This document shows positions 1 through 59,819 of a stretch of DNA of 59,819 nucleotides, in pieces. This stretch comes from a virus (Duplodnaviria; Caudoviricetes), in IMG/VR virus record IMGVR_UViG_3300044710_000061, positions 1-59,819 of that record. One strand, given 5' to 3'. Positions within the stretch are counted from its first letter, which is position 1, and every line of letters begins with the position of its first letter. The position numbers were made by a program, and so were the translations under genes. The notes below the pieces were generated by a model. That model was not told where the DNA came from, made no database searches, and was given only the letters and a program-made list of their open reading frames with translations.

Positions 1-510
1 CCGTCAAGACCGTGGACTGTGCGACAGTTTGAGCACGCTTGGGAGATACGCGCAGCCGATGGCGGCTTAATCTGCTTTGTGCAGAGCGAGACCCTTGCCC
101 GCGCCATTGCCGCGATACCGGAAATGCGGGCGCAGATCGGTAGCCTGAAAGCTGAAATAGATTGGCATTGCGAAGAAATCAACCGCCTCCGCGCGGAGAT
201 GGACTACAACGTAAGCATCCGTGAGAGGCTTAAGTTGTTGGAAGATAACAACCGTGACCTCCGCGCCGAAAAGGCGGAGCTACAGAAGCAGAACGACGCT
301 CTAAGAGGAACCTACCCGAGAAACATAGGAGCGGAAATCACAGAGGCATTTGCAGATAACCAGTGCCTACGCGCCGAGAAGGCCACCATCGAAGCGGCCA
401 CGATAGAACGGTGCGCTAAATTGGCGGATGCTCATGACCCATTCGAAGGGGGCATAGAGATGCCTGTTGGCGACGCCATCCGCGCTCTTGCCAAGGAGAA
501 CGAGACGTGA
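1..510 (+). CDS. Coiled-coil array protein (3' part; probably starts at 59709 across the circular junction)
   Basis: Frame is open from base 1 and continuous with ATG 59709. Has three LRAE(K/M) repeats and ends KENET, overlapping the next start. Confidence 0.7.
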   Translation, partial: PSRPWTVRQFEHAWEIRAADGGLICFVQSETLARAIAAIPEMRAQIGSLKAEIDWHCEEINRLRAEMDYNVSIRERLKLLEDNNRDLRAEKAELQKQNDALRGTYPRNIGAEITEAFADNQCLRAEKATIEAATIERCAKLADAHDPFEGGIEMPVGDAIRALAKENET

Positions 511-929
511 ACCAACCCCGAATGGCCCAAACACCCCGTTACCGGAGCAACCCACATGACCCAACCCAGCCCAACGATTGCGCTCACGATTTCTGGCATC
601 ACCTGGATTTTTGCCCTTTATGCACGCGTGACGAAAGAGACCGTCTTCGGACAGAATTAGCCGAATGTAATAGGCTGAAGGCCTATGCTGCGTCTTTAGG
701 CCAGCGAACATACCTTGATCTACACGCCGAGAACGATCGCCTACGCGCGGAGATAGAAAACAAGGAGAACGAGATTTGTGGGCTCATTTTAGATAAAGAC
801 ACTCTGCGTTCGCAGAAGGCGGAGCTAATCGAGATGCTGGCCACCCGCACGACGCATCCGGAATATCTGGAATTGCTGATACGGTACAGTCCTTATAGGA
901 ACGCGAACGAGACGGAGGGAACGTCATGA
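507..929 (+). CDS. Array protein with Cys/His motif and coiled coil
   Basis: CAH...CPLC, DRLRAE repeats, ends ANETEGTS; GTGA overlap with the previous gene. Confidence 0.7.
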   Translation: MNQPRMAQTPRYRSNPHDPTQPNDCAHDFWHHLDFCPLCTRDERDRLRTELAECNRLKAYAASLGQRTYLDLHAENDRLRAEIENKENEICGLILDKDTLRSQKAELIEMLATRTTHPEYLELLIRYSPYRNANETEGTS

Positions 930-1186
930 ATGAATTTACGATCGTCTATATAATTCTACGCATGACATTCTCTAATGTCATGTCAACCGGCGTATCTGAA
1001 GTGCGCATTCCTCCGAACGTTGATTGCCAATTGGTAGCAGAAGACTTCGCTAGAAGGCACAAGGGCGAGTATGACGTAAGTTGGGAATGTATTCCAATCT
1101 ACCGGGGCGCAGAGCTTAAAAAGCTTGAGGATGCTTTCGATTCAGCCATCAAGAGACTCGATGGAATCATGGAGAGACCGAGGTAG
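926..1186 (+). CDS. Small array protein with hydrophobic N-terminus
   Basis: ATGA overlap after the boundary repeat. Reading through TAG 1184-1186 would continue in frame to ANETERK* at 1225. Confidence 0.6.
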   Translation: MNEFTIVYIILRMTFSNVMSTGVSEVRIPPNVDCQLVAEDFARRHKGEYDVSWECIPIYRGAELKKLEDAFDSAIKRLDGIMERPR

Positions 1187-1221
1187 CGGATATGCAGGCC
1201 AGCGAACGAGACGGAGAGGAA

Positions 1222-1434
1222 ATGAACGGAACTCATCTTGCCGTGCTAATCATAGGGATCATATTTGGCTGGCTTATTAGGGATTCCATGCGGGAAAGAC
1301 CTAGCAGAGCGAACGAGACGGAGGCGAAGAAGGATATAATGTCAGAGGTAGATATTCTTTATAAATTCGACGCAAAGACAGAGGAAGACGCTTTCAAAAA
1401 CTTGGCGCGATCGAACGAGATGGAGGGAAAATGA
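1222..1434 (+). CDS. Small membrane array protein, apparently two fused cassettes
   Basis: Starts at the ATG of the boundary repeat; TM segment LAVLIIGIIFGWLI; internal ANETEA repeat; ends SNEMEGK. Confidence 0.6.
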   Translation: MNGTHLAVLIIGIIFGWLIRDSMRERPSRANETEAKKDIMSEVDILYKFDAKTEEDAFKNLARSNEMEGK

Positions 1435-1655
1435 CCATTAAGGAATTGGCAGAGCGTGCTTTTGTGGCCTCAGAACGAGTGCGCGCGCTCAGAATGATGA
1501 ACACTCCCTATGAATACGATAAACGGAAAGACGCATTCATCAAATTGGCCGAAGCACAGGAAGACGAAGCGAAGGCTGCTGGGATTCTAGAAGGTGCCAT
1601 CAAGGCCGCGCAATTGATTGCGATGAGAACACCAACAGACGAGACGGAGGCGTGA
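1431..1655 (+). CDS. Small helical array protein
   Basis: ATGA overlap; ends TDETEA. Confidence 0.6.
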   Translation: MTIKELAERAFVASERVRALRMMNTPYEYDKRKDAFIKLAEAQEDEAKAAGILEGAIKAAQLIAMRTPTDETEA

Positions 1656-1837
1656 TGTTCACCCAAAAACAGATTGACGCGGCGGCGGAATCCCTAAAAA
1701 AGAATCAGCATCTACTCTCATGGTCAGAACTAGCCAAAGGCGCCCTAGAAGCCGCGGAGGCAGCGGCATGGGAGCCGATTGACGCGGCACCGAAGGATGA
1801 CGATAAAGCCCTAATTGAAATACAACGCGAAGATTGA
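1652..1837 (+). CDS. Last array protein, ending just after a WxPIxxAPKD motif (possibly truncated)
   Basis: AAWEPIDAAPKD resembles the WQPIETAPKDG phage motif; the ORF stops shortly after, converging on the late operon. Confidence 0.5.
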   Translation: MMFTQKQIDAAAESLKKNQHLLSWSELAKGALEAAEAAAWEPIDAAPKDDDKALIEIQRED

Positions 1838-2209
1838 CAACACGCTCAGCACAAGGGTCACGCCGGCCGTCACTCCGACTTCAAGCGCTGTATCGGTGAA
1901 AATCCTTACCTTGTAAAGAACGCCAAATAGCGCGATCGCAGATCCAATTACTAGGATCCAAGTGTCCAGACTATTCATTATGAGACTGATTTCGCCGCTG
2001 TGGACCTTGTTCCAGAACCATGCCAGCAGAATCAGATTTCCGGTGTGGTGAATGATCAACCCGTTAAAGAAACTAATCTTGGCGTAGGCGTCTCCCAGGC
2101 CACCAACTTGCCAGCACCTCAAACTGTACCGAGCAAACACAAACAGAAGCATGATGCTCGCAACAATCCACCCCACGACCAGAAAATCAATAACGTGAAC
2201 CGTGTTCAT
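1811..2209 (-). CDS. Multi-pass membrane protein at the end of the late operon
   Basis: Three to four hydrophobic segments. Confidence 0.65.
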   Translation of the reverse strand: MNTVHVIDFLVVGWIVASIMLLFVFARYSLRCWQVGGLGDAYAKISFFNGLIIHHTGNLILLAWFWNKVHSGEISLIMNSLDTWILVIGSAIALFGVLYKVRIFTDTALEVGVTAGVTLVLSVLSIFALYFN

Positions 2210-2412
2210 TGACCTCGGCGTACTTTCGTGATGTTGCTGATTATAGTGCCGACAGGATCAACTCGATCTCCTATCTTGCCGACGTCGCGCTGCATGTCGA
2301 TAGCTTCCTGATCAAGCTTCGATTGCGCTTGGACCAGTCTATCACGAAAATCGTAATTGGCGACGGAGCCGTGCAATAAGCGGCTTATCTTATTCCGTAG
2401 TCTAATCAACAT
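2206..2412 (-). CDS. Hypothetical protein
   Basis: Likely start MLIRLRNK at 2412; coupled to its neighbours. Confidence 0.5.
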   Translation of the reverse strand: MLIRLRNKISRLLHGSVANYDFRDRLVQAQSKLDQEAIDMQRDVGKIGDRVDPVGTIISNITKVRRGQ

Positions 2413-2653
2413 CCTCGGCCTCGTATTCTGAAGGCTCGGGAGCACGACCATGGAGGAAGATGCTACGTAAGGAACGGATAGAGTTGGTTTGCCTAACGGT
2501 GGACTTAAGATAATCTTTGCTAAGGTCACGCTCTCTCTCCTGTGTTTCGAGCCTCTCGGCGCGCTCTAGCCGCCAGAGGTACGCAAAAACAAGAGCAAGT
2601 GCGTACGGCCCTGCCTGGGTGAGAGTGTCTAAAAGAGGCTTTATCTCTTCCAT
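2402..2653 (-). CDS. Single-TM plus coiled-coil protein, holin- or lysis-associated candidate
   Basis: GPYALALVFAYLW TM followed by a charged coil; lies in the lysis region. Confidence 0.5.
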   Translation of the reverse strand: MEEIKPLLDTLTQAGPYALALVFAYLWRLERAERLETQERERDLSKDYLKSTVRQTNSIRSLRSIFLHGRAPEPSEYEAEDVD

Positions 2654-2659
2654 TGGCGG

Positions 2660-2836
2660 TCACTCGTGATCGCCATTGATTTTAAGATCATGCTTGAGAA
2701 CGATAAATCGAGCCCAAACATGACACAGCCAAACAGGTTTGAGCGTCTCCGTATGTAGAAAAGTGACCATGTCCCGAATTGTGGCCATTCGCATGGCACG
2801 CCGCTCAAGGTCAGCCGCCTCAGCGGGCGTAATCAT
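2660..2836 (-). CDS. 58-aa hypothetical protein (MITPAEAADLERR...)
   Basis: Translated by hand; fills the gap between its neighbours. Confidence 0.45.
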   Translation of the reverse strand: MITPAEAADLERRAMRMATIRDMVTFLHTETLKPVWLCHVWARFIVLKHDLKINGDHE

Positions 2837-2839
2837 AGC

Positions 2840-3595
2840 TCAACTGTTGGCCATCACCTTCATATCGTTAAGCAAGTCCGCAAGATGCAGCCCGCGCGGC
2901 GTCACAGTCTGTTGAACGTTCAACCAATCCTGCGCCACTTGGCATACGACTTCGTCGCAGGCTGCTTCGATGAACCGCGGCGTTATGGCTTGCAGTCGGC
3001 CCCAGGTTACGCAAAGAAAGTTGCCGAGCGAGTTGCGGCCAATGATTGGCACATAATGCCCGCCCTCCACCGTAGAGCCCTTTACGACGTCCCACGGCTC
3101 GCTGTGGTCGAATTGATCCTGTTGAGAAGCCGTCATCTGTAGGCCGATGCCGATGCTTCCAAAAAGGAAGGCAGCTTCAGCTATGTTTTGCGGCCGAACC
3201 TCAACGAAGCCAAGTATCTGGTGACCGATGAAGCCGTTATCCTTCCAGTATTGACAGGCTTCAACCATGTCCGTGCCCTGGTCGGTTGATGGGTCAGTCG
3301 GATCATATCCCGTTATTTCGCTGTAAATTCCAAGTACTTGGCTATCCGTGAAATTGACCGAGCTGCCACCTGTAGCAGCCCACATCTTCACTTGGTGCGC
3401 AAATCCAGCGATAACGCAATCGCCTACGGTGTCATTAGCGAGCATTCCCCATTGCATCGCGCTCCACGCCTTGAGGTCACCGAACTTCTTCGGGACTGGC
3501 GGAAGCTCCGCCTTATTGAGATAGTCCCTCAAAAGCAGCTTCATCGCCCCGGGTCTGGGAGGCTTCTTGCCATATTTGAATTTCATGGCGATCAC
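2840..3595 (-). CDS. Papain-like cysteine peptidase
   Basis: ND-x-VGDCVIAG (catalytic Cys), GGHYV (His) and VTWG motifs. Confidence 0.6.
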   Translation of the reverse strand: MIAMKFKYGKKPPRPGAMKLLLRDYLNKAELPPVPKKFGDLKAWSAMQWGMLANDTVGDCVIAGFAHQVKMWAATGGSSVNFTDSQVLGIYSEITGYDPTDPSTDQGTDMVEACQYWKDNGFIGHQILGFVEVRPQNIAEAAFLFGSIGIGLQMTASQQDQFDHSEPWDVVKGSTVEGGHYVPIIGRNSLGNFLCVTWGRLQAITPRFIEAACDEVVCQVAQDWLNVQQTVTPRGLHLADLLNDMKVMANS

Positions 3596-4318
3596 CTAGA
3601 AGTTAAATTTCACCACACCACGGTACATGTTGCCTAGGCCAGGGCACACGCCACTTAAGCCACCGCCAAAGCACGCCCCTGTGGTCCTGACCTGATACTC
3701 GCCATACACGTCAGCCACAACGCCGTTGCTCAGGCGACTCCATGCCCCGATTTGAAACGCTGGAGACACTTCCCAAACTCTATTGGTTGTGAATGGATTA
3801 CCAGTATTTGGATCGATGAACTGCGAACTGACATCCTGGAAATGCCCAGCAAGGGCTGCGTAAGGAACTGGCGTGCCGGTAGTCACACCAACAGGTAGGA
3901 TGGGAAGGCTCGGCACGGCGATATTGTTGAATCCAAACTGACCTAAGAACGATGCGATCGCAGCGTTGCCATATCCAGCGCGGATCATCCCATCGAGAGG
4001 ACCGCTAAGAGAGAAACCGTTGGCTGCGCCATTGAGATTAGCGAACCAGATCGTTCCTTCCACGAACCACAGTGAGGTGGGACCAGTGGCACAAGTGTAG
4101 CCAAACCCCGCACCAATCTCGCCCTGCACCACAGATGCGCCAGGAACAGGTGAATTACTGACAGGTCCAGCCCCACCAGCGGCCCCAACCGTCATATAGG
4201 TTCCACAGCCAGTTGCGGGAATGTCACGAGGCAAGAATGGCGCCTTCGTAGGGAGATCAGCCGCGACCGCTGACCAGGAAGCCAGAGCGAACGACGTAGC
4301 GAGAAGAAGCTTTTTCAT
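3596..4318 (-). CDS. Outer-membrane beta-barrel protein (Omp25/RopB-like)
   Basis: Signal peptide followed by ADLPTKAP, as in rhizobial OMPs; amphipathic strands; C-terminal Phe. Confidence 0.7.
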   Translation of the reverse strand: MKKLLLATSFALASWSAVAADLPTKAPFLPRDIPATGCGTYMTVGAAGGAGPVSNSPVPGASVVQGEIGAGFGYTCATGPTSLWFVEGTIWFANLNGAANGFSLSGPLDGMIRAGYGNAAIASFLGQFGFNNIAVPSLPILPVGVTTGTPVPYAALAGHFQDVSSQFIDPNTGNPFTTNRVWEVSPAFQIGAWSRLSNGVVADVYGEYQVRTTGACFGGGLSGVCPGLGNMYRGVVKFNF

Positions 4319-4503
4319 ATCCGTTTTCCTTTCAGCCGATCGAGCCAGTGCCCACGTTTCTGGCGTAGCTTTCTTACATCTTCACGAATACGCCAGACAC
4401 ACACGGGGCAACCCCACGAATGCCCAGTTCGGCTTTCAAACCGGACATAGCGCTTTTGATGCTTCTCGCAGAATAAAGGGGTTCGTAGTGATATAAATGG
4501 CAC
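4315..4503 (-). CDS. Small Cys/His zinc-binding protein
   Basis: CEKH...CPVC. Confidence 0.45.
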   Translation of the reverse strand: MPFISLRTPLFCEKHQKRYVRFESRTGHSWGCPVCVWRIREDVRKLRQKRGHWLDRLKGKRI

Positions 4504-4509
4504 AGCGGC

Positions 4510-4785
4510 TTATTTCTTCGCCGCCTCTACCGCATCCTTCTTGACCTGGTCGGCCTCAGCAATCGTGGGGGCTCGAGCGAGTGGTCCAGATCCAACGCCC
4601 ACACCACCCGTTGCCAATGTCAGAAACGCCATGATGACGAACACGCTAAAGCTTACCCAGCCTGAGACGTAAGAAACGTATTCAGGCGGCACCAAGCCGC
4701 TTAGATGTACGGCCCCGCTGGTAAGGCCCTGACCGACGGTCGCAGCGAACTGCAGCCAGAACAGCAGCTTTGGTTCGAATTTCAT
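4510..4785 (-). CDS. Holin candidate (2 TM)
   Basis: Start MKFEPK; two hydrophobic segments and a charged tail; downstream of the endolysin. Confidence 0.5.
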   Translation of the reverse strand: MKFEPKLLFWLQFAATVGQGLTSGAVHLSGLVPPEYVSYVSGWVSFSVFVIMAFLTLATGGVGVGSGPLARAPTIAEADQVKKDAVEAAKK

Positions 4786-4880
4786 TGAGTATGCCTTTCG
4801 CTGGAGGTGTTCAAAATTAGACAGACCTAAGCATCCCCACCATGGCAAACAGGACAATGCCGAGGTTGGGAGGCCGAGCC

Positions 4881-5066
4881 ATGTTTGATCAGTCAGGTAG
4901 GCTGATTTGCCAGGAATGCGCTACTGCCATGCTGATTGTCAGCATTCTGCCAGGCGAAGTTCTGTTCCAATGCACAAACGGCGCATGCCTAAAGACGAAG
5001 GTTTACGAGAAATCAACTCGGAAGCAGACACCCCAAAAATCTAAGGAGCAGCCATCGCCATCTTGA
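4881..5066 (+). CDS. Small antisense zinc-ribbon ORF
   Basis: GGAGG upstream; CQEC...CTNGAC; occupies the gap between endolysin and holin candidate. Confidence 0.4.
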   Translation: MFDQSGRLICQECATAMLIVSILPGEVLFQCTNGACLKTKVYEKSTRKQTPQKSKEQPSPS

Positions 5067-5598
5067 GAGCCGCAGCTCCGATCTCTGAAGTTCGCCTCGT
5101 CCAGTCAGTCCCAAAATATTTAAAGCCATTCATCATTTTGTATACCGTAAAACGGCGAGCGGTGAAAGCTGGATTCAGGTTTACGTGGCTGCAGGCAAAC
5201 ACAGCCGACGCTGTCTCCGTTCCCCAACTGCCATCAACCTGAACCTTGAGGCAATGCTGAAGGATTTTGGTTGCCTCAGTACAGCCCATGTTTACGGCGG
5301 AATCGAAGTATTGAAGGTCAAGGCCAGCAGGCAGGTCGCCGCAATGCGGCAGCCAGTAGTGGCCCTTATAGATATCCAGCCCCTCCAACTGAGTGCACAG
5401 CCTAACGTCTTGGCAGTGTAGTCCCTGGCCTTTACGGAACTGATCGTACTCCCGCTGGATTATCCCGCACATGGTTTCCCCACCGGGGTCATGCTTATCA
5501 TTGCTGAAGTTGCGCGGATCGCTCCAGTTGGAGCTGTCAGGGCACTCCTGGGCAAGCGTAAATGGCAGGCAGATAGAGAAGCGATCGGTCATCTTCAT
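5041..5598 (-). CDS. Endolysin, glycoside hydrolase family 108
   Basis: SNDKHDPGGETxxGI, LPAGLDLQYFDSAVNMG, VDGxWGxET and FGxxWxRR motifs. Confidence 0.85.
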   Translation of the reverse strand: MKMTDRFSICLPFTLAQECPDSSNWSDPRNFSNDKHDPGGETMCGIIQREYDQFRKGQGLHCQDVRLCTQLEGLDIYKGHYWLPHCGDLPAGLDLQYFDSAVNMGCTEATKILQHCLKVQVDGSWGTETASAVFACSHVNLNPAFTARRFTVYKMMNGFKYFGTDWTRRTSEIGAAALKMAMAAP

Positions 5599-5810
5599 GC
5601 GCTCTTAAGTGCTAACAATCGAGCATGCACAACGTCTTTGTCATGGCCATCCCAACCCTTCGTGTATGTACGACCTCTGCGCTTAGGAGGCCGATTCTTC
5701 CGATCATATCTCTTCCGATAGAGATCGCATTTCTCCGGATTTCTCTTCTGCCATTCCCTTGTGTATCTGAGGCGATTGACCTTCCAAGTTTTCATGCTCC
5801 TGGCTTCCAA
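5595..5810 (-). CDS. Small basic protein
   Basis: Arg/Lys-rich; coupled to the endolysin start. Confidence 0.4.
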   Translation of the reverse strand: MEARSMKTWKVNRLRYTREWQKRNPEKCDLYRKRYDRKNRPPKRRGRTYTKGWDGHDKDVVHARLLALKSA

Positions 5811-5922
5811 ATTCCAAGGAGAAACCCAAAAGACGCGCCAACAAACAGGCCAAGCAGCATTCCGCTGATTTCAAAATCAATCCATCCTGCACATGCAATG
5901 GCGGAGTCACTAAGCAATTCCC

Positions 5923-6291
5923 TCATGCGCCCGGCCCCGGAATAAAACAGCGAATCAACTTCTTTCCGGTGTCATCAGTAACGCTGGACGAGAACCACAC
6001 AACGGCACGCTGCACAGGATTTGGCACATCAACCACAGCGTCTTCCGGTATCTGCCGCCATTCCCCTTCGACGACAGCCCAGTAGTGTCCGTCTTTAATA
6101 TCCCAGTCGGTTGGATGGCCGTCGGCCTCCGAGCAGCAGAGCATTCCCTTTCCGTTGTGCTGCTGTATGAACCAATCCTTCTGGCCTTGCGTAATATCAG
6201 GCCACTCGTCCGCAACGTTTTCCCATTTGCCATGCGAGAATGTAGAAACACACACGAGCGCCAACGCGCCCGCGAGAGCACGGAGCATCAA
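5923..6291 (-). CDS. Exported Cys-containing protein
   Basis: Signal peptide; CCSEADG...IRCFIPG pattern. Confidence 0.7.
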   Translation of the reverse strand: MMLRALAGALALVCVSTFSHGKWENVADEWPDITQGQKDWFIQQHNGKGMLCCSEADGHPTDWDIKDGHYWAVVEGEWRQIPEDAVVDVPNPVQRAVVWFSSSVTDDTGKKLIRCFIPGPGA

Positions 6292-6320
6292 GTTTTACCT
6301 TTCATGTTGGAGATTGACGG

Positions 6321-6350
6321 TTGACGCCCTACCACCTGCGGGCGTATAAC
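6321..6350 (+). promoter_or_regulatory. Sigma70-like promoter of a plus-strand moron
   Basis: TTGACG-N18-TATAAC, followed by a GC hairpin (about 6356-6389) and GGAG-GTG. Confidence 0.55.
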
Positions 6351-6414
6351 ATAGCGGCCTCCAGAAGCGTTCCCGCGCTCCTGAAGGCCTAACCCTCGCC
6401 AGTGGAGTGAACAC

Positions 6415-6627
6415 ATGGCTCAGGCTACCCAATCCCATATCACATCCGACCTGCGTCAGTCACGGTACTATACAACCGTGCTGCGCACACTTGCGTCAAG
6501 GTTCGATTGGCATACGGCCGACGGACGTCGCAGGATCATTTACCTATCGCTGCGCGCCGGGACCACTTGGCCGGCCGCGCATGCATGGAAGGTGTCCCGC
6601 CGCTGGGTGGAGGACACCGCGCGATGA
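6415..6627 (+). CDS. Hypothetical protein (moron)
   Basis: First ORF after the promoter and hairpin. Confidence 0.5.
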   Translation: MAQATQSHITSDLRQSRYYTTVLRTLASRFDWHTADGRRRIIYLSLRAGTTWPAAHAWKVSRRWVEDTAR

Positions 6628-6900
6628 TACGCTTCATCCTCATCAGCGCTGGACTGCTCGTCCTGAGCGTTCCGCCCACCATCGGCGGCCTTGCATATTG
6701 GCTGCTTTTGTATCAACCGTTCATGCCGTGAGGTGAGCAATGACACCGCAAGAAGCTGCCCGTGAATTAAACCTAATAGCCCGTAGACTTATGGAAGTTC
6801 AGAATGAACTTGCAAACGAGATTGCCAACATTCGCAAAGTGACGGACAATTTTCGATCTTCACCGGAGATGCCGGAACCTAGCCGGTCAAGCCATTACTC

Positions 6901-7206
6901 ATGACGACGAAACGCTGGATAGATGAATATCTCGCATGGAATGCGAGTACTGAAGTGCGCCACCTGCAATCTCGATGGGAAAGGCAAAAAAAGTTAGCCC
7001 TGATGGTTCTTGACGAGAAGAAATCTCTAGAGGAAATAGCAAAGGCTACTGGAAAAAAACGAGCTTCGTTAGCCAGCGATATTTGTTTTGGTGCTCTTGT
7101 TATGAGAGAAGAGCGGGAAGATGCAATGAAACTTTACGAGCTTACTCGTGAACCTGGCATTGGACACATAACAGCTATTAAACGATTCCTGGAATCTACC
7201 TCATGA
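6901..7206 (+). CDS. HTH-like protein (moron)
   Basis: KSLEEIAKATGKKRASL helix-turn-helix-like segment; lower GC. Confidence 0.5.
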   Translation: MTTKRWIDEYLAWNASTEVRHLQSRWERQKKLALMVLDEKKSLEEIAKATGKKRASLASDICFGALVMREEREDAMKLYELTREPGIGHITAIKRFLESTS

Positions 7207-8634
7207 TCCATAGCAAACCCAGTCAAAGACTGCGTTCGCGGTAGACGTGAAGTTGATGACTAAGGTACCGGTGCTCGGGACTACTGTCGTCGGAGCCACC
7301 TGGTGACCGGAAACAACGCAACGGGGCGCCGCGGAAAACGCGGTGCCGAACGTCACGGTGCAGGATGTCGCCGAAGCTGTCTGATTGCCCACCGTTCCAG
7401 ATATATCTGTGCCACTTATCGCACCGCCAGTCCCATTGCATCCCGCTGTCACGGTCGGAGCGACGCCAGACCCAGCATAGGTGGCATGGCCGCCGGTAGC
7501 TGATGCAGAGAGTGTCATGGTTCCGCTCGTCAAACCGTTCAGTACAAGCGTTCCATTGGTGGAATTGCTAGTGCCACCTCCCACAATTTGCCCGGATGGA
7601 CTAATGGCAAATCCTGGGGACTTGAAGGCAAAGCCGCTATAGGTACCGCGGCTGAGATCGACACCATTGACGAGCGACGCATCGTTACGGAATGCCGTAT
7701 CGGATACGGTAGCGGCAGATACATAAAATCCATTGACGTCGGTGCTCGATGAACTCACCGGATTGGTCATGAACCCGGCAAAGCAGGTGTTGCTACCGCC
7801 ACACGTCGCCATAAATCCGGCGTTAAAACTGGAGCTGCTAAATGTTGTGGTCTGATTGGTCCCGCTGCTGTTGATGGCGTTCCCCTCGGTTCCAATCAAC
7901 GTTGAATATGCAACCGTTGCTGTGGCAATACCCACAAGCCCTTCGCAGTTTCCGAGTGAAGCGGTTGTGCAAGCTCCAGTTCCATACGCTCCAGCAACGC
8001 CGCCATTACCCGCAGTCTCGACAGCTTCGAACTGAGCCGCTTGATTTATGATATTACTTCCGCTGCCAATCTTTACCGTCGAAGCGTATAGAGTCGGCAC
8101 CACGCCATTGGTGCTTGTGTTGTTCCTTACAGTCTGGAAAATAGCGGTCGCCTGATCGTCGTTGACTGGCGTGCTAAAGTTTCCCCTCACCCCAAGGAAA
8201 AGAGAATCCGCAGCGCCGGCCATATAGGAATCGGCCACCGCGAAAGGGTTGCCAAGCGTTACGGCAAATTGATGCGCTGTCTGATTGAGGGTGCCCCATA
8301 GAACACAATCCGTGCCATCAAAGATGTTGAATGTCGTTCCGGTAGGCGCTCCAGTCGTATTCACGAATGTCTGATACGTCGAGAGCGATGGCGGGCTGCA
8401 CGTTGGGCCGCTTGGTGGCAGAGCACTGCTAGTCGAGGCAACCATATCAAGCAGCGTTTGCCGCGCATTAAACGGAGTAATGAAGTTCTGCGTATTGTCT
8501 GGCCACAGGTTGTTAATTTCCGTCTCCAGAGCCATCGGTGTTTTCGGCGTACCGGTCTGGGCCATTGCACCGAACAACGATGCAAGCCATATTGATCCTG
8601 ACAGGAGAAGGCGAGCAAACATGAATGCTTTCAT
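7201..8634 (-). CDS. Tail fibre/adhesin-like protein with a signal peptide
   Basis: Start MKAFMF...FGAMA|Q. N-terminal WPDNTQNFITP module, Gly/Ser/Thr beta-rich body, C-terminal VTFGTAFSAAPRCVVS...FDWVCYG tail-fibre-type end. Confidence 0.7.
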   Translation of the reverse strand: MKAFMFARLLLSGSIWLASLFGAMAQTGTPKTPMALETEINNLWPDNTQNFITPFNARQTLLDMVASTSSALPPSGPTCSPPSLSTYQTFVNTTGAPTGTTFNIFDGTDCVLWGTLNQTAHQFAVTLGNPFAVADSYMAGAADSLFLGVRGNFSTPVNDDQATAIFQTVRNNTSTNGVVPTLYASTVKIGSGSNIINQAAQFEAVETAGNGGVAGAYGTGACTTASLGNCEGLVGIATATVAYSTLIGTEGNAINSSGTNQTTTFSSSSFNAGFMATCGGSNTCFAGFMTNPVSSSSTDVNGFYVSAATVSDTAFRNDASLVNGVDLSRGTYSGFAFKSPGFAISPSGQIVGGGTSNSTNGTLVLNGLTSGTMTLSASATGGHATYAGSGVAPTVTAGCNGTGGAISGTDISGTVGNQTASATSCTVTFGTAFSAAPRCVVSGHQVAPTTVVPSTGTLVINFTSTANAVFDWVCYGS

Positions 8635-8800
8635 ACCTCTAGTTCTCATTGCTCTATCTGTCTTCATTGCTTTCCATGTCGGATACGAAGCCGGCTTACG
8701 TGAAGCCAATTCCGAATGGGTCAGCATTGTCCATGCTCCAGGCGTGTGTGTGACCGCAGTCGATAATCCTACTTGCTTTGCGCAGCCTTTGCGTCGCTGA
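8621..8800 (+). CDS. Small antisense membrane ORF
   Basis: AGGAG upstream; N-terminal TM segment; fills the gap 8635-8768. Confidence 0.4.
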   Translation: MNAFIPLVLIALSVFIAFHVGYEAGLREANSEWVSIVHAPGVCVTAVDNPTCFAQPLRR

Positions 8801-8993
8801 GTTGCTTTTCGAGATCTGCAATCTTGTTCTGCAAGTCGGTTACTGCAGCCGCGCAGGAGGCCAAGTTATCAAGCGCACTGTTCCGCTGCTGCTGATAGTA
8901 GGGAACCAACTTCGCTGCAGTTGATGCGGATGGCTGTTGCGCGAGAGCCACGGATGTCATCGTCATAAGACTGGCAACCACTAAACTTTTCAT
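8769..8993 (-). CDS. Small exported coiled-coil protein (fibre chaperone-like)
   Basis: MKSLVVASLMTMTSVALA|QQ; heptad C-terminus; lies directly after the tailspike. Confidence 0.6.
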   Translation of the reverse strand: MKSLVVASLMTMTSVALAQQPSASTAAKLVPYYQQQRNSALDNLASCAAAVTDLQNKIADLEKQLSDAKAAQSK

Positions 8994-9000
8994 GTCACCT

Positions 9001-11289
9001 CTACGGAGAGCCGCCGCCGATTGTGTTGCCAGTTCCACTATTGCCAACGTTAGATGTATTGGCGGCATAGTTATTTGACTGCACGTTGTTATTGTCTGCC
9101 CCAGCCTGCAAAGCTATACCGGTCGTAAATCCTTGTAATAGATTTCCGGTGATTATGTTTGAATCTGAACCCGACGTAAGTTCAATTCCGAACGTCGATG
9201 AATTAACTGTAGATAAGAAAGTATTTCCTACAAAAGCACAAGCCTGGCAGATGCCTAAAAATCCGACACCATTAGCGTTATTGACGAAAAAATCATTACC
9301 GGTAAACGTGACTCCGCCAACCAGCGTCTGAAACAGAACGTCAGAAACAATGTTATCAAAATTAGTCCCTTGGAGTAAGGCAGACGTTAATCCCCCAGTC
9401 TCCCCTGACAATGTAGCGATCCCATACTGATTTCCAATCAAATTCGATGAATTTACCTGCAGGCCCTGCACGAAAGAACCGAATAGTATTCCATATTGTT
9501 CAAATCCAATATTCGCAGATGTAACATTAAAGCCTACAGCAAAAGTAGAACTGGCCGGAAGCCCAACGAGAGATATACCGGTACCAAGACGACCGCTTGA
9601 CCCAAAAATGGATACGCCCGGTAAGTTGACATTGGATACATTGGCAATATTGACGCCGATAGTCCAGTAATCTGTGAGCGCGTATCCGTCGTCTCCTCGT
9701 ATCGTTACGTTACTAATATCCGACAACGCAGTAGTGGCAGGGTTGGAATTTGCAGAGCTTTGATTCAAAGTAATTGCGTTGCCGCCGGATGAGGCTCCAG
9801 TCGTAAAGGTCAAGTCTCGTATATGTACCGATGACGATGGACTGCCATAATTTATGACCATTCCTCCTGACGAATTCGGCCATGTTAATATTGTATTGTC
9901 AGAACCGCTTCCTCTCAGCGTGAGAGAAAAAATTCCAGTTGGAATGGAGATTGTAGGAGATGACTGGAAAAGGTATTTTCCTGGCTGAAAATAGATGCAT
10001 CCTCCGTTGCCAGTCATTGATGCAAATGCGTTCAATAGCGGCATTGTGTTGTCTGTGGAATCATTTCCAGCGCCGCCGAAGGCCGTAATAAGGATGCACT
10101 GATTAGTGTTGTTGACAATGATCGGGTTTAGAATGTGGAACGAATTCTCAGTCGCCGAATAGATCACGGATATAGGATTGTTAGCAACGAGTTCACCTCC
10201 GCTGAGTGCTTCCGGACCCTGCGATGTATCTTTGACCACAGGAATGGCGCCAAAGCTTGAAGGATTTATCGTTGTCGCCGCCGTGTTGTCCGATAGGGCA
10301 ATGAAGTTGATGATCGAACCATCCGTGGCATTGAATCCAGGATCTACCAGAGTGATAACATTTGGAGTACCACCCGCAATGCCGGCCCAAAAAACGTTCT
10401 GCTGGGCAGATGTGTCGGTCGTCAGCTTATCCCAGACAGTGTTGCCGATCGAATCTTGCAGAACCTGACGATAGATTCCCGTGCCGTAGATCGTGGCACA
10501 GCCATTGGCATCCAGCGTCACCGGATTAGTATTGAGCACGGTCTGTGTGCTGTTCTGCCAAGTCTGCTTGAAGGTGGTGGTGTTGGGAATGTAGAAAAAT
10601 ACGTTTCCGCCGGCCAAGGCGTTGTTGATTGTGATGCTCTCGACCTGAATGGAAAAACCGCTGGTGCTGCCAATCGACTCGGAGGCGGCAGAGATGGTGT
10701 CCCCTACTTGATATTGAATGCCAGGATTGAGAATAGTCACTTGCGTGACTGCGCCACCTGACACGGTAATGTTGGCCGTGGCGTTCATACCGGATCCACC
10801 GGTCACCAGTACGCCGGCATAAGTCCCAGAGGTTCCGCCTGTACCACCTATTAGGTTTCCCAATAGGCCGAGCATGCCTGTCCCTGTAGTGGACACACCA
10901 GACACGGGAACAGAGAATCCAGTTCCGGAGCCACCCAAATTGGCGGGAGATGCCGACAGCGTATCGTTCACCGCAAAGTGGGAACCGACATTGGTCATCG
11001 AAATTGTGGCTACAACGCCGCCAGCTACGACGATCGTAGCTCGAGCTCCAAAGCCATTACCGCCCGTCAAGGGAACGTTCGTGTACGTGGCATTGGCATA
11101 GCCGGACCCACCCGTAATCGTCCCCAGGGTCGTTATTGGACCGTATAGACCACCTGACGTTGGGGTTGTGGCGTTAAAACATTGCTCGCCGTTAGGTAAC
11201 AGGGTAGCGGCGGCGTGCGCTTGCTCAAGGTGGGCGCAAAAGGCTAGAATGGCCGGTATGAGCCGTGAGGCAACTTTTCTCGTCATCAT
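9001..11289 (-). CDS. Tailspike with beta-helix body and a signal peptide
   Basis: LAGGNVFFYIPNTTTFKQTW...NTNPVTLDANG virion-attachment module; FGGAGNDSTDNT...IYFQPGKY pectate-lyase-like start; N-terminus ends AHA|A. Confidence 0.8.
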   Translation of the reverse strand: MMTRKVASRLIPAILAFCAHLEQAHAAATLLPNGEQCFNATTPTSGGLYGPITTLGTITGGSGYANATYTNVPLTGGNGFGARATIVVAGGVVATISMTNVGSHFAVNDTLSASPANLGGSGTGFSVPVSGVSTTGTGMLGLLGNLIGGTGGTSGTYAGVLVTGGSGMNATANITVSGGAVTQVTILNPGIQYQVGDTISAASESIGSTSGFSIQVESITINNALAGGNVFFYIPNTTTFKQTWQNSTQTVLNTNPVTLDANGCATIYGTGIYRQVLQDSIGNTVWDKLTTDTSAQQNVFWAGIAGGTPNVITLVDPGFNATDGSIINFIALSDNTAATTINPSSFGAIPVVKDTSQGPEALSGGELVANNPISVIYSATENSFHILNPIIVNNTNQCILITAFGGAGNDSTDNTMPLLNAFASMTGNGGCIYFQPGKYLFQSSPTISIPTGIFSLTLRGSGSDNTILTWPNSSGGMVINYGSPSSSVHIRDLTFTTGASSGGNAITLNQSSANSNPATTALSDISNVTIRGDDGYALTDYWTIGVNIANVSNVNLPGVSIFGSSGRLGTGISLVGLPASSTFAVGFNVTSANIGFEQYGILFGSFVQGLQVNSSNLIGNQYGIATLSGETGGLTSALLQGTNFDNIVSDVLFQTLVGGVTFTGNDFFVNNANGVGFLGICQACAFVGNTFLSTVNSSTFGIELTSGSDSNIITGNLLQGFTTGIALQAGADNNNVQSNNYAANTSNVGNSGTGNTIGGGSP

Positions 11290-11545
11290 ATGGGGCCTGT
11301 TTTGGCTGGGCGCATGTTTGCGCTCAATGACCTATTGGATAGTCGTTGTTTTCTTAGCCGTGATGCTCCAGTGGATCGATAAAGTGCCGATCGCGTACGA
11401 ACATCTCGACAACATCGAGCATTGGTGGCTATTCGGCTGCAATGTTCTGGTGCTGATAATTATTGCCCAAGCCGGCTATCTCCGCGATGCATTGGCGAAG
11501 CGAAAACAATCACGGATTCTCAGCGGGATGGACCGTAACTCGTAG
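11258..11545 (+). CDS. Antisense membrane protein, superinfection-exclusion candidate (alternative start 11327)
   Basis: Two to three TM segments; lies between ejection genes and tailspike, where P22 carries sieA/immI. Confidence 0.45.
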   Translation: MSREATFLVIIWGLFWLGACLRSMTYWIVVVFLAVMLQWIDKVPIAYEHLDNIEHWWLFGCNVLVLIIIAQAGYLRDALAKRKQSRILSGMDRNS

Positions 11546-13840
11546 CGGTTCGCGTTGAGTTGTTGCTAATCCAGGAAGTAAATTCAGACCCCCCGGTTGA
11601 TTCCCGCGGAGACCTGACCTGATCATGGCGTTCGCTATCGTATTGCTGCGCGCAACTGATCCAAGGCCAGCGCCAGCGGCAAGCGTTCCCGCACCTATGA
11701 GGGCATTCCTCTGCCAACTATCGGGATCGATATAAGTTGATCCACCGAGACCCACAGCCCCGAGCCCAAGAGCCCCGGCAGCTGCTTGCGGTAAATGCTG
11801 AAGAAGAAGAGAGCGCTCTGCAGTCCCACTACTCGACGGCTCAACCAAGAAGCGCCTGGCAATGCGCCCTAATTCACCGGCATCGGTGCTACTGTAATCA
11901 AGAGCCTTGAGAATTTTAGCTGGTGAGATGTTCCCCGTCGTCGCCTCATTGGCCAATGGTTCTAATGATTTAGCTACAAAATATTTGTAGTCAGCAGCAT
12001 CCTTAAGGGCTTTCATCTGAGGATTGTTGCGCCCGACAAGATTTTCCAGCGCATCCTTAATGTCAGATGCGTAGGTACCGATTTTTGAATCCTTAGAATT
12101 GATGGCCTTATCAAGGGGGCCGTTCTCACGCGTGAGGGATTGGAATAGGTCAGGGTCAAGCGTGTGCGTCCCCTGATTGACCTTATCCAATACGTTCCCG
12201 ATATGGCCCTCGACCAACCTAGCTTGTGGCTTTTCTAGATTGTAACGCGCATTGGTTAGCGTGTCGGTCAGATCCTGATAGAATTTCTGATCGAGGTTGA
12301 GGTGGCCCATATTGGCCTTGGCGGCGTCATATAGTCCGTAAGCAGTTCTCTTCGCCGTATTGATCACGTCTGGCGTGATCTTATCCGAGGCAACTCCCAT
12401 CTCATTAGCTAGACCGCGCTGCAACGCAGCTTGCTGCTGTGCGGAATGTGGGCCTACACCAGTGAACGGTAATCGCTGAAGGACCGAGTCCATAAATCGA
12501 ACAGTCGGATTTTCAGAAATCTGAGACCACCGAACCGGTATCCCGAACTTTTGCCTTGCTGTCTGGGCGAGTTGCGCGGTGTCGCGATCAATGCCAAACA
12601 AGCGACCGAATTCACTGCCCACCACCCCTAGAGGCGCCCCGAACTCGGCTCCAGCCCTGGCCTGCTCCAAAACAGGCGTGTCAGATTTTGCTGATGTAAG
12701 GACGTTGGTGCCGGCGCCCGTCGCCGCCCCTGTAAGAGCCGGTCCAAGGATGCGTCCGGCATAAGGAATGCGAGAGATGGCCCCCAATGCTGGGGTAACT
12801 CCTGGCACCGCGCTCAAGGCACCGCCGCCGGCTGCAAGCATCGGAGCTGTTCCGGAAATCTCACCACCGACTTCTCCAAGTCTGCCAGCAAAACCGGGAT
12901 CTGATGCCTCGTAACCAGCCCTATTGGCCTCAATTCCAGACTGAACACCACGGCGCCAATCTGACACAGCCTGCGCATTCTCTGGAGAGAGGTAGCCATG
13001 CGCAGCCAAAGAACTTGCGCCCCTTTCACCGAGCGCCGCAATACCTTGAGCCAATGTATCGCCGACCGTGCCAATGCCTCTTCCAATACCTGCCGCTGCT
13101 CTTATGGCAACGTCAGACATGCTATCCGGAGACTTGCCGGTTACGAGGTCGGTGATATTCTTCGGACCGTGCCCGTGGGCTTCACCGGTAATGCGATTGA
13201 TAAACTCAGGAATCGTCTCTCTGTCTGATGCCTTCGCAGTTGTGGGAGACGAAGATGGCGAGGGCGCAGCTGGTGCCGCTGGGGACTCAGTATCCTTCGA
13301 AAGCCAATCCCCTACGTAATCCCTGGCCTCTGCCGGAACAGCAGCGGGTGGTGCAGACTTCTTCGGCGCTTCTGGCTCCGCATTCAGCCAATCGTTGATG
13401 TAATCGCGATCCGGCATGCCAGACACTCTTCCTTCAGGGGCATAGAAAACGTGGCTGCCAATTCTCAAACCTTGACCATGTGCCCAATCTGGCAAGCGAC
13501 CGTAGCGCTGTTGGACAATATTCGGTTCCAGAAAATGAGTCATTCCCTTGGTTGGGTCAGCAATCTTTCCAGCGAGAACACCATCGACAATTTGCGCTGT
13601 GCGTTGATAGCGATCTGAATTTACAGGAATGTTGATCAGTTCATTCGATCTGGTGTCCCATGGCTCCCATTGCCCTTTGGCAAATAGGACATCCGGCATT
13701 GTCTTTCCGTATTTTCCTGAAGCAAGTCGGTTAAGGGCGACATGTGCTACCGCAGCCTGACCGAGAGCAGGCTGATCATCAGCCTCCCCGATGACGGTTC
13801 TGATAAGAAGATCACGCGAGACGCGATCAAGATCAGGCAT
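11510..13840 (-). CDS. DNA ejection protein with an N-terminal SleB/Hydrolase_2 cell-wall hydrolase domain
   Basis: GEA...AVAHVALNR...GQWEPW...DPTKGMTHF...IGSHVFY motif; Gly/Ala-rich remainder; gp16-like position. Confidence 0.75.
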   Translation of the reverse strand: MPDLDRVSRDLLIRTVIGEADDQPALGQAAVAHVALNRLASGKYGKTMPDVLFAKGQWEPWDTRSNELINIPVNSDRYQRTAQIVDGVLAGKIADPTKGMTHFLEPNIVQQRYGRLPDWAHGQGLRIGSHVFYAPEGRVSGMPDRDYINDWLNAEPEAPKKSAPPAAVPAEARDYVGDWLSKDTESPAAPAAPSPSSSPTTAKASDRETIPEFINRITGEAHGHGPKNITDLVTGKSPDSMSDVAIRAAAGIGRGIGTVGDTLAQGIAALGERGASSLAAHGYLSPENAQAVSDWRRGVQSGIEANRAGYEASDPGFAGRLGEVGGEISGTAPMLAAGGGALSAVPGVTPALGAISRIPYAGRILGPALTGAATGAGTNVLTSAKSDTPVLEQARAGAEFGAPLGVVGSEFGRLFGIDRDTAQLAQTARQKFGIPVRWSQISENPTVRFMDSVLQRLPFTGVGPHSAQQQAALQRGLANEMGVASDKITPDVINTAKRTAYGLYDAAKANMGHLNLDQKFYQDLTDTLTNARYNLEKPQARLVEGHIGNVLDKVNQGTHTLDPDLFQSLTRENGPLDKAINSKDSKIGTYASDIKDALENLVGRNNPQMKALKDAADYKYFVAKSLEPLANEATTGNISPAKILKALDYSSTDAGELGRIARRFLVEPSSSGTAERSLLLQHLPQAAAGALGLGAVGLGGSTYIDPDSWQRNALIGAGTLAAGAGLGSVARSNTIANAMIRSGLRGNQPGGLNLLPGLATTQREPLRVTVHPAENP

Positions 13841-13853
13841 CTAATTAACCCGA

Positions 13854-15101
13854 TTACCTTTTCGCCGCAGCAGGCATATCAATGATCCCTGCCTCGTCGG
13901 CTGACCGTAGAGAATTGTTAACCCGCGCCCGCTCTGCTGGAGTCAATGATTTAAGGAACTTAGCTCGCTCCGCAGGCTCCATCAGATCGATTTTGAACGC
14001 TCTGATATCGTTTTTCTTAGTCCAATCCGCCTTTGCAGCCGCGTAATTCTCCGGTCCAGCTTTGGACGCTTCTTGAATTTGCGCTTGTTCAGCCCGGTTA
14101 ACGGCAATGCCAGTCTTGATAAGATCCGGCAACGCAAAGTCTGTCACATGGACATTAGGAGAACCGCTCACCGTTGTGGATAGGCCTTGATCAGAGTGCA
14201 CCCCAAGGGAACCGGCTCGATTCTGCAGTGTCTGCGTCAAATACTTCTTGGCGCCGGCAAAATCCGCCAATTTCTTCGGGTCAATACCTAGCGCAGCGCC
14301 AAGCGTCGGGCTAAGCGACTGTATCAATCCGGCAACATCTTGCCGGGCTTCTGCGCCAGGTCCAAAGTTTCCGCCCTTGGCCTGGAAGTCATTTACGGCC
14401 CTTAGTGCTTCGGTCCACGGCGTCATCCTTTCATTAAATTTCGAAGCAACACCTTGATCCTCGACCAATCTGTTGGCGGATGCTTGAGCCGTCAAACCAA
14501 GCCCTGTCGGCAATACGCCAGCAATATTTGCAGAAGTTGTGGGAATGGTTCCTCTTGCTCCACCAGGACCGACAAGCTCCTGCCTATTGGATTGCTCAGC
14601 AGGAGAAAGACCGAGATTGCGAATCATTCCCTGCGTTTGAGGTCGGTTACGAGAATTAATCAGGGAATCCTGAATGGGAAGAACGAGATTTGTCGGAACG
14701 CCTAGACGTCTTGCCGTTGCGGCCGCCGCGTTCACACTCTCGTTGCTTGGATTGTCACCCAGAGCACCGAATACCGTGGATAGAATCTGCTTGAATTGGT
14801 TTGAATTCTGCGTCTGAGTGCCAATGACATTCTGAAGTTGCTGCGGAGCCTGGCCGCCGAACAAGGCTTCAGGATATTTCTGAAGCGCATCTCTAGCCTT
14901 TTCTGGATTAAGTGTCAGATCAGGATTGAGCGATTCCTGATAGACTTGGCCGATTGCATTTTTTGCCTTCAACTCCTGCATCAGAAGTTGATTGCGCGTT
15001 AAAGATTCGAAAAGTCCTAGCGCCTGCGTCGGATTAGCCCCTCCACCTTGCGAAGGCTGCGGATAGAGACCGATCGGAGGCGGTACAGCTAGATCAGGCA
15101 C
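13854..15101 (-). CDS. Probable DNA ejection (internal virion) protein
   Basis: Gln/Ala-rich helical protein within the ejection gene block. Confidence 0.6.
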   Translation of the reverse strand: MPDLAVPPPIGLYPQPSQGGGANPTQALGLFESLTRNQLLMQELKAKNAIGQVYQESLNPDLTLNPEKARDALQKYPEALFGGQAPQQLQNVIGTQTQNSNQFKQILSTVFGALGDNPSNESVNAAAATARRLGVPTNLVLPIQDSLINSRNRPQTQGMIRNLGLSPAEQSNRQELVGPGGARGTIPTTSANIAGVLPTGLGLTAQASANRLVEDQGVASKFNERMTPWTEALRAVNDFQAKGGNFGPGAEARQDVAGLIQSLSPTLGAALGIDPKKLADFAGAKKYLTQTLQNRAGSLGVHSDQGLSTTVSGSPNVHVTDFALPDLIKTGIAVNRAEQAQIQEASKAGPENYAAAKADWTKKNDIRAFKIDLMEPAERAKFLKSLTPAERARVNNSLRSADEAGIIDMPAAAKR

Positions 15102-15633
15102 GTCCGTAATGTCCCATTGCGCCTTGAATGTCGGCTAGGTGGTTATCGGGATCGGCTGTCTTATCGATTAATTGATCATGGACTCCGCCAAAGGCTTTGC
15201 CATGATCCTCAAGAACCTGAGCCTTAGCAAGGACAGCCTGTACAAGATGTTTCTGTAGCCACTGTTTCTGCTGAAACGGCTGATCTGGAACGCTAGCAAG
15301 CTGCGACACGGCGTCTCCCGGTGTTATGATGCGGCTAGCCACCAAATTGGCAACACCATCCGTGATCTTGGATTTAATATTGGATTTGCCGACTGCGGGA
15401 TCCTTTAGGATTGCCTTTAGCTCTTTTTCGATGGCGTCCATATGTCGGAGGACGGCAACTGTCTGCCCATGCGTAGGCGCTGGAGCCTGCGGGGCACCCT
15501 GCTGGGCACCTGAAGCCATTGCCTGTCCTGGCATAGGAGCGCCTTGCAATACCCCTCCTTGAGGCTGCCCCGGTGCCTGGATGGTGTTCGGAGCGGGAGG
15601 TGGTCCGCCCGCATCAAGTACGCCTTGAGCCAT
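15094..15633 (-). CDS. Hypothetical virion-associated protein
   Basis: Start MAQGVL with an upstream SD; Pro/Gln-rich N-terminus. Confidence 0.55.
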   Translation of the reverse strand: MAQGVLDAGGPPPAPNTIQAPGQPQGGVLQGAPMPGQAMASGAQQGAPQAPAPTHGQTVAVLRHMDAIEKELKAILKDPAVGKSNIKSKITDGVANLVASRIITPGDAVSQLASVPDQPFQQKQWLQKHLVQAVLAKAQVLEDHGKAFGGVHDQLIDKTADPDNHLADIQGAMGHYGRA

Positions 15634-15635
15634 GA

Positions 15636-15857
15636 TCAGTTCTCCACCGGAGTGATGGCATCGGGTGTCATCCCTGGGCCAATGCGATGCCGCAAAGTAT
15701 TGCGGCCGTGGCAGCCAGGGCACTCCAAGGTAGGTGCACTCGGCCAGACATATGCCGTGAATTCTTTGCCGCAGTCCTGGCAATCAACCCTGAAGCGTAC
15801 CGACCCCTGTAGCGCAGCTCTGATTTTCGCTAGTTCTTCATCGCGCGCCATGTTCAT
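15636..15857 (-). CDS. Small zinc-ribbon protein
   Basis: CQDC...CPGC; ATGA overlap with the upstream gene. Confidence 0.5.
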   Translation of the reverse strand: MNMARDEELAKIRAALQGSVRFRVDCQDCGKEFTAYVWPSAPTLECPGCHGRNTLRHRIGPGMTPDAITPVEN

Positions 15858-16261
15858 CCATAAATTCCAGAGCCACCGAACCCGCCATTCATTGATGGAC
15901 CCGCACCGCCGATACCAAGCTTTTGTAGGAGCATTGAGACTAGCTGTTGCCATTGCTGGCCTGATCCCGATGAGGCGCTTGGCGCAGCTGTGACACTGGG
16001 ATTCGATGCCCCTAGCGAGGATCCAAAAGGCTGGCTCTGCATTAGGTTGGACTGGCCCCCGAGAATAGGTGATGATACTGGCCCACTTAAAGACATTCCA
16101 GGCGAAGCTATATCCGGTTGCCCCGGCTGATTCTGCTGTCCTTGTCCAAGGGATCCTAATCCGGCCAACTGGGTCATGGCAGAAGTCCTGATGCCAGCGT
16201 TTGCATTCAGCATCCCGGCCGGGGTCTGCAGACTTTGGCCGCCGAGCAATAAGGGGAACAT
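15854..16261 (-). CDS. Gly/Ser/Gln-rich ejection-type protein
   Basis: Composition and position. Confidence 0.5.
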   Translation of the reverse strand: MFPLLLGGQSLQTPAGMLNANAGIRTSAMTQLAGLGSLGQGQQNQPGQPDIASPGMSLSGPVSSPILGGQSNLMQSQPFGSSLGASNPSVTAAPSASSGSGQQWQQLVSMLLQKLGIGGAGPSMNGGFGGSGIYG

Positions 16262-16267
16262 TTATCC

Positions 16268-16948
16268 TCAGGCCGGCGTTGGAATTGCAGTGTTGGTAAG
16301 ATTGGCCACTTGGCCGCCATAGATATCGCCACCTCCGCCGCCAAACTTGTTGCTTATCCCATAGAGCAGTGCGGCATTGCCCAAGCTGCTAGTCGTACCA
16401 GTCAATCCAGACGATATGGCATTGGCTGATCCTAGCGTTCCCGCGGCCTGCGCATTGCCAATGCTGGAAAGCGCCGACTGCGATCCACCTGACAAAGCAG
16501 TAGCCGCCGACCCCTCAAGATTAAGACCCGATTGTGCCAAGCTCTGCAGCGAACCTGTGTAATTCCCAAAAGCCTGTTGCGCCAATCCGGTCGCATAATT
16601 CGAGGCTGCAGTAAGGGTATTTCCACCAAGACCCATGGCGGTTCCCGCGTTCTGCGCGGCCGTCTGGCCCCATTGTTGGGCAAATTGAAATCCCGGTAGT
16701 TGAGAAAGCGTGGCCGTCTGGCTTGGTCCTGGAGTGAGAAGCTTTTCCAGAGTCGGAAGGGCAGAACCGGCAATCCCCTGACCTTGTGTAATCAACGGGC
16801 CGATCGTCTGTTGCAGCATCTTCAACACTTGCTGTTGAGCGGCAACTTGTTGGCTCGAAGCCTGCTGCGCAGCATTGGATCCTATGATAGAAGAACCGAT
16901 CGATCCGACGGCGCCAAGGCCGCCCATTATCAATGCGCTGGTCGGCAT
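16268..16948 (-). CDS. DNA transfer protein, P22 gp7-like
   Basis: GSIGSSIIGSNAAQQA N-terminus, PGFQFAQQWG, GNAQAAGTLGSANA. Confidence 0.7.
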   Translation of the reverse strand: MPTSALIMGGLGAVGSIGSSIIGSNAAQQASSQQVAAQQQVLKMLQQTIGPLITQGQGIAGSALPTLEKLLTPGPSQTATLSQLPGFQFAQQWGQTAAQNAGTAMGLGGNTLTAASNYATGLAQQAFGNYTGSLQSLAQSGLNLEGSAATALSGGSQSALSSIGNAQAAGTLGSANAISSGLTGTTSSLGNAALLYGISNKFGGGGGDIYGGQVANLTNTAIPTPA

Positions 16949-17733
16949 TTCACCACCTTAAAGGTGTCACCGGTGACGTGAATCATGGATTCGCCCATAT
17001 CCAGGAAAACCGGATTTTTTGATATGAGGTTGATCTGCTGATAACCGGCAACGCGCGCCCAGCGATTGTAGAGGACTATGCCCTTTTCAGGCTCACCGCC
17101 CCTTATCATCTCGACGGCAGCGCCCACCGCAAGATCATGTGCCTCATCATCCGGATGAGACTGGTGCACGAAATCGTGGCGCTCGTATTCTTCCTCGAGC
17201 TTGACGTGGAATAGGCGCCCGGTCTCCATGACTGGCTTTGGCTTCTTGGCCAGCCAATCGTATATTGTCATTATATACACGCGCACATCTACAAGCCCGC
17301 TTTCTGTCGGCCATACCTTTTTTCTTTCAAACCATAAGTTACCGCCCACATAGCGGGCCAGAGCTTCTGCAGCGCGGTTGAATGATGGGACTTGAGTTTG
17401 GACGATGGCGCAGCTCGTCTTCGTGAAGATCCACCGCAATGCCTCCTGTACGACCCACGCGGCGTGCTTGCCACGATGATCTTCAGTGAAATTGATGTGT
17501 ACCTCATAGATACCACTTCCAGGCTCTGCGTCCGGCGTGAAGACAATCACACCGCCCTTGGCGACCAAGAAGACATATCGAGGGTCTGTAACGAGAGGCG
17601 TGACGTCAAGCGGCGGACAATCGGGCTGACTAATCAAAGGAAACACGCTTGGGTCGTTCAGGATCCTGTTGATTTCCGTTGGACTCTCCATTTCCCTATG
17701 AAGGAGAGCATGTCCGTTCATTTCTTGATTCAT
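16930..17733 (-). CDS. GNAT-like head-completion protein (P22 gp14-like position)
   Basis: YEVHINF...RGK...WIFTKT...VPSFNRAAEALA acetyltransferase-like pattern. Confidence 0.6.
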   Translation of the reverse strand: MNQEMNGHALLHREMESPTEINRILNDPSVFPLISQPDCPPLDVTPLVTDPRYVFLVAKGGVIVFTPDAEPGSGIYEVHINFTEDHRGKHAAWVVQEALRWIFTKTSCAIVQTQVPSFNRAAEALARYVGGNLWFERKKVWPTESGLVDVRVYIMTIYDWLAKKPKPVMETGRLFHVKLEEEYERHDFVHQSHPDDEAHDLAVGAAVEMIRGGEPEKGIVLYNRWARVAGYQQINLISKNPVFLDMGESMIHVTGDTFKVVKCRPAH

Positions 17734-18176
17734 AGACCCGTCGTAAGCCGAACGAGATAAATCTGAGTGGTAGTCCAGACCTCGAACAAAGCTAGATCAC
17801 CAGGTGCAAGCGAATAGGGAGCGTTAGCTCCCCCGCCGTTAATCATTGCACCGGCAAACGGATACACATTGATAGCTGACCCCGTATTGTTCAATACGGA
17901 AATATCGTTTCCTGGTTGCATGCTGGGCATCGCCACACCGCCAGTACCGCTATCTATTCTGTTCCAATCCGCGGTAAGCCCAAGCGCATCTTTCTGCGAA
18001 CTGCCAGACGCCACCAACCCAATCTTGGCAAGAGGAACGATACCGGTTCCTGAACCGGTTCTATTGAACACGGCCAGCATCCACTTATAAAAGGTGGAAG
18101 TTGGCTGACCATTTTGCTGATTGATGATCGGCGTTCCGCCAGACATAAAGTTGAACGGAAACGACTGAAAGCTCAT
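17730..18176 (-). CDS. Tail needle/knob-like protein
   Basis: Follows the gp10-like gene; beta-sandwich C-terminus similar to 19893..20315. Confidence 0.5.
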   Translation of the reverse strand: MSFQSFPFNFMSGGTPIINQQNGQPTSTFYKWMLAVFNRTGSGTGIVPLAKIGLVASGSSQKDALGLTADWNRIDSGTGGVAMPSMQPGNDISVLNNTGSAINVYPFAGAMINGGGANAPYSLAPGDLALFEVWTTTQIYLVRLTTGL

Positions 18177-19696
18177 GCGCCAGCCGGAATCGGATCGATG
18201 TATCCACCATTGAGAGCTGTGCACATCTGAGCAGTTGAACTTAGCTCGAATACAGCGTCTCTAGCTATACCAAGCCCACGCCAGCGCATAGGCGGTCGAT
18301 AGTGACCAGATGACACATTCTGTTGGGGACGATATTTTCCGAACGTGTTGCCTCCATCACGCGACATGCGGAGGTTTACGATCGGCGCTGGAACACCGGT
18401 TATCGGACCAAAGCCAGAACTAAAACCGCTGCTCCATGGGCTGAGATATTGGGCCGTCTCACCGGTCCCAGGTTGGTCTCCAGTCTGGACATCGGCCATA
18501 AACATGGTGTGCTGAACCCACTTAAGTTCGTTCACGATGTGAGGAAAAGACCTAATCCACGGAATCGGCTGACCGGCATCCAATTTGGCATCATACGTCA
18601 TCTCGTACAGAGCGCCGTTGTTCCAATCGAGGCCAAGATTGCGATTATAGGCAAACGCCGTGAATGTGTTGCGCGCTCGTCGCAGTACACCGTTGCTGTC
18701 AATCCAGTTATCTTCCCACCATTGCTCTGTCGCCGCGTCATAAGCCCAAGTCTTGTCAGCAGTGGGGAAAGTAATTCTGTAAAATGAATGACCACCTATC
18801 TGGTAAGTAGAGCCGATCGCATCGTCCACCCGTGCATATTTCTTCCATTCCGCCTCCACGGCATGGTTTGAAATTCGTTGCGCGATGTTCTGTGATCCAG
18901 CCCTCATGGCCATGAAGCCCCCTTCAGGGGAGCTAGACAACCAATAGACAAAGGTGTCCATCTTGGCTGGCGAATAGACCGCTTGCAGTCCCTGTTCGAT
19001 AATGTTGCCTGGGATAATCTGGAATGGGAACACCGGCGCTCCAGCATTAAACCAGACCTCGGATTTCTGAGGACCAAATACGTAAACCTCGCGCTCTACG
19101 GTCACAACGCAAAGAACAATGTCAGGCCACGCAGTTTTTACACCAACGAAGAGCCCGTTAAACGGCGTAACAGCATCCGAGGTTGTGCTGTACCACTGAT
19201 TGGTGCCAGGATGATTCAGAACGATAAAGCTATCCAGAAAATCCGCGCGCGTTGATCCCAGAAAATTCGGATCACTCACGATGCTGAACGCTCTAGTGTC
19301 TATAGTTATCTCGTATCCATGCTGTGTCCCATCAACGACGAGAATCGTTTGTCCATTGTCAGCCATGTATGCGGGATTTGTCCCAGCAACTTCCATCTGT
19401 CCTATAAATGTAAACCTAAAATCAGGATCTATGAAGTAGATGTTCTGGCCAATGATAGCGTAGAGATCACCGTTTGGATCCGCCACGCCTCTAGTGGTCC
19501 GGTAGAGGCACCGACCTTGTGCTATCAATGGTGATACGGCGAGTTGGTTGAGACCTGGCCTGGCATAATGCGTAGTCGGCATATTGGGCGCCGTCTTCTC
19601 CGGGTTCTCCTCTGGAAACATGTTGATGCAGCGTTGCGCATCGGCAATCAAAGAAGCAGTAGAATATGCGCCAGACTTCAGCGGGATGGCGACCAT
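18173..19696 (-). CDS. Tail hub / DNA stabilization protein, P22 gp10-like
   Basis: QRCINMFPE, MADNG, RISNHAVE, SRDGGNTF and WRGLG motifs. Confidence 0.85.
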   Translation of the reverse strand: MVAIPLKSGAYSTASLIADAQRCINMFPEENPEKTAPNMPTTHYARPGLNQLAVSPLIAQGRCLYRTTRGVADPNGDLYAIIGQNIYFIDPDFRFTFIGQMEVAGTNPAYMADNGQTILVVDGTQHGYEITIDTRAFSIVSDPNFLGSTRADFLDSFIVLNHPGTNQWYSTTSDAVTPFNGLFVGVKTAWPDIVLCVVTVEREVYVFGPQKSEVWFNAGAPVFPFQIIPGNIIEQGLQAVYSPAKMDTFVYWLSSSPEGGFMAMRAGSQNIAQRISNHAVEAEWKKYARVDDAIGSTYQIGGHSFYRITFPTADKTWAYDAATEQWWEDNWIDSNGVLRRARNTFTAFAYNRNLGLDWNNGALYEMTYDAKLDAGQPIPWIRSFPHIVNELKWVQHTMFMADVQTGDQPGTGETAQYLSPWSSGFSSGFGPITGVPAPIVNLRMSRDGGNTFGKYRPQQNVSSGHYRPPMRWRGLGIARDAVFELSSTAQMCTALNGGYIDPIPAGA

Positions 19697-19892
19697 GCTA
19701 CCTGCTCGCGAGTTTTAAGCGCATCGCCGCACCAAATGATGTCATATCGAGGCGAGACCGCATGCTCTGCCTCCTCCATTGAGGAGAAGACGCCAAACGG
19801 CCCGATCGGAATATCAGGAGGATATCGGCCTACGCACCATTCGCCTGGCTTACGCAGCCAGCAATAGAGCTTGCGGCGGCGTGACACTGATT

Positions 19893-20315
19893 TTATGCCT
19901 GCCACACACCGGCTTTGGCGCAGTAAAATCTTACTGCAGCGGGAGTTGTGGTATTGCCGGCAGCAACGGCCACCGCCGCGCTAGTACTACCATTGAGCTT
20001 GTCAGCGGCCCCGGTCACTGGGTTCGTGCCTGGATTGGCGTAGACATCCATGCTCGTGGCAGTCGAATTGATCACCACAATAATGGTGCCTGGCGTTGTC
20101 GCAAAGGGAAGAACGGCACTATCAGCCGCATTCGCAACGGTATCAAATTCTACCAATTCGAACCCAGATGGAATCACCAAGCCGGCAGCTTGCGTTCCAC
20201 CCGCATGGGCCGTCAAACCGCTTTCATATGCGCGGTTCTGGCCGCCAGCGATGCCGAGAAGATATCGGCCCTCGATGAGCTCAAAGCCTTCCTGCGGAGG
20301 AAACCCGATAGTCAT
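19893..20315 (-). CDS. Virion structural (decoration-like) protein
   Basis: GLTAHAGGTQA...DSAVLP beta-sandwich; lies between the gp4-like and gp10-like genes. Confidence 0.55.
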   Translation of the reverse strand: MTIGFPPQEGFELIEGRYLLGIAGGQNRAYESGLTAHAGGTQAAGLVIPSGFELVEFDTVANAADSAVLPFATTPGTIIVVINSTATSMDVYANPGTNPVTGAADKLNGSTSAAVAVAAGNTTTPAAVRFYCAKAGVWQA

Positions 20316-20336
20316 GTCATGTGCTCCTAGTTGTAG

Positions 20337-21125
20337 TTAGTAACTGTCGCTATCTCCGCGATAATCGTACCCACGATTGCGGCTCCGCAGAAAGCTTGGC
20401 ATTACGAGCGTCGATACTGCCTGGTTAGCCAAACGAAGAACACTCAGCCCCTCACGCGTTAGTTTAGTGATTGTCGGGTCTGGCGGTAACTGGAAGGCAA
20501 CACGAAGACGCTCAGCCAAGGCCCAGTTCAAGGCAGTCTCATATTCTGGAGGAAAGTTGATCTTCTGGGTAAGGCTGGCAAACCGTGGCAACACGGTCTT
20601 AAAGCCAAAGTGCAGCTCGTATTGAGACTGTTGAGGAACCGGCCACGGATAGAGTTGGCCCACCGGCCACTGCGGATCGTAGAAGACACGCCATGGCAGC
20701 GTGCCGATCGTCTTGACCCTGATCCTGGAGTAGTCCTCTTTCGAGGGGATAATGTCGAGCGGGATATCAACCGGAAACTGTACAGGCTGCGATGAGTTCA
20801 GGAACCGCATGTACGCATATTCCAGACGATCTGGCCGAGGATTTATATTGACGATCTGGCCAAGCCCCACGTTGTAGAAGTTCGCTCCTGTCGCGATAAA
20901 TGCATACTCGCTCTCGGAGTAGACAAGCCACCGCTTGCGAGCCCATTGCGCCAGCAACCAGTTCGCATGGCGCAGCGCCTTGGTCATGTAGGCCTGCTCG
21001 ATAGCCTCATCCAAGCCGATGATGCCGCCATCCTCGAGCGCATTCTGAAGAAGCTGGCCGACGTTATCGACGGCCAGTACCGGTTCAGACGGTCCACCTA
21101 GGACAGGCTCGGCGGTCATGGACAC
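20337..21125 (-). CDS. Head-tail adaptor, P22 gp4-like
   Basis: N-x-LLAQW, LYPWPVP, FPPEYETALNWALAERL motifs. Confidence 0.75.
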   Translation of the reverse strand: MSMTAEPVLGGPSEPVLAVDNVGQLLQNALEDGGIIGLDEAIEQAYMTKALRHANWLLAQWARKRWLVYSESEYAFIATGANFYNVGLGQIVNINPRPDRLEYAYMRFLNSSQPVQFPVDIPLDIIPSKEDYSRIRVKTIGTLPWRVFYDPQWPVGQLYPWPVPQQSQYELHFGFKTVLPRFASLTQKINFPPEYETALNWALAERLRVAFQLPPDPTITKLTREGLSVLRLANQAVSTLVMPSFLRSRNRGYDYRGDSDSY

Positions 21126-21130
21126 GAGCG

Positions 21131-21946
21131 TTACTCCACATCTTCCGTGGTCTCTTCCGGCATCAACGCCACGTTGCGGGTTTTCTCCGCGATCTCGGTC
21201 TTAATGCGATCAATTCCCCACCGCTTATCGATCTCCACGCCCGCCTCTTCAGCGACCGCCTGCCAATGCTCTTTGGCTGACTTTTGAGAACCCAACTCTA
21301 CGGCAGACGCTTCCGGTTCTTTTGCCTCTTCAGGCGCGGGCACGGCCGCATTGCTGGTCGTGTTCTGCATCGCAGATAGCAGCTTCAGCAGGAAGTCATT
21401 CTGGCCGCCTTGCATGGCAGCAACAACACGCTCAATCAGTTCATGATTGGCAATTTTAGGATCGGGTGCGCGAGGCACATAGATCTTGCCGGTATCTGGA
21501 TTTTCCGGATCGAACTTCTTTGGCACTACGCGCACAGGACGCCATTCAGTCGTGTCCGAAAACTCCCAACGATAGTCGCCGCCGCCGAACTTGGCCTTCT
21601 CTTCAGCTGAGCGCTTTACGAGAAAGATGCCATACTTATCCCCGCATTCCTGGGCATCTTTGGCGGTCTCCTCCCTACCATCCGGATGATAGACCCACGT
21701 TGGGAAGAAGTGAAAATCGGTACGATTGAAGTACTTCTGAAGAATTTTAACTTGTGAATAGTCAAAAATCGCCGCCTTTACCGGAGGCGGGTTGAAATGA
21801 ACTACGGAGCCATCCGAGTGGATGACCTTGGTTCCTTCGCCGGAAATCTCCGGGTCAAGATATTGACGCCGTCCTGGCTGAACTCCAGTAACAGCTCCAC
21901 TTCTAAGATCAAAAGTGAAATCTCCTTGTACGACATCGACTGCCAT
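21131..21946 (-). CDS. Hypothetical protein with a C-terminal helical motif
   Basis: FPTWVYHPDG and AEEAGVEIDKRWGIDRIK segments; post-coat position. Confidence 0.6.
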   Translation of the reverse strand: MAVDVVQGDFTFDLRSGAVTGVQPGRRQYLDPEISGEGTKVIHSDGSVVHFNPPPVKAAIFDYSQVKILQKYFNRTDFHFFPTWVYHPDGREETAKDAQECGDKYGIFLVKRSAEEKAKFGGGDYRWEFSDTTEWRPVRVVPKKFDPENPDTGKIYVPRAPDPKIANHELIERVVAAMQGGQNDFLLKLLSAMQNTTSNAAVPAPEEAKEPEASAVELGSQKSAKEHWQAVAEEAGVEIDKRWGIDRIKTEIAEKTRNVALMPEETTEDVE

Positions 21947-21957
21947 ATTGTGCCTCG

Positions 21958-22368
21958 TTAGAATTTATTTTTACGATCTCGTTTCCGGTCTTCAAAGAGT
22001 TCCCCAGCGGGCGCCTCGACAAGCGATTCAATGGGCTGCTCAACTGAAGCCGGTTCCTCGTGGTGCTGATGCCCAATGGGAACCGGAGGCTCAGCAAGAG
22101 CCAAGGCCTCTTCTTCCGGAGTATGCACAAGCACACTCACGACGCCGTCGTGCCGGTTCTTGTGATGCTGGGTGAAATGCGGGGTAGAGACACTGGTACC
22201 CTGCGATACGACGTGGTTCGCATGGGGAACGACCCATTTCGGCCATTCATCACCAACCGGACTCGAAGCAGACGGCGCTTGCTCGATCCCGATTAGATGC
22301 TTGGTGTCTTTGTGCCGCTGGAACCCGGTGACCGGATCCAACTCGTGCTCATCGTGGTTGAAGGCCAT
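21958..22368 (-). CDS. Hypothetical His-rich protein
   Basis: Start MAFNHDEH with an upstream GGAG. Confidence 0.55.
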   Translation of the reverse strand: MAFNHDEHELDPVTGFQRHKDTKHLIGIEQAPSASSPVGDEWPKWVVPHANHVVSQGTSVSTPHFTQHHKNRHDGVVSVLVHTPEEEALALAEPPVPIGHQHHEEPASVEQPIESLVEAPAGELFEDRKRDRKNKF

Positions 22369-22390
22369 TGTTGTACTCCATGAATGCATA

Positions 22391-22412
22391 AGAGGCGCCC
22401 GAAGGCGCCTCT
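22391..22412 (-). terminator. Perfect hairpin after the coat gene
   Basis: AGAGGCGCC-UUCG-GGCGCCUCU; weak U tail, so it may be a stabiliser rather than a terminator. Confidence 0.5.
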
Positions 22413-22419
22413 AGAACCG

Positions 22420-23679
22420 CTACGGAGTTGCGTCGCAGACCTGAACGATCCATTCAGGACGCGGCACGCCCGCGCCAAAGAGGATGTCCAGGCGATCGAT
22501 AGGCTGGTCCGTGCTGGGCTCGTAGCAAACCAGCGACCGCATTGAGCAATCGTCGAAACTGTGCCGTGCTGCCGCGATGACGCCCTTCTCATTTGGCGGA
22601 ATCCACAGCGGTGCGATCACCAACGTGATGGCATCCGGCGAATAGGCCATGTTCTCGCGGTAGGTCACGCCCGCATTGGCAAATGGCGTAATCGTCGCAG
22701 TGCCGCCCGGAGAGGCAGTCACCGTCTGATACTGCTGGGGAGTGTATGGCAGGCCCGCATAGGGGGTCTGACTGGCTGGCGGGATAATCGCTGGATAGAT
22801 GGAAAGCGATGTTGCACCGCTTGAGGCGGCCGCCGTAATCACGAACTGCGCCAATGTCCCGAGACTGGCCTTGGTGACGCGGTTGACCGCATTCACACCA
22901 GCAATCGTGATGACGTCACCAGCATTCAGCGTCCCGGACAGCGAGCTAATCGTCAGCGAATTGCCGGTCTGATTGGCACCGCTGACGGTCGCTGTGGTTG
23001 CCGTACCGGTGGTGTGCGAAGGCACCGACTGGTCTTCAAACCAGCGGAATTGCAAGGCTTCGTACATCATGCCGGTATTATATTGACGGCTGATGCTATC
23101 CACTGGATTGAGCAGGCCTCGGAGAGCCAACTGCACGCGAGCATCGGAACGAGGCTGCAGCACAACCTTTCGCATGCCCATTTCACCGAACTGCGGCGCC
23201 GAGTTCTCCTCCAAGATAGCCCTGGCAAGGGCAAACGGAGAATCCGTCACCGGCAGGATGTTGTTACTGGCATCCACATTGGCGACTGCGTTTCGCACCG
23301 TCGTTGCAACGATGGTGAAGACCTGCAGAGAAACGTTGCCGGCCAGGTTATTCACCCGAGGCAGGACGATCCGCTCCATATAGTCGTCCACATCCAGCGT
23401 GGTCTCGGCCGAAGTGAAGGCCACGTCCACATGGCGCTGAGTGGCGACCGTGAGCAGGAACTGCTGCTCGAGGGTATCCTGAATGGCAATGCCAGGACCG
23501 TCCGTCACGGTGTAATCATTGGGCAGGCGTATACGGAGCTGAGCTCCAATGCGGGCGCCTTCGATGCCAAACTGCGATTCGAACTGTCGGCTGATGTTCT
23601 GGATGAAGTAGTTTGTGTTCAGGAAAAGCTTGATCGAGTACCGAGTCACCATGCTCGGCGTGATGATTGAGTTTGCCAT
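22420..23679 (-). CDS. Major capsid protein, P22 gp5 family
   Basis: MANSIITPSMVTR, GAQLRIRLP, GDVITIAGVNAVN and RLDILFG motifs. Confidence 0.9.
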   Translation of the reverse strand: MANSIITPSMVTRYSIKLFLNTNYFIQNISRQFESQFGIEGARIGAQLRIRLPNDYTVTDGPGIAIQDTLEQQFLLTVATQRHVDVAFTSAETTLDVDDYMERIVLPRVNNLAGNVSLQVFTIVATTVRNAVANVDASNNILPVTDSPFALARAILEENSAPQFGEMGMRKVVLQPRSDARVQLALRGLLNPVDSISRQYNTGMMYEALQFRWFEDQSVPSHTTGTATTATVSGANQTGNSLTISSLSGTLNAGDVITIAGVNAVNRVTKASLGTLAQFVITAAASSGATSLSIYPAIIPPASQTPYAGLPYTPQQYQTVTASPGGTATITPFANAGVTYRENMAYSPDAITLVIAPLWIPPNEKGVIAAARHSFDDCSMRSLVCYEPSTDQPIDRLDILFGAGVPRPEWIVQVCDATP

Positions 23680-23689
23680 CGGGATGGCA

Positions 23690-23882
23690 CCTTGCTTTTA
23701 GCGCCACCTCTAAAGGGCGCGACAACTCTTGGAAGCCCCTGCGGGCGATGTTGTCCGCTTCCCGAATTCGGACAATTGACGGGATAACCTTGATAACGCT
23801 CAAGTAGCGGCGGTGGGCGAAACGCTATAACGCCCTATCCCTGATAACGCTCAGGTCGCGGCGGAGCCGAATTCCGCTACGG
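23690..23882 (-). ncRNA. Structured intergenic RNA upstream of the coat gene
   Basis: Twin hairpins with an identical GCGUUA loop (23789-23804, 23840-23855) plus several other stems. Confidence 0.5.
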
Positions 23883-23889
23883 CTTAACT

Positions 23890-24720
23890 CTAGCGTCGCG
23901 GCGATCTTGCCTGCATCCGCTCATTAAAGGCTTTGCTCCACTCAACGTCACTCATTTTGTCCTGGTCCTTGCTGTTCCAGTCAAACGTTTTGCCAGTATT
24001 GGCTTCGACGTGAGGAGCCGGGCGAGGCGCCTGGGAGACGGTCTTGGCTGGTGCCGCGGCCCGCTCTGCAGGCAGTGCAAGGTTTGAAAGTTTGGTGGCG
24101 TTTGCAACCATAGCCTTGGAGTCCATGCGTTCGGATATCCTCGTAATTTCGGCAATGCGGCGCGCCGGAGACATGGTGGCCATGGCTGCAGCCTTGGACG
24201 GATCCTCGGTAATGGCGCGCACCACCTCGTGAGTCTTCTCACGCCCGGCAACATCCATGATAGAACTAATGAAGTCCGGCGTATTCAGGTCGAACGATTG
24301 CAGGATGTTCAGGGAGTCGTTCCACTGAACGCCATAGGCTTGCACGCCGGCAGAACTGACCTGGGACGCGTCCCGCTGAAAGTTCAGCTCCATGGCCCGG
24401 CGGTCGATATCTGACTGTGTGACCTGCTGCTGCGGCTCGTGCCGCGGCTGTGGAGGCGGATCCGCTTGCCCATTACCGCTACGCTGTAGCCGCGCAATTA
24501 GCTCCTGGTGCTCGCGATCGCGGCGGCGGTGCTCCTCGAGGGCCGCCTCAAGCTCCCGGTTCTTGGCCCGCAGTGGCGTTACCTCACGCACCAGCACATC
24601 CGCCGGGATCATCCGCGGCTGCGGCGGCGTCTCCAGCGGCAGCTCCGGAGCAGTCTCCGGTGCCGGGTCGGCGTTCAGAACGGGCTCGGGTGTATCAGTG
24701 GCTAGGTTGGTGTCGCTCAT
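23890..24720 (-). CDS. Scaffolding protein
   Basis: Helical, Pro-rich ends, MSDVEW C-terminus; directly upstream of the coat gene. Confidence 0.75.
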   Translation of the reverse strand: MSDTNLATDTPEPVLNADPAPETAPELPLETPPQPRMIPADVLVREVTPLRAKNRELEAALEEHRRRDREHQELIARLQRSGNGQADPPPQPRHEPQQQVTQSDIDRRAMELNFQRDASQVSSAGVQAYGVQWNDSLNILQSFDLNTPDFISSIMDVAGREKTHEVVRAITEDPSKAAAMATMSPARRIAEITRISERMDSKAMVANATKLSNLALPAERAAAPAKTVSQAPRPAPHVEANTGKTFDWNSKDQDKMSDVEWSKAFNERMQARSPRR

Positions 24721-24932
24721 ACATCTCTCGCAAATTTGCTAACCGCATTTGCCGATATGCAATCAGTTAGGGATTTTGATATTCTCTCCAGCATCGGAGG
24801 CCATACCGCAACAGGATAACAATGAACTCCATCTCTATCAATTACTGTAATACTTCCATCATCATGCACATTCACGCCAATTGAATTTTTGTAAGTATAA
24901 TAGTAATCGTATAACTCTGATTTTAGTGTCAA
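24717..24932 (-). CDS. Low-GC hypothetical insert
   Basis: Four-base overlaps with both neighbours. Confidence 0.5.
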   Translation of the reverse strand: MTLKSELYDYYYTYKNSIGVNVHDDGSITVIDRDGVHCYPVAVWPPMLERISKSLTDCISANAVSKFARDV

Positions 24933-25390
24933 TTGAACCTCGATCGCGGCATCAGCAGTTCCTTGAAGGTGTTGGAATGCTTGCCATAGTCCTCTTTGAT
25001 TTTGCGATTTTCGTAAGGATCGCCCACGAATTGCTGCGTGTTTGGTGCCAAACGCAGACCCTCAAAATTGGGCGACTGCTTCGCCACCTGGTCCCATAGG
25101 GCAATCGCCAGGAACATCCGGCGCTTGTCGTGCTCGGGAACACGCTCCTCGCCTAGCAGCGCCGCATATCCCGCCCTGATGGCGTCCACAAAGCCGCGCC
25201 AGTTGCATTCCGCATAGGCGTATTCGCTAGGCCAGTTGGCCCGGAATTTCTCCGACCGGTTCTGCCCATGGAAGTCGCCGGCCAGCTGCTTTGCGTCATT
25301 ACAAAGCATGCGAATGAGCTCCATTGCCTGCTGCTTTGGAATGGGCTCGCCGTTGACTTCCATGTAATCGCCGAGCTTGGGTTTTTTCAT
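24929..25390 (-). CDS. Hypothetical protein
   Basis: Coupled ORF in the head gene cluster. Confidence 0.6.
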   Translation of the reverse strand: MKKPKLGDYMEVNGEPIPKQQAMELIRMLCNDAKQLAGDFHGQNRSEKFRANWPSEYAYAECNWRGFVDAIRAGYAALLGEERVPEHDKRRMFLAIALWDQVAKQSPNFEGLRLAPNTQQFVGDPYENRKIKEDYGKHSNTFKELLMPRSRFN

Positions 25391-25653
25391 CTAGTTGCCC
25401 TTGGCAAAGAAAGGCCGCCATGCCCAATCAGGCACGATATCAGATCAAAACAAATCATGATCACCGCGATTGCCACGGCGGCCCAAAAGACGATACGCAG
25501 CGCGGAAATGACGACGCCCACGCCGCCAGCGACGGGCGAGCCTAACCCGCTCAATACGAAAGGGATTAGCAGGTTGATGATCGCAAATACCGCGCCAAAA
25601 ACGACCAGCCAAATCAACAGCTGTTCAATGAACTGAAGCGAAAAACACGCCAT
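25387..25653 (-). CDS. Small membrane protein
   Basis: Two long hydrophobic segments. Confidence 0.65.
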   Translation of the reverse strand: MACFSLQFIEQLLIWLVVFGAVFAIINLLIPFVLSGLGSPVAGGVGVVISALRIVFWAAVAIAVIMICFDLISCLIGHGGLSLPRATR

Positions 25654-25659
25654 GTTGGC

Positions 25660-25863
25660 TCATCCCTTCCCCGCCGGCTTTCCAGGGTTGATGTTCTGCT
25701 GGCTAAACGCATCTTTGGGAGCCCGCATGGGCCGTTCTTCCATGTTCCGAGAGATGGTCTGGTGCCCCGGCCAATTGTTGGTTGGCATCGGCCGAGGTGT
25801 CGTATCGCTTGCGGATGGGCGATCGATGCCCTTAGAACCTGGTCGAGGCCAACCTTTAGCCAT
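25660..25863 (-). CDS. Small disordered basic protein
   Basis: Start preceded by AAAGGGG; Pro/Gly/Lys-rich. Confidence 0.5.
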   Translation of the reverse strand: MAKGWPRPGSKGIDRPSASDTTPRPMPTNNWPGHQTISRNMEERPMRAPKDAFSQQNINPGKPAGKG

Positions 25864-25881
25864 GGCTATCCCCTTTCAGGC

Positions 25882-26202
25882 TTACGGAGATGACGGCGTC
25901 GGAGGAGTGACCTTCGCGACTTCCGTATTGAGAGCCGTAGTCAGGTTCTGAATATTCGTCACAGCCGTTGCGATCGCGGGGTTATTCCCGGTGTTGGCAG
26001 CGGCAATAGCCGCCAACTCTGTATCGATCGCGGCTACCGCACTCGTCACAGACGTCTGAAGCGCAGCAACGGCGGCGGTCAAATTGTCAAGGTCGGACAT
26101 GATTGTGTTTACCTTCGCGGTTAGAGCATTGATAGCGTTCATCACTGCCGTATGGCGGGCTGCGGCAGAGGCTTCCGTTTCGCAGACCGTTCGAAAAACC
26201 AT
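25882..26202 (-). CDS. Ala/Thr-rich coiled-coil protein
   Basis: MSDLDNLTAAVAALQT heptads. Confidence 0.6.
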   Translation of the reverse strand: MVFRTVCETEASAAARHTAVMNAINALTAKVNTIMSDLDNLTAAVAALQTSVTSAVAAIDTELAAIAAANTGNNPAIATAVTNIQNLTTALNTEVAKVTPPTPSSP

Positions 26203-26360
26203 TACTTGCCTTTTTTGCCTCTGCGCGCCTCTGATAGGGCGATTGCCACTGCTTGCTTGCGGTTGGTCACCTCGGGGCCTTTCTTGCTTCCAGAATGCAG
26301 CTTGCCGGCCTTAAACTCTTTTAAGACTTTATGGATTTTGCCTTTGCCTTTTTCAGCCAT
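26202..26360 (-). CDS. 52-aa basic protein, DUF6496-like
   Basis: Translated by hand: MAEKGKGKIHKVLKEFKAGKLHSGSKKGPEVTNRKQAVAIALSEARRGKKGK. Confidence 0.7.
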   Translation of the reverse strand: MAEKGKGKIHKVLKEFKAGKLHSGSKKGPEVTNRKQAVAIALSEARRGKKGK

Positions 26361-26857
26361 TGTCTGTCCTTCTCAATATATAGAGCAAGAGATCGTAAAA
26401 TGGTCGGATCATCAGCACACATACCTAGAACTCTATTGCATCTATTACACAGCCAGCCCCTAAAGTGACCGTTATCGTGGCAATGATCGAACACAATTCC
26501 TCTTTCATCGCCTGGAGAATTGCAAACCTCGCATAGCATCGGCCTAGGTCTTGATGCTTTTTGCTCCGCAATTCTTCTCCACCTTGCCGCCTGATATTTC
26601 CTAGAATAACTTCTGCGAAATTCTGTTTTGTTGTAAGCCCGTGTTCTTTCTAGAATTTTTTCTTTTTCTCGTTCATAGTAAGCTTTGTTAGCTTTGCTAT
26701 TACATTCAATGCAGTCAGGCCTCGTACCGCGTTTTGATCCATTATGTTTATGAAAGGAATCGATTGTCTTGAATTTAAGACACTTAGTACAGACCAATCC
26801 ATCAATTCCATCTCTTGTCTCTATATAGCTCCATTTTCTTCCAACAATCGCAGGCAT
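26321..26857 (-). CDS. Free-standing homing endonuclease (endonuclease VII/HNH type)
   Basis: CTKC...CIEC N-terminus; CEVC...DHCHDNGHFRGWLCNRCNRVLG; low GC. Confidence 0.85.
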   Translation of the reverse strand: MPAIVGRKWSYIETRDGIDGLVCTKCLKFKTIDSFHKHNGSKRGTRPDCIECNSKANKAYYEREKEKILERTRAYNKTEFRRSYSRKYQAARWRRIAEQKASRPRPMLCEVCNSPGDERGIVFDHCHDNGHFRGWLCNRCNRVLGMCADDPTILRSLALYIEKDRQWLKKAKAKSIKS

Positions 26858-26914
26858 TTGTCTCTTCTCTGAGTTGATGCGAGAAGAGGAAAATAGTAAT
26901 TTATGCCGTAATTT

Positions 26915-26968
26915 TCAATTGAATTCGTGCATGACCTTTTCAACTTTCTTTGCGCCCTTGCCCTTCAT
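26915..26968 (-). pseudogene. Orphaned 5' end of the DUF6496-like gene
   Basis: MKGKGAKKVEKVMHEFN* parallels GKGKIHKVLKEF of 26202..26360. Confidence 0.6.
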
Positions 26969-26969
26969 T

Positions 26970-27176
26970 TCAATAAACCCTTATGACCCTGCACATCGTT
27001 AGAACATGCTTTCCAAGAGGCCCCATGCCTGAGCTGAAATGCACTTCAAAGCCGGCTTGATGTGCTTCCGTGCACAGATCCAGCAGCGGCTGATAAATCT
27101 CCACTGCGCGCCGCTTGAAGTCCGCGGCAACCTCCGCCTCTGGCTTGGTCGGCACAATCCTTGCTACTTCACTCAT
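26970..27176 (-). CDS. Hypothetical protein
   Basis: ATGA overlap with the portal stop. Confidence 0.55.
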   Translation of the reverse strand: MSEVARIVPTKPEAEVAADFKRRAVEIYQPLLDLCTEAHQAGFEVHFSSGMGPLGKHVLTMCRVIRVY

Positions 27177-29416
27177 TCTGCTGAACTGCTTTCGTTGCTA
27201 ATCGTGGCCTCATTGGCCTGCTGAATCGTATTGTAGATGTGCTCCCGCGCGCCTTGATCGATCTCATGGAAGCGCTGGCGGGCGCTCTCAGCCACTTCAT
27301 GGTCCAATTGCTCGCGCTGCGCGGGCGTAAGGATGATTTTCGATAGCGCCTCGACCGTAGCATGCAGGCTATCGCTATCCGCCCGCATTCGCTCCGTCTG
27401 CGCCTTGAAAGCCTCGATATCGCGCCGCTCGTCTTTGCCGCGAACCTTCAATTTCTCGTCCGCAAGCTTGGTTATGAGCTCAGAATTCATGGCCGTTAGT
27501 GCCTGCAGCTGCTGCTTTAGCGCCGCCAGCTGCGGATTTGCGTCTTCATCGAACAAATACGGCTTTGTGGCCTTCAATTCCTTCTGGAAACGCTCTTTTA
27601 GCTCCTCAGCACCCGCAAAATCGCTAAATTTGAAGAAAATATCGGCAATTAAGGCTGTCAATTCCTTGTTGGCCTGCATGATCTGCGCCATAGCGTTGAA
27701 GGTCTCTTCACGCTTGGTCGCGAAATCAGGCCCAGGATCGGAAATGACCTCGAATTCGCCCACTCCTGGGTTAAACGAGATGCGGGCTGCCTCACCCTCC
27801 TCCTGAACCTTCGCAAGCTCCCTAACTGCCTCCTGCTGATCAGGGTCAACATGCACCCAAGCACGCTTGCCCATCTCATCTTCGATCTGGAGAACGCGCC
27901 TGGTATCGTAAATCTTCGGAATCAGGTCTAGCAGTTGAACCCCGACAAACCGCTTCATATCCTTCATGTGCTCTACGAAGTGGTATGTGGCGGTGTCGCC
28001 CTGCTCCTGGCGCTCGTTGATGGCCTTACCGGACGATGCCGACTGCTGATCGTCTTCGCCAAGCTGGGCCTGGAACTGACCGGACACCATCATCATGTGT
28101 CGCTCGGCATCCTCACCGACCTTTATCCACCCAGGTGACGGCGTCGGCGGGTCTATTCTCTGCGGAGGCGGCACTGGCTGGTCAGGATGCTCGTCATCAA
28201 TGTCTTGCCAGGTTAGAACCGCATAATTCTTGATGTTGGCGTCTTTCCACTGCTCTTGACCTTCTGTACCACGAGCCGGAACCAACCATTGACTCTTAAC
28301 CGCACTGGCTACGTGCTCTACGGTACACGAGGCGGCATAGTTCAGCATACGCTGTGCATCGATAAGCGGGCGAGTATGCCCTTTCCGATCTAGCGTTTTG
28401 TCGATAATGACTTCGAGACCGACGGCTTTGGCTATAGGAATATATTTCCCAGCCCAATCTCCCTTGTCTATGACGGTATCGCCGGCAATCAGGAACCATT
28501 CGACCTTGTCGTTTGTAACCTTGCGCGTCCCGCCGTCGATCTCACCATTTTTGATCTGCTCTTGCAGAGCCTTGTAGATGTCCGTCTTGCTCTCATCGCC
28601 GCGGATTTCTTCCAACAACTCAGACCGGAGCCAATGCTGGGCCTCTTTGCCTGGCTCCTGCCACCAGATGTACAGGTCGGGGGACTCACGCTTGCGATAA
28701 TATTTGACGATTGTGATACTTTTGTCGGTCAGCCATGCCGCCATCTCCGTATTGAGAGGAGCTGACCCTATCTTGTTCTTCCACTTAGGATATTTCCGGT
28801 TGAACTCTCGGCGGGACATCTCCTCAAAGATAAATCCGTAGTTTGCATCAGATCCGTCGGGCTCAGTACTCCATCGATCGAGATAGACACCTGTAGGATC
28901 ACGTGCGGCTCTAAAGTAAATGTCTTGGTCATTGGATTTATTGGAGACGTACCTCGTCTCGAGAACCACATAGCCAATACCACCATCGACCTGCTGTTCC
29001 GCTACCTTCCGAAATTGTGCCGTGGAATTGGACTGATAGTTGATCCGTCGTATCAGGTTCATCCTGACCTTAGCCGCCTCATAGCTAGCATCGCCACTGG
29101 TCGGCCGCACCATCACCCCAAGACCAGACTTACTCATCTGGTTGATAATGATGTCGTTGTGAACCCTGGTCTTGTTGATGGTTAGCGACGGAAGCTCGCT
29201 TTGCCCGCCAGTGCGCTCTTGATAAATCTTGTCCGGCCATTGCCAAGCGTTCCGAGAATCACCATTGGAGAACTTGATATCGGAGCGGGTGCGCTCGTCA
29301 GTATCGCCCTGCCAATTCTTGATCTCGTTCCACCGCTCGTTGGCCTCGGTAACGACGTCCCTTTCTGTCTCTTTACCGGTCGGTTCGTCATCCGCCGGCG
29401 TGGAGTCAAAGAGCAT
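27173..29416 (-). CDS. Portal protein, P22 gp1-like
   Basis: LTINKT, DAQRMLNY, SGKAINERQEQGD and GPDFATKREE motifs. Confidence 0.9.
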   Translation of the reverse strand: MLFDSTPADDEPTGKETERDVVTEANERWNEIKNWQGDTDERTRSDIKFSNGDSRNAWQWPDKIYQERTGGQSELPSLTINKTRVHNDIIINQMSKSGLGVMVRPTSGDASYEAAKVRMNLIRRINYQSNSTAQFRKVAEQQVDGGIGYVVLETRYVSNKSNDQDIYFRAARDPTGVYLDRWSTEPDGSDANYGFIFEEMSRREFNRKYPKWKNKIGSAPLNTEMAAWLTDKSITIVKYYRKRESPDLYIWWQEPGKEAQHWLRSELLEEIRGDESKTDIYKALQEQIKNGEIDGGTRKVTNDKVEWFLIAGDTVIDKGDWAGKYIPIAKAVGLEVIIDKTLDRKGHTRPLIDAQRMLNYAASCTVEHVASAVKSQWLVPARGTEGQEQWKDANIKNYAVLTWQDIDDEHPDQPVPPPQRIDPPTPSPGWIKVGEDAERHMMMVSGQFQAQLGEDDQQSASSGKAINERQEQGDTATYHFVEHMKDMKRFVGVQLLDLIPKIYDTRRVLQIEDEMGKRAWVHVDPDQQEAVRELAKVQEEGEAARISFNPGVGEFEVISDPGPDFATKREETFNAMAQIMQANKELTALIADIFFKFSDFAGAEELKERFQKELKATKPYLFDEDANPQLAALKQQLQALTAMNSELITKLADEKLKVRGKDERRDIEAFKAQTERMRADSDSLHATVEALSKIILTPAQREQLDHEVAESARQRFHEIDQGAREHIYNTIQQANEATISNESSSAE

Positions 29417-30880
29417 TTACCGGCCTAGCCACCCTGTACCGCGATCAGCTCCGCCGCGGTTGACTTCAATCACGGGAATGCGAGGAGCCCGTGGAATGAC
29501 TTTATCCATTATCTCACGGTGCCCGCAGGCGAATGTCCGCAGCGCATCGGCGGCATGCGACGCAAAGTCATGCAACGGCGCATCACGGAATGCTTGTAGC
29601 TTATCGTTCCATTCCCGGCGATACGAGCGCAGGCAGTTCAATCCTTGCTCGCATCTGGATTCGTCAATCCAGGCTTGGTCAAGGACTTGCCGTACTGCGT
29701 TAATCCCGTCATTGACGTTGGAGACGGGTACCACGACGGGCGTAATTCGTAATCCCCTGAGAGTATCGACACGCGATTTCCCCTGATTGCCAAGCTCTCG
29801 GTGGGCGACATCATGGGGGAAGTAGTGTCGGCCATAGACCCATCCATGCTTGACTGATTTCTGGTCGAGAACACGCGCGTACTCATCAAGACCGACCCCT
29901 GATCCTTCGTGGTAATCCACGAGACGAAATTCTCGCCCAACCCTTTGGATGAACCAAATCGCCGTAGAATCCGATATGCCAAGATCCCATGCCGTATGCA
30001 CAGGGACAGTGCGGTCCACCGGGATATTGCCAATGCGTCCTTCCCTTTGTGCCCGCGTCAGATACGCGCCGTAGTAGCTGCCAACAAAGGCGCCTTCGAA
30101 CGAGCAATAATACTCCTGCTCAAAAAAGGCTTTGCCATCATCCACCCCATAAAGCTTCTGATTCTCCCGAAGCTCGGTGGCAAGCTCTTCATCCGTAAAT
30201 ACGCCGGTATCGGCAACCGTCAGAAGCTGGGCAAACCACGTTGGATCCTGTCGGGCCATGTCGTAAGTTTTACGGGCATGGTTAGACCCCCGAGGCGTGG
30301 TCTCGTAAATCACCCAGCCTTTCGATTCCGCGAGGATGGGTCGGAGGAACGCGTCAGCCTTCGGATCAGCCAAGGCCCATTCGCTAAACACAATGCCAGC
30401 AGGAGTAGAGCCGACAAGAGAGTTATAATTGTCAGACCCAACAAGTCTCCAAGTACTTCCATTCTTGAATCTTATCATCATGTCCGCATCACGCGTGCGG
30501 TCCCGTATCTCAAGCGGGAAAGCCTGGTCAATACGGCGCTCTCCGGTGTGGGGAGACACAGCGTCCCAGATTGCCTTGCGGGCTTGGGACTGCTCCGGAA
30601 GCATGTGCCAATAGTCACCCACGCGCTTCTGGGAAGCAATCGCAGCCCAATGCAGGCTGACGTCATCCTTACCGGACCGGCGGTGCCAGATGATGCATGC
30701 CCGCTTGCCGCCATTGTTTAGATAATTCCAAACTGGCAGCTGATACCGGCGCGGCTCCCAATTGTTGGGCAACCGCACCTCACCAGGTCGAGTAAGACCA
30801 AGGATACGGTCTAGCTCAGCCTTCTCGGCGTGCGTAAGAGACTTTATTAGCTCTACCGGGTCGGCGTCAGCTAGTTGCAC
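29417..30880 (-). CDS. terL: Terminase large subunit
   Basis: WHRRSGKD Walker A, FSEW Walker B, TTPRG, WDLGISDST and SHAADALR nuclease motifs. Confidence 0.95.
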   Translation of the reverse strand: MQLADADPVELIKSLTHAEKAELDRILGLTRPGEVRLPNNWEPRRYQLPVWNYLNNGGKRACIIWHRRSGKDDVSLHWAAIASQKRVGDYWHMLPEQSQARKAIWDAVSPHTGERRIDQAFPLEIRDRTRDADMMIRFKNGSTWRLVGSDNYNSLVGSTPAGIVFSEWALADPKADAFLRPILAESKGWVIYETTPRGSNHARKTYDMARQDPTWFAQLLTVADTGVFTDEELATELRENQKLYGVDDGKAFFEQEYYCSFEGAFVGSYYGAYLTRAQREGRIGNIPVDRTVPVHTAWDLGISDSTAIWFIQRVGREFRLVDYHEGSGVGLDEYARVLDQKSVKHGWVYGRHYFPHDVAHRELGNQGKSRVDTLRGLRITPVVVPVSNVNDGINAVRQVLDQAWIDESRCEQGLNCLRSYRREWNDKLQAFRDAPLHDFASHAADALRTFACGHREIMDKVIPRAPRIPVIEVNRGGADRGTGWLGR

Positions 30881-31140
30881 GTACGCCCCATAGTGAAATT
30901 AGCCGGCATAGATACTTCCGGGTTCTGGAACGTCCAGCACTGACCGCCTTGGTTCATAAACACCACCCAAAGCAGATGATGTTCCGGGCCATAGTCGATC
31001 ACCAGATACGCCAGGCCATCGCCCTTGGAGGTCTTCAAGGGCAACGGCGGGTTGAGCTGAAGCATCACTCGCTGTGCCAGCCGTTCTTGATAGCAAGAAC
31101 CAACAGGTGCTCTTTCTGCCGCTCGGCTAATGGCAGTCAC
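30871..31140 (-). CDS. Hypothetical protein
   Basis: QLNPPLP...IDYGPEHHLLWVV...CWT pattern. Confidence 0.55.
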   Translation of the reverse strand: MTAISRAAERAPVGSCYQERLAQRVMLQLNPPLPLKTSKGDGLAYLVIDYGPEHHLLWVVFMNQGGQCWTFQNPEVSMPANFTMGRTCN

Positions 31141-31301
31141 CGAGGCATCGGTACAGGCCCTTCAGGAGCCTTCGCTGGCTTGGTGCCGCCAGGATCGGAC
31201 TTGCCGGAAGCGGAAGGCTTCTGCGTGCCCTGACCGGACTGGCAATTGAGAGCCATTGAGGTGCCCATAATGCCTTTCACTGAACCGATATCGTCTGCCA
31301 T
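31137..31301 (-). CDS. 54-aa hypothetical protein (MADDIGSVKG...)
   Basis: Strong AAAGGAG SD; translated by hand. Confidence 0.5.
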   Translation of the reverse strand: MADDIGSVKGIMGTSMALNCQSGQGTQKPSASGKSDPGGTKPAKAPEGPVPMPR

Positions 31302-31329
31302 GGTAGTTCTCCTTTCTAGAGGTCACTTG

Positions 31330-34158
31330 TCAGCACAGAGCTGCCGGTATCGTTCCGATCGCCAATAGATAGGCGTCGATAAAATGACAGGTCTGGGCAA
31401 CCTGTGTTGCCGTTAGATTGTTCCCAATGGTTGCTGCAGCAATCTGCAGAGCCGTCCCAAATCCAGCGGTGCCTGCCATATTGGCCGCCAGTATGTAGAT
31501 GTTCTCATCAGTCATCGCTGGCATGTTCGTGTAAGTATATGCAAACGCACCGTTCATATAAGTCGATATTGTAGAGCCAGACAGCGTCGTCAGAAAATTT
31601 CCCACCGACGTCGCGGGATGCGTTGCAGACAGTGGAAACCCAAAATTCGTGTTGTTCACGTTCGAGAAATAATTGATGCCGCCTGTCCCAGACGGAAAGC
31701 TAGGAGTGATGTTGGTTATACCTGCAGGAAACGGCGGGCCTCCGCCCTGTGCCCCCATGGCAAAGCCACCGGTATTAGTCGATATCGTATTGGTCAGGCT
31801 CCGTAAGGAAATATGAGCGGCATTAAGAGAGAAATTACCCGCCGCGGCGTTGGGACTAAAGCCTGTATCAATGAAAACCGTAGTGCTGCTATCAACTCCA
31901 ATATAGCCATGATTGGCCGTGAACACTGGGCTTCCATTCGGAATGGCCGTAAAGCTAGTAGAACAGAGGTTGAAGTTTGCTAGCGTGGAGTTGACCGTCG
32001 CAAAAATATAGAAAACGTCAAATGTGGTGCCGCACCAAATGCCATCATTCACCATACCGCAAATAAGATTCGAGTAGGCGTCGTGATGCACTCGATCAAG
32101 GCTCGCAACACCGCCTGCCCTGGCAAGGAACGCCGTTGCCTGAGAACAGGTGAGCGGAGGAGGCGGCTCCAGGTAGTTGAGGAAACCAATCTGGCCGGCA
32201 AAGTCCTGTGGTGTACCAATGAAGTTCGTCAGCCTGATGCCCCCCGTCTGATAGGCTCCTGCGTCTGTCGTTTGCCTGGGAAGAAAGGCAAAAGAGTGCG
32301 GGAAGGCATAGTTGATCGCAGGCGATGCAGGGAATTGCAGATGCAAATTCCCCATAATCAAACTTGATTCGTCCATAAACAGAGGATCGACATCGCCCTT
32401 GTTATTGACGGGCTGCCAGAAGCCGATGTCACCATTGAATAAGGCGACGCACGTTCCGCCTACAGCCGGTCCGAAGACAACATTGTTGAACCATTTGGTT
32501 CCTACGTCAGTGCCCCTTCCGTCACCCGCCACAACGCAGAAATTGCACGGAACGCCGGAGAAATTGCAGTCCGTCACGAGGTTCTGAGTGGCGAAGGCCG
32601 CGTTGCTGTACCAACTATTGTTATTCCCACCCGCCTCGCTCAGTTCTCCTATAGCGCCAGCCAGAAACAGATCGAGGCCATCGTGATAAAATGAGTTGTT
32701 GGCTGTCGTAACGTAATTGACGCCAAAGTTATGCATCCCACGGCCGCCGTTGAACTGCACATCGTTGAAGCTGACTAACGTCTGATGGTCTGGATAGTTG
32801 TAGGGATCGGTTCCGGTACCTCCGCATGGCGTTCCGCACCATGTATCGTTGATGATGCCATTGCCGTCCGTATGTCCCGCACCGGGGGCGATGAAGTTCA
32901 AACTCGCCCCAGACTGTGTCGTGAGTGTCGGACGCGTCACCGTGGCTGTATTGCCGGTTATGGAGCTGATATACGTGAACGGTTGGACGCCGGGTCCGGT
33001 AATGAGAACGCCTTCCCCAAGTGTAGTCGATGTCAGCGCGCCGCTGAATCCGGTCGGATAGACAACGCTTATGAAATAAGTGCCATTTCCGCCCGTACCG
33101 GTGGTTCCACCCGTCCCGTACGGATAGATAAACGTAGTCTGGAATGTTCCAGCGCCGAAAATCTGGTCGCCTGGCGAGATGGTGCCCGTGATCCCGGTCA
33201 CTGTCAGAATCTGCATCCCAGAAGATATGGACCCCGTAAAGCTCGCCGAGGTACCAAGACTGGCAATGTTGTCTATCGTCGTCGAGCTGTGGGTGTTTGC
33301 TGTCGTTACGAACGTGTTGAGAATGCCAAGGCACACCGTGCAACCATTGTTAAATACACGGTTCCAGGACATCATATTGGTGAACGGAGCGAAGGCGAGA
33401 TCGGCTGTAGTCGGCGTATATGGCGGATATGGATTGAGGTTATCGCCGAGACGCTTGAGAGCAACCAGACCTATACCAGAGCCTTCAAACTGATCCGTAA
33501 ACGCGCAATCCGACGCGTTATTATGGATCATGAAGAAATATTCGCTGTCACTCAGACCGATGCAGCCAATGCCGCATCCGTGCACATTGTTGTTTAGAAT
33601 CCAGATGTGATGTCCGGTTCCGCCGAGATCATTTAGGCCTGCATCAAAGCAGGCCGTAGCGATCCCGCCATACATGAACTGCTCGCCGCCATCGACGTCG
33701 AAACCGTCAATGATGAAATATGGCTTGGTGAAGCCGATCACCGCCTGTCCGTTGGACCCCATAAAGATTCCATCGAACAGAATGAAGCATTGGTCGAGTA
33801 CTTCGCAGCGATAAGTTACGTACCCGGTAGGAGAAGCCTGATTCCCACCATTCTGCGGGATAAAAGCCTGCGTCCACGTATAGGTGCCCGGCGCAACGTT
33901 TATACAGTCTCCGGGAGACCGCGGATTGGCATCAGCGTGCTGGATTGTCTTCCACGCCGTGCCAGAGCTCAGGCCATTATTCGCGTCGTTGCCGGTCGTC
34001 CCGTTTACGAAATAGGACACCGAGCAGGTATATAGCAGCCCAATGCCGCCGCTATAAGTCTGATTGGCAAAAGCCTCCGGACTAGGCCCAGGAGCCTCAG
34101 CAAAAGCTGAGACAATCGACAGCAGCAATGTGACTGTGAAGGCGATTATAGGTTGCAC
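31330..34158 (-). CDS. Exported beta-helix (pectin-lyase-like) protein with a C-terminal lectin-like domain
   Basis: Signal peptide ending AFA|E; YFVNGTTGNDANNG...AWKTIQHA...PGDCINVAPGTY; many Cys. Confidence 0.75.
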   Translation of the reverse strand: MQPIIAFTVTLLLSIVSAFAEAPGPSPEAFANQTYSGGIGLLYTCSVSYFVNGTTGNDANNGLSSGTAWKTIQHADANPRSPGDCINVAPGTYTWTQAFIPQNGGNQASPTGYVTYRCEVLDQCFILFDGIFMGSNGQAVIGFTKPYFIIDGFDVDGGEQFMYGGIATACFDAGLNDLGGTGHHIWILNNNVHGCGIGCIGLSDSEYFFMIHNNASDCAFTDQFEGSGIGLVALKRLGDNLNPYPPYTPTTADLAFAPFTNMMSWNRVFNNGCTVCLGILNTFVTTANTHSSTTIDNIASLGTSASFTGSISSGMQILTVTGITGTISPGDQIFGAGTFQTTFIYPYGTGGTTGTGGNGTYFISVVYPTGFSGALTSTTLGEGVLITGPGVQPFTYISSITGNTATVTRPTLTTQSGASLNFIAPGAGHTDGNGIINDTWCGTPCGGTGTDPYNYPDHQTLVSFNDVQFNGGRGMHNFGVNYVTTANNSFYHDGLDLFLAGAIGELSEAGGNNNSWYSNAAFATQNLVTDCNFSGVPCNFCVVAGDGRGTDVGTKWFNNVVFGPAVGGTCVALFNGDIGFWQPVNNKGDVDPLFMDESSLIMGNLHLQFPASPAINYAFPHSFAFLPRQTTDAGAYQTGGIRLTNFIGTPQDFAGQIGFLNYLEPPPPLTCSQATAFLARAGGVASLDRVHHDAYSNLICGMVNDGIWCGTTFDVFYIFATVNSTLANFNLCSTSFTAIPNGSPVFTANHGYIGVDSSTTVFIDTGFSPNAAAGNFSLNAAHISLRSLTNTISTNTGGFAMGAQGGGPPFPAGITNITPSFPSGTGGINYFSNVNNTNFGFPLSATHPATSVGNFLTTLSGSTISTYMNGAFAYTYTNMPAMTDENIYILAANMAGTAGFGTALQIAAATIGNNLTATQVAQTCHFIDAYLLAIGTIPAALC

Positions 34159-35993
34159 GGCTTCGTCACCAAATCGACCCGCTCAAACAAATTTGTCCCG
34201 TCATACCAGAGTGGAACGATTCCCTTCAGGCGAGAAGGATACAGATTGAATATCGCACCGCTGCTAACGCACGTGACGGAGGGCAGCTGATAGCCCTTTC
34301 CAGCGCAGTGAGTGCAGCTAGGCGTGAGATCGGAAATGACCGAGGGCGTCGTTAACGTGCTCGTGTTGGCGTTCCAGCCCATACATCCGGTTACTACGAT
34401 GAAACCTGCGCAGTTCGGCGCCCCCGACTGATTTGCCAGCAGGTCCGTCGTATTCGTGAAACCCGGGCTTCCGGTGAAGTTCGTACCGGCAGAAGCTCCG
34501 TTGAACAGGCACTCGTCATTGCCTGACATTGGCGCATTCAAAATGTTCTCGTTCCCCGTGGTTCCGATCGTAATATTGGCCAGCGAGGACGGTCCGCTCA
34601 TTCCACCCAGCAAAAGACCGCAGGTGTTGCTCTGCGCCGCATCGGCAATGTTGTTAATAACGAGGAACGTAGGCGCGCCGGGGTTGTCCATCTGGATGTT
34701 GATGTCGCCCTGGCCGCCAACATTGCTTGTATTGGCGTTGAAGCTGGTGTTGTTCTCCACGAAGTCGTGCAGCGCGCCAACGTTATTGAAGTTCTGCATA
34801 AAAATCTGGATTCCGAACCGATAGGCGCTCCAGCTGATGTTGTTGAGCATCACAGACTGGTTGACGACTCCATGGGCATCCCATGTGTCGAACATGAAGT
34901 TCTCAATGTCCGAAGCGCACCCATTATTTGGCTGATTGTAAGAAAACCCGCCGTACATCATAAAGTGTGTGCCGACATTCGAGTCTATCGAAGCAGGACC
35001 GGCCATAACGGTCGCAGCAGTGCAAACTGTGTTCTGCTCGGAATTCTGAGTGATGTTGGCAATGTAGTAGGTATAGTCAAAGCCTGTGGCGCCTGGAACG
35101 TCGTGGCTCATTCCGTTGTCGAGGCCACCAAGCCCTATCCCGACATTGAAGATCACGTTGTTAATAAACGCTATGTCATGAACCGTTGCGGCTGACCCAT
35201 CGGCCACCATGGCCCCAGTGCCAGAATTCCCGTGTACTTGCCAGCCTTCAACCGCCCAATTGCTAGATGTCACGTCCATGGCCCAGCCGGCGCCGGTAAA
35301 CGTAATGTTGCAGGAGGTGAGATCGCTTCCGCCGCACAAAAGCACCGCGAAATACACGCCTCCGGTTCCATCAATGCCGCCAGACGTCGATGGGCAATTG
35401 GAGATGGTGCCGAAATTTCCAAACCCGTTCCCTGAATAATTGCCTGCGCTGGCTATAATCACGTCTCCGCAGCTCAAGGCGTGATTTGGACTAGCCCATG
35501 GTCCGTGACCGCCCCCGCTCGTCGGGGCAAGGCCATCGTTTGAATCGCTGCCGCTCGTGGATATGTAATGAAGCACATGGCTGGTCGGCAGGCTAAACGC
35601 AACATTGCCGCTGCTCGATGTGAATGTCGTGCTTGGCGATGTCGCTGACGCGGTATTCGATCCGGTTCCGGTTACTGCCAGCGTTCCCGTGCATGCGCTT
35701 GCTGGTGTCGTAAACGTAGCGCTCCAAGTTCCACCACTTGCTGAGAACCCACTTACCGTGGACGAGCCCGAGCAACCACCGCCATATGTGGCGGCCGTCA
35801 ACCCGGATGGAGCGGCCACCGTGTATGTGCCGCTACCGCTGGTCGTGGATGACGTGCTCGCATTGGTAAGAGACGTGAAAGCCAATGTGGGACTAGACGA
35901 CGCCGTCTGGTTCAGACTTCCCTGGAAAAATGCCTGCGGATATGCCGAACCAGTCAACAAGCAAAATGCTAGCGTTACCAAAAACCTTAGCAT
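34146..35993 (-). CDS. Exported beta-helix protein with a Ser/Thr-rich N-terminal domain
   Basis: Signal peptide; YISTSGSDSNDG...PW...CGDVII motif; many Cys. Confidence 0.7.
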   Translation of the reverse strand: MLRFLVTLAFCLLTGSAYPQAFFQGSLNQTASSSPTLAFTSLTNASTSSTTSGSGTYTVAAPSGLTAATYGGGCSGSSTVSGFSASGGTWSATFTTPASACTGTLAVTGTGSNTASATSPSTTFTSSSGNVAFSLPTSHVLHYISTSGSDSNDGLAPTSGGGHGPWASPNHALSCGDVIIASAGNYSGNGFGNFGTISNCPSTSGGIDGTGGVYFAVLLCGGSDLTSCNITFTGAGWAMDVTSSNWAVEGWQVHGNSGTGAMVADGSAATVHDIAFINNVIFNVGIGLGGLDNGMSHDVPGATGFDYTYYIANITQNSEQNTVCTAATVMAGPASIDSNVGTHFMMYGGFSYNQPNNGCASDIENFMFDTWDAHGVVNQSVMLNNISWSAYRFGIQIFMQNFNNVGALHDFVENNTSFNANTSNVGGQGDINIQMDNPGAPTFLVINNIADAAQSNTCGLLLGGMSGPSSLANITIGTTGNENILNAPMSGNDECLFNGASAGTNFTGSPGFTNTTDLLANQSGAPNCAGFIVVTGCMGWNANTSTLTTPSVISDLTPSCTHCAGKGYQLPSVTCVSSGAIFNLYPSRLKGIVPLWYDGTNLFERVDLVTKPCNL

Positions 35994-36736
35994 CCAACCC
36001 CCAGCAAAGACCTATTCGCAAGACACGTAACGGCGCCTGGTACCTTCAGCGTAATGGCCCAAGCGTCAAAAGCGCCGCTTCCCTGCGTCGCGGTCGCCGT
36101 GATCGACGCAGTGGTAGACGTCACTATGTGCTCGGAGAAATTTCCGTTCGTCGTCAGGCCATTCCCCGATGCGCCGTCGGGAGTCCAGCCAGCTCCTTGG
36201 CTGTTGGCCGCAGCACCGACGTTGGATATCAAATATCCAAGCCCTATCTCGGTAGAAGAGGCCAGCGTACCCGTCGCGCCGCTACTCATTGCAGTTCCGG
36301 TCGTACCACCAGCTTCAACAGCCTTGTCGAAGGACGGCGTAGTCATGCCGGTGATTTCCCAGCATACTATCTCGGTAAAGCTGCCTGGCGTGGCTGAAAA
36401 ATGAGCTGTGAATGTCGTGACGCCCGTGGTCACCGTGAAAAAGGCGGCCATAGCGCTGCTGCCGACATTGCCGATAATCGTGCCCTTAGATGAATTAGTC
36501 GGAGTATCGCTGCTGCCATCGGTAAACGTAATCGATGTGACGGTGCCGCCGTTCGAATCGGAATTGGCTCCACAAGCGACAACACTGCCGGCAAGCGTGG
36601 CGGTTAGCGTGACCGCACGCGTTGCCGCGCCAGCGCCACCAGCCGTCTTGAATTGACGGACCGCAATGACTGCCTCGGCATTGGTGGCGCCGAGCAGAAC
36701 AGAGATAAGGCAGGCTAGTCTAAGTAGGCGCGTCAT
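35987..36736 (-). CDS. Exported beta-sandwich protein
   Basis: Start MTRLLRLACLISVLLGATNAEA|V with ATGA overlap; ends RSLLGVGC. Confidence 0.7.
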   Translation of the reverse strand: MTRLLRLACLISVLLGATNAEAVIAVRQFKTAGGAGAATRAVTLTATLAGSVVACGANSDSNGGTVTSITFTDGSSDTPTNSSKGTIIGNVGSSAMAAFFTVTTGVTTFTAHFSATPGSFTEIVCWEITGMTTPSFDKAVEAGGTTGTAMSSGATGTLASSTEIGLGYLISNVGAAANSQGAGWTPDGASGNGLTTNGNFSEHIVTSTTASITATATQGSGAFDAWAITLKVPGAVTCLANRSLLGVGC

Positions 36737-39072
36737 TGCTGCGCCAACACAAGCGTACCAGCTACGCGGCCAGATCCGCTTTGAAGAAGGCACACGTTGT
36801 TCAAGCTGGTTAGCGAGCCGGCCGCTACAGGCGCCGCGCCATTGCCTAGTGTAAGACCGCCGTTAGCCGCGAAGTTTGGTCCATTGGCTGCGGTCGTGCT
36901 GCCAATGATTGCCGCTGGCGTGGTGGCACAAACGGTGCCCGTTCCCTCAACGAGGGAAACGTTCTCAGCATCCGCGCCCACAACCGCGATCGAACAAACG
37001 TAGTTCTTCTTGGAAGAGCCGCCGAGAGACGCAAGTTGCGTACTCGCGGTTTGGCTGATCGGAATATAAGAGATCGTGCCGGTGATACACGGATTGGCGA
37101 CTACTGCAGTGCCGTTAAACGATGAAAAATCGGTGAGCAGACCACGGGCGGCCGTGATGCCGACCGTACAGGAATGACCGGTGACGCATGCCGTGGCCCC
37201 GCCCGAAGTGAACTGCCCGGCAATCTGCGAGGATACCGTGGTGCCAGCGGTGAATGTGCCTGCATCCGCGGTTATGCCCCAACTCGCAGCCGTACCCGGA
37301 TTGGCAAGGATCGGCGTCATGGACGCCACTCCCTGGACAGTGAGGACATTGGCAGACGCAGAGCCGGCCGTACCTGGCGCAGAGCCTGCAATGGTCGTCG
37401 TGTCCTGTCCTACGGCTACACGTTCGGAACCTGTTCCAACCGCTCCAGCGCCCGTCAGAATGGTTACGGCGTTGACCTGCGCGAGATTCGTTGAAATTGC
37501 GCTTTGGTTGCTTGCGATCGCAACCGGAGAGCTGTTGGCCATCGTGGCTTGGCCATTCGCGTTAGCATTGGTTACGAACGCATTAACGCCGATCACTTCT
37601 ACCGCGCCGGGACTTGTCCCATAATTGGATGGCGATCCGAGGGCTGACCCTGCCAGCTTGTTAAGATTGACGAAAATATTGCGATCGTTGGTCAGCTGGA
37701 CTGCGCCGGCCTGACCTGACGTAAGATTGCTGATCGCACTATTGAAAATGCCGCCAATCGCCGTAAACGATGTCGTTCCCTGCGTGAACGTGCCCTCATC
37801 GGCAAGGCTTGATCCACCAGAGCTCGAGCATCCTGTGACGCAATTGATCCTTAGATTACCGGCCGTATCCAAGGATAGCGGATCAGTCTGCGCTGTGGTG
37901 TAAGTTGGCGCACCTGTCGTCACAGCGCCCATAATCAGGTGACCAGTCTGCCCTGACGTCGTGGACGCTATCGCCGCATTGGTTGGCTGAAGAGCCGACG
38001 TAGATGCCCCCGTGGGCAGCGGAAGAGAAGCTGCGCTGATCGCCAGCGCAGTCATCGACGCTATGCCCTGAACGGTCACGACATTTGTCGAAGCAGTGCC
38101 GGCCGTGCCCGGAGCGGATCCGGCAATCGTCGCCGTATCAGTTCCAACCGCTACGCGCTGGGAACCAGTGCCAACCGCACCTGTTCCCGTCAGGACAGTA
38201 ACGCCATTTACCGTGCTGGTGTCGGTAAGAAAGCCGCGCCCAGAAGTAATGCCGACCAAGCACTGATGGCCCGTGACGCAAGCCGTGGCGCCGCCGCTTG
38301 TGAATTGGCCGCCGGCCGGCGCAAATGTGGATGTGCCCGCGGTAAAAGTGGCGGCATCTGCAGCGCTGGCACCGGAGCCCGAGCAATTCGCGCACTGGAC
38401 ATTTAGATTGTTCGATGTCGAGGCGATGACGTTGCCAGAACCATCGACTATTTGGGTCTTCTGATTGGCGTTCGTCTGATTGGCCGAGGTGGCCAGCGCG
38501 GACGTGTTTAGATTCGTTCCAGCATTGGCTGTGACGCTGCCACCGGTGTTCTGCATCGGTGTTCCAAGCGTCGTATTAATCGTGGTGAGTGTGCTATTGC
38601 CGGTCGTCTGAAGCGCAGACGTCGCCGCTCCGGTGGGCAATGGCAGGGCGGACGCGCTCACGGCAAGCGCCGTCATCGAGGCAATGCCTTGCACCGTAAG
38701 GACGTCTGTCGATGCCGTACCAGCCGTGCCAAGCGCCGGCTGTTTGGCGGAAGTCGATGCCCCGGTAGGGAGGGGAAGAGAGGCTGCCGTTATCGCGACG
38801 CTATTGTTCGGGCTGACTGCCACCACCATCGCGGGATCTGTCGCGCCAGCGGCAGTGCTCGCCGCCTTGACCGCGGCACATTGAGCCGCTGCGGTGCCAT
38901 CGCAAATACCGTTCATCCAAACGAAATTGCCTGACCCGTCCGTAATGACATCCCACGTATGGGTGGCACCGGACGCGTCCTTACCAGTGACCGTGCCGGC
39001 GCCGGCAAACGCGTCCGTGGAGAACAGCCCGCATAGAGCGGCGAGAAGCACCAGCCTACTGAGCGTCAACAT
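36733..39072 (-). CDS. Exported repetitive fibre-like protein
   Basis: Signal peptide ending AFA|G; internal repeats LPLPTGA(S/A)TSA, GTAGTAS-x-VLTVQG(I/V)ASMT and GQFTSGGATACVTGH. Confidence 0.75.
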   Translation of the reverse strand: MLTLSRLVLLAALCGLFSTDAFAGAGTVTGKDASGATHTWDVITDGSGNFVWMNGICDGTAAAQCAAVKAASTAAGATDPAMVVAVSPNNSVAITAASLPLPTGASTSAKQPALGTAGTASTDVLTVQGIASMTALAVSASALPLPTGAATSALQTTGNSTLTTINTTLGTPMQNTGGSVTANAGTNLNTSALATSANQTNANQKTQIVDGSGNVIASTSNNLNVQCANCSGSGASAADAATFTAGTSTFAPAGGQFTSGGATACVTGHQCLVGITSGRGFLTDTSTVNGVTVLTGTGAVGTGSQRVAVGTDTATIAGSAPGTAGTASTNVVTVQGIASMTALAISAASLPLPTGASTSALQPTNAAIASTTSGQTGHLIMGAVTTGAPTYTTAQTDPLSLDTAGNLRINCVTGCSSSGGSSLADEGTFTQGTTSFTAIGGIFNSAISNLTSGQAGAVQLTNDRNIFVNLNKLAGSALGSPSNYGTSPGAVEVIGVNAFVTNANANGQATMANSSPVAIASNQSAISTNLAQVNAVTILTGAGAVGTGSERVAVGQDTTTIAGSAPGTAGSASANVLTVQGVASMTPILANPGTAASWGITADAGTFTAGTTVSSQIAGQFTSGGATACVTGHSCTVGITAARGLLTDFSSFNGTAVVANPCITGTISYIPISQTASTQLASLGGSSKKNYVCSIAVVGADAENVSLVEGTGTVCATTPAAIIGSTTAANGPNFAANGGLTLGNGAAPVAAGSLTSLNNVCLLQSGSGRVAGTLVLAQQ

Positions 39073-39757
39073 AGATGCTGTCTCCAGTCGTGGAGCATGT
39101 GGCGTAAATCGCGTCTGACGGAACCAGCGGATAATAGCGCGTGAACGGCTGGCCAGGGTTGAGGATCAATGCCGCCATTCCCGCCTGGACCGTGTTTCCG
39201 CCAATCGTGAAATTTGTTGATGTCGTTGTCGTTCCAGGAACAATCTGGCTATCTATGTTTGTCCCGAAAACCAGATAGCAGACGTCAGTGCCGCTGATCT
39301 GATTGTTCTGGATTGTAAGAGACTTGCGGGTACCTGTAGCTAGGATCGTCTGGAACGTGAGCCCGGTAGTTACCGTTACTGCGTGATTGACGGTCGTTGC
39401 GGCGCCAGCGCCTGGGGTTGTAACACCCGCATAGACGCCCTTTAGGGCCGCAATGACTGTGGCATTCCCAGATCCCGTAAAGGCCGTGTCGCTTGTTGTT
39501 CCGAGGTCGGGATTACGCGTGACCAGCGCCGGATCAGTCTGCGCAGCAGCCGTCGAAGCCGCCTTAACTGCCGAACACTGAGCAGCCGCGGTTCCGTCAC
39601 AGACGCCATGTTCCCAGACATAATTGCCGCTACCATCGGTAATGACATCAAACGTGCGGGTAACGCCACCGGCATCCTTGCCCGTGACCGTCGTACTACC
39701 AGCGAAGGCAGGTGAGGCAAGGAAAACTAGAAGCGCGGCGGCGCCAAGCCATCTCAT
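39056..39757 (-). CDS. Exported protein, paralog of the N-terminus of 36733..39072
   Basis: Signal peptide ending PAFA|G; shares TVTGKDA...DVITDGSGN.VW..G.CDGTAAAQC.AVKAASTAA. Confidence 0.75.
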   Translation of the reverse strand: MRWLGAAALLVFLASPAFAGSTTVTGKDAGGVTRTFDVITDGSGNYVWEHGVCDGTAAAQCSAVKAASTAAAQTDPALVTRNPDLGTTSDTAFTGSGNATVIAALKGVYAGVTTPGAGAATTVNHAVTVTTGLTFQTILATGTRKSLTIQNNQISGTDVCYLVFGTNIDSQIVPGTTTTSTNFTIGGNTVQAGMAALILNPGQPFTRYYPLVPSDAIYATCSTTGDSIYVDAQ

Positions 39758-39996
39758 TTTTGAGGCTCTTGGCCCTTCGGCTGGTCAGAATTGTCCTTGT
39801 GCTCGACCACTTCCATCGCCGAGTTCAGCTTGTTCAGCAGATATACCGTGATCGGGGCAACCTGGATGCCCTCGGACTTCGTCGCGCTGTCTAAAACGCG
39901 ACGGAGCGCCGTTTGCTCCTGGTCATTCAGGATGATCATCACGTCTTTGGCGCGCACCGATGTCGAAAGAGCTATCAGAATAAGCAAAATCCTCAT
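39754..39996 (-). CDS. Small exported helical protein
   Basis: MRILLILIALSTSVRA|K. Confidence 0.65.
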   Translation of the reverse strand: MRILLILIALSTSVRAKDVMIILNDQEQTALRRVLDSATKSEGIQVAPITVYLLNKLNSAMEVVEHKDNSDQPKGQEPQK

Positions 39997-40226
39997 TAAC
40001 CACCCATCCAAGCAATGTTGCAGCCACTTTGTGAAAGGTCAGTCCCGCCGAAAGCACACGTAGATGACGAGGGGCACGGCGCACCAGAGTCGCCAATCGT
40101 CAGCGCATCAATCCAAACCACGCAATTGCCCGGCGTAATCGGGCCTTGAATGCTGAAAACCGGCGTTTGGGCTTCAGTAATGGTGGCAGGAATCAGAGCC
40201 AAGGCAGCGGCCAGTAACGCTTTCAT
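39996..40226 (-). CDS. Small exported Cys-rich protein
   Basis: MKALLAAALALIPATITEA|Q; ends DLSQSGCNIAWMGG. Confidence 0.65.
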   Translation of the reverse strand: MKALLAAALALIPATITEAQTPVFSIQGPITPGNCVVWIDALTIGDSGAPCPSSSTCAFGGTDLSQSGCNIAWMGG

Positions 40227-40423
40227 CCACCCATCCATATGATGTTGCACCCAGCAACCGAGAAATCGAGCTGTCCATCCCCGCACGGTGTCGGCGGCGT
40301 GCCGCCACCAGCCCCTTGCCCCACAAAGGTCGTCAGCAATTGGCTGTTGGCCACTTGACTCGGAATTGCCGCAACGAGCATGCCGAGGACCACCGCAGCG
40401 GCCCTAAAGAGGGCTGTTGTCAT
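40223..40423 (-). CDS. Small exported Cys-containing peptide
   Basis: Signal peptide; ends DFSVAGCNIIWMGG. Confidence 0.6.
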   Translation of the reverse strand: MTTALFRAAAVVLGMLVAAIPSQVANSQLLTTFVGQGAGGGTPPTPCGDGQLDFSVAGCNIIWMGG

Positions 40424-40847
40424 AGTAGACAATGGCCTGAACGGCGGACCCAGCAGTCGTGTTTATGCACAAATCATTGCCGGGAGGCGCCTCTAGCCCA
40501 CGGAATACCGAAGAGTTGTCCGCAATGCCGCTAATCCCGGTCACAGTGCCCCACTGATAGGCCGGCGTAATCTTCGTGGTGCCGGTCCCGCAGTTCGTGC
40601 CCGTGCCATAGATCAGACTGACGTTTACGGAACCCGACGATGAGGCAAAGTTAAACCCGCACACAAAAATTGCCGTACCAGTACTGACCACAAGGCGTGT
40701 GGCGCCGTTCGTACTCGCATCATAGATGACCGACTTGCCGCACGTGCGTTGCGTCGTGGTGCCCTGCGCTGCCACCTGGCCGGGTGCGAGTAAGCCAAGC
40801 AGCAGCGCGAGAGCCAAGAGCCGTAGCAGGCTAGAGGGGGCAAGCAT
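40404..40847 (-). CDS. Exported beta-sandwich protein, paralog of the C-terminal domain of 36733..39072
   Basis: Signal peptide ending VAA|Q; FVCG...NVSLIYGTGTNC matches YVCS...NVSLVEGTGTVC. Confidence 0.7.
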   Translation of the reverse strand: MLAPSSLLRLLALALLLGLLAPGQVAAQGTTTQRTCGKSVIYDASTNGATRLVVSTGTAIFVCGFNFASSSGSVNVSLIYGTGTNCGTGTTKITPAYQWGTVTGISGIADNSSVFRGLEAPPGNDLCINTTAGSAVQAIVYYDNSPL

Positions 40848-40870
40848 GTTGCGGCTCCTGTCGGGAGATA

Positions 40871-41563
40871 TCAGATGTACCGATACCAAGTTGTGTTAGC
40901 CACTTGGTAAATCCAACATGCTGACGTCAGGACATACGTTGCCGAACCAGTGGTAACCTGAACACCCAATGTGGTCGGCGTGGTGCCCCCAGCAAATACT
41001 TGGCCAGACGTGCCGGCATTGACCGCGGTCAGCGTAAGAATGCCAGTGCCTGCGTTATCAATGCAAAACGTCTGATTCTGCATCGGATTGGGAGGCAACG
41101 TGATTGTCGCAAACGTTGCTGAGCCAGCGCCCGTGTAAATGTACTTCTGAATACCGTTGGCAACGACAGGGTTCTGCCCTGTTCCGGTCGTGGAATTGAT
41201 GACAAACCCGCCGTAACCGGTGCCGAGCGCCGTGACGGGCAATACTGCAGTCTGCGCGCCACCATTAGGCTGAGCCGTGCCGGGCGTATTGATATCAACC
41301 GGAACTACCTCGGTACCAACCAATGCAGGCGGCCCAGCAGGCTCCGTCACGGTGCAAATAACGTTCCCGGTAGTGGCATTGGCTGCCGCAGGCGTGCCGC
41401 TTTGGCCGGTAATGGTCTGCTGAGCTGGGCCTACAATATTGCTGCCAGAACAATAAGCAGCACCGCCAATAATCGGCATCGTCTGCCAGAGGCCACCGCC
41501 CCAGGCTAGCCCACCTGCAATGCAAACAGCCGCGGCTGCGGCAAGATATTTTGTCAACTTCAT
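40871..41563 (-). CDS. Exported structural-like protein
   Basis: AAGGAG SD, MKLTKYLAAAAAVCIAGGLAWG; C-terminal TITLPPNP...WYRYI beta domain. Confidence 0.7.
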   Translation of the reverse strand: MKLTKYLAAAAAVCIAGGLAWGGGLWQTMPIIGGAAYCSGSNIVGPAQQTITGQSGTPAAANATTGNVICTVTEPAGPPALVGTEVVPVDINTPGTAQPNGGAQTAVLPVTALGTGYGGFVINSTTGTGQNPVVANGIQKYIYTGAGSATFATITLPPNPMQNQTFCIDNAGTGILTLTAVNAGTSGQVFAGGTTPTTLGVQVTTGSATYVLTSACWIYQVANTTWYRYI

Positions 41564-41598
41564 GGTTCGCTCCTTGCTACAGCCGGCGTATGCCGGAA

Positions 41599-41784
41599 TT
41601 ACCATCCTGTCGGATCGATGCTTTTGGGGACGGGAGGGCATAGCATGTTGGCTATCGCCTTCACGCCTTTGAGCTCTCGTAGCCGCTCAATCTCATTGGC
41701 AGCCTCTTCGAGAAGATCAGCGCTATCGAGTAAGTCGTGCTCATCTTCGATGCTGCGCAACCGCTCAACGATATCAGTCACCAT
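41599..41784 (-). CDS. Small coiled-coil protein
   Basis: DIVERLR...EAANEIERLR motif common in small phage genes. Confidence 0.55.
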   Translation of the reverse strand: MVTDIVERLRSIEDEHDLLDSADLLEEAANEIERLRELKGVKAIANMLCPPVPKSIDPTGW

Positions 41785-42050
41785 TCCCCTCCCCAGCCAC
41801 CGCCGCGACCGCCCGTATAGGCACGATTGCCACCGCCCCAACTCCAGTCATAGCCGCCGCGAGGCGCATAAGACGGCGCCGGCCTCGGGGCGTAATAGCG
41901 CGGCGGATAATGCTGCGCGTAGCGCTCGGCATAGTGCCCGCCGCCGGCATAATAGCCTCGCCCAGGATAGGCATGGCCCCCGTAGTATTGGGCGCTGGCG
42001 GAAACGGCACTCATGGCAATCATAAAGGCAGCAACTGCAAGTCGCATCAT
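41778..42050 (-). CDS. Exported Tyr/Gly/Pro-rich peptide
   Basis: MMRLAVAAFMIAMSAVSASA|QYYGG. Confidence 0.6.
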   Translation of the reverse strand: MMRLAVAAFMIAMSAVSASAQYYGGHAYPGRGYYAGGGHYAERYAQHYPPRYYAPRPAPSYAPRGGYDWSWGGGNRAYTGGRGGGWGGEW

Positions 42051-42223
42051 GCTGCAGGGTCCTGCTGGCGCCTCACGCACTCTGGACAGGCAAGTTTTCG
42101 GTCGTGGCCAATTTCAACCAATTCACTCGCGCGCCCACGCCACCCACACCCACAAAAGATAAATCCCTCATGATCTTTCGTATGAGAAATTGGATCAATT
42201 GTTGCGGATGTAATGTGGGTCAT

Positions 42224-43039
42224 TCAACCATTCTCCCAAAGACGGCACCATCCCGAGCGCCTAATATCCTGCACAAGAGAACACGTCGGGCTTGTCATGT
42301 GGTCGCTGTACTCGCACGTGTGGCAGAATTCAGGCTCGTGGCCCTTCCGGTAATTCGCCTCGGTATGCGTCAGCTTGTTGTCGAGCTCGCCCCGCAATAG
42401 CTGCGTATGCGTCCGGAAAAGCCTTATGCCGCCCGGTGGCTCACCTTCCTTCGTGAAAGTCTCAACATCCACGTTGTGGCTAATCGGCTGCCCTAGCGCC
42501 TGCCAAGCCCTCAGAAGGCTATCCACGCGCAAATGAGATACGATGAGCACCGATTTGCCAGGATGTTTCGCAATCGCCTCATAGAGGCCCTGGAAGGCTC
42601 TGCGCTTGAACTGATTGAAGCTCTCTCCTTCCGGTACCGGCCTATCAGGCTTCTTGGTGTAAGCCGCTATCTGCGGCCCGGCCATGCTCATCGGCCGATT
42701 GGTAAGAATCCCCAGACCCCAAGGACGCAACTTGGCAGAAGCTCGTGGCTCCACATCCAGAATGCGCCCAATAATCTCTGCGCTCTCCTCAGAACGCGCC
42801 AGGTCAGAACAGCATATCGCCCCTATGCCCTTATCCTTGAGCTTCAGAGCGGCCTGCCTAGCATCCTCGGCGCCTTCCGCCGTGAGGGGGCATTGGCTCC
42901 AGCCACGCTCGCGATCGACAGATGCGGCCGACTCCGAATTGAGGATGGTCGCCCCATGCCGGGCAAGATAGAACGAGACCTCCGCCCCTTGCTTTGCCCC
43001 TTCTAGTATTTCCTTGCGGGAGAGTTCAGCCCGCATCAT
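42224..43039 (-). CDS. Histidine phosphatase fused to a HiPIP-like Cys domain
   Basis: RHG, SDLxR, GES and VSH phosphatase motifs; C-terminal CHTC-x9-C-x9-GWCRLW. Confidence 0.75.
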   Translation of the reverse strand: MMRAELSRKEILEGAKQGAEVSFYLARHGATILNSESAASVDRERGWSQCPLTAEGAEDARQAALKLKDKGIGAICCSDLARSEESAEIIGRILDVEPRASAKLRPWGLGILTNRPMSMAGPQIAAYTKKPDRPVPEGESFNQFKRRAFQGLYEAIAKHPGKSVLIVSHLRVDSLLRAWQALGQPISHNVDVETFTKEGEPPGGIRLFRTHTQLLRGELDNKLTHTEANYRKGHEPEFCHTCEYSDHMTSPTCSLVQDIRRSGWCRLWENG

Positions 43040-43129
43040 CAGTCCAAATACCCGCTATTGCAAAAGCCGATAGGACCAGAAACATCGTAACCACACACCA
43101 CACGTTCAAAATGTTGTTGTCGATCAAGA

Positions 43130-43474
43130 TCATTTTCTAAACTTCGCATATTGCTCTCCATATTGAGAGGCTTGATCAACGATCGCTGGCGCCCCTGCGC
43201 CGGGATCCACCTGCAGCCGGCAAACCCAGTGCCCCTCCGGCGTCGTGCCAATATGCTGGTAAACCACAATCCGGCCATCCAACTCGATGTGCACGGCGCC
43301 GTGATGCACCCGCATCCAGCGCCCCATGAGATTGTGCACGTCAATCACGGTCTTGAGAGGCAATCCTGCCTCGAGGTGATAACCGCCGGTATCGTCCTGG
43401 GTGAAAACGATTGGCTCGCAGATCATTCTTTCGGCAATACAACGTATGAATGCCAGATCGGCAACCCGCCCCAC
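43130..43474 (-). CDS. Hypothetical protein
   Basis: ORF on the operon strand. Confidence 0.45.
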   Translation of the reverse strand: MGRVADLAFIRCIAERMICEPIVFTQDDTGGYHLEAGLPLKTVIDVHNLMGRWMRVHHGAVHIELDGRIVVYQHIGTTPEGHWVCRLQVDPGAGAPAIVDQASQYGEQYAKFRK

Positions 43475-43568
43475 ACAACTAGAGGCATATCTCGCAGCTT
43501 CACAAATGAAGCAGGCACGAAAAACACCGTGCTGTCACTCCTGACCATCCGATGGCAAAACTGCTCGC

Positions 43569-43901
43569 TCATTTCCTGTCCTTGCCCAGCAATTGCCTTA
43601 CCGCCTCAATCCGGTCCGCATCAGTAATGCCGCCGATAATAACCGTGGTGTTGTTCGCCGGCCGGTCCTCGCCATGATCGACCTTGCGCGCGTGGATGTA
43701 GGGGGCTGAAGACTTCGCCATATCAGCCCGAAATGCCAAAGGCTGATCTTCGTCTTCCATCAGCGACAACATAAATTCAAGCGGCGTCATGCGAGCGCTA
43801 GCTACCGCGGCATCAAGCCTAGCCCTAACCGCCATCGTTTTTCTGTTTGGCGTTCCTTTTTTTCGGCCGCCTCTACGCTCGCCCGGCTTTGATCCAGGCA
43901 T
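43569..43901 (-). CDS. terS: Terminase small subunit candidate
   Basis: PGERRGGRKKGTPN, TPLEFML and A-x-x-x-APYIH motifs. Confidence 0.65.
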   Translation of the reverse strand: MPGSKPGERRGGRKKGTPNRKTMAVRARLDAAVASARMTPLEFMLSLMEDEDQPLAFRADMAKSSAPYIHARKVDHGEDRPANNTTVIIGGITDADRIEAVRQLLGKDRK

Positions 43902-44054
43902 TTACTACTCTCTGCTATTTGTTGCTATTTTGCCACACCTACCAATTAGGCCCATTTGGCAGCAGCTTATGGAGCCGCCAAACTGTATCGAGGCACGATC
44001 CGATTATAGCTGCTGCGAAGATTGCCAGCACCACGAAGACCCACGCTGGGCGTG

Positions 44055-44369
44055 TCATCGGTAGTTAATCCCAGGCAGGAACGGGAGTCCTGGGTTGTAG
44101 TAATCGTTGTATTGGTACTGTCGCCTAATGTTTGGGTAGTACGGGTACGGCGTGTAGTTGCGCGCCGGCGGTGCTGACCACCAGATATCGCCGCGGGAGT
44201 TATATCCGCCGCCTTGGGATGGGTTACGGCCTTGGTAGCGGCCGTCGATGTTGTAATCGGGGTATCGGTAATACTGGGCCGATGCGGCCCGAGCGAACAG
44301 CACCACCGCAATCACGACTAAGACGAATATTACAACCCCAAGAAGTATATCTATTGCTTTGCTGGCCAT
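44055..44369 (-). CDS. Membrane-anchored or exported Tyr/Pro-rich peptide
   Basis: Hydrophobic N-terminus, then ASA|QYY as in 41778..42050. Confidence 0.55.
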   Translation of the reverse strand: MASKAIDILLGVVIFVLVVIAVVLFARAASAQYYRYPDYNIDGRYQGRNPSQGGGYNSRGDIWWSAPPARNYTPYPYYPNIRRQYQYNDYYNPGLPFLPGINYR

Positions 44370-44386
44370 TTGCCGTTCTGTTGTGT

Positions 44387-44764
44387 TTATTCAATTCGGC
44401 TGGAGGCGGCCGCCCAATGTTTACTCAATTCGACTGGAGGCTTAGGCCCAAATTCATTCTGGGTGCCTTCTGCGCCAAACCACATGTATCTTTCGAAGAA
44501 AACCGTTAAGCTCCAAATCCTTGGAGCAAGGCTATCTTCATCGTGATGATTTTGAATCGCCGTAGCTGCCATTTTGCAGGCTTCTCGACGTATCCAAAAA
44601 GCGAATACTTTCTTCATGTTATGTCGCGTCTTGCCGCCCCGTAAAAGCCGCAAGCTGGCATGATGCCCAAGGGGCACCCACCGGGGTTCCAAAGACTTTC
44701 GTCTCGCGATCTCGAGAATGGGAAAGGGACCGGGCGCTTGATTTGGCGCCGCGGTCCTAGTCAC
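44387..44764 (-). CDS. Hypothetical protein (true start probably MKKVFAF)
   Basis: ORF on the operon strand; start uncertain. Confidence 0.35.
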   Translation of the reverse strand: MTRTAAPNQAPGPFPILEIARRKSLEPRWVPLGHHASLRLLRGGKTRHNMKKVFAFWIRREACKMAATAIQNHHDEDSLAPRIWSLTVFFERYMWFGAEGTQNEFGPKPPVELSKHWAAASSRIE

Positions 44765-44805
44765 GGGAGGGTCATCGGGGAGCGATGCGCCCTACCCTAT
44801 GTCAT

Positions 44806-44838
44806 GAAAAAACCCGGCAGCCTGAACCACCGGGTTTC
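44806..44838 (-). terminator. Intrinsic terminator ahead of the late genes
   Basis: Minus strand reads GAAACCCGG-loop-CCGGGTTTTTT. Confidence 0.6.
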
Positions 44839-44958
44839 GCAGATGACGTGTACGATTTGAACGTACGGCGGGCACCCTATAACAGCTAGCTCGCGGCACC
44901 CGTTTTGCTGAGCTTCACCCTTAGACCTCTCAGGCAACGTCACCCTGCGGGATAAACT

Positions 44959-45294
44959 TTACGCAACTTTTGCGAGTCTAGCTTTTGCTAATGTTGCTGC
45001 CAGCTGAGCTTTTCGTTCCTCCGAAAGCTGCACCCTCTCCCTCCAAGGATTAAACCCCGTACGGAACGGCCAGCTTGGACAGTTTACAGAAACGCAGCGA
45101 CGAACCTCTGCGGAGCTACCTGCACAGCAGTCGAGACACCGCGCTCGCAAAGCCTGTAAAATTGACAATGGCTGGAAGCCAAGTTCACGCAACTCGTCCT
45201 GAGACATTTTCCGGGGATCGCGACCAACCTTGACCGAGACCCCATCGATAACCTCGTCTTCCCAACCAATCTCGCGTTGCTTCTGTGATTTCAT
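44959..45294 (-). CDS. Cys-rich hypothetical protein
   Basis: ALRARCLDCC...EVRRC...CPSWPFR. Confidence 0.65.
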   Translation of the reverse strand: MKSQKQREIGWEDEVIDGVSVKVGRDPRKMSQDELRELGFQPLSILQALRARCLDCCAGSSAEVRRCVSVNCPSWPFRTGFNPWRERVQLSEERKAQLAATLAKARLAKVA

Positions 45295-45379
45295 GTACTA
45301 GCCCTCATAAATTTACAGAGGACATCTAAAATCTTTAAGGGAAATTACAAGGCTGCCGGACGACACTCGCCCACCTAAC

Positions 45380-45961
45380 CTAAGCTGTTGCAGCTTGGAC
45401 TAAGTGTTCTGAGGAGACATAAACACGTCTCTGGCCGCCAAGTAGTTTCACTAAAACGCATATTCTCGAATCGTCGTCAAGTGTTTCAATTTCTCCGCAG
45501 AACTCAACCCACAAGCCTTTGCGTATGAGAACCTTATCGCCGACCTTGAATTTCGGCTCGGTATGTTCGCTTTTCATGTTTACAGTCCAAAGGCTTAACT
45601 CGAGTTGGCGGATTTGCATGATGCCGACGTGCGACGGGTCGTTGTGGCTGATCGTGGCCAGTTCACCGTTGGTTTTCAACAGCGCGCGCTCGCCGTAGGT
45701 CATGCCGGGCGCGGTGCGCAGCGATTCCCATCCGGTGCGGTGCGGCAGCACGAAGAGGTATCCAGGAAACATTGATTTGCTGCCGTCCTGAATGCGGCGG
45801 CGGCGATCCGTGAATTGTCTAGGCATGGTCGGCCTGTAGACCGTGTAGCCGCGAACCCTCAGGGCTTGTTTGGCCATATAGTCGAGGCCTGGCTGGGCAA
45901 TTGCGACATGCCAGCGAAGGACTCCCTCTTGCGGAATGTTGTCCCAATGGATGGCGGTCAT
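45380..45961 (-). CDS. NusG/RfaH-family antiterminator
   Basis: Start MTAIHWD; WHV...MFPGYLFV NGN domain and FKVGDKVLIRKG KOW motif. Confidence 0.85.
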   Translation of the reverse strand: MTAIHWDNIPQEGVLRWHVAIAQPGLDYMAKQALRVRGYTVYRPTMPRQFTDRRRRIQDGSKSMFPGYLFVLPHRTGWESLRTAPGMTYGERALLKTNGELATISHNDPSHVGIMQIRQLELSLWTVNMKSEHTEPKFKVGDKVLIRKGLWVEFCGEIETLDDDSRICVLVKLLGGQRRVYVSSEHLVQAATA

Positions 45962-46539
45962 GAGTTCCCCTTGGATGGTTTCAGATTGCGCGTGGCGTCT
46001 TCGACGGTCAGCCGCTCGAACCAGGTTTCCCGAACGCCAAGCCGTTTTTTGATATCCGCAATCACGCGATCGCACTGGGCTTTGCGTTCGGCCATCTCGG
46101 CTTTCGGAATGACCGGCGCTGGCAATGCGGGTCGCTCGAGCTTTGCGCGTTCCCAAATTGGCTCGGTGTGGATTTCGCACCACTCGTGGACCTCACCGGC
46201 GTTGGGCCGGAATTTCTTGCACTCGCGCGCAATGCCGTGAACCGGCGAGCAGCATTGAACGGCAACCTCCCGCGGGAACTGCGAGAGCACCGTGGCGACA
46301 TTCGCGATGTAGCCGTCAGGAAGATCGCTGCCAGTTGAGTAGGCTGATAGCATCCGCCCCACTTCCCGAAGAACTTCCGGCGGCGTCAGCCTGGCGTTCA
46401 AGCGCTGCGTCCAGCTCATCTGCGAGTTGGAACGCCCTCTCGGCAGGGTGCTGTCGATGGCCATTGATGCGACCTCCGTTTGAGGTTTCCTGGAAATTGC
46501 TGGTTGTCCAATTGCGCCATGCGGCGTCCCAATTCGCAT
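45958..46539 (-). CDS. Replication-associated protein (helicase-loader-like; start uncertain)
   Basis: Follows and overlaps the initiator gene; LSQFP...KFRP...EV pattern. Confidence 0.5.
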   Translation of the reverse strand: MRIGTPHGAIGQPAISRKPQTEVASMAIDSTLPRGRSNSQMSWTQRLNARLTPPEVLREVGRMLSAYSTGSDLPDGYIANVATVLSQFPREVAVQCCSPVHGIARECKKFRPNAGEVHEWCEIHTEPIWERAKLERPALPAPVIPKAEMAERKAQCDRVIADIKKRLGVRETWFERLTVEDATRNLKPSKGNS

Positions 46540-47146
46540 ACGCGCGATTGTGGGCTAGGGCGCTGTCCGTGAAGCGGGCGAACTCCGACGTAGTGCGGGC
46601 GTCATTCCAGCCACGGTCTCGGCCGCACTGCTTTCGCTCTTCGGTCAATCCGAAATCTTCGGGAATGGAGCGCTTCGCACTCACTGCGCGCTTGGCGCGC
46701 TTCCCCCCACTAGGGGGGGTAGGGGGGTTATCTTCCTTAGGTCCTAGATCCAAGGTCCTAGGTCCTAGGTCAGCATCGAGGGCTCGCGAATGTTCTCGAG
46801 GGCTCGCGAGGAGGAGAGTTGGCGGGGGCAGGCGGGACTTGCTAGGCCTATCTATTTTCTGATGTTTTTGCCAATTTATGATCTCAAGATATTGGGCATT
46901 TTCGGCGATGTACCGACGGATGCAGCCTTCTCGCTCCAACTCCCTCAGCCACCCCTCCATGAGGTCGCGCGCATCATCGTCGTACGGGTAGAGAAGACTC
47001 GCGAGCATTCGCGAGGATGCGCGAGCCCTTCCTTCGTCGTCCGCCTCTGTCCATAATTGTATGAATAAAAGCCTAGCGTCTCGAGATAGACGACCGATTG
47101 TTTCTGACTTCGGAAACTCAGGCTTTATGGTGCGGATGCGGGCCAT
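46316..47146 (-). CDS. Replication initiator with a DnaT-like C-terminus
   Basis: MARIRTIKPEF...ADDEGR...W.KHQKIDRPSKS; YANWDAAWRNW. Confidence 0.8.
   Translation of the reverse strand: MARIRTIKPEFPKSETIGRLSRDARLLFIQLWTEADDEGRARASSRMLASLLYPYDDDARDLMEGWLRELEREGCIRRYIAENAQYLEIINWQKHQKIDRPSKSRLPPPTLLLASPREHSRALDADLGPRTLDLGPKEDNPPTPPSGGKRAKRAVSAKRSIPEDFGLTEERKQCGRDRGWNDARTTSEFARFTDSALAHNRAYANWDAAWRNWTTSNFQETSNGGRINGHRQHPAERAFQLADELDAALERQADAAGSSSGSGADAISLLNWQRSS
46738..46810. repeat. Short direct repeats inside the initiator gene (possible origin iterons)
   Basis: GGTCCTAG three times and GAGGGCTCGCGA twice. Confidence 0.45.
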
Positions 47147-47159
47147 CGATATTAGCGAC

Positions 47160-47795
47160 CTAATCTTCTTGCCAGCGGGTTATGCGCTGGCGGACATGTG
47201 TTACTGCCAGTTTCGCCTGTTCCTCTATTTTGTCGCACTCGAAATTGAACTCCCCTACGAGTTTATGAAGAGAGGTTGGGATGTCGTTTTCTGTGCCGGT
47301 TATGGCAATCATTGCGTCTTTCCGGCAGTTATGGATTGCAGTAAAAAAATGCCTTTCCATAGCGTCAGGAAGGGTCATAATCCCGTTTCCAGCGGCCCTC
47401 TCAAACCGCATAATTCGCCAGGTATTTCCGTCTAGTGCTGTGATTTTGAATCTTCGATTCTGAGGCAATCCGGGATCTGCCCCTCCGCTATTCAAGCAAT
47501 AGCGGAATCTGTTTCTGTCATCCTGATGCCGTCGATATTGAGGATCGGAAGGGGAGGAGCCAACGAGTGGCAATCTATCGCTTCCAGCCCAGGCATCTAC
47601 ATCGGCGACATCTATGATGATGCCGTCCTCCGCGATTGAACCGTCGCCAATGAAATTGGCATAAAAATTCAGAGCCAAATCTCGGTGCTTACGAACCTTC
47701 AGAATAGGCTTGTATGCCTTCCTCTTCCTGACGGTCCCTGGAAGCGGTGATGCGGAGGTGGTTTTGCGTTTCTTTACCACGTATAACCTCTTCAA
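47160..47795 (-). CDS. Hypothetical partner of the ParB-like protein
   Basis: Overlaps the ParB-like stop; shares its lower GC. Confidence 0.55.
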   Translation of the reverse strand: MKRLYVVKKRKTTSASPLPGTVRKRKAYKPILKVRKHRDLALNFYANFIGDGSIAEDGIIIDVADVDAWAGSDRLPLVGSSPSDPQYRRHQDDRNRFRYCLNSGGADPGLPQNRRFKITALDGNTWRIMRFERAAGNGIMTLPDAMERHFFTAIHNCRKDAMIAITGTENDIPTSLHKLVGEFNFECDKIEEQAKLAVTHVRQRITRWQED

Positions 47796-48963
47796 TTGCT
47801 GTTAGCATTGCGCGTGACGCTTCAATCTGTGGAATGAAAGAAGCTAAGCGAGCATCCTCAGACAAATGCTGATGCTGCTTGATGAAATGGAAAAGTTCCC
47901 CGCCAGATTTAACTACCGAACGAAGCGCCCATCCCAATTTCTCTCTACGTTCTCGAAAGACCGTGAACTGTTCTTCAAGAAGAAGACTTTCACGCTCTCG
48001 TTTCTCAATATTTTTCTGTCCTCTTATTGCCTCTGTAATAACGCTTGAGACGTACAACTTTACGCCTTCAGCAGTGATCTTTCCGCGATCGCCATGAAAC
48101 CCGTTTACAGCAGATGAAGCACAGTCATCGACCATGCTTTTGGCGAGAGCAAAATGCTGATCAATCGGTATAAATCGTCGCCCTGAATCACTTGTCACAG
48201 CATTGCGAAAAGCCCGAAATTGATCATCGTTAGCGAACAATGAAACGCATGTTTCGTCGAAAATTCTAGGATAGGCCGCAGCGCTTGTTTCGGCAGCTTT
48301 AGAAGCCTTCTCAGCGGCTAACGATTTCTTTCCATGCTCTTTGAGAATATCGCTTTTCACATCAGAAATAATCTTGGCGTAAATTCCGGACGCCTTTAGC
48401 GAGGCAATTCCATCAACGATCTGTTGCTTATCTCGCGGCGATCTTTCCTCTTCGCCAGTCCCGAAGTAGCGCTGGATGATGCGCCAACCCAAACCATCAC
48501 CAGATTCCAAACTCGTGCAGGTTCTTTCAAATGATCCCGGCCCCTGAAATGATTGAGCAATGTCTGGCACGTTGGCCGAAAATTCGGCCAACGTATGGCT
48601 TTCCAGCATTGTTTTAGCCAACCGCTTGGTGACTGCTCCGACTTCATTCATGATCGCCGCAGCTCTAACGCCAGCTTGGATGGCGTTTTCGCTCACCATT
48701 AGCCGGATCATGTCGTCTTCCGACATGTCACGGACATCAATATCTACGACGGAAAGTCCAGCTTTGCGGGCAGCCGCTATTCGATGGTGTCCGCAGGCTA
48801 ACTCATACTCGCCACCTTTCACTTTCCGCGCCCGAACACCTCCGAAAAAACCATGACGGTTGATAGAATTTACAAGCTTATCTATCTGTCCCTCATCAAG
48901 CGGGTAGAGCTCCAAATCACGCCAAGGATTGGAGCGCAATTTGTTTAGCCGTATCTCTGTCAT
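47689..48963 (-). CDS. ParB/Srx N-terminal domain protein
   Basis: NPWR...LVNSINRHG...YELACGHHRIAAA...EN. Confidence 0.8.
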   Translation of the reverse strand: MTEIRLNKLRSNPWRDLELYPLDEGQIDKLVNSINRHGFFGGVRARKVKGGEYELACGHHRIAAARKAGLSVVDIDVRDMSEDDMIRLMVSENAIQAGVRAAAIMNEVGAVTKRLAKTMLESHTLAEFSANVPDIAQSFQGPGSFERTCTSLESGDGLGWRIIQRYFGTGEEERSPRDKQQIVDGIASLKASGIYAKIISDVKSDILKEHGKKSLAAEKASKAAETSAAAYPRIFDETCVSLFANDDQFRAFRNAVTSDSGRRFIPIDQHFALAKSMVDDCASSAVNGFHGDRGKITAEGVKLYVSSVITEAIRGQKNIEKRERESLLLEEQFTVFRERREKLGWALRSVVKSGGELFHFIKQHQHLSEDARLASFIPQIEASRAMLTAIEEVIRGKETQNHLRITASRDRQEEEGIQAYSEGS

Positions 48964-48989
48964 TGATTTTCAACCTCCCATATGTGCTG

Positions 48990-49310
48990 TCACAACAACC
49001 TCTCCTGCACTGTCATCCGCCACGACGGCACGTCCCTCGGCTCGCGCCGTATCCTCAGCCGGTACCGGTGCAGGCCGCGCTGGCCTGGCACGCGCTCCCT
49101 ATCGACCGCGTGAGCACCGAACTTCGGCTTTCGGAAATCCCGCGTACGGGCGTTTATGGACGCCCAGCGATAGCCCGTGATGCGTTCCAGCTCTTCTGGC
49201 GTATGCCACTGCTCGTCCGCCATTGCGGCCCACACACGGGCATATTGGCTCCGCAGGCGGTCACCATCGAGTGCCTCGTCATAGGTTTCGCCATCGAAGG
49301 TCTGGGTCAT
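48990..49310 (-). CDS. Small winged-helix-like protein
   Basis: FDGETY...ASINARTRDFRKPKFG. Confidence 0.65.
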   Translation of the reverse strand: MTQTFDGETYDEALDGDRLRSQYARVWAAMADEQWHTPEELERITGYRWASINARTRDFRKPKFGAHAVDRERVPGQRGLHRYRLRIRREPRDVPSWRMTVQERLL

Positions 49311-49313
49311 GGG

Positions 49314-49820
49314 TCACGCCGCTATCCGCAGTCGCCTGAATGCGTCTTCCGACATCGACCGTTTCAGGTGGCAGCGGCAGTACGCCAGGCCGCCACCGAC
49401 GTTAGGATCGCCGCAGAAGAAATACTGGCCCCCTCGTGACGGCGCATTGAGCGGCCATCGGCATTGCGTTGGCTCAAGGTCCAGCAATGCCACGCCTGTG
49501 CCATCGACGTAGGCTTCTTCCTTGATGGGATCGGCCTTGAATTCCGGCGGCTCTTCCTTGCGTTTTGGCATGATGGTGATCTCCCGGTTTTTCTGAACAG
49601 GCTTAGCTGCCTTATTTGAAGATCCTGGCCAGCCGGGCGCACGAGGAGTCAGCCCCAACCTATGAACGCGTCCAGCTACAGCATTTCGGGTGCGCCCTAC
49701 CTCAGCCGCTATGAAAGACAAGGTAACCCCCTCGGCCCACCTAACCTTGAGGAGATCATCTTCGGTCGTCACCCATAGCCGCGGTTGACTCCATGGTTCC
49801 GGCGCAAATTCGAAATTCAT
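49314..49820 (-). CDS. gcrA: GcrA-like cell-cycle regulator
   Basis: W...WAEG...IAAEVGRTRNAVAGRVHRLGL; LLDL...CRWP...FCG...YC-x-x-H. Confidence 0.85.
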   Translation of the reverse strand: MNFEFAPEPWSQPRLWVTTEDDLLKVRWAEGVTLSFIAAEVGRTRNAVAGRVHRLGLTPRAPGWPGSSNKAAKPVQKNREITIMPKRKEEPPEFKADPIKEEAYVDGTGVALLDLEPTQCRWPLNAPSRGGQYFFCGDPNVGGGLAYCRCHLKRSMSEDAFRRLRIAA

Positions 49821-50500
49821 TTCTGCGTCTCCGCCAGCATTCTGATTATCTTTGACCTGATGCCCTGCAATGACTTACCCAAAGCCAATGCGATCTCCCG
49901 AACCGGAGCGCCGGACGACCTCATCTGCTTGAGTTTTTCAACTTGTTCTGAGGTGTACTTCTCTCGCGGCCCTTGCGCGCTGCGAGGCTCATCCGCAATA
50001 GACCCGTCCAACATAATCTCAATTCTTGAGATGGCTTCTATGGTTGCTGGCTCTTTCTGAAGACGAATTATCGACTCAATGGCCCGCACACCACTAATGA
50101 TCGTAGTGTGGTCACACCTGTTAAACTTGCTAGCTATTTGATGGTAGGAACACCGCGTGAGTTTGCGGCACAGGTAGAATGCAACATGCCTTGGCCTAAC
50201 AAATCTATAACTCCTATTCTCTGATAGGATACCCCGCATATCTACGTTGAAGTATCTTGAGGTTTGCCGCAATATTTCATGCATTCTGCCGTGTTTTATG
50301 ATGACATTTGGCAGTTGCACCGGAGGTGCAGACTGAAATGCAGGCTTAGCCTTACGCTTCTTTTCAGGTGGCTTAGGTGGCAATATTGGCTTGCTATCGA
50401 TACTTTCCATCCCTGCCAATCGGCGTCTATGCCCTTCCATAACGCGACGCTTGACCTCTTCAGCCGTCTTGCAATCGTCTTTAACTGCCAGCCAAACCAT
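49817..50500 (-). CDS. Protein with a DnaA C-terminal HTH domain plus a second HTH
   Basis: RPRHVAFYLCRKLT-x-x-SYHQIA-x-x-F-x-x-x-DHTTIISGVR. Confidence 0.8.
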   Translation of the reverse strand: MVWLAVKDDCKTAEEVKRRVMEGHRRRLAGMESIDSKPILPPKPPEKKRKAKPAFQSAPPVQLPNVIIKHGRMHEILRQTSRYFNVDMRGILSENRSYRFVRPRHVAFYLCRKLTRCSYHQIASKFNRCDHTTIISGVRAIESIIRLQKEPATIEAISRIEIMLDGSIADEPRSAQGPREKYTSEQVEKLKQMRSSGAPVREIALALGKSLQGIRSKIIRMLAETQK

Positions 50501-50509
50501 TTTCCCTCC

Positions 50510-51049
50510 TTATTCCTTCGGACATATCTCGACACGGCACATGCCACTCTGAATTCCAGGCCCAAACTCGATAATTTGCTTGCGGCAATCACGATCGTTG
50601 CCGATCGCCATTATCCGCTCCAAATAATCCTCAAGGACTTTCATCCTGTTTCCGCAGTCATATTTGCCAGCATCCTGCTCCGGCCAAATGATGTGGATGA
50701 CATACAGTCCCTTGAATACCGGCAGGGGCTTTGGCCATGACCCGCAAACCATCAGCACATAAGGATCAGCTTTCTGGATCCATTTCTGCACGGATGGAGA
50801 GCGATTCCCGAGCTTGCGCATCATGGTGTTCACGCTCGGTGGGAGCGGTAGGTCCAACACCAATCGCCGCGTTGGCATCTTCATCATGATGCCGTGCCGA
50901 TCGCTCGGGTGAAAATGCTCGTCGGTGAGGCGCGCCACCTCCCAACCATCGAGGAGGTGGTGCCCTATCTCAGAATAGGGCACCCTCTTGTAGGCGCCAT
51001 CCAGCAGACCGCGTTGGTCTGCTGGAAAGATTGCGAGAGGATCGCTCAT
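50510..51049 (-). CDS. rusA: RusA-like Holliday junction resolvase
   Basis: LPLPPSVN, D-x-x-N-x-x-K-x-x-x-D, ND. Confidence 0.7.
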   Translation of the reverse strand: MSDPLAIFPADQRGLLDGAYKRVPYSEIGHHLLDGWEVARLTDEHFHPSDRHGIMMKMPTRRLVLDLPLPPSVNTMMRKLGNRSPSVQKWIQKADPYVLMVCGSWPKPLPVFKGLYVIHIIWPEQDAGKYDCGNRMKVLEDYLERIMAIGNDRDCRKQIIEFGPGIQSGMCRVEICPKE

Positions 51050-51061
51050 CTCGCGCTATTC

Positions 51062-51445
51062 CTACGAATCAGGGAGAAACCCAGCAGGCAAAGGCGCAGG
51101 CACGTCCTTCTCGGCAAGAGCCTGATAACGAGCAATAATTCTCCGACAAGCCTCAATATCCGCCCGATACATCTCAGGGTCCACCGACTCCAGGTAACGG
51201 GCGTCTGCGTGGAGTCGCAAAATGAGCTCGCTATCATTTTCTGAATCCTTTCTCTGCGCGGCAGCCTCCAGCTTCAATCTGGTTTTCCTGCTAAGCCGCC
51301 ATTCCTCATAAAATGCTGCATATGCTTGGCGCACGCTTATCCCCGCGGTCTTTGCTACGCGCGCCAACCAAGCTTTTCGATTTTCATTGTGTTGGAGATA
51401 GCCGCCTATCCTGGCGACCAACTCTCTCCCGTAACGATTTTGCAT
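51062..51445 (-). CDS. HTH protein (CII-like position)
   Basis: LARVAKTAGISVRQAYAAFY. Confidence 0.6.
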   Translation of the reverse strand: MQNRYGRELVARIGGYLQHNENRKAWLARVAKTAGISVRQAYAAFYEEWRLSRKTRLKLEAAAQRKDSENDSELILRLHADARYLESVDPEMYRADIEACRRIIARYQALAEKDVPAPLPAGFLPDS

Positions 51446-51785
51446 AGTTTCTCTCCATGGAGCCTGAGTACCGTTGGTTCATGGGGAGACGGGATTGTGC
51501 TTACTGGAAACCCCCCCGCTCCTTTGTGTTGGACTCGGCCGCGCTGGAACGCGGAACGTCCTTTTTGTGGGTCGATTTCGGGATGAGTAACAATGGAAAT
51601 ACCAACAGCAATTATTGTGGATTTGGAGCGCCTCCTTTCCATGTTGGACGCGCGAGCCGAAAGGCAGAACGTCGTGTACTTGGAACTGGAAAGGGCAAAG
51701 CGGGCGGCGGAACTTGCACGGAAATCCACTCCGTGCGGTGCTCAACACCGCCCGCTAACCGGCCCCGATCGGGAGAAACAAACCG

Positions 51786-51992
51786 GGCCGGATTGGGAAG
51801 AGTGACGGCGGCTGACATCCGGGACCAGTGAAGGCCGGGCCATGTGGGCCGCCGTCTATCGGCCGATGTGCACTCCGGCAGATCGCCTGTGCACCGGGAA
51901 TCGCGCGAGAGACCCTCGGCCGACCTGGAAAGAGTGACGGCGGTAGGGCGCTCCGAGTTTACGGGCTCTGCTTGCTGCCGCCGTCTATCAGC
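51786..51992. repeat. Tandemly duplicated stem-loop unit
   Basis: AAGAGTGACGGCGG...GCCGCCGTCTATC occurs twice, with different loops. Confidence 0.7.
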
Positions 51993-52177
51993 AGGGGAGC
52001 TTGTGGGTTCACCTGCTGAACTAGGGTTGTGGCATACAACCTTGCCACAATCTTTGCTAGATTTTTGATTGACAATCTGTGACGGGAGGATGAAAAGATG
52101 ACGGAGGGTGGGCGAGAATGAATTTTTTCTATGGCAGCGGGAGGGGCAATGTCTGCCACTATTCTGCGGTTCCCACG

Positions 52178-52366
52178 TCATGGCACTGCCTCGCCAAGCT
52201 CGGCGAGCACTCGCCTTACCAAGGTTTTAGACGATCCATTTGATGGAATTCCGAAGGCTTCCCAACGGGATACGACGGACTGGACAACGCCAAATCGTTT
52301 AGCGAATTCCGCCTGGCTCTCGCCAAGCTTCTCGCGTGCTTCTCGGATGACTTCGCCTGTGATCAT
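52178..52366 (-). CDS. cro: Cro-like HTH repressor
   Basis: IREAREKLGESQAEFAKRFGVVQSVVSRWE; divergent from the cI-like gene. Confidence 0.85.
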   Translation of the reverse strand: MITGEVIREAREKLGESQAEFAKRFGVVQSVVSRWEAFGIPSNGSSKTLVRRVLAELGEAVP

Positions 52367-52373
52367 TCCGATA

Positions 52374-52416
52374 GTATGCAAAAGGCATACGAGCGATGTC
52401 AATGCCAAACGCATAC
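52374..52416. promoter_or_regulatory. Operator pair overlapping the cro promoter
   Basis: GTATGC-N5-GCATAC (52374-52390) and CAATGC-N5-GCATAC (52400-52416); minus-strand TTGACA at 52397-52402. Confidence 0.75.
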
Positions 52417-52430
52417 GGCTCGTCAAAATA

Positions 52431-52760
52431 ATGAGTCGTATGTCAGAACCTCACGAACGGCTAAAGGAAGCGCGCTCAAAATCCTTTGAGGAGGCGGCCG
52501 ACGCAGCGCGATCTATGGGCGTCAATCTGCAGACGTACTACGCCCACGAAAACGGCCGACGCGGCTTTAGAGCCCCGAGCGCACTCAAATACGCCACCAA
52601 ATTCCGGGTTAACGTAGACTGGCTACTGTATAACAGAGGTCCACGCGATCGCGCCGCATCACCATTGGACGGCATCGACGATCTTCCCCCGGAAGGCCAA
52701 GAACTCGTTGCAGAATATATCGAGATGCTGCGGCTGAAATATCAGCGCCGGCGAGCATAA
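52431..52760 (+). CDS. cI: CI-like XRE repressor without a peptidase domain
   Basis: ERLKEAR...AARSMGV...TYYAHENGRRG...VDWLL. Confidence 0.8.
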   Translation: MSRMSEPHERLKEARSKSFEEAADAARSMGVNLQTYYAHENGRRGFRAPSALKYATKFRVNVDWLLYNRGPRDRAASPLDGIDDLPPEGQELVAEYIEMLRLKYQRRRA

Positions 52761-52792
52761 AATTCACACTGGATAAAAAATTTCCTCTCATC

Positions 52793-52840
52793 GTATGCTT
52801 TTTGCATTGACGGGTGTATGCGTTTAGCATAATGCTATCT
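52793..52840 (+). promoter_or_regulatory. Operator pair and promoter for the plus-strand early operon
   Basis: GTATGC-N5-GCATTG (52793-52809) and GTATGC-N5-GCATAA (52816-52832); TTGACG at 52807. Confidence 0.75.
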
Positions 52841-52861
52841 CCTGCAAGACGGGAGACGCAA

Positions 52862-53038
52862 ATGACCAACAAGAAATGCGACTGGTGCGAGCAGGCTGAT
52901 CGGCCGCTGGCCAAATACAGTGCAGAGCCGCATATCGCTCCCCATCGATTTTTTTGCTCGCTCGAATGCAGCAATTCATATCACGGCAGCATCGGCCGCA
53001 TTCAGTTCGCCAGCGCGGGCGCCAAACGGGAGCGCTGA
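52862..53038 (+). CDS. 58-aa zinc-finger protein with the C-terminal QFASA motif
   Basis: CDWC...FCSLEC; ends SIGRIQFASAGAKRER. Confidence 0.65.
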   Translation: MTNKKCDWCEQADRPLAKYSAEPHIAPHRFFCSLECSNSYHGSIGRIQFASAGAKRER

Positions 53039-53039
53039 G

Positions 53040-53243
53040 ATGATCCCCTTCGAAGAACAGGAAGAAATCCGCCGGCTCGCATCGAATGCGTTCAATTACG
53101 GCGAAGGAGAAGCTAACGCCATAATTGAAGGGCGCGACTTCGACCGCCTGCCCTATTCGCACCGTGCCCGCTGGTTGCGCTCCGAGGCCATGCGCATCGG
53201 CAGCATTCAGTTCGCCAGCGCCGACGCACGGAGGGTGAAATGA
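53040..53243 (+). CDS. 67-aa protein with the C-terminal QFASA motif
   Basis: GGAG SD; ends RIGSIQFASADARRVK. Confidence 0.65.
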   Translation: MIPFEEQEEIRRLASNAFNYGEGEANAIIEGRDFDRLPYSHRARWLRSEAMRIGSIQFASADARRVK

Positions 53244-53428
53244 CTAAAGAACAGGCCCTCTACTTCATCAACCAGGAATTGTCTCGCATCGAGATGATCA
53301 AGCTCCGTTCTGATCTCACCGACGAACAGAAGCTTGAAGCAGTCCGCATCGGCCAGCTGCAGTTTGTATCTGCCGGCGCAAGGCGAGAGCTCTACGAGCT
53401 GGACGGCGACGGTGCTGGCGACGAATGA
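53240..53428 (+). CDS. 62-aa protein with the QFVSA motif
   Basis: ATGA overlap; RIGQLQFVSAGARRE. Confidence 0.65.
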   Translation: MTKEQALYFINQELSRIEMIKLRSDLTDEQKLEAVRIGQLQFVSAGARRELYELDGDGAGDE

Positions 53429-53603
53429 CCTACAGCCACGGCGAGCGCCCGCTGTTCATGGTCCGGCTTGGTTGGCGCGTAGCCAAGCTAAAGCACCTCC
53501 TCCGGAGGATATTCAGGAACGCCAATGCCTAGCCCCACGGGCTGAACCCCGAATGAGCGTGGGGATCGTAGCTCTGCAGGGACAGCAAAGGAGACACACA
53601 CCA

Positions 53604-54149
53604 ATGATAAATCTTGGTATTTCCTACAATAAATTGCTTACGGCAGGAGTCGCCGCGGTGCTCACCGCTGGCATCCTGGCTATCGCAGACGCGCGAACTA
53701 GCGCCACGCGATGCAATGACAAGGGGTTCTTCGCTGATCACCCGCGTAGGTGCACTCAGTGGTTTGAATTCGGCATCTGGCGGCACGTAACGCACTTGGC
53801 GCATGCAGTGCACCATCCGCGGCCGCACATCGAGTTTCCGCCGGTCCAGAGTTTCGAGATGACAGATCAGTCCGTCACTGTCAGGCGTGATCCGCAGGCT
53901 TCCAACGATTTCAGACCCGACCAATACATTGCCCTACAGACGGCCGAGGATATGGTTCGCTCTGCCGCTCCGTACGGCTTTGCTGGTACAGGCTGGTCCA
54001 TATCCATATTCGACATGGGACGCAAACACCCGCCGCTGTACGCTCCGACCGTTCGCAAGACTGCAGCGGTTGCCCCGCCTCAGCTTCATCCATCAGAGAG
54101 CGGCGGCGGTTACTACAACGCTCACCCACAGCCCCGTATTGACAAGTGA
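53604..54149 (+). CDS. Membrane-anchored or exported hypothetical protein
   Basis: AAAGGAG SD; hydrophobic N-terminus. Confidence 0.55.
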   Translation: MINLGISYNKLLTAGVAAVLTAGILAIADARTSATRCNDKGFFADHPRRCTQWFEFGIWRHVTHLAHAVHHPRPHIEFPPVQSFEMTDQSVTVRRDPQASNDFRPDQYIALQTAEDMVRSAAPYGFAGTGWSISIFDMGRKHPPLYAPTVRKTAAVAPPQLHPSESGGGYYNAHPQPRIDK

Positions 54150-54290
54150 TTTCAGTTTCTGGGTCGGGAGTGTCGCGACCCAGAGGCGGGAAACATGGGA
54201 ACACCAAATGACCATGCTCATCATCGGCATAATCATCGGCCAACTAGTGTTAGGCTTTTACATCATCATGGCAAACGCAGGGGCTGACGA

Positions 54291-54482
54291 ATGACAGACC
54301 GCGAAATGCTTGAGCTGTGCATGGACGCCTTTAAGGCTCTTCCTACAGCTACAACAAGCAAAGTTTTCATAAAGAAATATGGATTCAAAGACGCCGAAGT
54401 CGTCTATGGCGGAACTGCATCCTACAAACTCGCCAAGTCTATGTACCGACGTCTTCGTGAGCATTTGGGAGTGCAAGAATGA
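54291..54482 (+). CDS. Hypothetical protein
   Basis: Coupled small ORF. Confidence 0.5.
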   Translation: MTDREMLELCMDAFKALPTATTSKVFIKKYGFKDAEVVYGGTASYKLAKSMYRRLREHLGVQE

Positions 54483-54715
54483 TCTCCTCCTACACATGCT
54501 GGCTTCTCCAACCACACCCGAGGATTCCAATGATCGAACCAGAATTCATGGAACACATTGAGCTGTCGGGCGAATTACACGCCATAGCCTTGTCAGAGCC
54601 AGATCAGCACAAGGCTGACGTCATCGACGCGGCGTCCATCATGGTCCTGCGAGATCAGGAAACCATCGACATGCTGCGCGCCGAGCTGAAGGCTTTGCAG
54701 GAGTTGAGGCAATAA
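54479..54715 (+). CDS. Hypothetical protein
   Basis: Coupled small ORF; may start at MIEPEF. Confidence 0.5.
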   Translation: MISSYTCWLLQPHPRIPMIEPEFMEHIELSGELHAIALSEPDQHKADVIDAASIMVLRDQETIDMLRAELKALQELRQ

Positions 54716-54720
54716 CCGTC

Positions 54721-55434
54721 ATGGCGAGCAATTCATTCAAGCGATTTGGCATCGACCATCTTAGCCCATCGTCGCTCAATCTATGGCGAGCGCAACCTGG
54801 CTGGTGGGTGCAACGCTATATCAGGCGGATCAAAGACGAAGACAATGCCGCCATGGCAAGAGGAAAGGCGGTTGAGAACGGGCTGGAAGTTTATCTTAGG
54901 TCTGGCGTGCTAGGCGTTGCCGTCGGTGCAGCCCTAGAAACTTACAAAATGAATTATAATGGCGCTCCCGATCTGGAGCAGGAATCATTGATCCAGCCGA
55001 TGCTGCGCACTCTTCGGATGTGGATGCCGCCATCAGGATTGAATGCGACGCAAATCAAGATCGAGCATTGGCTTGACCCGATTCCGGTCCCTCTTATCGG
55101 CTTTGTGGATTTTGGCTTCGACGGAATCGACATCGATCTGAAGACCACAAAAGCGTGTCCGTCATCTCCGCGCGCCGACCATATACGTCAGGTCTCTCTA
55201 TACCGTGCCGCCAGAGGGCGGTGGGGTGGGCTGCTGTACGTCACAGACAAGCGGCATGCCTATTACGAGGTGACCGACGAAATGATGGAGATCGGTCTCA
55301 AAGATCTGAGATCGGCCGCGCTGTCGCTAAACAATTTCCTGGCCCGATGCGATACGGCGGATGACGCCGTCAAGTCGCTACCGCTGGACTGGGACAGTTT
55401 CTATGCACCAAAGAATAAGGAGCTCGTAGCATGA
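54721..55434 (+). CDS. PD-(D/E)XK exonuclease (RecE/Cas4-like)
   Basis: HLSPSSL, G-x-x-D...DLKTT...QVSLY. Confidence 0.8.
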   Translation: MASNSFKRFGIDHLSPSSLNLWRAQPGWWVQRYIRRIKDEDNAAMARGKAVENGLEVYLRSGVLGVAVGAALETYKMNYNGAPDLEQESLIQPMLRTLRMWMPPSGLNATQIKIEHWLDPIPVPLIGFVDFGFDGIDIDLKTTKACPSSPRADHIRQVSLYRAARGRWGGLLYVTDKRHAYYEVTDEMMEIGLKDLRSAALSLNNFLARCDTADDAVKSLPLDWDSFYAPKNKELVA

Positions 55435-56300
55435 ACCAGCTTGTCAAGTCAGACGCCTTTGAGAATGCTCTCGTCAATGGAGATCTGGAAAAGCTAACGT
55501 CAGAACAACGTCTTGAGTACTACAAAACGGTCTGTGATTCAGTCGGGCTTAACCCATTCACTAGGCCTTTTGAGTACATCAAACTTAACGGCAAGCTCAC
55601 GCTCTACGCCAAGCGTGACGCTGCCGACCAGCTGCGCAAGCTCAACCACATTTCGCTTCAGGTCGTTTCCCAAAGCGTATCCGACGGAATGCTAACTGTT
55701 CTTGTGCGCGCCACAGATAGACATGGGAGAACCGATGAAGACCTCGGTGTAGTGCCATTCCCGACCGGATTGGCTGGCGAAGCGCGTGCTAACGCCGTAC
55801 TGAAAGCTGTCACCAAAGCGAAGCGTCGGGTAACGCTGTCCATCAGCGGACTGGGATTTCTCGATGAAACAGAAGTGGAGACTATACCAGAGATCAGGCG
55901 ACAGACACCGCGTGACCCAGCCACTGGAGAACGAAAGGCGTTAATGCCGCCTCATGATCCGGAGACTGGCGAAGTCCTTGAATCCGGCATTCCCGACTTT
56001 CTCGATCGTCGTTCACCTGCGACTAAGCCCGCGGGTGAGTCCGCGCCCTCTCAGGTTCCCCCAGCAACCCACCCTGAGAGCGGCGCTGACAATGACGAGA
56101 GCAGGGCAATGTTCGTTCATTCAACCGAAGATCATATTCAAAGTTTTGATGACGCCAAAGAATTGGCTGACTGGTGGAAATCTACCGAACAGAAAAGGGC
56201 TCGCCGAGATTTCGGGTTGAACACTGCTGAAGTCGATCACCTTGTAGAATTGGTCAAGGCTAGGCACGGAATCCTGACCAATGGGGGGAACGGGAAATGA
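55431..56300 (+). CDS. Single-strand annealing recombinase (RecT/Bet-like)
   Basis: GLNPF...KAVTKAKRR...GLGFLDETE; paired with the exonuclease. Confidence 0.65.
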   Translation: MNQLVKSDAFENALVNGDLEKLTSEQRLEYYKTVCDSVGLNPFTRPFEYIKLNGKLTLYAKRDAADQLRKLNHISLQVVSQSVSDGMLTVLVRATDRHGRTDEDLGVVPFPTGLAGEARANAVLKAVTKAKRRVTLSISGLGFLDETEVETIPEIRRQTPRDPATGERKALMPPHDPETGEVLESGIPDFLDRRSPATKPAGESAPSQVPPATHPESGADNDESRAMFVHSTEDHIQSFDDAKELADWWKSTEQKRARRDFGLNTAEVDHLVELVKARHGILTNGGNGK

Positions 56301-56620
56301 GTGCTCCCTACGCCCCTTATGACCTTGACGAAACGACAGAGGAAACTCGGTACGCACAGCCGCAGTACCGTAAGCCGGAGGAGCAGGCTTGCGTCGATAT
56401 GATCCGCCGCATGCGCTACGACACATACAAGCAGGAGCTGCCGAGCGGGTCGAAGATGTTTCCTGTGCCTGCGGTAAGACCAGCACCCGTAGTGCCGATG
56501 AGACCGCTAGAGATCATCGCGCACCACATTCGCACGATGCCTTTTGGGGATGTGGTGGCCATGGCTGAGGAGATTGGCACGGATCCAAGCAAGCTATGGG
56601 AGTGGGCAAACAAGCCATGA
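56297..56620 (+). CDS. Hypothetical protein
   Basis: ATGA-coupled. Confidence 0.55.
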   Translation: MSAPYAPYDLDETTEETRYAQPQYRKPEEQACVDMIRRMRYDTYKQELPSGSKMFPVPAVRPAPVVPMRPLEIIAHHIRTMPFGDVVAMAEEIGTDPSKLWEWANKP

Positions 56621-56784
56621 CCGACAAGCCAGAAATGAAAGCCTTCACCCTTGTATTCGAGGGTGACATCAGAGCTTTCACGAATAACCCTCTGAACACT
56701 GAGACCATCTACGGCATTCTATATGCCGTAGCAGCCTTTGATGCCCTTGAAAGGCTAGATGAACTTATGGACCTTAAGAAATGA
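56617..56784 (+). CDS. Small hypothetical protein (MTDKPEM...)
   Basis: ATGA-coupled. Confidence 0.5.
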   Translation: MTDKPEMKAFTLVFEGDIRAFTNNPLNTETIYGILYAVAAFDALERLDELMDLKK

Positions 56785-56981
56785 CCGACGCTCCCCGCTA
56801 CATGAAATATCCCGTTATCTGGCTGCAACCACCTTGTGAGAGCTGCGACGAGGACCGCTTGTGGTGCCAAGACAATGTCTGGCCAGAAGGCTGTGACGAA
56901 TGCGGGGCGATGCCAGTCAAATATGTCCTTGCGCAAGATCAGCCAGAAAGACCTGAACCAGAGCAGGAAGAAGATGAGTGA
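56781..56981 (+). CDS. Small zinc-binding protein starting MTDAPRYM
   Basis: CESC...CDEC. Confidence 0.6.
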   Translation: MTDAPRYMKYPVIWLQPPCESCDEDRLWCQDNVWPEGCDECGAMPVKYVLAQDQPERPEPEQEEDE

Positions 56982-57174
56982 CGCGCCCCGCTATATGAAC
57001 TTGCCGGTGTCGGACTGCGGTTGCTTCAGCGGAGGGTATTTTGACGATAGGATAGAGCCTCCTGAAATGCCGCCTGGCAAAGTCCCTCCGAAGCATGCAG
57101 TTCTCATCTGGTATGAGAATGAAGACATTGCTCGCGAAGCAATAAGCGCTGTTATTGAGGCCCATTGGAAATGA
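56974..57174 (+). CDS. Small protein starting MSDAPRYM
   Basis: Shared 5' repeat. Confidence 0.55.
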   Translation: MSDAPRYMNLPVSDCGCFSGGYFDDRIEPPEMPPGKVPPKHAVLIWYENEDIAREAISAVIEAHWK

Positions 57175-57332
57175 GCGCAAACGACGAAATGCACTGGTTA
57201 CTTAAAGCCGCGAAGGTAAGTGGGACTCTATCCATAGCGATTATGGCTCTGCAGATTATCGCTTATAATCCGGATAAATTTTTAATTTGGCTTTTTGTGG
57301 CTGCCACTGCAGCGTTGCAGGTTTGGACATGA
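57171..57332 (+). CDS. 53-aa two-TM membrane protein
   Basis: Translated by hand (MSANDEMHWLL...LQVWT); ATGA overlaps at both ends; AT-rich. Confidence 0.55.
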   Translation: MSANDEMHWLLKAAKVSGTLSIAIMALQIIAYNPDKFLIWLFVAATAALQVWT

Positions 57333-57688
57333 CCACCGCGCCCCGCTACATGAGCTTGGAGACGCTGGCGACCGCCTTGGACGTTGGTGAATCCACCATT
57401 GAAGCATGGGTTGGCCAGGGCAAATTCCCGGCACCGAAGCGGGTGGGTCCCAACGGCATGAGACGCTGGTCATGGGCTGAGGTGCAGCGCACAATAGAAG
57501 GACCGCAGGATAATGCGGCCGTAAATATAGGGGAGAGGATTCGCAATGCCACGCGGGAGGAAGTCTTACGGCGGGACCAGCGGAGAGGTGTTCGCCAGCG
57601 TGATCAACGCGTATCTGGACTCACCAAAATTTCAGGGGTTGGCGACGAATACCCAGAGAAGTTACCGCCGAGCCCTCTTGCTGGCTGA
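57329..57688 (+). CDS. xis: Excisionase (AlpA-like HTH) starting MTTAPRYM
   Basis: LATALDVGESTIEAWV-x-x-GKFPAP...RRWSWAEV; directly upstream of and overlapping int. Confidence 0.75.
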   Translation: MTTAPRYMSLETLATALDVGESTIEAWVGQGKFPAPKRVGPNGMRRWSWAEVQRTIEGPQDNAAVNIGERIRNATREEVLRRDQRRGVRQRDQRVSGLTKISGVGDEYPEKLPPSPLAG

Positions 57689-58457
57689 GCATATGGATGG
57701 TCTAGGCGGCGTTCCTGTCGATGAAATGCGGCCAGCATTGGTGCAGGCCTTTCTGGACGCCATGGCGGACCGCCCAGCTGCGCAGCAAAAAGCCAAACGC
57801 GTTCTGAAGGCGCTAGAGAGCTGGGCGATCGTACGGGATTTGCTGCCGCGGTCAATCACACAGGGGACTGAGGCGCCAGGATCAGACGGAGGACATGAGC
57901 CATGGTCAGACGAGCAAGTTGCTTTCGCACAGGACAACTGTGCCCCTTTCCTGTCGCGTGCGATATGTATGGCTGCCAATACCGGACAACGAGGCAGCGA
58001 TCTAGTCCGGATGCGCTGGACCGACATCGAGACGATCAACGGCCGTCCGGGGATCAATGTGACCCAGCTCAAGACGGGGTTGCGCCTGTGGGTGCCGTTC
58101 ACGCAGGCACTGATAAGCCGGATTGAGACATGGGAGCGCCGGCCAGGCTTTATCCTCGTGCGCCCAGATGGAACACCGTATGTGCGGGATATGCTCACCA
58201 AGGCATGGTACTGGGAGAGGGTCCGCAACCCGGTGCTCGAACCGCTTCGTCACCTGCACCTGCACGGACTGCGCGCCACAGCCGTAGTCAGGCTGCGCCG
58301 GGCCGGCGTCAGCATAGCCCAGATTTGTGACGTGGTGGGGATGTCGCAGCAGATGGTCGCGAGGTATTGCAGGCTAAGCGACCAGAGAGCGAACGCGCTG
58401 GCTGCTATGGAGCAATTGGAGGGGCGCGTTATCAAGCTGGAGAGGGATAGGAAATGA
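57546..58457 (+). CDS. int: Tyrosine integrase
   Basis: TGQRGSD (R), K, HGLR (H-x-x-R), G-M-S, MVARY (Y). Confidence 0.9.
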   Translation: MPRGRKSYGGTSGEVFASVINAYLDSPKFQGLATNTQRSYRRALLLAEHMDGLGGVPVDEMRPALVQAFLDAMADRPAAQQKAKRVLKALESWAIVRDLLPRSITQGTEAPGSDGGHEPWSDEQVAFAQDNCAPFLSRAICMAANTGQRGSDLVRMRWTDIETINGRPGINVTQLKTGLRLWVPFTQALISRIETWERRPGFILVRPDGTPYVRDMLTKAWYWERVRNPVLEPLRHLHLHGLRATAVVRLRRAGVSIAQICDVVGMSQQMVARYCRLSDQRANALAAMEQLEGRVIKLERDRK

Positions 58458-58669
58458 TGCAGGTCAGGCCAGAGGAAACACAGCACTGGAAAATGGGATA
58501 TAATCAAGCGTGGGAAGAGGCGTCACGAGATATAGACCGCCTCCGCGCGGAGAATGCGGAGCTGCGACACCGGCTTATTCATTGCCTAACATGCGAATTA
58601 GAAGAGCATGAAATAGCAGAATATCGCAATTATCTAGATAAAACCGCGAACGAGACGGAGGGGAAATGA
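58454..58669 (+). CDS. Array protein 1
   Basis: ATGA overlap with the int stop; DRLRAENAEL; ends ANETEGK. Confidence 0.7.
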   Translation: MMQVRPEETQHWKMGYNQAWEEASRDIDRLRAENAELRHRLIHCLTCELEEHEIAEYRNYLDKTANETEGK

Positions 58670-58977
58670 ACGATTTGATTGAGCGGCTGCTAAACCCGCG
58701 CAGCTTTGACCATGAGGCGTTGCGAAAGGAAGCCGCCGCCCACATCCGGGAGCTGGAGGAAGAACTAGACCGCCTCCGCGCGGAGAAGGCGGAGCTAATA
58801 TCTCGCATCTCTAGCTTAGAGAAAACTATGGCTATCTATGTTGATCCATTCGCTTGGAAAGAGCAGCATGATCCTGAAAATTCTCTATTCGTGCCAGACC
58901 ATTACGAAGTCAGCGGATTTGGAGATATGGCCAAATTTGTGCTGGCCAAGACCGCGAACGAGACAGAGGGGAAATGA
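58666..58977 (+). CDS. Array protein 2
   Basis: DRLRAEKAEL; ends ANETEGK. Confidence 0.7.
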   Translation: MNDLIERLLNPRSFDHEALRKEAAAHIRELEEELDRLRAEKAELISRISSLEKTMAIYVDPFAWKEQHDPENSLFVPDHYEVSGFGDMAKFVLAKTANETEGK

Positions 58978-59186
58978 GCGAATACAGCCTAGAACCAATG
59001 ACGCAAGGGGAAGAAATATCCCACCTCAAAGGTGAACTGGACCGCCTCCGCGCCTCTCTGCGTGATCATATCGTTAGGAACGGAGAGCTACGGGAGGCGC
59101 TGGAAGACTTGCTCAACCTTAAACAGGGTTGCCATGAGAGGGCCGAAGACCTTCTCGCCAAGGCGAACGAGACGGAGGGGAAATGA
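58974..59186 (+). CDS. Array protein 3
   Basis: DRLRA; ends ANETEGK. Confidence 0.7.
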   Translation: MSEYSLEPMTQGEEISHLKGELDRLRASLRDHIVRNGELREALEDLLNLKQGCHERAEDLLAKANETEGK

Positions 59187-59359
59187 GCTGGTTCAAGCAT
59201 CGCCACTATTGGCGAGAGAAAACCGGATACCAGAACGGGATTACCGGTGGACTTATCGTCGAAGATTGCACTTGCGGCGCTGTGCGTACCATTGAGTTCC
59301 AGCCAGGTAGTGCACCGGTTGTGCGTGTGACAGAACCGAACAAGCCGGAGGGGAAATGA
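59183..59359 (+). CDS. Array protein 4 (58 aa, HRH...CTCG)
   Basis: Translated by hand (MSWFKHRHYW...EPNKPEGK); ATGA overlaps at both ends. Confidence 0.65.
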   Translation: MSWFKHRHYWREKTGYQNGITGGLIVEDCTCGAVRTIEFQPGSAPVVRVTEPNKPEGK

Positions 59360-59712
59360 TGTGCCAAAACGACATGGCAAGGGCGCTCAAGGCTGAAGCG
59401 GAATGCGACCGCCTGCGCACGGAGAATGCAGAGCTAAAAGCTGAAATCGAGCGATGGGACGAGACCGACCCTCTAGTCAACAAGAGGCTAAAGGAAGACC
59501 TGCGCGAGATTCTCACGCTCCGCGCCGAGAAGGCGCTTCTGGTAGAAGAATGTCTATCGCATGCCGAAATTGCTGAATCTGAGTACAATTTTGGATTCGC
59601 TCAAACCCTCCGGGAAATAGCAGCTCTCGCCAAGACCAGATCGAACGATCCGGAAACAGAGCCATACGAACCGCCGCCTTATGATTGGGGAAAAGATAAA
59701 ATTCCTGAATGA
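59356..59712 (+). CDS. Array protein 5
   Basis: DRLRTENAEL and LRAEKA; degenerate SNDPETE. Confidence 0.7.
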   Translation: MMCQNDMARALKAEAECDRLRTENAELKAEIERWDETDPLVNKRLKEDLREILTLRAEKALLVEECLSHAEIAESEYNFGFAQTLREIAALAKTRSNDPETEPYEPPPYDWGKDKIPE

Positions 59713-59819
59713 TTTCAACTATGGCTGGTCCTCGGCTGGGATCAGGCAAGCAGAAAAACATCAAAGGAGTCAATGACTTGGAGAAAAAGGTAAAAAATGA
59801 ACCCACCCAGAATAGGCTA
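59709..59819 (+). CDS. 5' part of the array protein that continues at 1..510
   Basis: ATGA overlap; 37 open codons that join in frame to base 1. Confidence 0.55.
   Translation, partial: MISTMAGPRLGSGKQKNIKGVNDLEKKVKNEPTQNRL

Follow-up and report, generated by a model that had tools for sequence, protein, structure and literature searches.

Predicted Sec leaders on the tailspike and second fibre of a P22-like phage suggest that its host-recognition proteins mature outside the cytoplasm

The window analysed here is the whole 59,819-nucleotide stretch of a tailed-phage record. On its minus strand, three successive genes with Sec-type leaders encode a tailspike, a 74-residue helical protein and a second fibre. 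The initial annotation had proposed signal peptides on all three, and the genes and their N-termini are indeed present in the sequence as it described them. The locus contains the following features.

4510-4785: candidate holin, a membrane protein with two segments
5041..5598, minus strand: GH108 endolysin, leaderless (Pfam Glyco_hydro_108, E 9.3e-17; PHROG endolysin)
7201..8634, minus strand: second fibre, ORF of 477 aa, with a homologous N-module in related loci
8560-8634, minus strand: second-fibre leader, followed by a conserved N-module (~8425-8559) and a variable body with 10 Cys
8769..8993, minus strand: ORF of the 74-aa protein, made up of a leader and a short mature part that is helical, resembles a coiled coil and has one Cys
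9001..11289, minus strand: tailspike gene, ORF of 762 aa, downstream of ejection-protein genes, with 460 homologues
11212..11289, minus strand: predicted Sec/signal peptidase I leader of the tailspike, codons 1-26 (MMTRKVASRLIPAILAFCAHLEQAHA), cut before AATLLP
11143..11211, minus strand: residues 27-49 (AATLLPNGEQCF...), the conserved N-terminus of the mature protein; Cys37 is invariant, and homologues without a leader begin at this motif
10618..11142, minus strand: insertion of two Gly-rich repeats of ~80 aa each, residues 50-224 (175 residues)
10120..10617, minus strand: residues 225-390, comprising the head-binding (particle-binding) domain and a conserved neck; Cys264 is invariant
9004..10119, minus strand: variable C-terminal receptor-binding part, possibly a beta-helix
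11249..11545, plus strand: small ORF located between the genes for the ejection protein and the tailspike; its product has three hydrophobic segments
11510..13840, minus strand: gene immediately upstream of the tailspike region, encoding an ejection protein that has a cell-wall hydrolase at its N-terminus

The tailspike gene had been placed at the canonical P22 position, and this is borne out. It occupies the gp9 site of a P22-like morphogenesis module, preceded by genes for terminase, portal, scaffold, major head protein, an Hc3 (gp10-like) hub and, nearest to it, DNA ejection proteins. The nearest of these, at 11510..13840, matches Pfam Hydrolase_2 (E 4.2e-17) and the PHROG DNA ejection protein (E 2.6e-26). 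Gene order is the same in the relatives L005, L006, L030 and L050, with the gp9 position kept for both leader types. The small ORF on the plus strand overlaps the tailspike start by ~40 nt and has no match in Pfam or PHROG; its position is like that described for P22 sieA in PMC10461980.

Within the tailspike, alignment of homologues reveals that A28, T29, P32, C37 and F38 of the N-terminal motif are invariant. The module LAGGNVFFYIPNTT...NPVTLDANG, initially read as being of the virion-attachment type, corresponds to residues 225-263 and does match solved tailspike head-binding domains: profile A2 searched against the PDB finds the Pan3 tail spike (E 3.1e-8) and the Pam1 'Tailspike head-binding domain' (E 1.2e-6). 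Foldseek probabilities for Pan3, Pam1, P22 gp9N and Sf6 are 0.96-1.00, but every E value is above 0.001. Searched against the window's own record, the head-binding profile matches at 10345-10623 (E 4.6e-36), the sole copy in the record. On sequence evidence, the head-binding domain and the gp9 position identify the 9001-11289 product as a real tailspike.

The head-binding domain is not contiguous at the extreme N-terminus, where a 26-residue leader stands ahead of it and the Gly-rich insertion separates the N-terminal strand from the remainder of the domain. After the predicted cleavage, this first strand would be N-terminal again. The insertion (pLDDT ~90) has PHROG matches to virion structural, tail fibre and baseplate wedge proteins, resembles a T4 baseplate-wedge family (phrog_438), and is missing from L011, L029, L030 and from the leaderless forms. 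In the C-terminal part the share of the query covered by homologues drops to 30-50%, and pLDDT in the AF2 model is <50 across most of residues 564-762; the match to NosD (E 0.0087) scores 16 bits, below the Pfam cut-off of 23.6.

Leaders were called with a home-made rule. With alternative starts allowed, it picks out 20 of the window's 89 greedy ORFs, but only 1 of 21 minus-strand ORFs in the morphogenesis block 11510-30880, at an internal start. By these counts and by their recurrence across families, the leaders on the three genes are more than chance. The tailspike leader has an h-region of ~10 residues and an AF2 model with a helix at 3-19 and pLDDT <50 at residues 22-32. Its cut site is likely AHA|AATLLP; the initial annotation was right about the leader and dropped one Ala from the string, which reads ...AHA AAT LLP. 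Inspection of the upstream sequence found no clear Shine-Dalgarno ahead of the ATG at 11289.

The same arrangement is found across the tailspike homologues, 97 of 120 having a leader of variable sequence with an AxA end and a predicted cut no more than 3 residues from the conserved AATLLPNGEQCF; a further 15 of the 120 have a hydrophobic stretch that fails one leader rule. The called leaders are 18-36 residues long, and in all but one of the 97 (96) the first 8 residues carry a net charge of +1 or +2. Across 106 anchored sequences, entropy is 2.4-3.6 bits in the leader and then 0.2-0.9 bits past the cut, with Ala at -3 in 75% and at -1 in 64% and an entropy of 3.59 bits at -2. The leaders, that of the window tailspike included, keep the features of a Sec/signal peptidase I signal: a positive n-region, an h-region of ~7-15 residues and small residues at -3 and -1. 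A Tat signal was rejected because RR is found neither in the window's three leaders nor, by eye, in the listed family leaders. We likewise rejected a lipoprotein (signal peptidase II) signal, for which there is no lipobox Cys and the mature proteins begin with Ala or Gln, and a SAR domain, given the conserved AxA behind a short h-region.

The family consists of 26,076 clusters, and among the best 150 representatives (149 parsed) 83 have a leader and 66 are leaderless. Leaderless homologues start at the conserved motif, exactly M-ATLLP. The leader is not confined to this clade, as the initial annotation had envisaged, being present in 83 of 149. The four cultured phages checked are all leaderless with an M-ATLLP start, and neither these four nor database searches yielded a cultured phage with a leader-bearing member. 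No conserved internal start was found at the leader/mature junction in 15 loci. Published leaderless P22-type tailspikes, namely Pan3 (9vyg/9vyh), Pam1 (7eeq) and P22 gp9, have a head-binding domain homologous to that of the window. As in the window, such tailspikes, which also include the sequenced ones of Xanthomonas phage PBR31, Ralstonia phage P4282 and Rhodoferax phage P26218, are encoded after ejection-protein genes and combine a conserved N-terminus with a variable C-terminus; the N-terminal beta-sheet part of the PBR31 protein is described as a likely virion-binding domain (PMC10975493). These known forms have an M-ATLLP-like start and no leader, to which the window tailspike adds the 26-residue leader, the 175-residue repeat insertion and a conserved Cys pair.

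In 52 of the 83 leader-bearing representatives the residue at the cut is Gln, as in the Q-rule described for Bacteroidetes (PMC5837995, PMC10653852). The Gln-type leaders appear to be matched to the host, and the leader-bearing members would include both proteobacterial and Bacteroidota-style forms. Q-rule signal peptides are also described on proteins of Porphyromonas gingivalis phages, where a predicted cleavage exposing Gln is seen as an adaptation to the secretion system of the host; the proteins in that account are not identified as tailspikes or fibres (PMC10367356).

Leader-bearing and leaderless forms differ in the parity of their cysteines. Of 108 window-family proteins, 102 have an even number of Cys in the mature part. 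Leader-bearing representatives comprise 77 even, 2 odd and 4 without Cys (77/79 even among the non-zero, range 2-24), in contrast to 21 even, 39 odd and 6 without Cys for the leaderless ones (21/60 even among the non-zero), which show no even bias (Fisher p 8e-17, with 50%-identity representatives treated as independent). Supported branches give only 2 independent pairs, leaving a tree-aware parity test without power, and the 11 state changes were counted on a FastTree that covers a 100-aa domain and lacks support. Even counts are described as favoured in exported proteins (PMC7678975) and mark exported, disulfide-bonded proteins, and the parity therefore points to export. Leader-bearing second fibres are even in 10/10 and 8/8, and the leaderless virion proteins of the window have 0-5 Cys. 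The Cys37/Cys264 pair is restricted to one clade, and 8 leader-bearing proteins do not have it. Odd counts also occur in the 74-aa protein, with one Cys, and in an adjoining 122-aa leader protein, with three.

The second fibre starts at 8634 with MKAFMFARLLLSGSIWLASLFGAMA|QTG... and the 74-aa protein at 8993 with MKSLVVASLMTMTSVALA|QQ...; the gene caller picked the same two starts (P0135 and P0121, respectively). Behind a variable leader, the second-fibre N-module recurs in 10 ORFs from 9 related loci, all of them loci whose tailspike has the repeat insertion, and in none of the other loci. The 74-aa protein, with candidate cuts after residue 18 or residue 26, has a mature part 87-100% identical in its three other homologues, which have a different leader. 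A role for this coiled coil as partner of the fibres, as first suggested, is not general, the protein being represented by 4 sequences in 5.8 billion.

Comparison of leader pattern, of the sharp conservation boundary at the cut, of leaderless starts and of cysteine parity makes predicted export of the tailspike well supported. The reading in the initial annotation, that receptor-binding proteins may be exported and join the particle after the inner membrane is breached, is supported in part. Leaders on the tailspike, the second fibre and many relatives suggest that host-recognition proteins may mature outside the cytoplasm. The basis for a possible link to the upstream exported-gene run at 31330-41641 consists of shared leaders and cysteine-rich, even-count proteins. 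Full-text literature searches found no published account of leader-bearing tailspikes.

We hypothesize, and consider somewhat probable, that the leaders are cleavable Sec signals and that the spikes mature in the periplasm and dock after holin opening or at lysis. Tailspike and second fibre would be made as precursors that cross the inner membrane unfolded, and signal peptidase I would cut the leader to leave nearly the same free N-terminus (AATLLP...) as that of leaderless relatives after Met removal. In the periplasm the exported spikes would acquire their fold and disulfides and assemble into trimers, while heads with portal, tail hub and ejection proteins would be built in the cytoplasm as in P22. 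Until the holin breaches the inner membrane, or the cell lyses, spikes and heads would be kept apart; they would then dock through the conserved head-binding domain. Docking after membrane breach follows if export and virion membership both hold; such late docking would need to outdo dilution, which is a point against it. The second fibre probably rides on the Gly-rich insertion, a site suggested by co-occurrence of module and insertion. In the branched complexes of CBA120 and G7C, extra N-terminal domains of one spike dock a second spike; those complexes have no leaders.

The receptor-binding virion protein pIII of filamentous phages has a Sec signal peptide and joins the particle outside the cytoplasm, but assembly of those phages takes place at the membrane and they leave the cell by extrusion, with no lysis, whereas here a tailed, DNA-filled head comes from the cytoplasm. 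Signal-peptide and SAR endolysins (e.g. fOg44 Lys44) are described as late phage proteins that use the host Sec pathway and wait outside the cytoplasm before lysis (PMC6116005). They differ in being lysis enzymes and not virion parts, and SAR domains are uncleaved as opposed to the AxA cut site seen here; the window's own endolysin, unlike them, has no leader.

All the evidence for export would apply equally to enzymes that never join the virion, that is, periplasmic or released glycan cutters that remodel or strip host surface polysaccharide. Pantoea stewartii WceF, described as a trimer exported by Tat that combines a beta-helix with a P22-like head domain at its N-terminus, acts in this way on its own exopolysaccharide and is not a virion part (PMC7949094). 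Phage enzymes of this kind might serve superinfection exclusion, ease release or reduce the loss of progeny on debris, and the opposite-strand gene separates the tailspike gene from the upstream late genes, so that it may be transcribed on its own. We regard such a function as unlikely. The head-binding domain is the most conserved part over hundreds of sequences while the C-terminus varies, as in virion-anchored receptor-binding proteins, and the gp9 position persists whichever leader type is present. P22-type particles depend on spikes for adsorption, and the record has no other head-binding domain, although a leaderless spike could sit in its missing part because the record is only 86% complete (CheckV). 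A bacterial exported glycanase like WceF itself is rejected by location: WceF carries a Tat signal and is encoded in an exopolysaccharide cluster on the chromosome, while the window tailspike lacks a twin arginine and its gene belongs to a phage morphogenesis module, in a virus record that carries an integrase besides terminase, portal and capsid genes.

Equally doubtful is a dual localisation in which a cytoplasmic fraction, from leaky export or a second start, arms the virions and the exported fraction destroys receptors from within. A weak ribosome-binding site and a short h-region could make export leaky, and a TTG that might serve as a start is present among the two Leu codons preceding the conserved Pro in 7 of 15 loci. 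By our own estimate, however, 7/15 is about the chance expectation for two Leu codons; near the junction, ATG, GTG and TTG are all absent from the window and likewise from L002, L007, L050 and L051, and even Cys counts of up to 24 suggest that the oxidised form is the functional one. It is more improbable still that the leader is no export signal at all, being either an untranslated extension of the ORF, as the want of a clear Shine-Dalgarno at the window's ATG might indicate, or an uncleaved hydrophobic helix acting as a cytoplasm-side tether or SAR-like anchor. In nearly all homologues the frame is open and starts 18-36 codons upstream, with no Met at the junction, and leader properties are kept despite sequence drift, from which it follows that the leader is translated. 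The conserved Ala residues at -3 and -1 flank an unconstrained -2, the h-region falls short of the length that a stable membrane span needs, and the Gln rule and the cysteine parity would be left without explanation.

In the textbook view, tailed phages are assembled in the cytoplasm throughout. We give an even chance to a two-compartment assembly in which a large share of the P22-type tailspike family is Sec-exported, disulfide-bonded and mounted on DNA-filled particles from the cytoplasm only after the holin merges the compartments, each infected cell holding a periplasmic store of receptor-cutting enzyme. If true, the last assembly step would be tied to holin timing, to host Sec and Dsb and to compartment mixing at lysis, and the phage would have a built-in means of stripping receptors from the dying cell. 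Periplasmic maturation would explain the cysteine-rich spikes and would lead one to expect misfolding of any that are produced in the cytoplasm for use as depolymerase reagents. For many uncultured phages, the receptor-binding proteins would escape annotation pipelines that take genes with a leader for non-structural cargo and drop them.

The three consecutive genes from the tailspike onward all begin with a predicted signal peptide, as the initial annotation had proposed.

Leader-bearing genes.
9001-11289, minus strand: tailspike, 762 aa, leader in codons 1-26
8769-8993, minus strand: helical 74-aa protein
7201-8634, minus strand: second fibre, 477 aa

In all three leaders the start carries K/R, the hydrophobic core is uncharged and 10-15 residues long, and positions -3 and -1 are occupied by small residues. 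For the tailspike the leader itself stands, while the N-terminal sequence quoted for it had to be corrected to ...EQAHA-AATLLP. Leaders were called with a home-made rule rather than a SignalP-type predictor. With alternative starts permitted, the rule flags 20 of the 89 greedy ORFs of the window, and it flags one of the 21 minus-strand ORFs of the morphogenesis block, at an internal start only. A leader with a predicted cut at most 3 residues from the conserved ATLLP-like motif is present in 97 of the 120 listed tailspike homologues. Among the remaining 23, 15 have a hydrophobic stretch that fails one leader rule, 6 begin within the mature protein, one carries a long unrelated extension and one has a short non-hydrophobic start.

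In 106 sequences aligned at the invariant Pro, column entropy is 2.4-3.6 bits across the leader (3.59 bits at -2) and falls to 0.2-0.9 bits from the residue after -1 onward, with Ala at -3 in 75 % and at -1 in 64 % of the sequences. Drifting sequence with maintained physico-chemical properties and AxA at a sharp boundary is the pattern expected of a leader that is translated and cleaved, and the predicted export of the tailspike to the periplasm is well supported. A Tat signal was rejected for lack of a twin arginine in the leaders, a lipoprotein signal for lack of a lipobox, a SAR domain on the conserved AxA after a short h-region, and a mis-called start because no conserved in-frame start is found at the leader/mature junction.

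The initial annotation had suggested comparing the starts of homologous tailspikes, and the leaderless relatives indeed begin at precisely the point where the leader stops. In related loci, leaderless homologues start with MATLLPRGKQQF, MSASLLPNAKQSF, MAALPLPNGKQQF and similar sequences, and the annotated start lies 1-4 codons before the motif in all four cultured phages checked (Ralstonia P4282, Rhodoferax P26218, Xanthomonas PBR31 and an assembled podovirus). When 1.84 billion cluster representatives were searched with a profile, 26,076 belonged to the family at E <=0.001. In the best 150 of these, the protein begins at the motif in 66 cases and has a called leader in 77; the others comprise 4 with a hydrophobic leader failing the rule, 2 whose leader is truncated and 1 with a visible leader and a divergent motif. 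Since so many of the best 150 representatives carry it, the leader is not a quirk of the window's clade, and the idea that this clade alone had added it does not hold. In one related viral contig (L029:5252-8958) a leader-bearing tailspike lies between two further leader-bearing genes, directly before the large terminase and portal.

The leaders also differ in type. Gln is found just at the cut in 52 of the 83 leader-bearing representatives from the best 150 (for example ...AYA-QTASILP), and the leaders of these proteins have a high content of F, I, K, N, S and Y. Substrates of signal peptidase I in Bacteroidetes have Gln at +1 as a rule (PMC5837995 and PMC10653852). Only 2 of 401 genomes in the phylum of a Mucilaginibacter genome gave a match, both leaderless and distant forms, so the probable assignment of Gln-type leaders to Bacteroidota is based on leader make-up, Gln at +1 and a locus GC of 0.40-0.46. 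The leaders thus appear to match the type of host, the hosts themselves being presumed.

Bacterial exported proteins favour even numbers of cysteines, since these pair as disulfides (PMC7678975). We counted cysteines in the mature parts only.

Cysteine number in mature tailspikes.
Window family, leader-bearing (n=108): even 102, odd 6, zero 0
Top representatives, leader-bearing (n=83): even 77, odd 2, zero 4
Top representatives, leaderless (n=66): even 21, odd 39, zero 6

The difference between leader-bearing and leaderless representatives is large (Fisher p = 8e-17, a test that treats the sequences as independent). Counts in the leader-bearing representatives span 2 to 24 and are nearly all even; therefore cysteine number has changed many times, almost always by two. 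This argument holds without assuming independent sequences, an assumption that the contrast between groups needs. On a FastTree tree of the domain the leader state requires at least 11 changes, compared to 49-53 in the five shuffles listed, and a tree-aware test of leader against even cysteine number had 2 independent pairs on supported branches and hence no power. In the window there are 6 cysteines in the tailspike and 10 in the second fibre, compared to 0-5 in the 15 leaderless virion proteins, 8 of which have none. Two cysteines, Cys37 and Cys264, do not vary within the window's family; both are missing from the leaderless forms, and also from eight leader-bearing proteins. The AF2 model of the tailspike places 3-residue strands at 35-37 and 264-266, which is only a hint on the proximity of the two residues.

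For the second fibre we found 13 relatives in the large database, 9 of them with a called leader. The gene that follows the tailspike in related loci likewise encodes a variable leader and, behind it, a conserved module, Q..K..L..EI..FPDN..ITP..R..L.D..S, and leader-bearing fibres are even in cysteines (10/10 and 8/8). An HMM of this module matches 10 ORFs in 9 loci, every one with the Gly-rich repeat insertion in its tailspike, and has no match in the remaining loci. This co-occurrence, in loci that all belong to one clade, fits a second fibre that would dock on the insertion. A complex prediction with three copies each of tailspike 27-225 and second fibre 26-80 scored 0.00, uninformative either way; the AF2 model of the fibre (mean pLDDT 43) was too poor for a structure search, and tblastn with the fibre found nothing in cultured phages. 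One related locus (L005:7907-12082) has a tandem pair of second-fibre genes, each with its own leader and conserved N-module. The 74-aa protein, with one cysteine, has only three other homologues, and phmmer against all ORFs of the related loci examined found nothing. Two of the homologues differ in leader (MKFIISAILIAASSAASA versus MKSLVVASLMTMTSVALA) with a mature part 87-100 % identical.

The window, 59,819 bases, spans an entire IMG/VR virus record, which is linear and 86 % complete (CheckV). Among its genes are those for an integrase, a ParB-like protein and a DnaA-type HTH protein. Its P22-like morphogenesis module runs on the minus strand in the order listed, and the 762-aa gene comes after the ejection proteins, the place of P22 gene 9.

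Morphogenesis module and endolysin.
29417-30880, minus strand: large terminase
27173-29416, minus strand: portal
22420-23679, minus strand: scaffold and major head protein
18173-19696, minus strand: gp10-like hub
11510-13840, minus strand: last of the ejection proteins, with an N-terminal cell-wall hydrolase
5041-5598: leaderless GH108 endolysin, downstream of the tailspike

A two-segment membrane protein, also downstream of the tailspike, is a holin candidate. Megablast of the 5-25 kb region of the window against cultured phages gave no match, and promoter and terminator sites at 4500-12000 are no more numerous than in shuffles. GC drops to 0.484 in 8001-10000, where the tailspike and second fibre are variable, which would be expected of receptor-binding modules that undergo exchange. 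Between the ejection-protein and tailspike genes lies a small plus-strand ORF (11249-11545) with three hydrophobic segments and no family match; unrelated small membrane ORFs hold the same place in two related loci, L009 and L081. PMC10461980 places P22 SieA, a three-span exclusion protein of the inner membrane, in the stretch upstream of gene 9.

Other leader-bearing genes were observed. Just upstream of the endolysin, a 122-aa protein (5923-6291, minus strand) has a leader, three cysteines and no family match. A 240-aa protein (3596-4318, minus strand) with a strong leader, MKKLLLATSFALASWSAVA, a C-terminal Phe and no Pfam match looks by eye like an outer-membrane beta-barrel moron. Upstream of the terminase, about nine minus-strand genes at 31330-41641 (GC 0.58-0.59 compared to about 0.54 elsewhere) have leader-like N-termini in nearly all cases and high, even cysteine counts (22, 16, 4, 14, 4). 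None of those scanned has a Pfam match, nor the four large ones scanned a PHROG match; atlas leads relate a 779-aa protein to viral hypothetical clusters and a 942-aa protein to LamG/beta-helix proteins. This run is probably the exported operon to which the initial annotation referred. A histidine phosphatase family protein (42224-43039, minus strand; His_Phos_1, E 1.1e-25) lies beside it.

Against cultured phages only tailspike residues 222-447 match, and the matched genes carry tailspike or tail-fibre annotations. From 15 homologues we built an N-terminal-domain profile, which, searched against solved structures, matches chain residues 13-88 in both the Pan3 (cyanopodophage) tail spikes (E 3.1e-8) and the "Tailspike head-binding domain" from cyanophage Pam1 (E 1.2e-6). 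In 40 aligned homologues residues 1-390 are conserved and the remainder variable, a pattern shared with virion-anchored receptor-binding proteins. The AF2 model (mean pLDDT 63, C-terminal part unusable) gave nothing in the PDB at E <=0.001 with Foldseek, which ranks the Pan3 and Pam1 chains and the N-terminal parts of P22 gp9 and Sf6 with probabilities of 0.96-1.00 and E above 0.001. Judged by these comparisons, the 762-aa protein is a real tailspike.

Conceivably the protein is exported as an enzyme and does not become part of the virion at all, as with WceF, the Pantoea stewartii enzyme with a P22-like head domain; we consider this unlikely, and the record has a single head-binding domain of tailspike type. 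Equally, the tailspike may be split into cytoplasmic and exported pools. The window has no in-frame start at the leader/mature junction, TTG occurs at one of two Leu codons near it in 7 of 15 loci (about chance by our own estimate), and such a split seems improbable. That the leader has no role in export, to be set beside the cysteine parity, is very unlikely.

A search of the open full-text literature found signal peptides described on WceF, on phage endolysins and on Porphyromonas phage proteins of unknown function, and no report of one on a tailed-phage tailspike or fibre.

Because the endolysin is leaderless, lysis is expected to depend on a holin that forms holes. In vitro, the spikes of P22 attach to finished heads spontaneously. 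If the exported tailspike is also the spike of the virion, both export and virion membership being assumed, it would dock only after the inner membrane opens, a late docking that is feasible in principle.

Follow-up and report, generated by a model that had tools for sequence, protein, structure and literature searches.

Predicted Sec leaders on a gene block between terS and terL and on the tailspike-slot gene of a P22-like soil phage

Virion proteins of tailed phages are taken to fold and assemble in the cytoplasm. In P22 assembly, the tailspikes join last, and heads lacking spikes can be completed with them in vitro. Virion proteins with Sec leaders are known from filamentous phages: pIII and pVIII possess such leaders, pIII is disulfide-bonded in the periplasm, and the particles assemble at the membrane without lysis. 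Envelope proteins are also encoded by morons (for example, lambda bor and lom, and P22 gtrABC). These accessory genes lie in or beside late operons, are variably present among close relatives, and occur singly or in small groups, with a promoter and a terminator of their own.

According to the available text of PMC7949094, Pantoea stewartii WceF has a tailspike-like architecture behind an export signal and acts on the exopolysaccharide of its own producer. Although its head domain resembles that of the P22 tailspike, WceF belongs to no virion, so that export and a P22-like head domain can occur together in a tailspike-like protein that is not part of a particle. The available text of PMC10769870 describes the MAT fibres of Bdellovibrio bacteriovorus, in which a signal peptide is followed by a beta-rich, conserved N-terminal domain, then by a long fibre akin to phage tail fibres, and finally by tips that vary. 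In the full-text literature (including the accessible parts of PMC10975493, PMC9144972 and PMC8566455; subscription journals and supplements aside), we found no description of a tailed phage whose tailspikes or fibres are exported by Sec.

Here, we analysed a stretch of DNA of 59,819 nucleotides (the window), which is a complete 59.8-kb P22-like temperate soil phage. Between its small and large terminase genes (terS and terL) lies a block of 11 co-oriented, mostly overlapping genes (31330-42050, minus strand). Unlike filamentous phages, this tailed phage encodes portal, coat, terminase, endolysin and ejection proteins. We rejected the idea of an integrated filamentous phage, since genes for replication, an assembly ATPase and a secretin are missing and every one of the 11 genes has a leader. 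Like morons, the block is present or absent among close relatives (the sibling phage G004 is without g69 to g942). In contrast to morons, it consists of 11 translationally coupled genes over 10.7 kb with receptor-binding-like content, and promoter-like and terminator-like sites are not in excess over shuffles (5 versus 10.6 expected, and 15 versus 16.6 expected, respectively, in a consensus scan of sigma-70-type promoters only). WceF is encoded on the chromosome within a cluster of exopolysaccharide genes and has a Tat signal (PMC7949094, available text), whereas the block is a multi-gene set of late-operon genes with Sec-type leaders and includes fibres. MAT fibres are products of cellular genes of a predator, were shown on the predator surface and have an N-terminal domain of about 130 aa (PMC10769870, available text), whereas the domain shared by the g779 and g233 proteins of the block measures about 60-80 aa.

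Layout of the block and its turnover in related phages

The genes of the block and its borders are as follows.

43569..43901, minus strand: terS, small terminase (phrog_641, E 2.7e-6; phrog_15261, E 5e-13), upstream border
42224..43039, minus strand: histidine phosphatase (PF00300, E 1e-25) without leader, a context gene outside the predicted exported set
41778..42050, minus strand: g100, small Gly/Tyr/Arg-rich protein with leader MMRLAVAAFMIAMSAVSASA followed by QYY
40871..41563, minus strand: g230, predicted exported protein with 4 mature Cys, a block member retained by relatives
40404..40847, minus strand: g147, leader-bearing protein with 4 Cys, stand-alone copy of the g779 C-terminal jelly-roll
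40223..40432, minus strand: g69, small predicted exported protein with 2 Cys and C-terminus CNIIWMGG
39996..40226, minus strand: g76, small predicted exported protein with 4 Cys and C-terminus CNIAWMGG
39754..39996, minus strand: g80, small Cys-free leader-bearing protein preceding the fibre genes
39056..39757, minus strand: g233, predicted exported protein whose post-leader N-terminal domain is common with g779
36733..39072, minus strand: g779, repeat-rich fibre-like protein with leader, jelly-roll tip and 14 mature Cys
35987..36736, minus strand: g249, predicted exported protein with 4 Cys, 98% identical in strain L003
34146..35993, minus strand: g615, predicted exported protein with 16 Cys, probable right-handed beta-helix
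31330..34158, minus strand: g942, predicted exported protein with 22 Cys, putative beta-helix in the N-terminal third and a conserved C-terminal domain at about residues 660-940
30871..31140, minus strand: g89, small ORF without leader, overlapping the terL start
29417..30880, minus strand: terL, large terminase (phrog_2, phrog_2472), downstream border

A sequence-only reading of the window had named terS, terL and the portal gene (27173-29416) and had placed the terminase genes about 12.7 kb apart; the PHROGs matches agree with these identities and the distance is 12.7 kb. The starts that it listed (42050, 41563, 40847, 40423/40432, 40226, 39996, 39757, 39072, 36736, 35993 and 34158) are all real start codons of open minus-strand frames. 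From g147 through g942, consecutive genes overlap by 1-29 nt. A protein with a leader similar to that of g100 and rich in QYY is encoded at 44055-44369.

The gene order is identical in the second strain L003, in which g89 is 100% identical, and contigs from an independent soil run span both the terL-g942 junction and the junction from g76 to the histidine phosphatase gene. The arrangement therefore does not stem from an assembly artefact. The g76 stretch is replaced in a variant strain of run X3. No RNA run was found to contain the stretch. The synonymous and non-synonymous codon differences from L003 were 117 and 3 for g779, 55 and 3 for g942, and 36 and 3 for g615. These ratios indicate purifying selection on the three genes, and because of the 117 to 3 ratio in g779 we regard the genes as real.

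The sequence-only reading had called the block its best candidate for an undescribed system. Consistent with this, ten of the block proteins matched no family in Pfam (where only sub-threshold rows at E 0.018-0.09 appeared), PHROGs, NCBIfam or PADLOC, the anti-phage defence models of PADLOC giving 0 families. The remaining protein, g100, was scanned against PHROGs only and had no match there.

Synteny had been suggested as a check, and in related phages the corresponding slot upstream of terL does contain several leader-bearing genes in succession. For example, locus L008 has 4 leader-bearing genes directly before its terL and portal homologues, L013 has 9 together with a Wzy_C gene at the same place, and the complete genome G001 has 2, flanked by a terS-like gene and the gene preceding the portal gene. 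In L005, a g779-like gene lies among head-tail genes, as read from the ORF list, and a leader-bearing gene of about 240 aa follows this fibre gene at the position of g249. The terL protein is 51.6% identical to a protein of Acetobacter phage phiAX1, and in two cultured relatives a small terS-like ORF directly adjoins terL.

The sibling G004 is roughly 95% identical to the window (terL 96.5%, portal 95%, histidine phosphatase 92%) and has a terS at the same place with 60% identity. An 89-aa ORF adjoins its terL at the place of g89 and gave no blastp match in a window set without g89. In its slot, only g230-like and g147-like genes are retained (the g230 homologue is 76% identical); 9 kb, from g69 to g942, is absent, and other large genes are found elsewhere in the G004 genome. 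Thus, the block is a swappable accessory cassette that is dispensable for building a particle, and it turns over in the manner of receptor-binding genes.

Leaders, cysteines and predicted folds of the block proteins

The claim that all these genes begin with Sec-type leaders held for all 11, judged by eye and by a rule of our own. As Sec-type we counted leaders with a short basic n-region, a hydrophobic h-region 7-15 residues long and, at -3 and -1, small residues. In the block, the n-region is basic or short and is followed by a hydrophobic core and a site of the small-x-small kind, mostly A-x-A; the sites read were AFA, AEA, AFA, AFA, VRA, TEA, VAA and ASA. Under our rule, which is a crude heuristic based on hydropathy, charge and the -3/-1 residues and is not SignalP, 8 of 9 called block genes were positive as compared with 6 of 79 genes elsewhere in the genome (Fisher p 4e-7). 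The 9 called genes exclude g80 and g100, which were dropped by the greedy gene caller, and the negative one, g942, fails solely on the Lys/Arg criterion. The g942 n-region is without Lys or Arg; these residues are present in full-length g942 relatives. Portal, terL, coat, hub and ejection proteins were all negative under the same rule. By eye, the leaders of the window contain neither a twin-arginine motif nor a lipobox, and Tat export and lipoproteins were rejected on these grounds.

The mature parts had also been described as rich in cysteine. The counts of mature Cys are all even (4, 4, 2, 4, 4, 14, 4, 16 and 22), with 0 in g80 and g100. Across homologues, the leader sequence drifts and the conserved mature N-terminus directly follows the site. 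Leaders are kept at 30-70% identity together with Cys-rich, even-count mature parts, and leaderless relatives are Cys-poor. By this comparison, predicted export of the block proteins via Sec is well supported.

The family of g779 gave the largest sample for this comparison. More than 3109 relatives were found, with variable C-termini behind a shared N-terminal domain. A leader was present in 91 of 119 database relatives and, by our own reading, in 14 of 20 distinct g779-like ORFs from viral contigs. Leader-bearing relatives have a median of 10 Cys versus 5 in leaderless ones (Mann-Whitney p 1e-6), and their Cys count is even in 88% versus 54%. A single-protein scan of genome contigs for the family gave only 5 loci, and a search of 50,697 GenBank phage records with g779 gave no match.

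The mature parts had been likened to fibre, beta-helix or beta-sandwich proteins. This was supported in part: the C-terminal jelly-roll of g779 is confident, and the beta-helices are indicated through g942 relatives and language-model leads. In the AlphaFold model of g779, which is usable at the C-terminal domain and weakly at residues 24-60, residues 656-779 adopt a jelly-roll fold with a pLDDT of about 94. The top fold matches of this tip are Ena1B (7a02, Z 8.6) and Ena2A (9i0y, Z 7.9), subunits of Bacillus endospore appendages, with rmsd values of 6.3 and 5.8 A and 10-13% identity. TNF/C1q-like tips and phage cement proteins lie within 1-2 Z units of Ena. Because several fold types fall in this range, the tip shares a fold class only. 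Ena proteins come from Gram-positive spores and carry DUF3992, whereas the block proteins have neither DUF3992 nor another Pfam match. The stand-alone copy of the domain, g147, aligns with the g779 family by hhalign (probability 96.9%, E 1.7e-10, residues 34-143 on 664-777) and has a short Cys-bearing N-terminal extension; Ena subunits have a Cys-bearing N-terminal connector.

Sequence searches of g942, g615 and g779 against solved structures gave nothing meaningful, and neither g942 nor g615 had a Pfam match of its own at E 0.1 or better. However, relatives of g942 match PF22842, PF07602 or PF13229 (Pel9A-like, DUF1565 and Beta_helix) over the N-terminal third. Language-model leads from the Atlas (scores 0.82-0.92 for the two proteins) were beta-helix plus LamG proteins for g942 and, at 0.90-0.92, Beta_helix, Pel9A-like, DUF1565 and NosD clusters for g615. 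Thus, g615 is probably a right-handed beta-helix. In its N-terminal third, g942 is a member of a bacterial family of "parallel beta-helix repeat" proteins, which are mostly leader-bearing and have about 16 Cys; its C-terminal domain is also found in L004, L013 and a Microcystis phage.

Several smaller proteins are linked to the fibre genes or to each other. The post-leader domain of g233 is 68% identical to the g779 N-terminus over 78 aa, as expected of proteins docking at one site, and the C-terminal half of g233 recurs immediately ahead of the fibre genes of L012 and L016. A 42% homologue of g80 lies directly upstream of the fibre gene in L009, and in L008, L013, L016 and L039 its place is taken by leader-bearing genes of 60-85 aa; g80 may be a periplasmic helper. 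The C-termini of g69 and g76 share 60% identity over 20 aa. G001 encodes in the corresponding slot a leader-bearing protein of 478 aa, to which the N-terminal part of g230 shows 37% identity.

The tailspike-slot gene and its leaderless counterparts

The sequence-only reading had confined the phenomenon to the block. This boundary was too narrow, because leader-bearing genes of the tailspike slot (7201-11289) show the same phenomenon. The terS-terL block lies outside the tail gene slot; the following three genes lie inside it.

9001..11289, minus strand: g762, in the tailspike slot, with leader MMTRKVASRLIPAILAFCAHLEQAHAA followed by ATLLPNGEQCF; PHROGs matches to tail fibre and virion structural proteins
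8769..8993, minus strand: g99, small leader-bearing protein downstream of g762
7201..8634, minus strand: g508, downstream of g762, a protein with leader and 10 mature Cys, its C-terminal part conserved in L015 and L036

The g762 gene follows the ejection proteins. Its N-terminal 390 aa are 59-73% conserved and its C-terminus diverges. Leaders precede g762 and all four of its relatives; those of the four relatives are clearer and stand before the same mature N-terminus, whereas the g762 leader has an Arg inside the hydrophobic part.

The N-terminal domain (LLPNGxQxF ... YxPGTxTxKxTWQD ... NTNPxxLD) is common to g762 and podophage tailspikes; the terS-terL block proteins have no similarity to the latter. 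In tailspikes of cultured podophages, Met directly precedes the domain, whereas the g762 type has a leader of about 25-30 residues, A-x-A and a Cys pair. For example, the annotated tail spike of Xanthomonas phage PBR31 begins with the leaderless domain, as does a 669-aa ORF after the ejection protein of Pseudomonas phage PAE2. Both share with g762 the slot after the ejection proteins and a divergent C-terminal half. By slot and N-terminal domain, g762 was shown to be the counterpart of leaderless tailspikes.

The domain family comprises 5499 cluster representatives. Among the best 150 of these, a leader of at least 17 residues directly precedes LLPxGxQxF in 118, and the motif directly follows the initiator Met in 8. 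A Cys before the F of the motif is present in 88 of the 118 leader forms versus 1 of the 8 Met-start forms (p 8e-4). Because the tailspike-slot gene is also leader-bearing, predicted export appears to be a habit of the whole phage lineage: every receptor-binding-like protein, the tailspike-slot gene included, has a predicted cleavable export signal. No leaderless receptor-binding candidate was found in the window or in G001.

An AlphaFold model of g762 from a 5-row alignment had a mean pLDDT of 31 and was unused. A complex prediction of hub protein Hc3 with g762 residues 29-395 scored 0.00 without controls and is given no weight either way.

Possible fates of the proteins after export

The sequence-only reading had proposed a multi-subunit appendage that is attached to virions at lysis or displayed on the cell surface. 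A single common appendage is a conjecture, and the two fates, virion or cell, are still the leading candidates. We tentatively favour a reading in which proteins of receptor-binding and depolymerase-like type leave the cytoplasm, are oxidised in the periplasm and are added to particles upon lysis. The block would be an accessory swappable cassette of such proteins: one long fibre with repeats and a jelly-roll tip, a second, shorter protein sharing the N-terminal docking domain, a pair of Cys-rich beta-helix proteins, the jelly-roll as a separate protein, and several small helpers. They would be made together with the late gene products, presumably by co-transcription, and each would pass through Sec, be cut by signal peptidase I and be oxidised to disulfides in the periplasm. 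Particles would be built without spikes in the cytoplasm, and folded spikes and fibres would be waiting in the periplasm after export. Contact may follow once the holin has opened the inner membrane and lysis sets in, which would be the final step of a P22-type assembly. The terS-terL cassette would add extra side fibres or spikes, widening or changing the recognition of host glycans. As a point against attachment to particles, the block proteins have no detectable similarity to known particle-binding domains (0 matches in Pfam and PHROGs, and none for g779 among GenBank phages).

In its general form, held with somewhat less confidence, this reading would mean that, in a large group of uncultured tailed phages, the apparatus for receptor binding is put together outside the cytoplasm, the cassette being a plug-in set of periplasm-matured fibres and helpers. 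Phages bearing Wzy_C may then also glycosylate the exported spikes and fibres. If the proteins do reach virions, a compartment-crossing last step of phage assembly exists and disulfide-stabilised spikes are common in soil phages, which bears on host-range prediction, depolymerase discovery and phage engineering.

The main rival to virion attachment is that the exported proteins never join virions and are free or envelope-bound glycan-active proteins made late in infection. They would cut or mask host O-antigen, capsule or exopolysaccharide in the periplasm and after lysis, so that progeny do not stick to debris, superinfection is blocked and the matrix around neighbouring cells is cleared. We consider this less likely than virion attachment. 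The g942 N-terminal third, being of the bacterial secreted type, fits a free secreted enzyme, and WceF is a precedent for an exported tailspike-like exopolysaccharide hydrolase (PMC7949094, available text). The cultured relative phiAX1 carries, inside its structural module, a leader-bearing gene annotated as cycloisomaltooligosaccharide glucanotransferase, a glycoside-hydrolase-like product that also looks like a free enzyme; the accessible text of the phiAX1 paper reports no proteomics (PMC8566455). Genes for a Wzy_C membrane protein head 3 related clusters, which points to work on envelope glycans, and the block is dispensable in G004. However, free enzymes leave unexplained both the leader on the sole tailspike-slot gene, in the window and in four relatives, and which protein recognises the host. 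Long repeat fibres with a shared docking domain would also be unexpected for soluble enzymes.

The block may instead be a lysogenic-conversion island, expressed from the prophage as surface fibres or adhesins that alter adhesion, aggregation or phage receptors of the lysogen. The phage carries an integrase (PF00589), the block is accessory among near-identical phages, and its G+C content is 58-59% versus 52-55% in the surroundings. The order of leader, conserved N-terminal domain, fibre and variable tip resembles that of MAT fibres (PMC10769870, available text), and the g779 tip matches the fold of the Bdellovibrio Bd2133 tip at Z 6.6-6.9, within the stated noise range of the tool. Nevertheless, we judge such an island improbable, because between terS and terL the genes overlap tightly within a late operon, sites resembling promoters or terminators show no excess, a gene for passage across the outer membrane is absent, and the same slot is filled in several related phages.

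That the hydrophobic N-termini are membrane anchors, mis-called starts or a composition effect on ordinary cytoplasmic proteins is very improbable, because, although the calls come from our own heuristic and the g942 and g762 leaders are atypical in their basic residues, the starts fit the upstream stop codons, the leaders persist in relatives despite sequence drift, A-x-A directly precedes a mature N-terminus that is the N-terminus of the leaderless forms, and even Cys counts and the Cys pair track the leader.

If the exported proteins are not on virions, these phages carry sizeable secreted arsenals against host glycans and their host recognition is an open question. Both families that were searched deeply are very large, with more than 3100 matches for g779 and 5499 representatives for the tailspike N-terminal domain.

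Genome organization and the terS-terL interval

The window (59,819 bases) is an entire virus record and represents a P22-like temperate phage. Its genes were identified with PHROGs and Pfam unless otherwise stated. In the list, "leader" denotes a Sec-type signal-peptide-like N-terminus, and "block" denotes eleven leader-bearing genes named by protein length.

Landmark genes of the window phage and genes of the block
3596-4318 and 5923-6291, two leader-bearing genes close to the lysis region (products of 240 aa, start MKKLLLATSFALASWSAVAADLP..., and 122 aa); no Pfam match
5041-5598, GH108 endolysin
9001-11289, tail-fibre-like gene (g762)
11510-13840, ejection protein with a cell-wall hydrolase domain
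16268-16948, ejection protein
18173-19696, hub protein, head-closure Hc3 family
22420-23679, coat gene (product 39% identical to the coat protein annotated in Acetobacter phage phiAX1)
27173-29416, portal
29417-30880, terL
30871-31140, 89-aa ORF (g89) overlapping the start of terL; 100% identical in L003, a second strain of the phage
31330-34158, minus strand, g942
34146-35993, minus strand, g615
35987-36736, minus strand, g249
36733-39072, minus strand, g779 (fibre-like)
39056-39757, minus strand, g233
39754-39996, minus strand, g80
39996-40226, minus strand, g76
40223-40432, minus strand, g69
40404-40847, minus strand, g147
40871-41563, minus strand, g230
41778-42050, minus strand, g100
42224-43039, histidine phosphatase (PF00300) between terS and the block; 92% identical in G004, a near-identical sibling phage
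43569-43901, terS
57546-58457, tyrosine integrase

Among cultured phages, phiAX1 has the closest terL (51.6%), ahead of Rhizobium and Bradyrhizobium phages. In phiAX1 and Bradyrhizobium phage ppBjS10J-1, terL is directly abutted by a small terS-like ORF; in the window, the terS-terL interval holds the histidine phosphatase, a few small ORFs and then the eleven minus-strand block genes. g89 matched no PHROGs family, and an 89-aa ORF occupies the equivalent place before terL in G004. The N-terminus of the phosphatase resembles, by eye, that of a gene lying among ejection genes in a related locus (L044, 4646-5317).

The block genes and their arrangement are real. The gene order from g230 to portal is the same in L003, and the synonymous/non-synonymous codon differences were 117/3 for g779, 55/3 for g942, 36/3 for g615 and 126/18 for terL. 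The phage recurs in soil metagenomes: an independent soil run, X2, has contigs (about 96-97% identical) that bridge the terL-g942 junction and likewise the g76-to-phosphatase junction. Variants of the phage from other soil runs differ by a 12-nt insertion where g779 meets g249 (36734) and, in the g80/g76/g69 region (39952-39994; 40197-40221), by stretches of 143 and 180 nt that are replaced.

Leaders, cysteines and folds of the block proteins

All eleven minus-strand starts proposed by the sequence-only reading were recovered in open frames between terS and terL, and from g147 to g942 successive genes overlap by 1-29 nt. The Sec-like N-termini that it described are also present: at the N-terminus of every block protein, a short n-region is followed by a hydrophobic core and then by a small-x-small site (AFA, AEA, AFA, AFA, VRA, TEA, VAA, ASA). 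Leaders were called by our own heuristic, based on hydropathy, charge and the -3/-1 residues, and not by SignalP. This rule was positive for 8 of 9 called block genes and for 6 of 79 genes elsewhere in the genome (Fisher p 4e-7); g80 and g100, dropped by the greedy gene caller, are missing from that count, and g942 fails the rule solely for want of Lys or Arg. Cysteine counts in the mature block proteins are all even (4, 4, 2, 4, 4, 14, 4, 16 and 22; zero in g80 and g100), compared with 1 in portal, 3 in coat and 0 in the four largest ejection-region proteins. Judged from sequence, the simplest account of these leader and cysteine patterns is very probably that the products would be sent through Sec, cleaved and disulfide-bonded in the periplasm.

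No family was matched when ten block proteins were scanned against Pfam, PHROGs, NCBIfam and PADLOC, and a sequence search of g942, g615 and g779 against solved structures gave no match. Relations within the block were found. The first 78 post-leader residues are common to g233 and g779 (68% identity; predicted mature start of g779, GAGTVTGK), and the C-terminal domain of g779 recurs as a free-standing protein in g147 (hhalign probability 96.9%, E 1.7e-10). g69 and g76 have the C-terminus CNI[IA]WMGG in common. Its coding DNA, TGGATGGGTGG (39994-40010 and 40224-40240), lies immediately before the g76 and g80 start codons; therefore, the conservation may have as much to do with a coupling or ribosome-binding element as with the peptide.

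Of the beta-sandwich and beta-helix folds suggested earlier, a jelly-roll was predicted at the g779 C-terminus, and a beta-helix is indicated for g942 by its relatives and by language-model leads, and for g615 by such leads. In the AlphaFold model of g779 (mean pLDDT 56 overall), residues 656-779 (about 94) form an eight-stranded jelly-roll. Its top fold matches were Ena1B (Z 8.6, rmsd 6.3 A) and Ena2A; because TNF/C1q-like tips, BclA, the Bdellovibrio Bd2133 fibre tip and phage cement proteins also reach Z 6.5-7.7, the predicted tip can be assigned to a fold class alone. In BFVD, its matches were proteins of roughly 110 aa from uncultured Caudovirales (uncharacterised or virion proteins). Relatives of g942 bear Pel9A-like, DUF1565 or Beta_helix domains across its N-terminal third, and the language-model leads pointed to beta-helix proteins for g942 and g615 and also to LamG domains for g942. 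CxxCxGxG-like knots (e.g. QCANCSGSG) occur in g779 (38400-38520, residues about 185-282) and in its relatives, such as P0012 and the one in L008 (9770-12856). They weakly match models for the DnaJ zinc finger, Anti-TRAP and the Cys-rich BSD2, and might knot the fibre along its length through disulfides or metal.

Two small proteins, that of g100 at the head of the block (41778-42050) and that of 44055-44369 upstream of terS, are alike in their leader, which ends in ASAQYY, and in a low-complexity mature part rich in Gly, Tyr, Arg and Pro; neither was matched in PHROGs.

Leader-bearing relatives, the tailspike slot and cassette turnover

More than 3109 relatives of g779 were found among 8000 scored candidates, nearly all unnamed and without Pfam domains; one carries the label Roseiarcus sp. 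Among the best 119 of these, our rule called a leader in 91. The leader forms have a median of 10 cysteines, with an even count in 88%, compared with a median of 5 in those without a called leader (Mann-Whitney p 1e-6) and 0-2 in the clearly leaderless ones. By our reading, 14 of 20 distinct g779-like ORFs in viral contigs have a leader, and the other six start with a short motif also found in ordinary phage tail genes. One leaderless g779-like ORF, in a Saccharimonadales MAG locus, adjoins leaderless fibre-like genes. In full-length relatives of g942, the leaders are clear and their n-regions basic, and 16 cysteines are typical of its wider beta-helix family. In these sequences, leaders are conserved and track cysteine content.

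The block is part of a wider pattern that reaches the tailspike slot. g762 in this slot starts with the leader MMTRKVASRLIPAILAFCAHLEQAHAA, followed by ATLLPNGEQCF, and the next two genes, g99 and g508, have leaders too. Four related contigs carry a g762 homologue in the equivalent slot (59-73% identity over about 390 residues, with a divergent C-terminus), each with a clearer leader and an invariant mature start. A search of the mature N-terminal region against 1.84 billion cluster representatives gave 5499 matches (E 0.001 or better). In the best 150, the motif LLPxGxQxF follows a leader of at least 17 residues in 118, stands right behind the initiator Met in 8, is intermediate in 3 and is absent from the first 90 residues in 21. 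In most leader forms, the motif Pro falls at position 25-37, and AQA or AAA usually precedes the motif. The residue preceding the F is Cys in 88 of the 118 leader forms but in 1 of the 8 direct forms (p 8e-4), and 81 of the 118 have a partner Cys in LD..NGC. Two cultured podophages have the domain without a leader: it opens the protein annotated as tail spike in Xanthomonas phage PBR31 and, in Pseudomonas phage PAE2, an ORF of 669 aa that follows the ejection protein gene. No leaderless receptor-binding candidate was found in the window or in G001, a complete related genome.

A check of synteny in related phages, as the sequence-only reading had advised, placed leader-bearing genes in the equivalent slot in L008, L013 and G001. 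L008 has four immediately upstream of its terL and portal homologues, L013 has nine preceded by a Wzy_C membrane protein, and G001 (59.3 kb) has two between a terS-like gene and the gene preceding portal. Similar clusters are present in L004, L009, L012, L016 and L039. In the arrangement that recurs, the fibre gene comes after two leader-bearing genes, the first of roughly 110-170 aa and the second of 60-85 aa. In L005, two leader-bearing genes, one of them a fibre gene, lie among apparent siphovirus head-tail genes.

G004 is 96.5% identical to the window phage in terL and 95% in portal. Besides the phosphatase, its slot holds just a homologue of g230 (76%) and a gene resembling g147 (34%). 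G004 is thus without the 9 kb spanning g69-g942, and therefore the block is accessory and mobile. Its turnover resembles that of receptor-binding modules and morons, both likewise accessory and mobile. Between coat and hub, G004 has three large genes (L046, 245-7742; 752 aa, 742 aa with a leader, and 788 aa) without a window counterpart; thus, this interval is a second cargo slot. In phiAX1, two leader-bearing genes, PhiAX1_440 (21866-22831) and PhiAX1_450 (22835-24760, annotated as cycloisomaltooligosaccharide glucanotransferase), lie between coat and hub, within the structural module. Excerpts of the phiAX1 paper include no proteomics (PMC8566455).

Possible fates of the putatively exported products

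P22 tailspikes are the last addition to the particle and can complete heads in vitro. Partly for this reason, we tentatively favour the idea that the exported products would join particles at lysis. This is also favoured because g762, the lineage's counterpart of the true tailspike in position and sequence, bears a leader, because leader cleavage would restore the N-terminus of the leaderless forms, and because g779 and g233 have a docking-type domain in common. Searches of the main text of open-access articles turned up no description of exported tailspikes or fibres for tailed phages.

Several observations count against particle attachment and support free or envelope-bound glycan-active proteins, a rather unlikely but serious alternative: the bacterial secreted-enzyme character of g942, the leader-bearing hydrolase-like gene in phiAX1, the Wzy_C genes at the head of three related clusters, and the dispensability of the block in G004. 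There is also a precedent in WceF, a Tat-exported tailspike-like exopolysaccharide hydrolase which, according to excerpts of its report, retains a head domain resembling that of P22 (PMC7949094). It is improbable that the block encodes a fibre for lysogenic conversion comparable to the Bdellovibrio MAT fibres (PMC10769870), as this fits poorly with its late-operon position and with the absence of promoter or terminator signals above shuffles in a scan for sigma-70-type promoters and for terminators.

The window has no Wzy_C gene. The Wzy_C genes (PF04932, O-antigen ligase or polymerase family) that head leader-bearing clusters are at 983-2050 in L013, 6513-7643 in L004 and 7685-8821 in L039 (E 3e-7 to 4e-13; the L039 match, at 30.8 bits, falls slightly below Pfam's cut-off of 31.7). 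Their products could act in envelope-glycan polymerisation or ligation, or in O-glycosylation of Ser/Thr/Ala-rich exported proteins.
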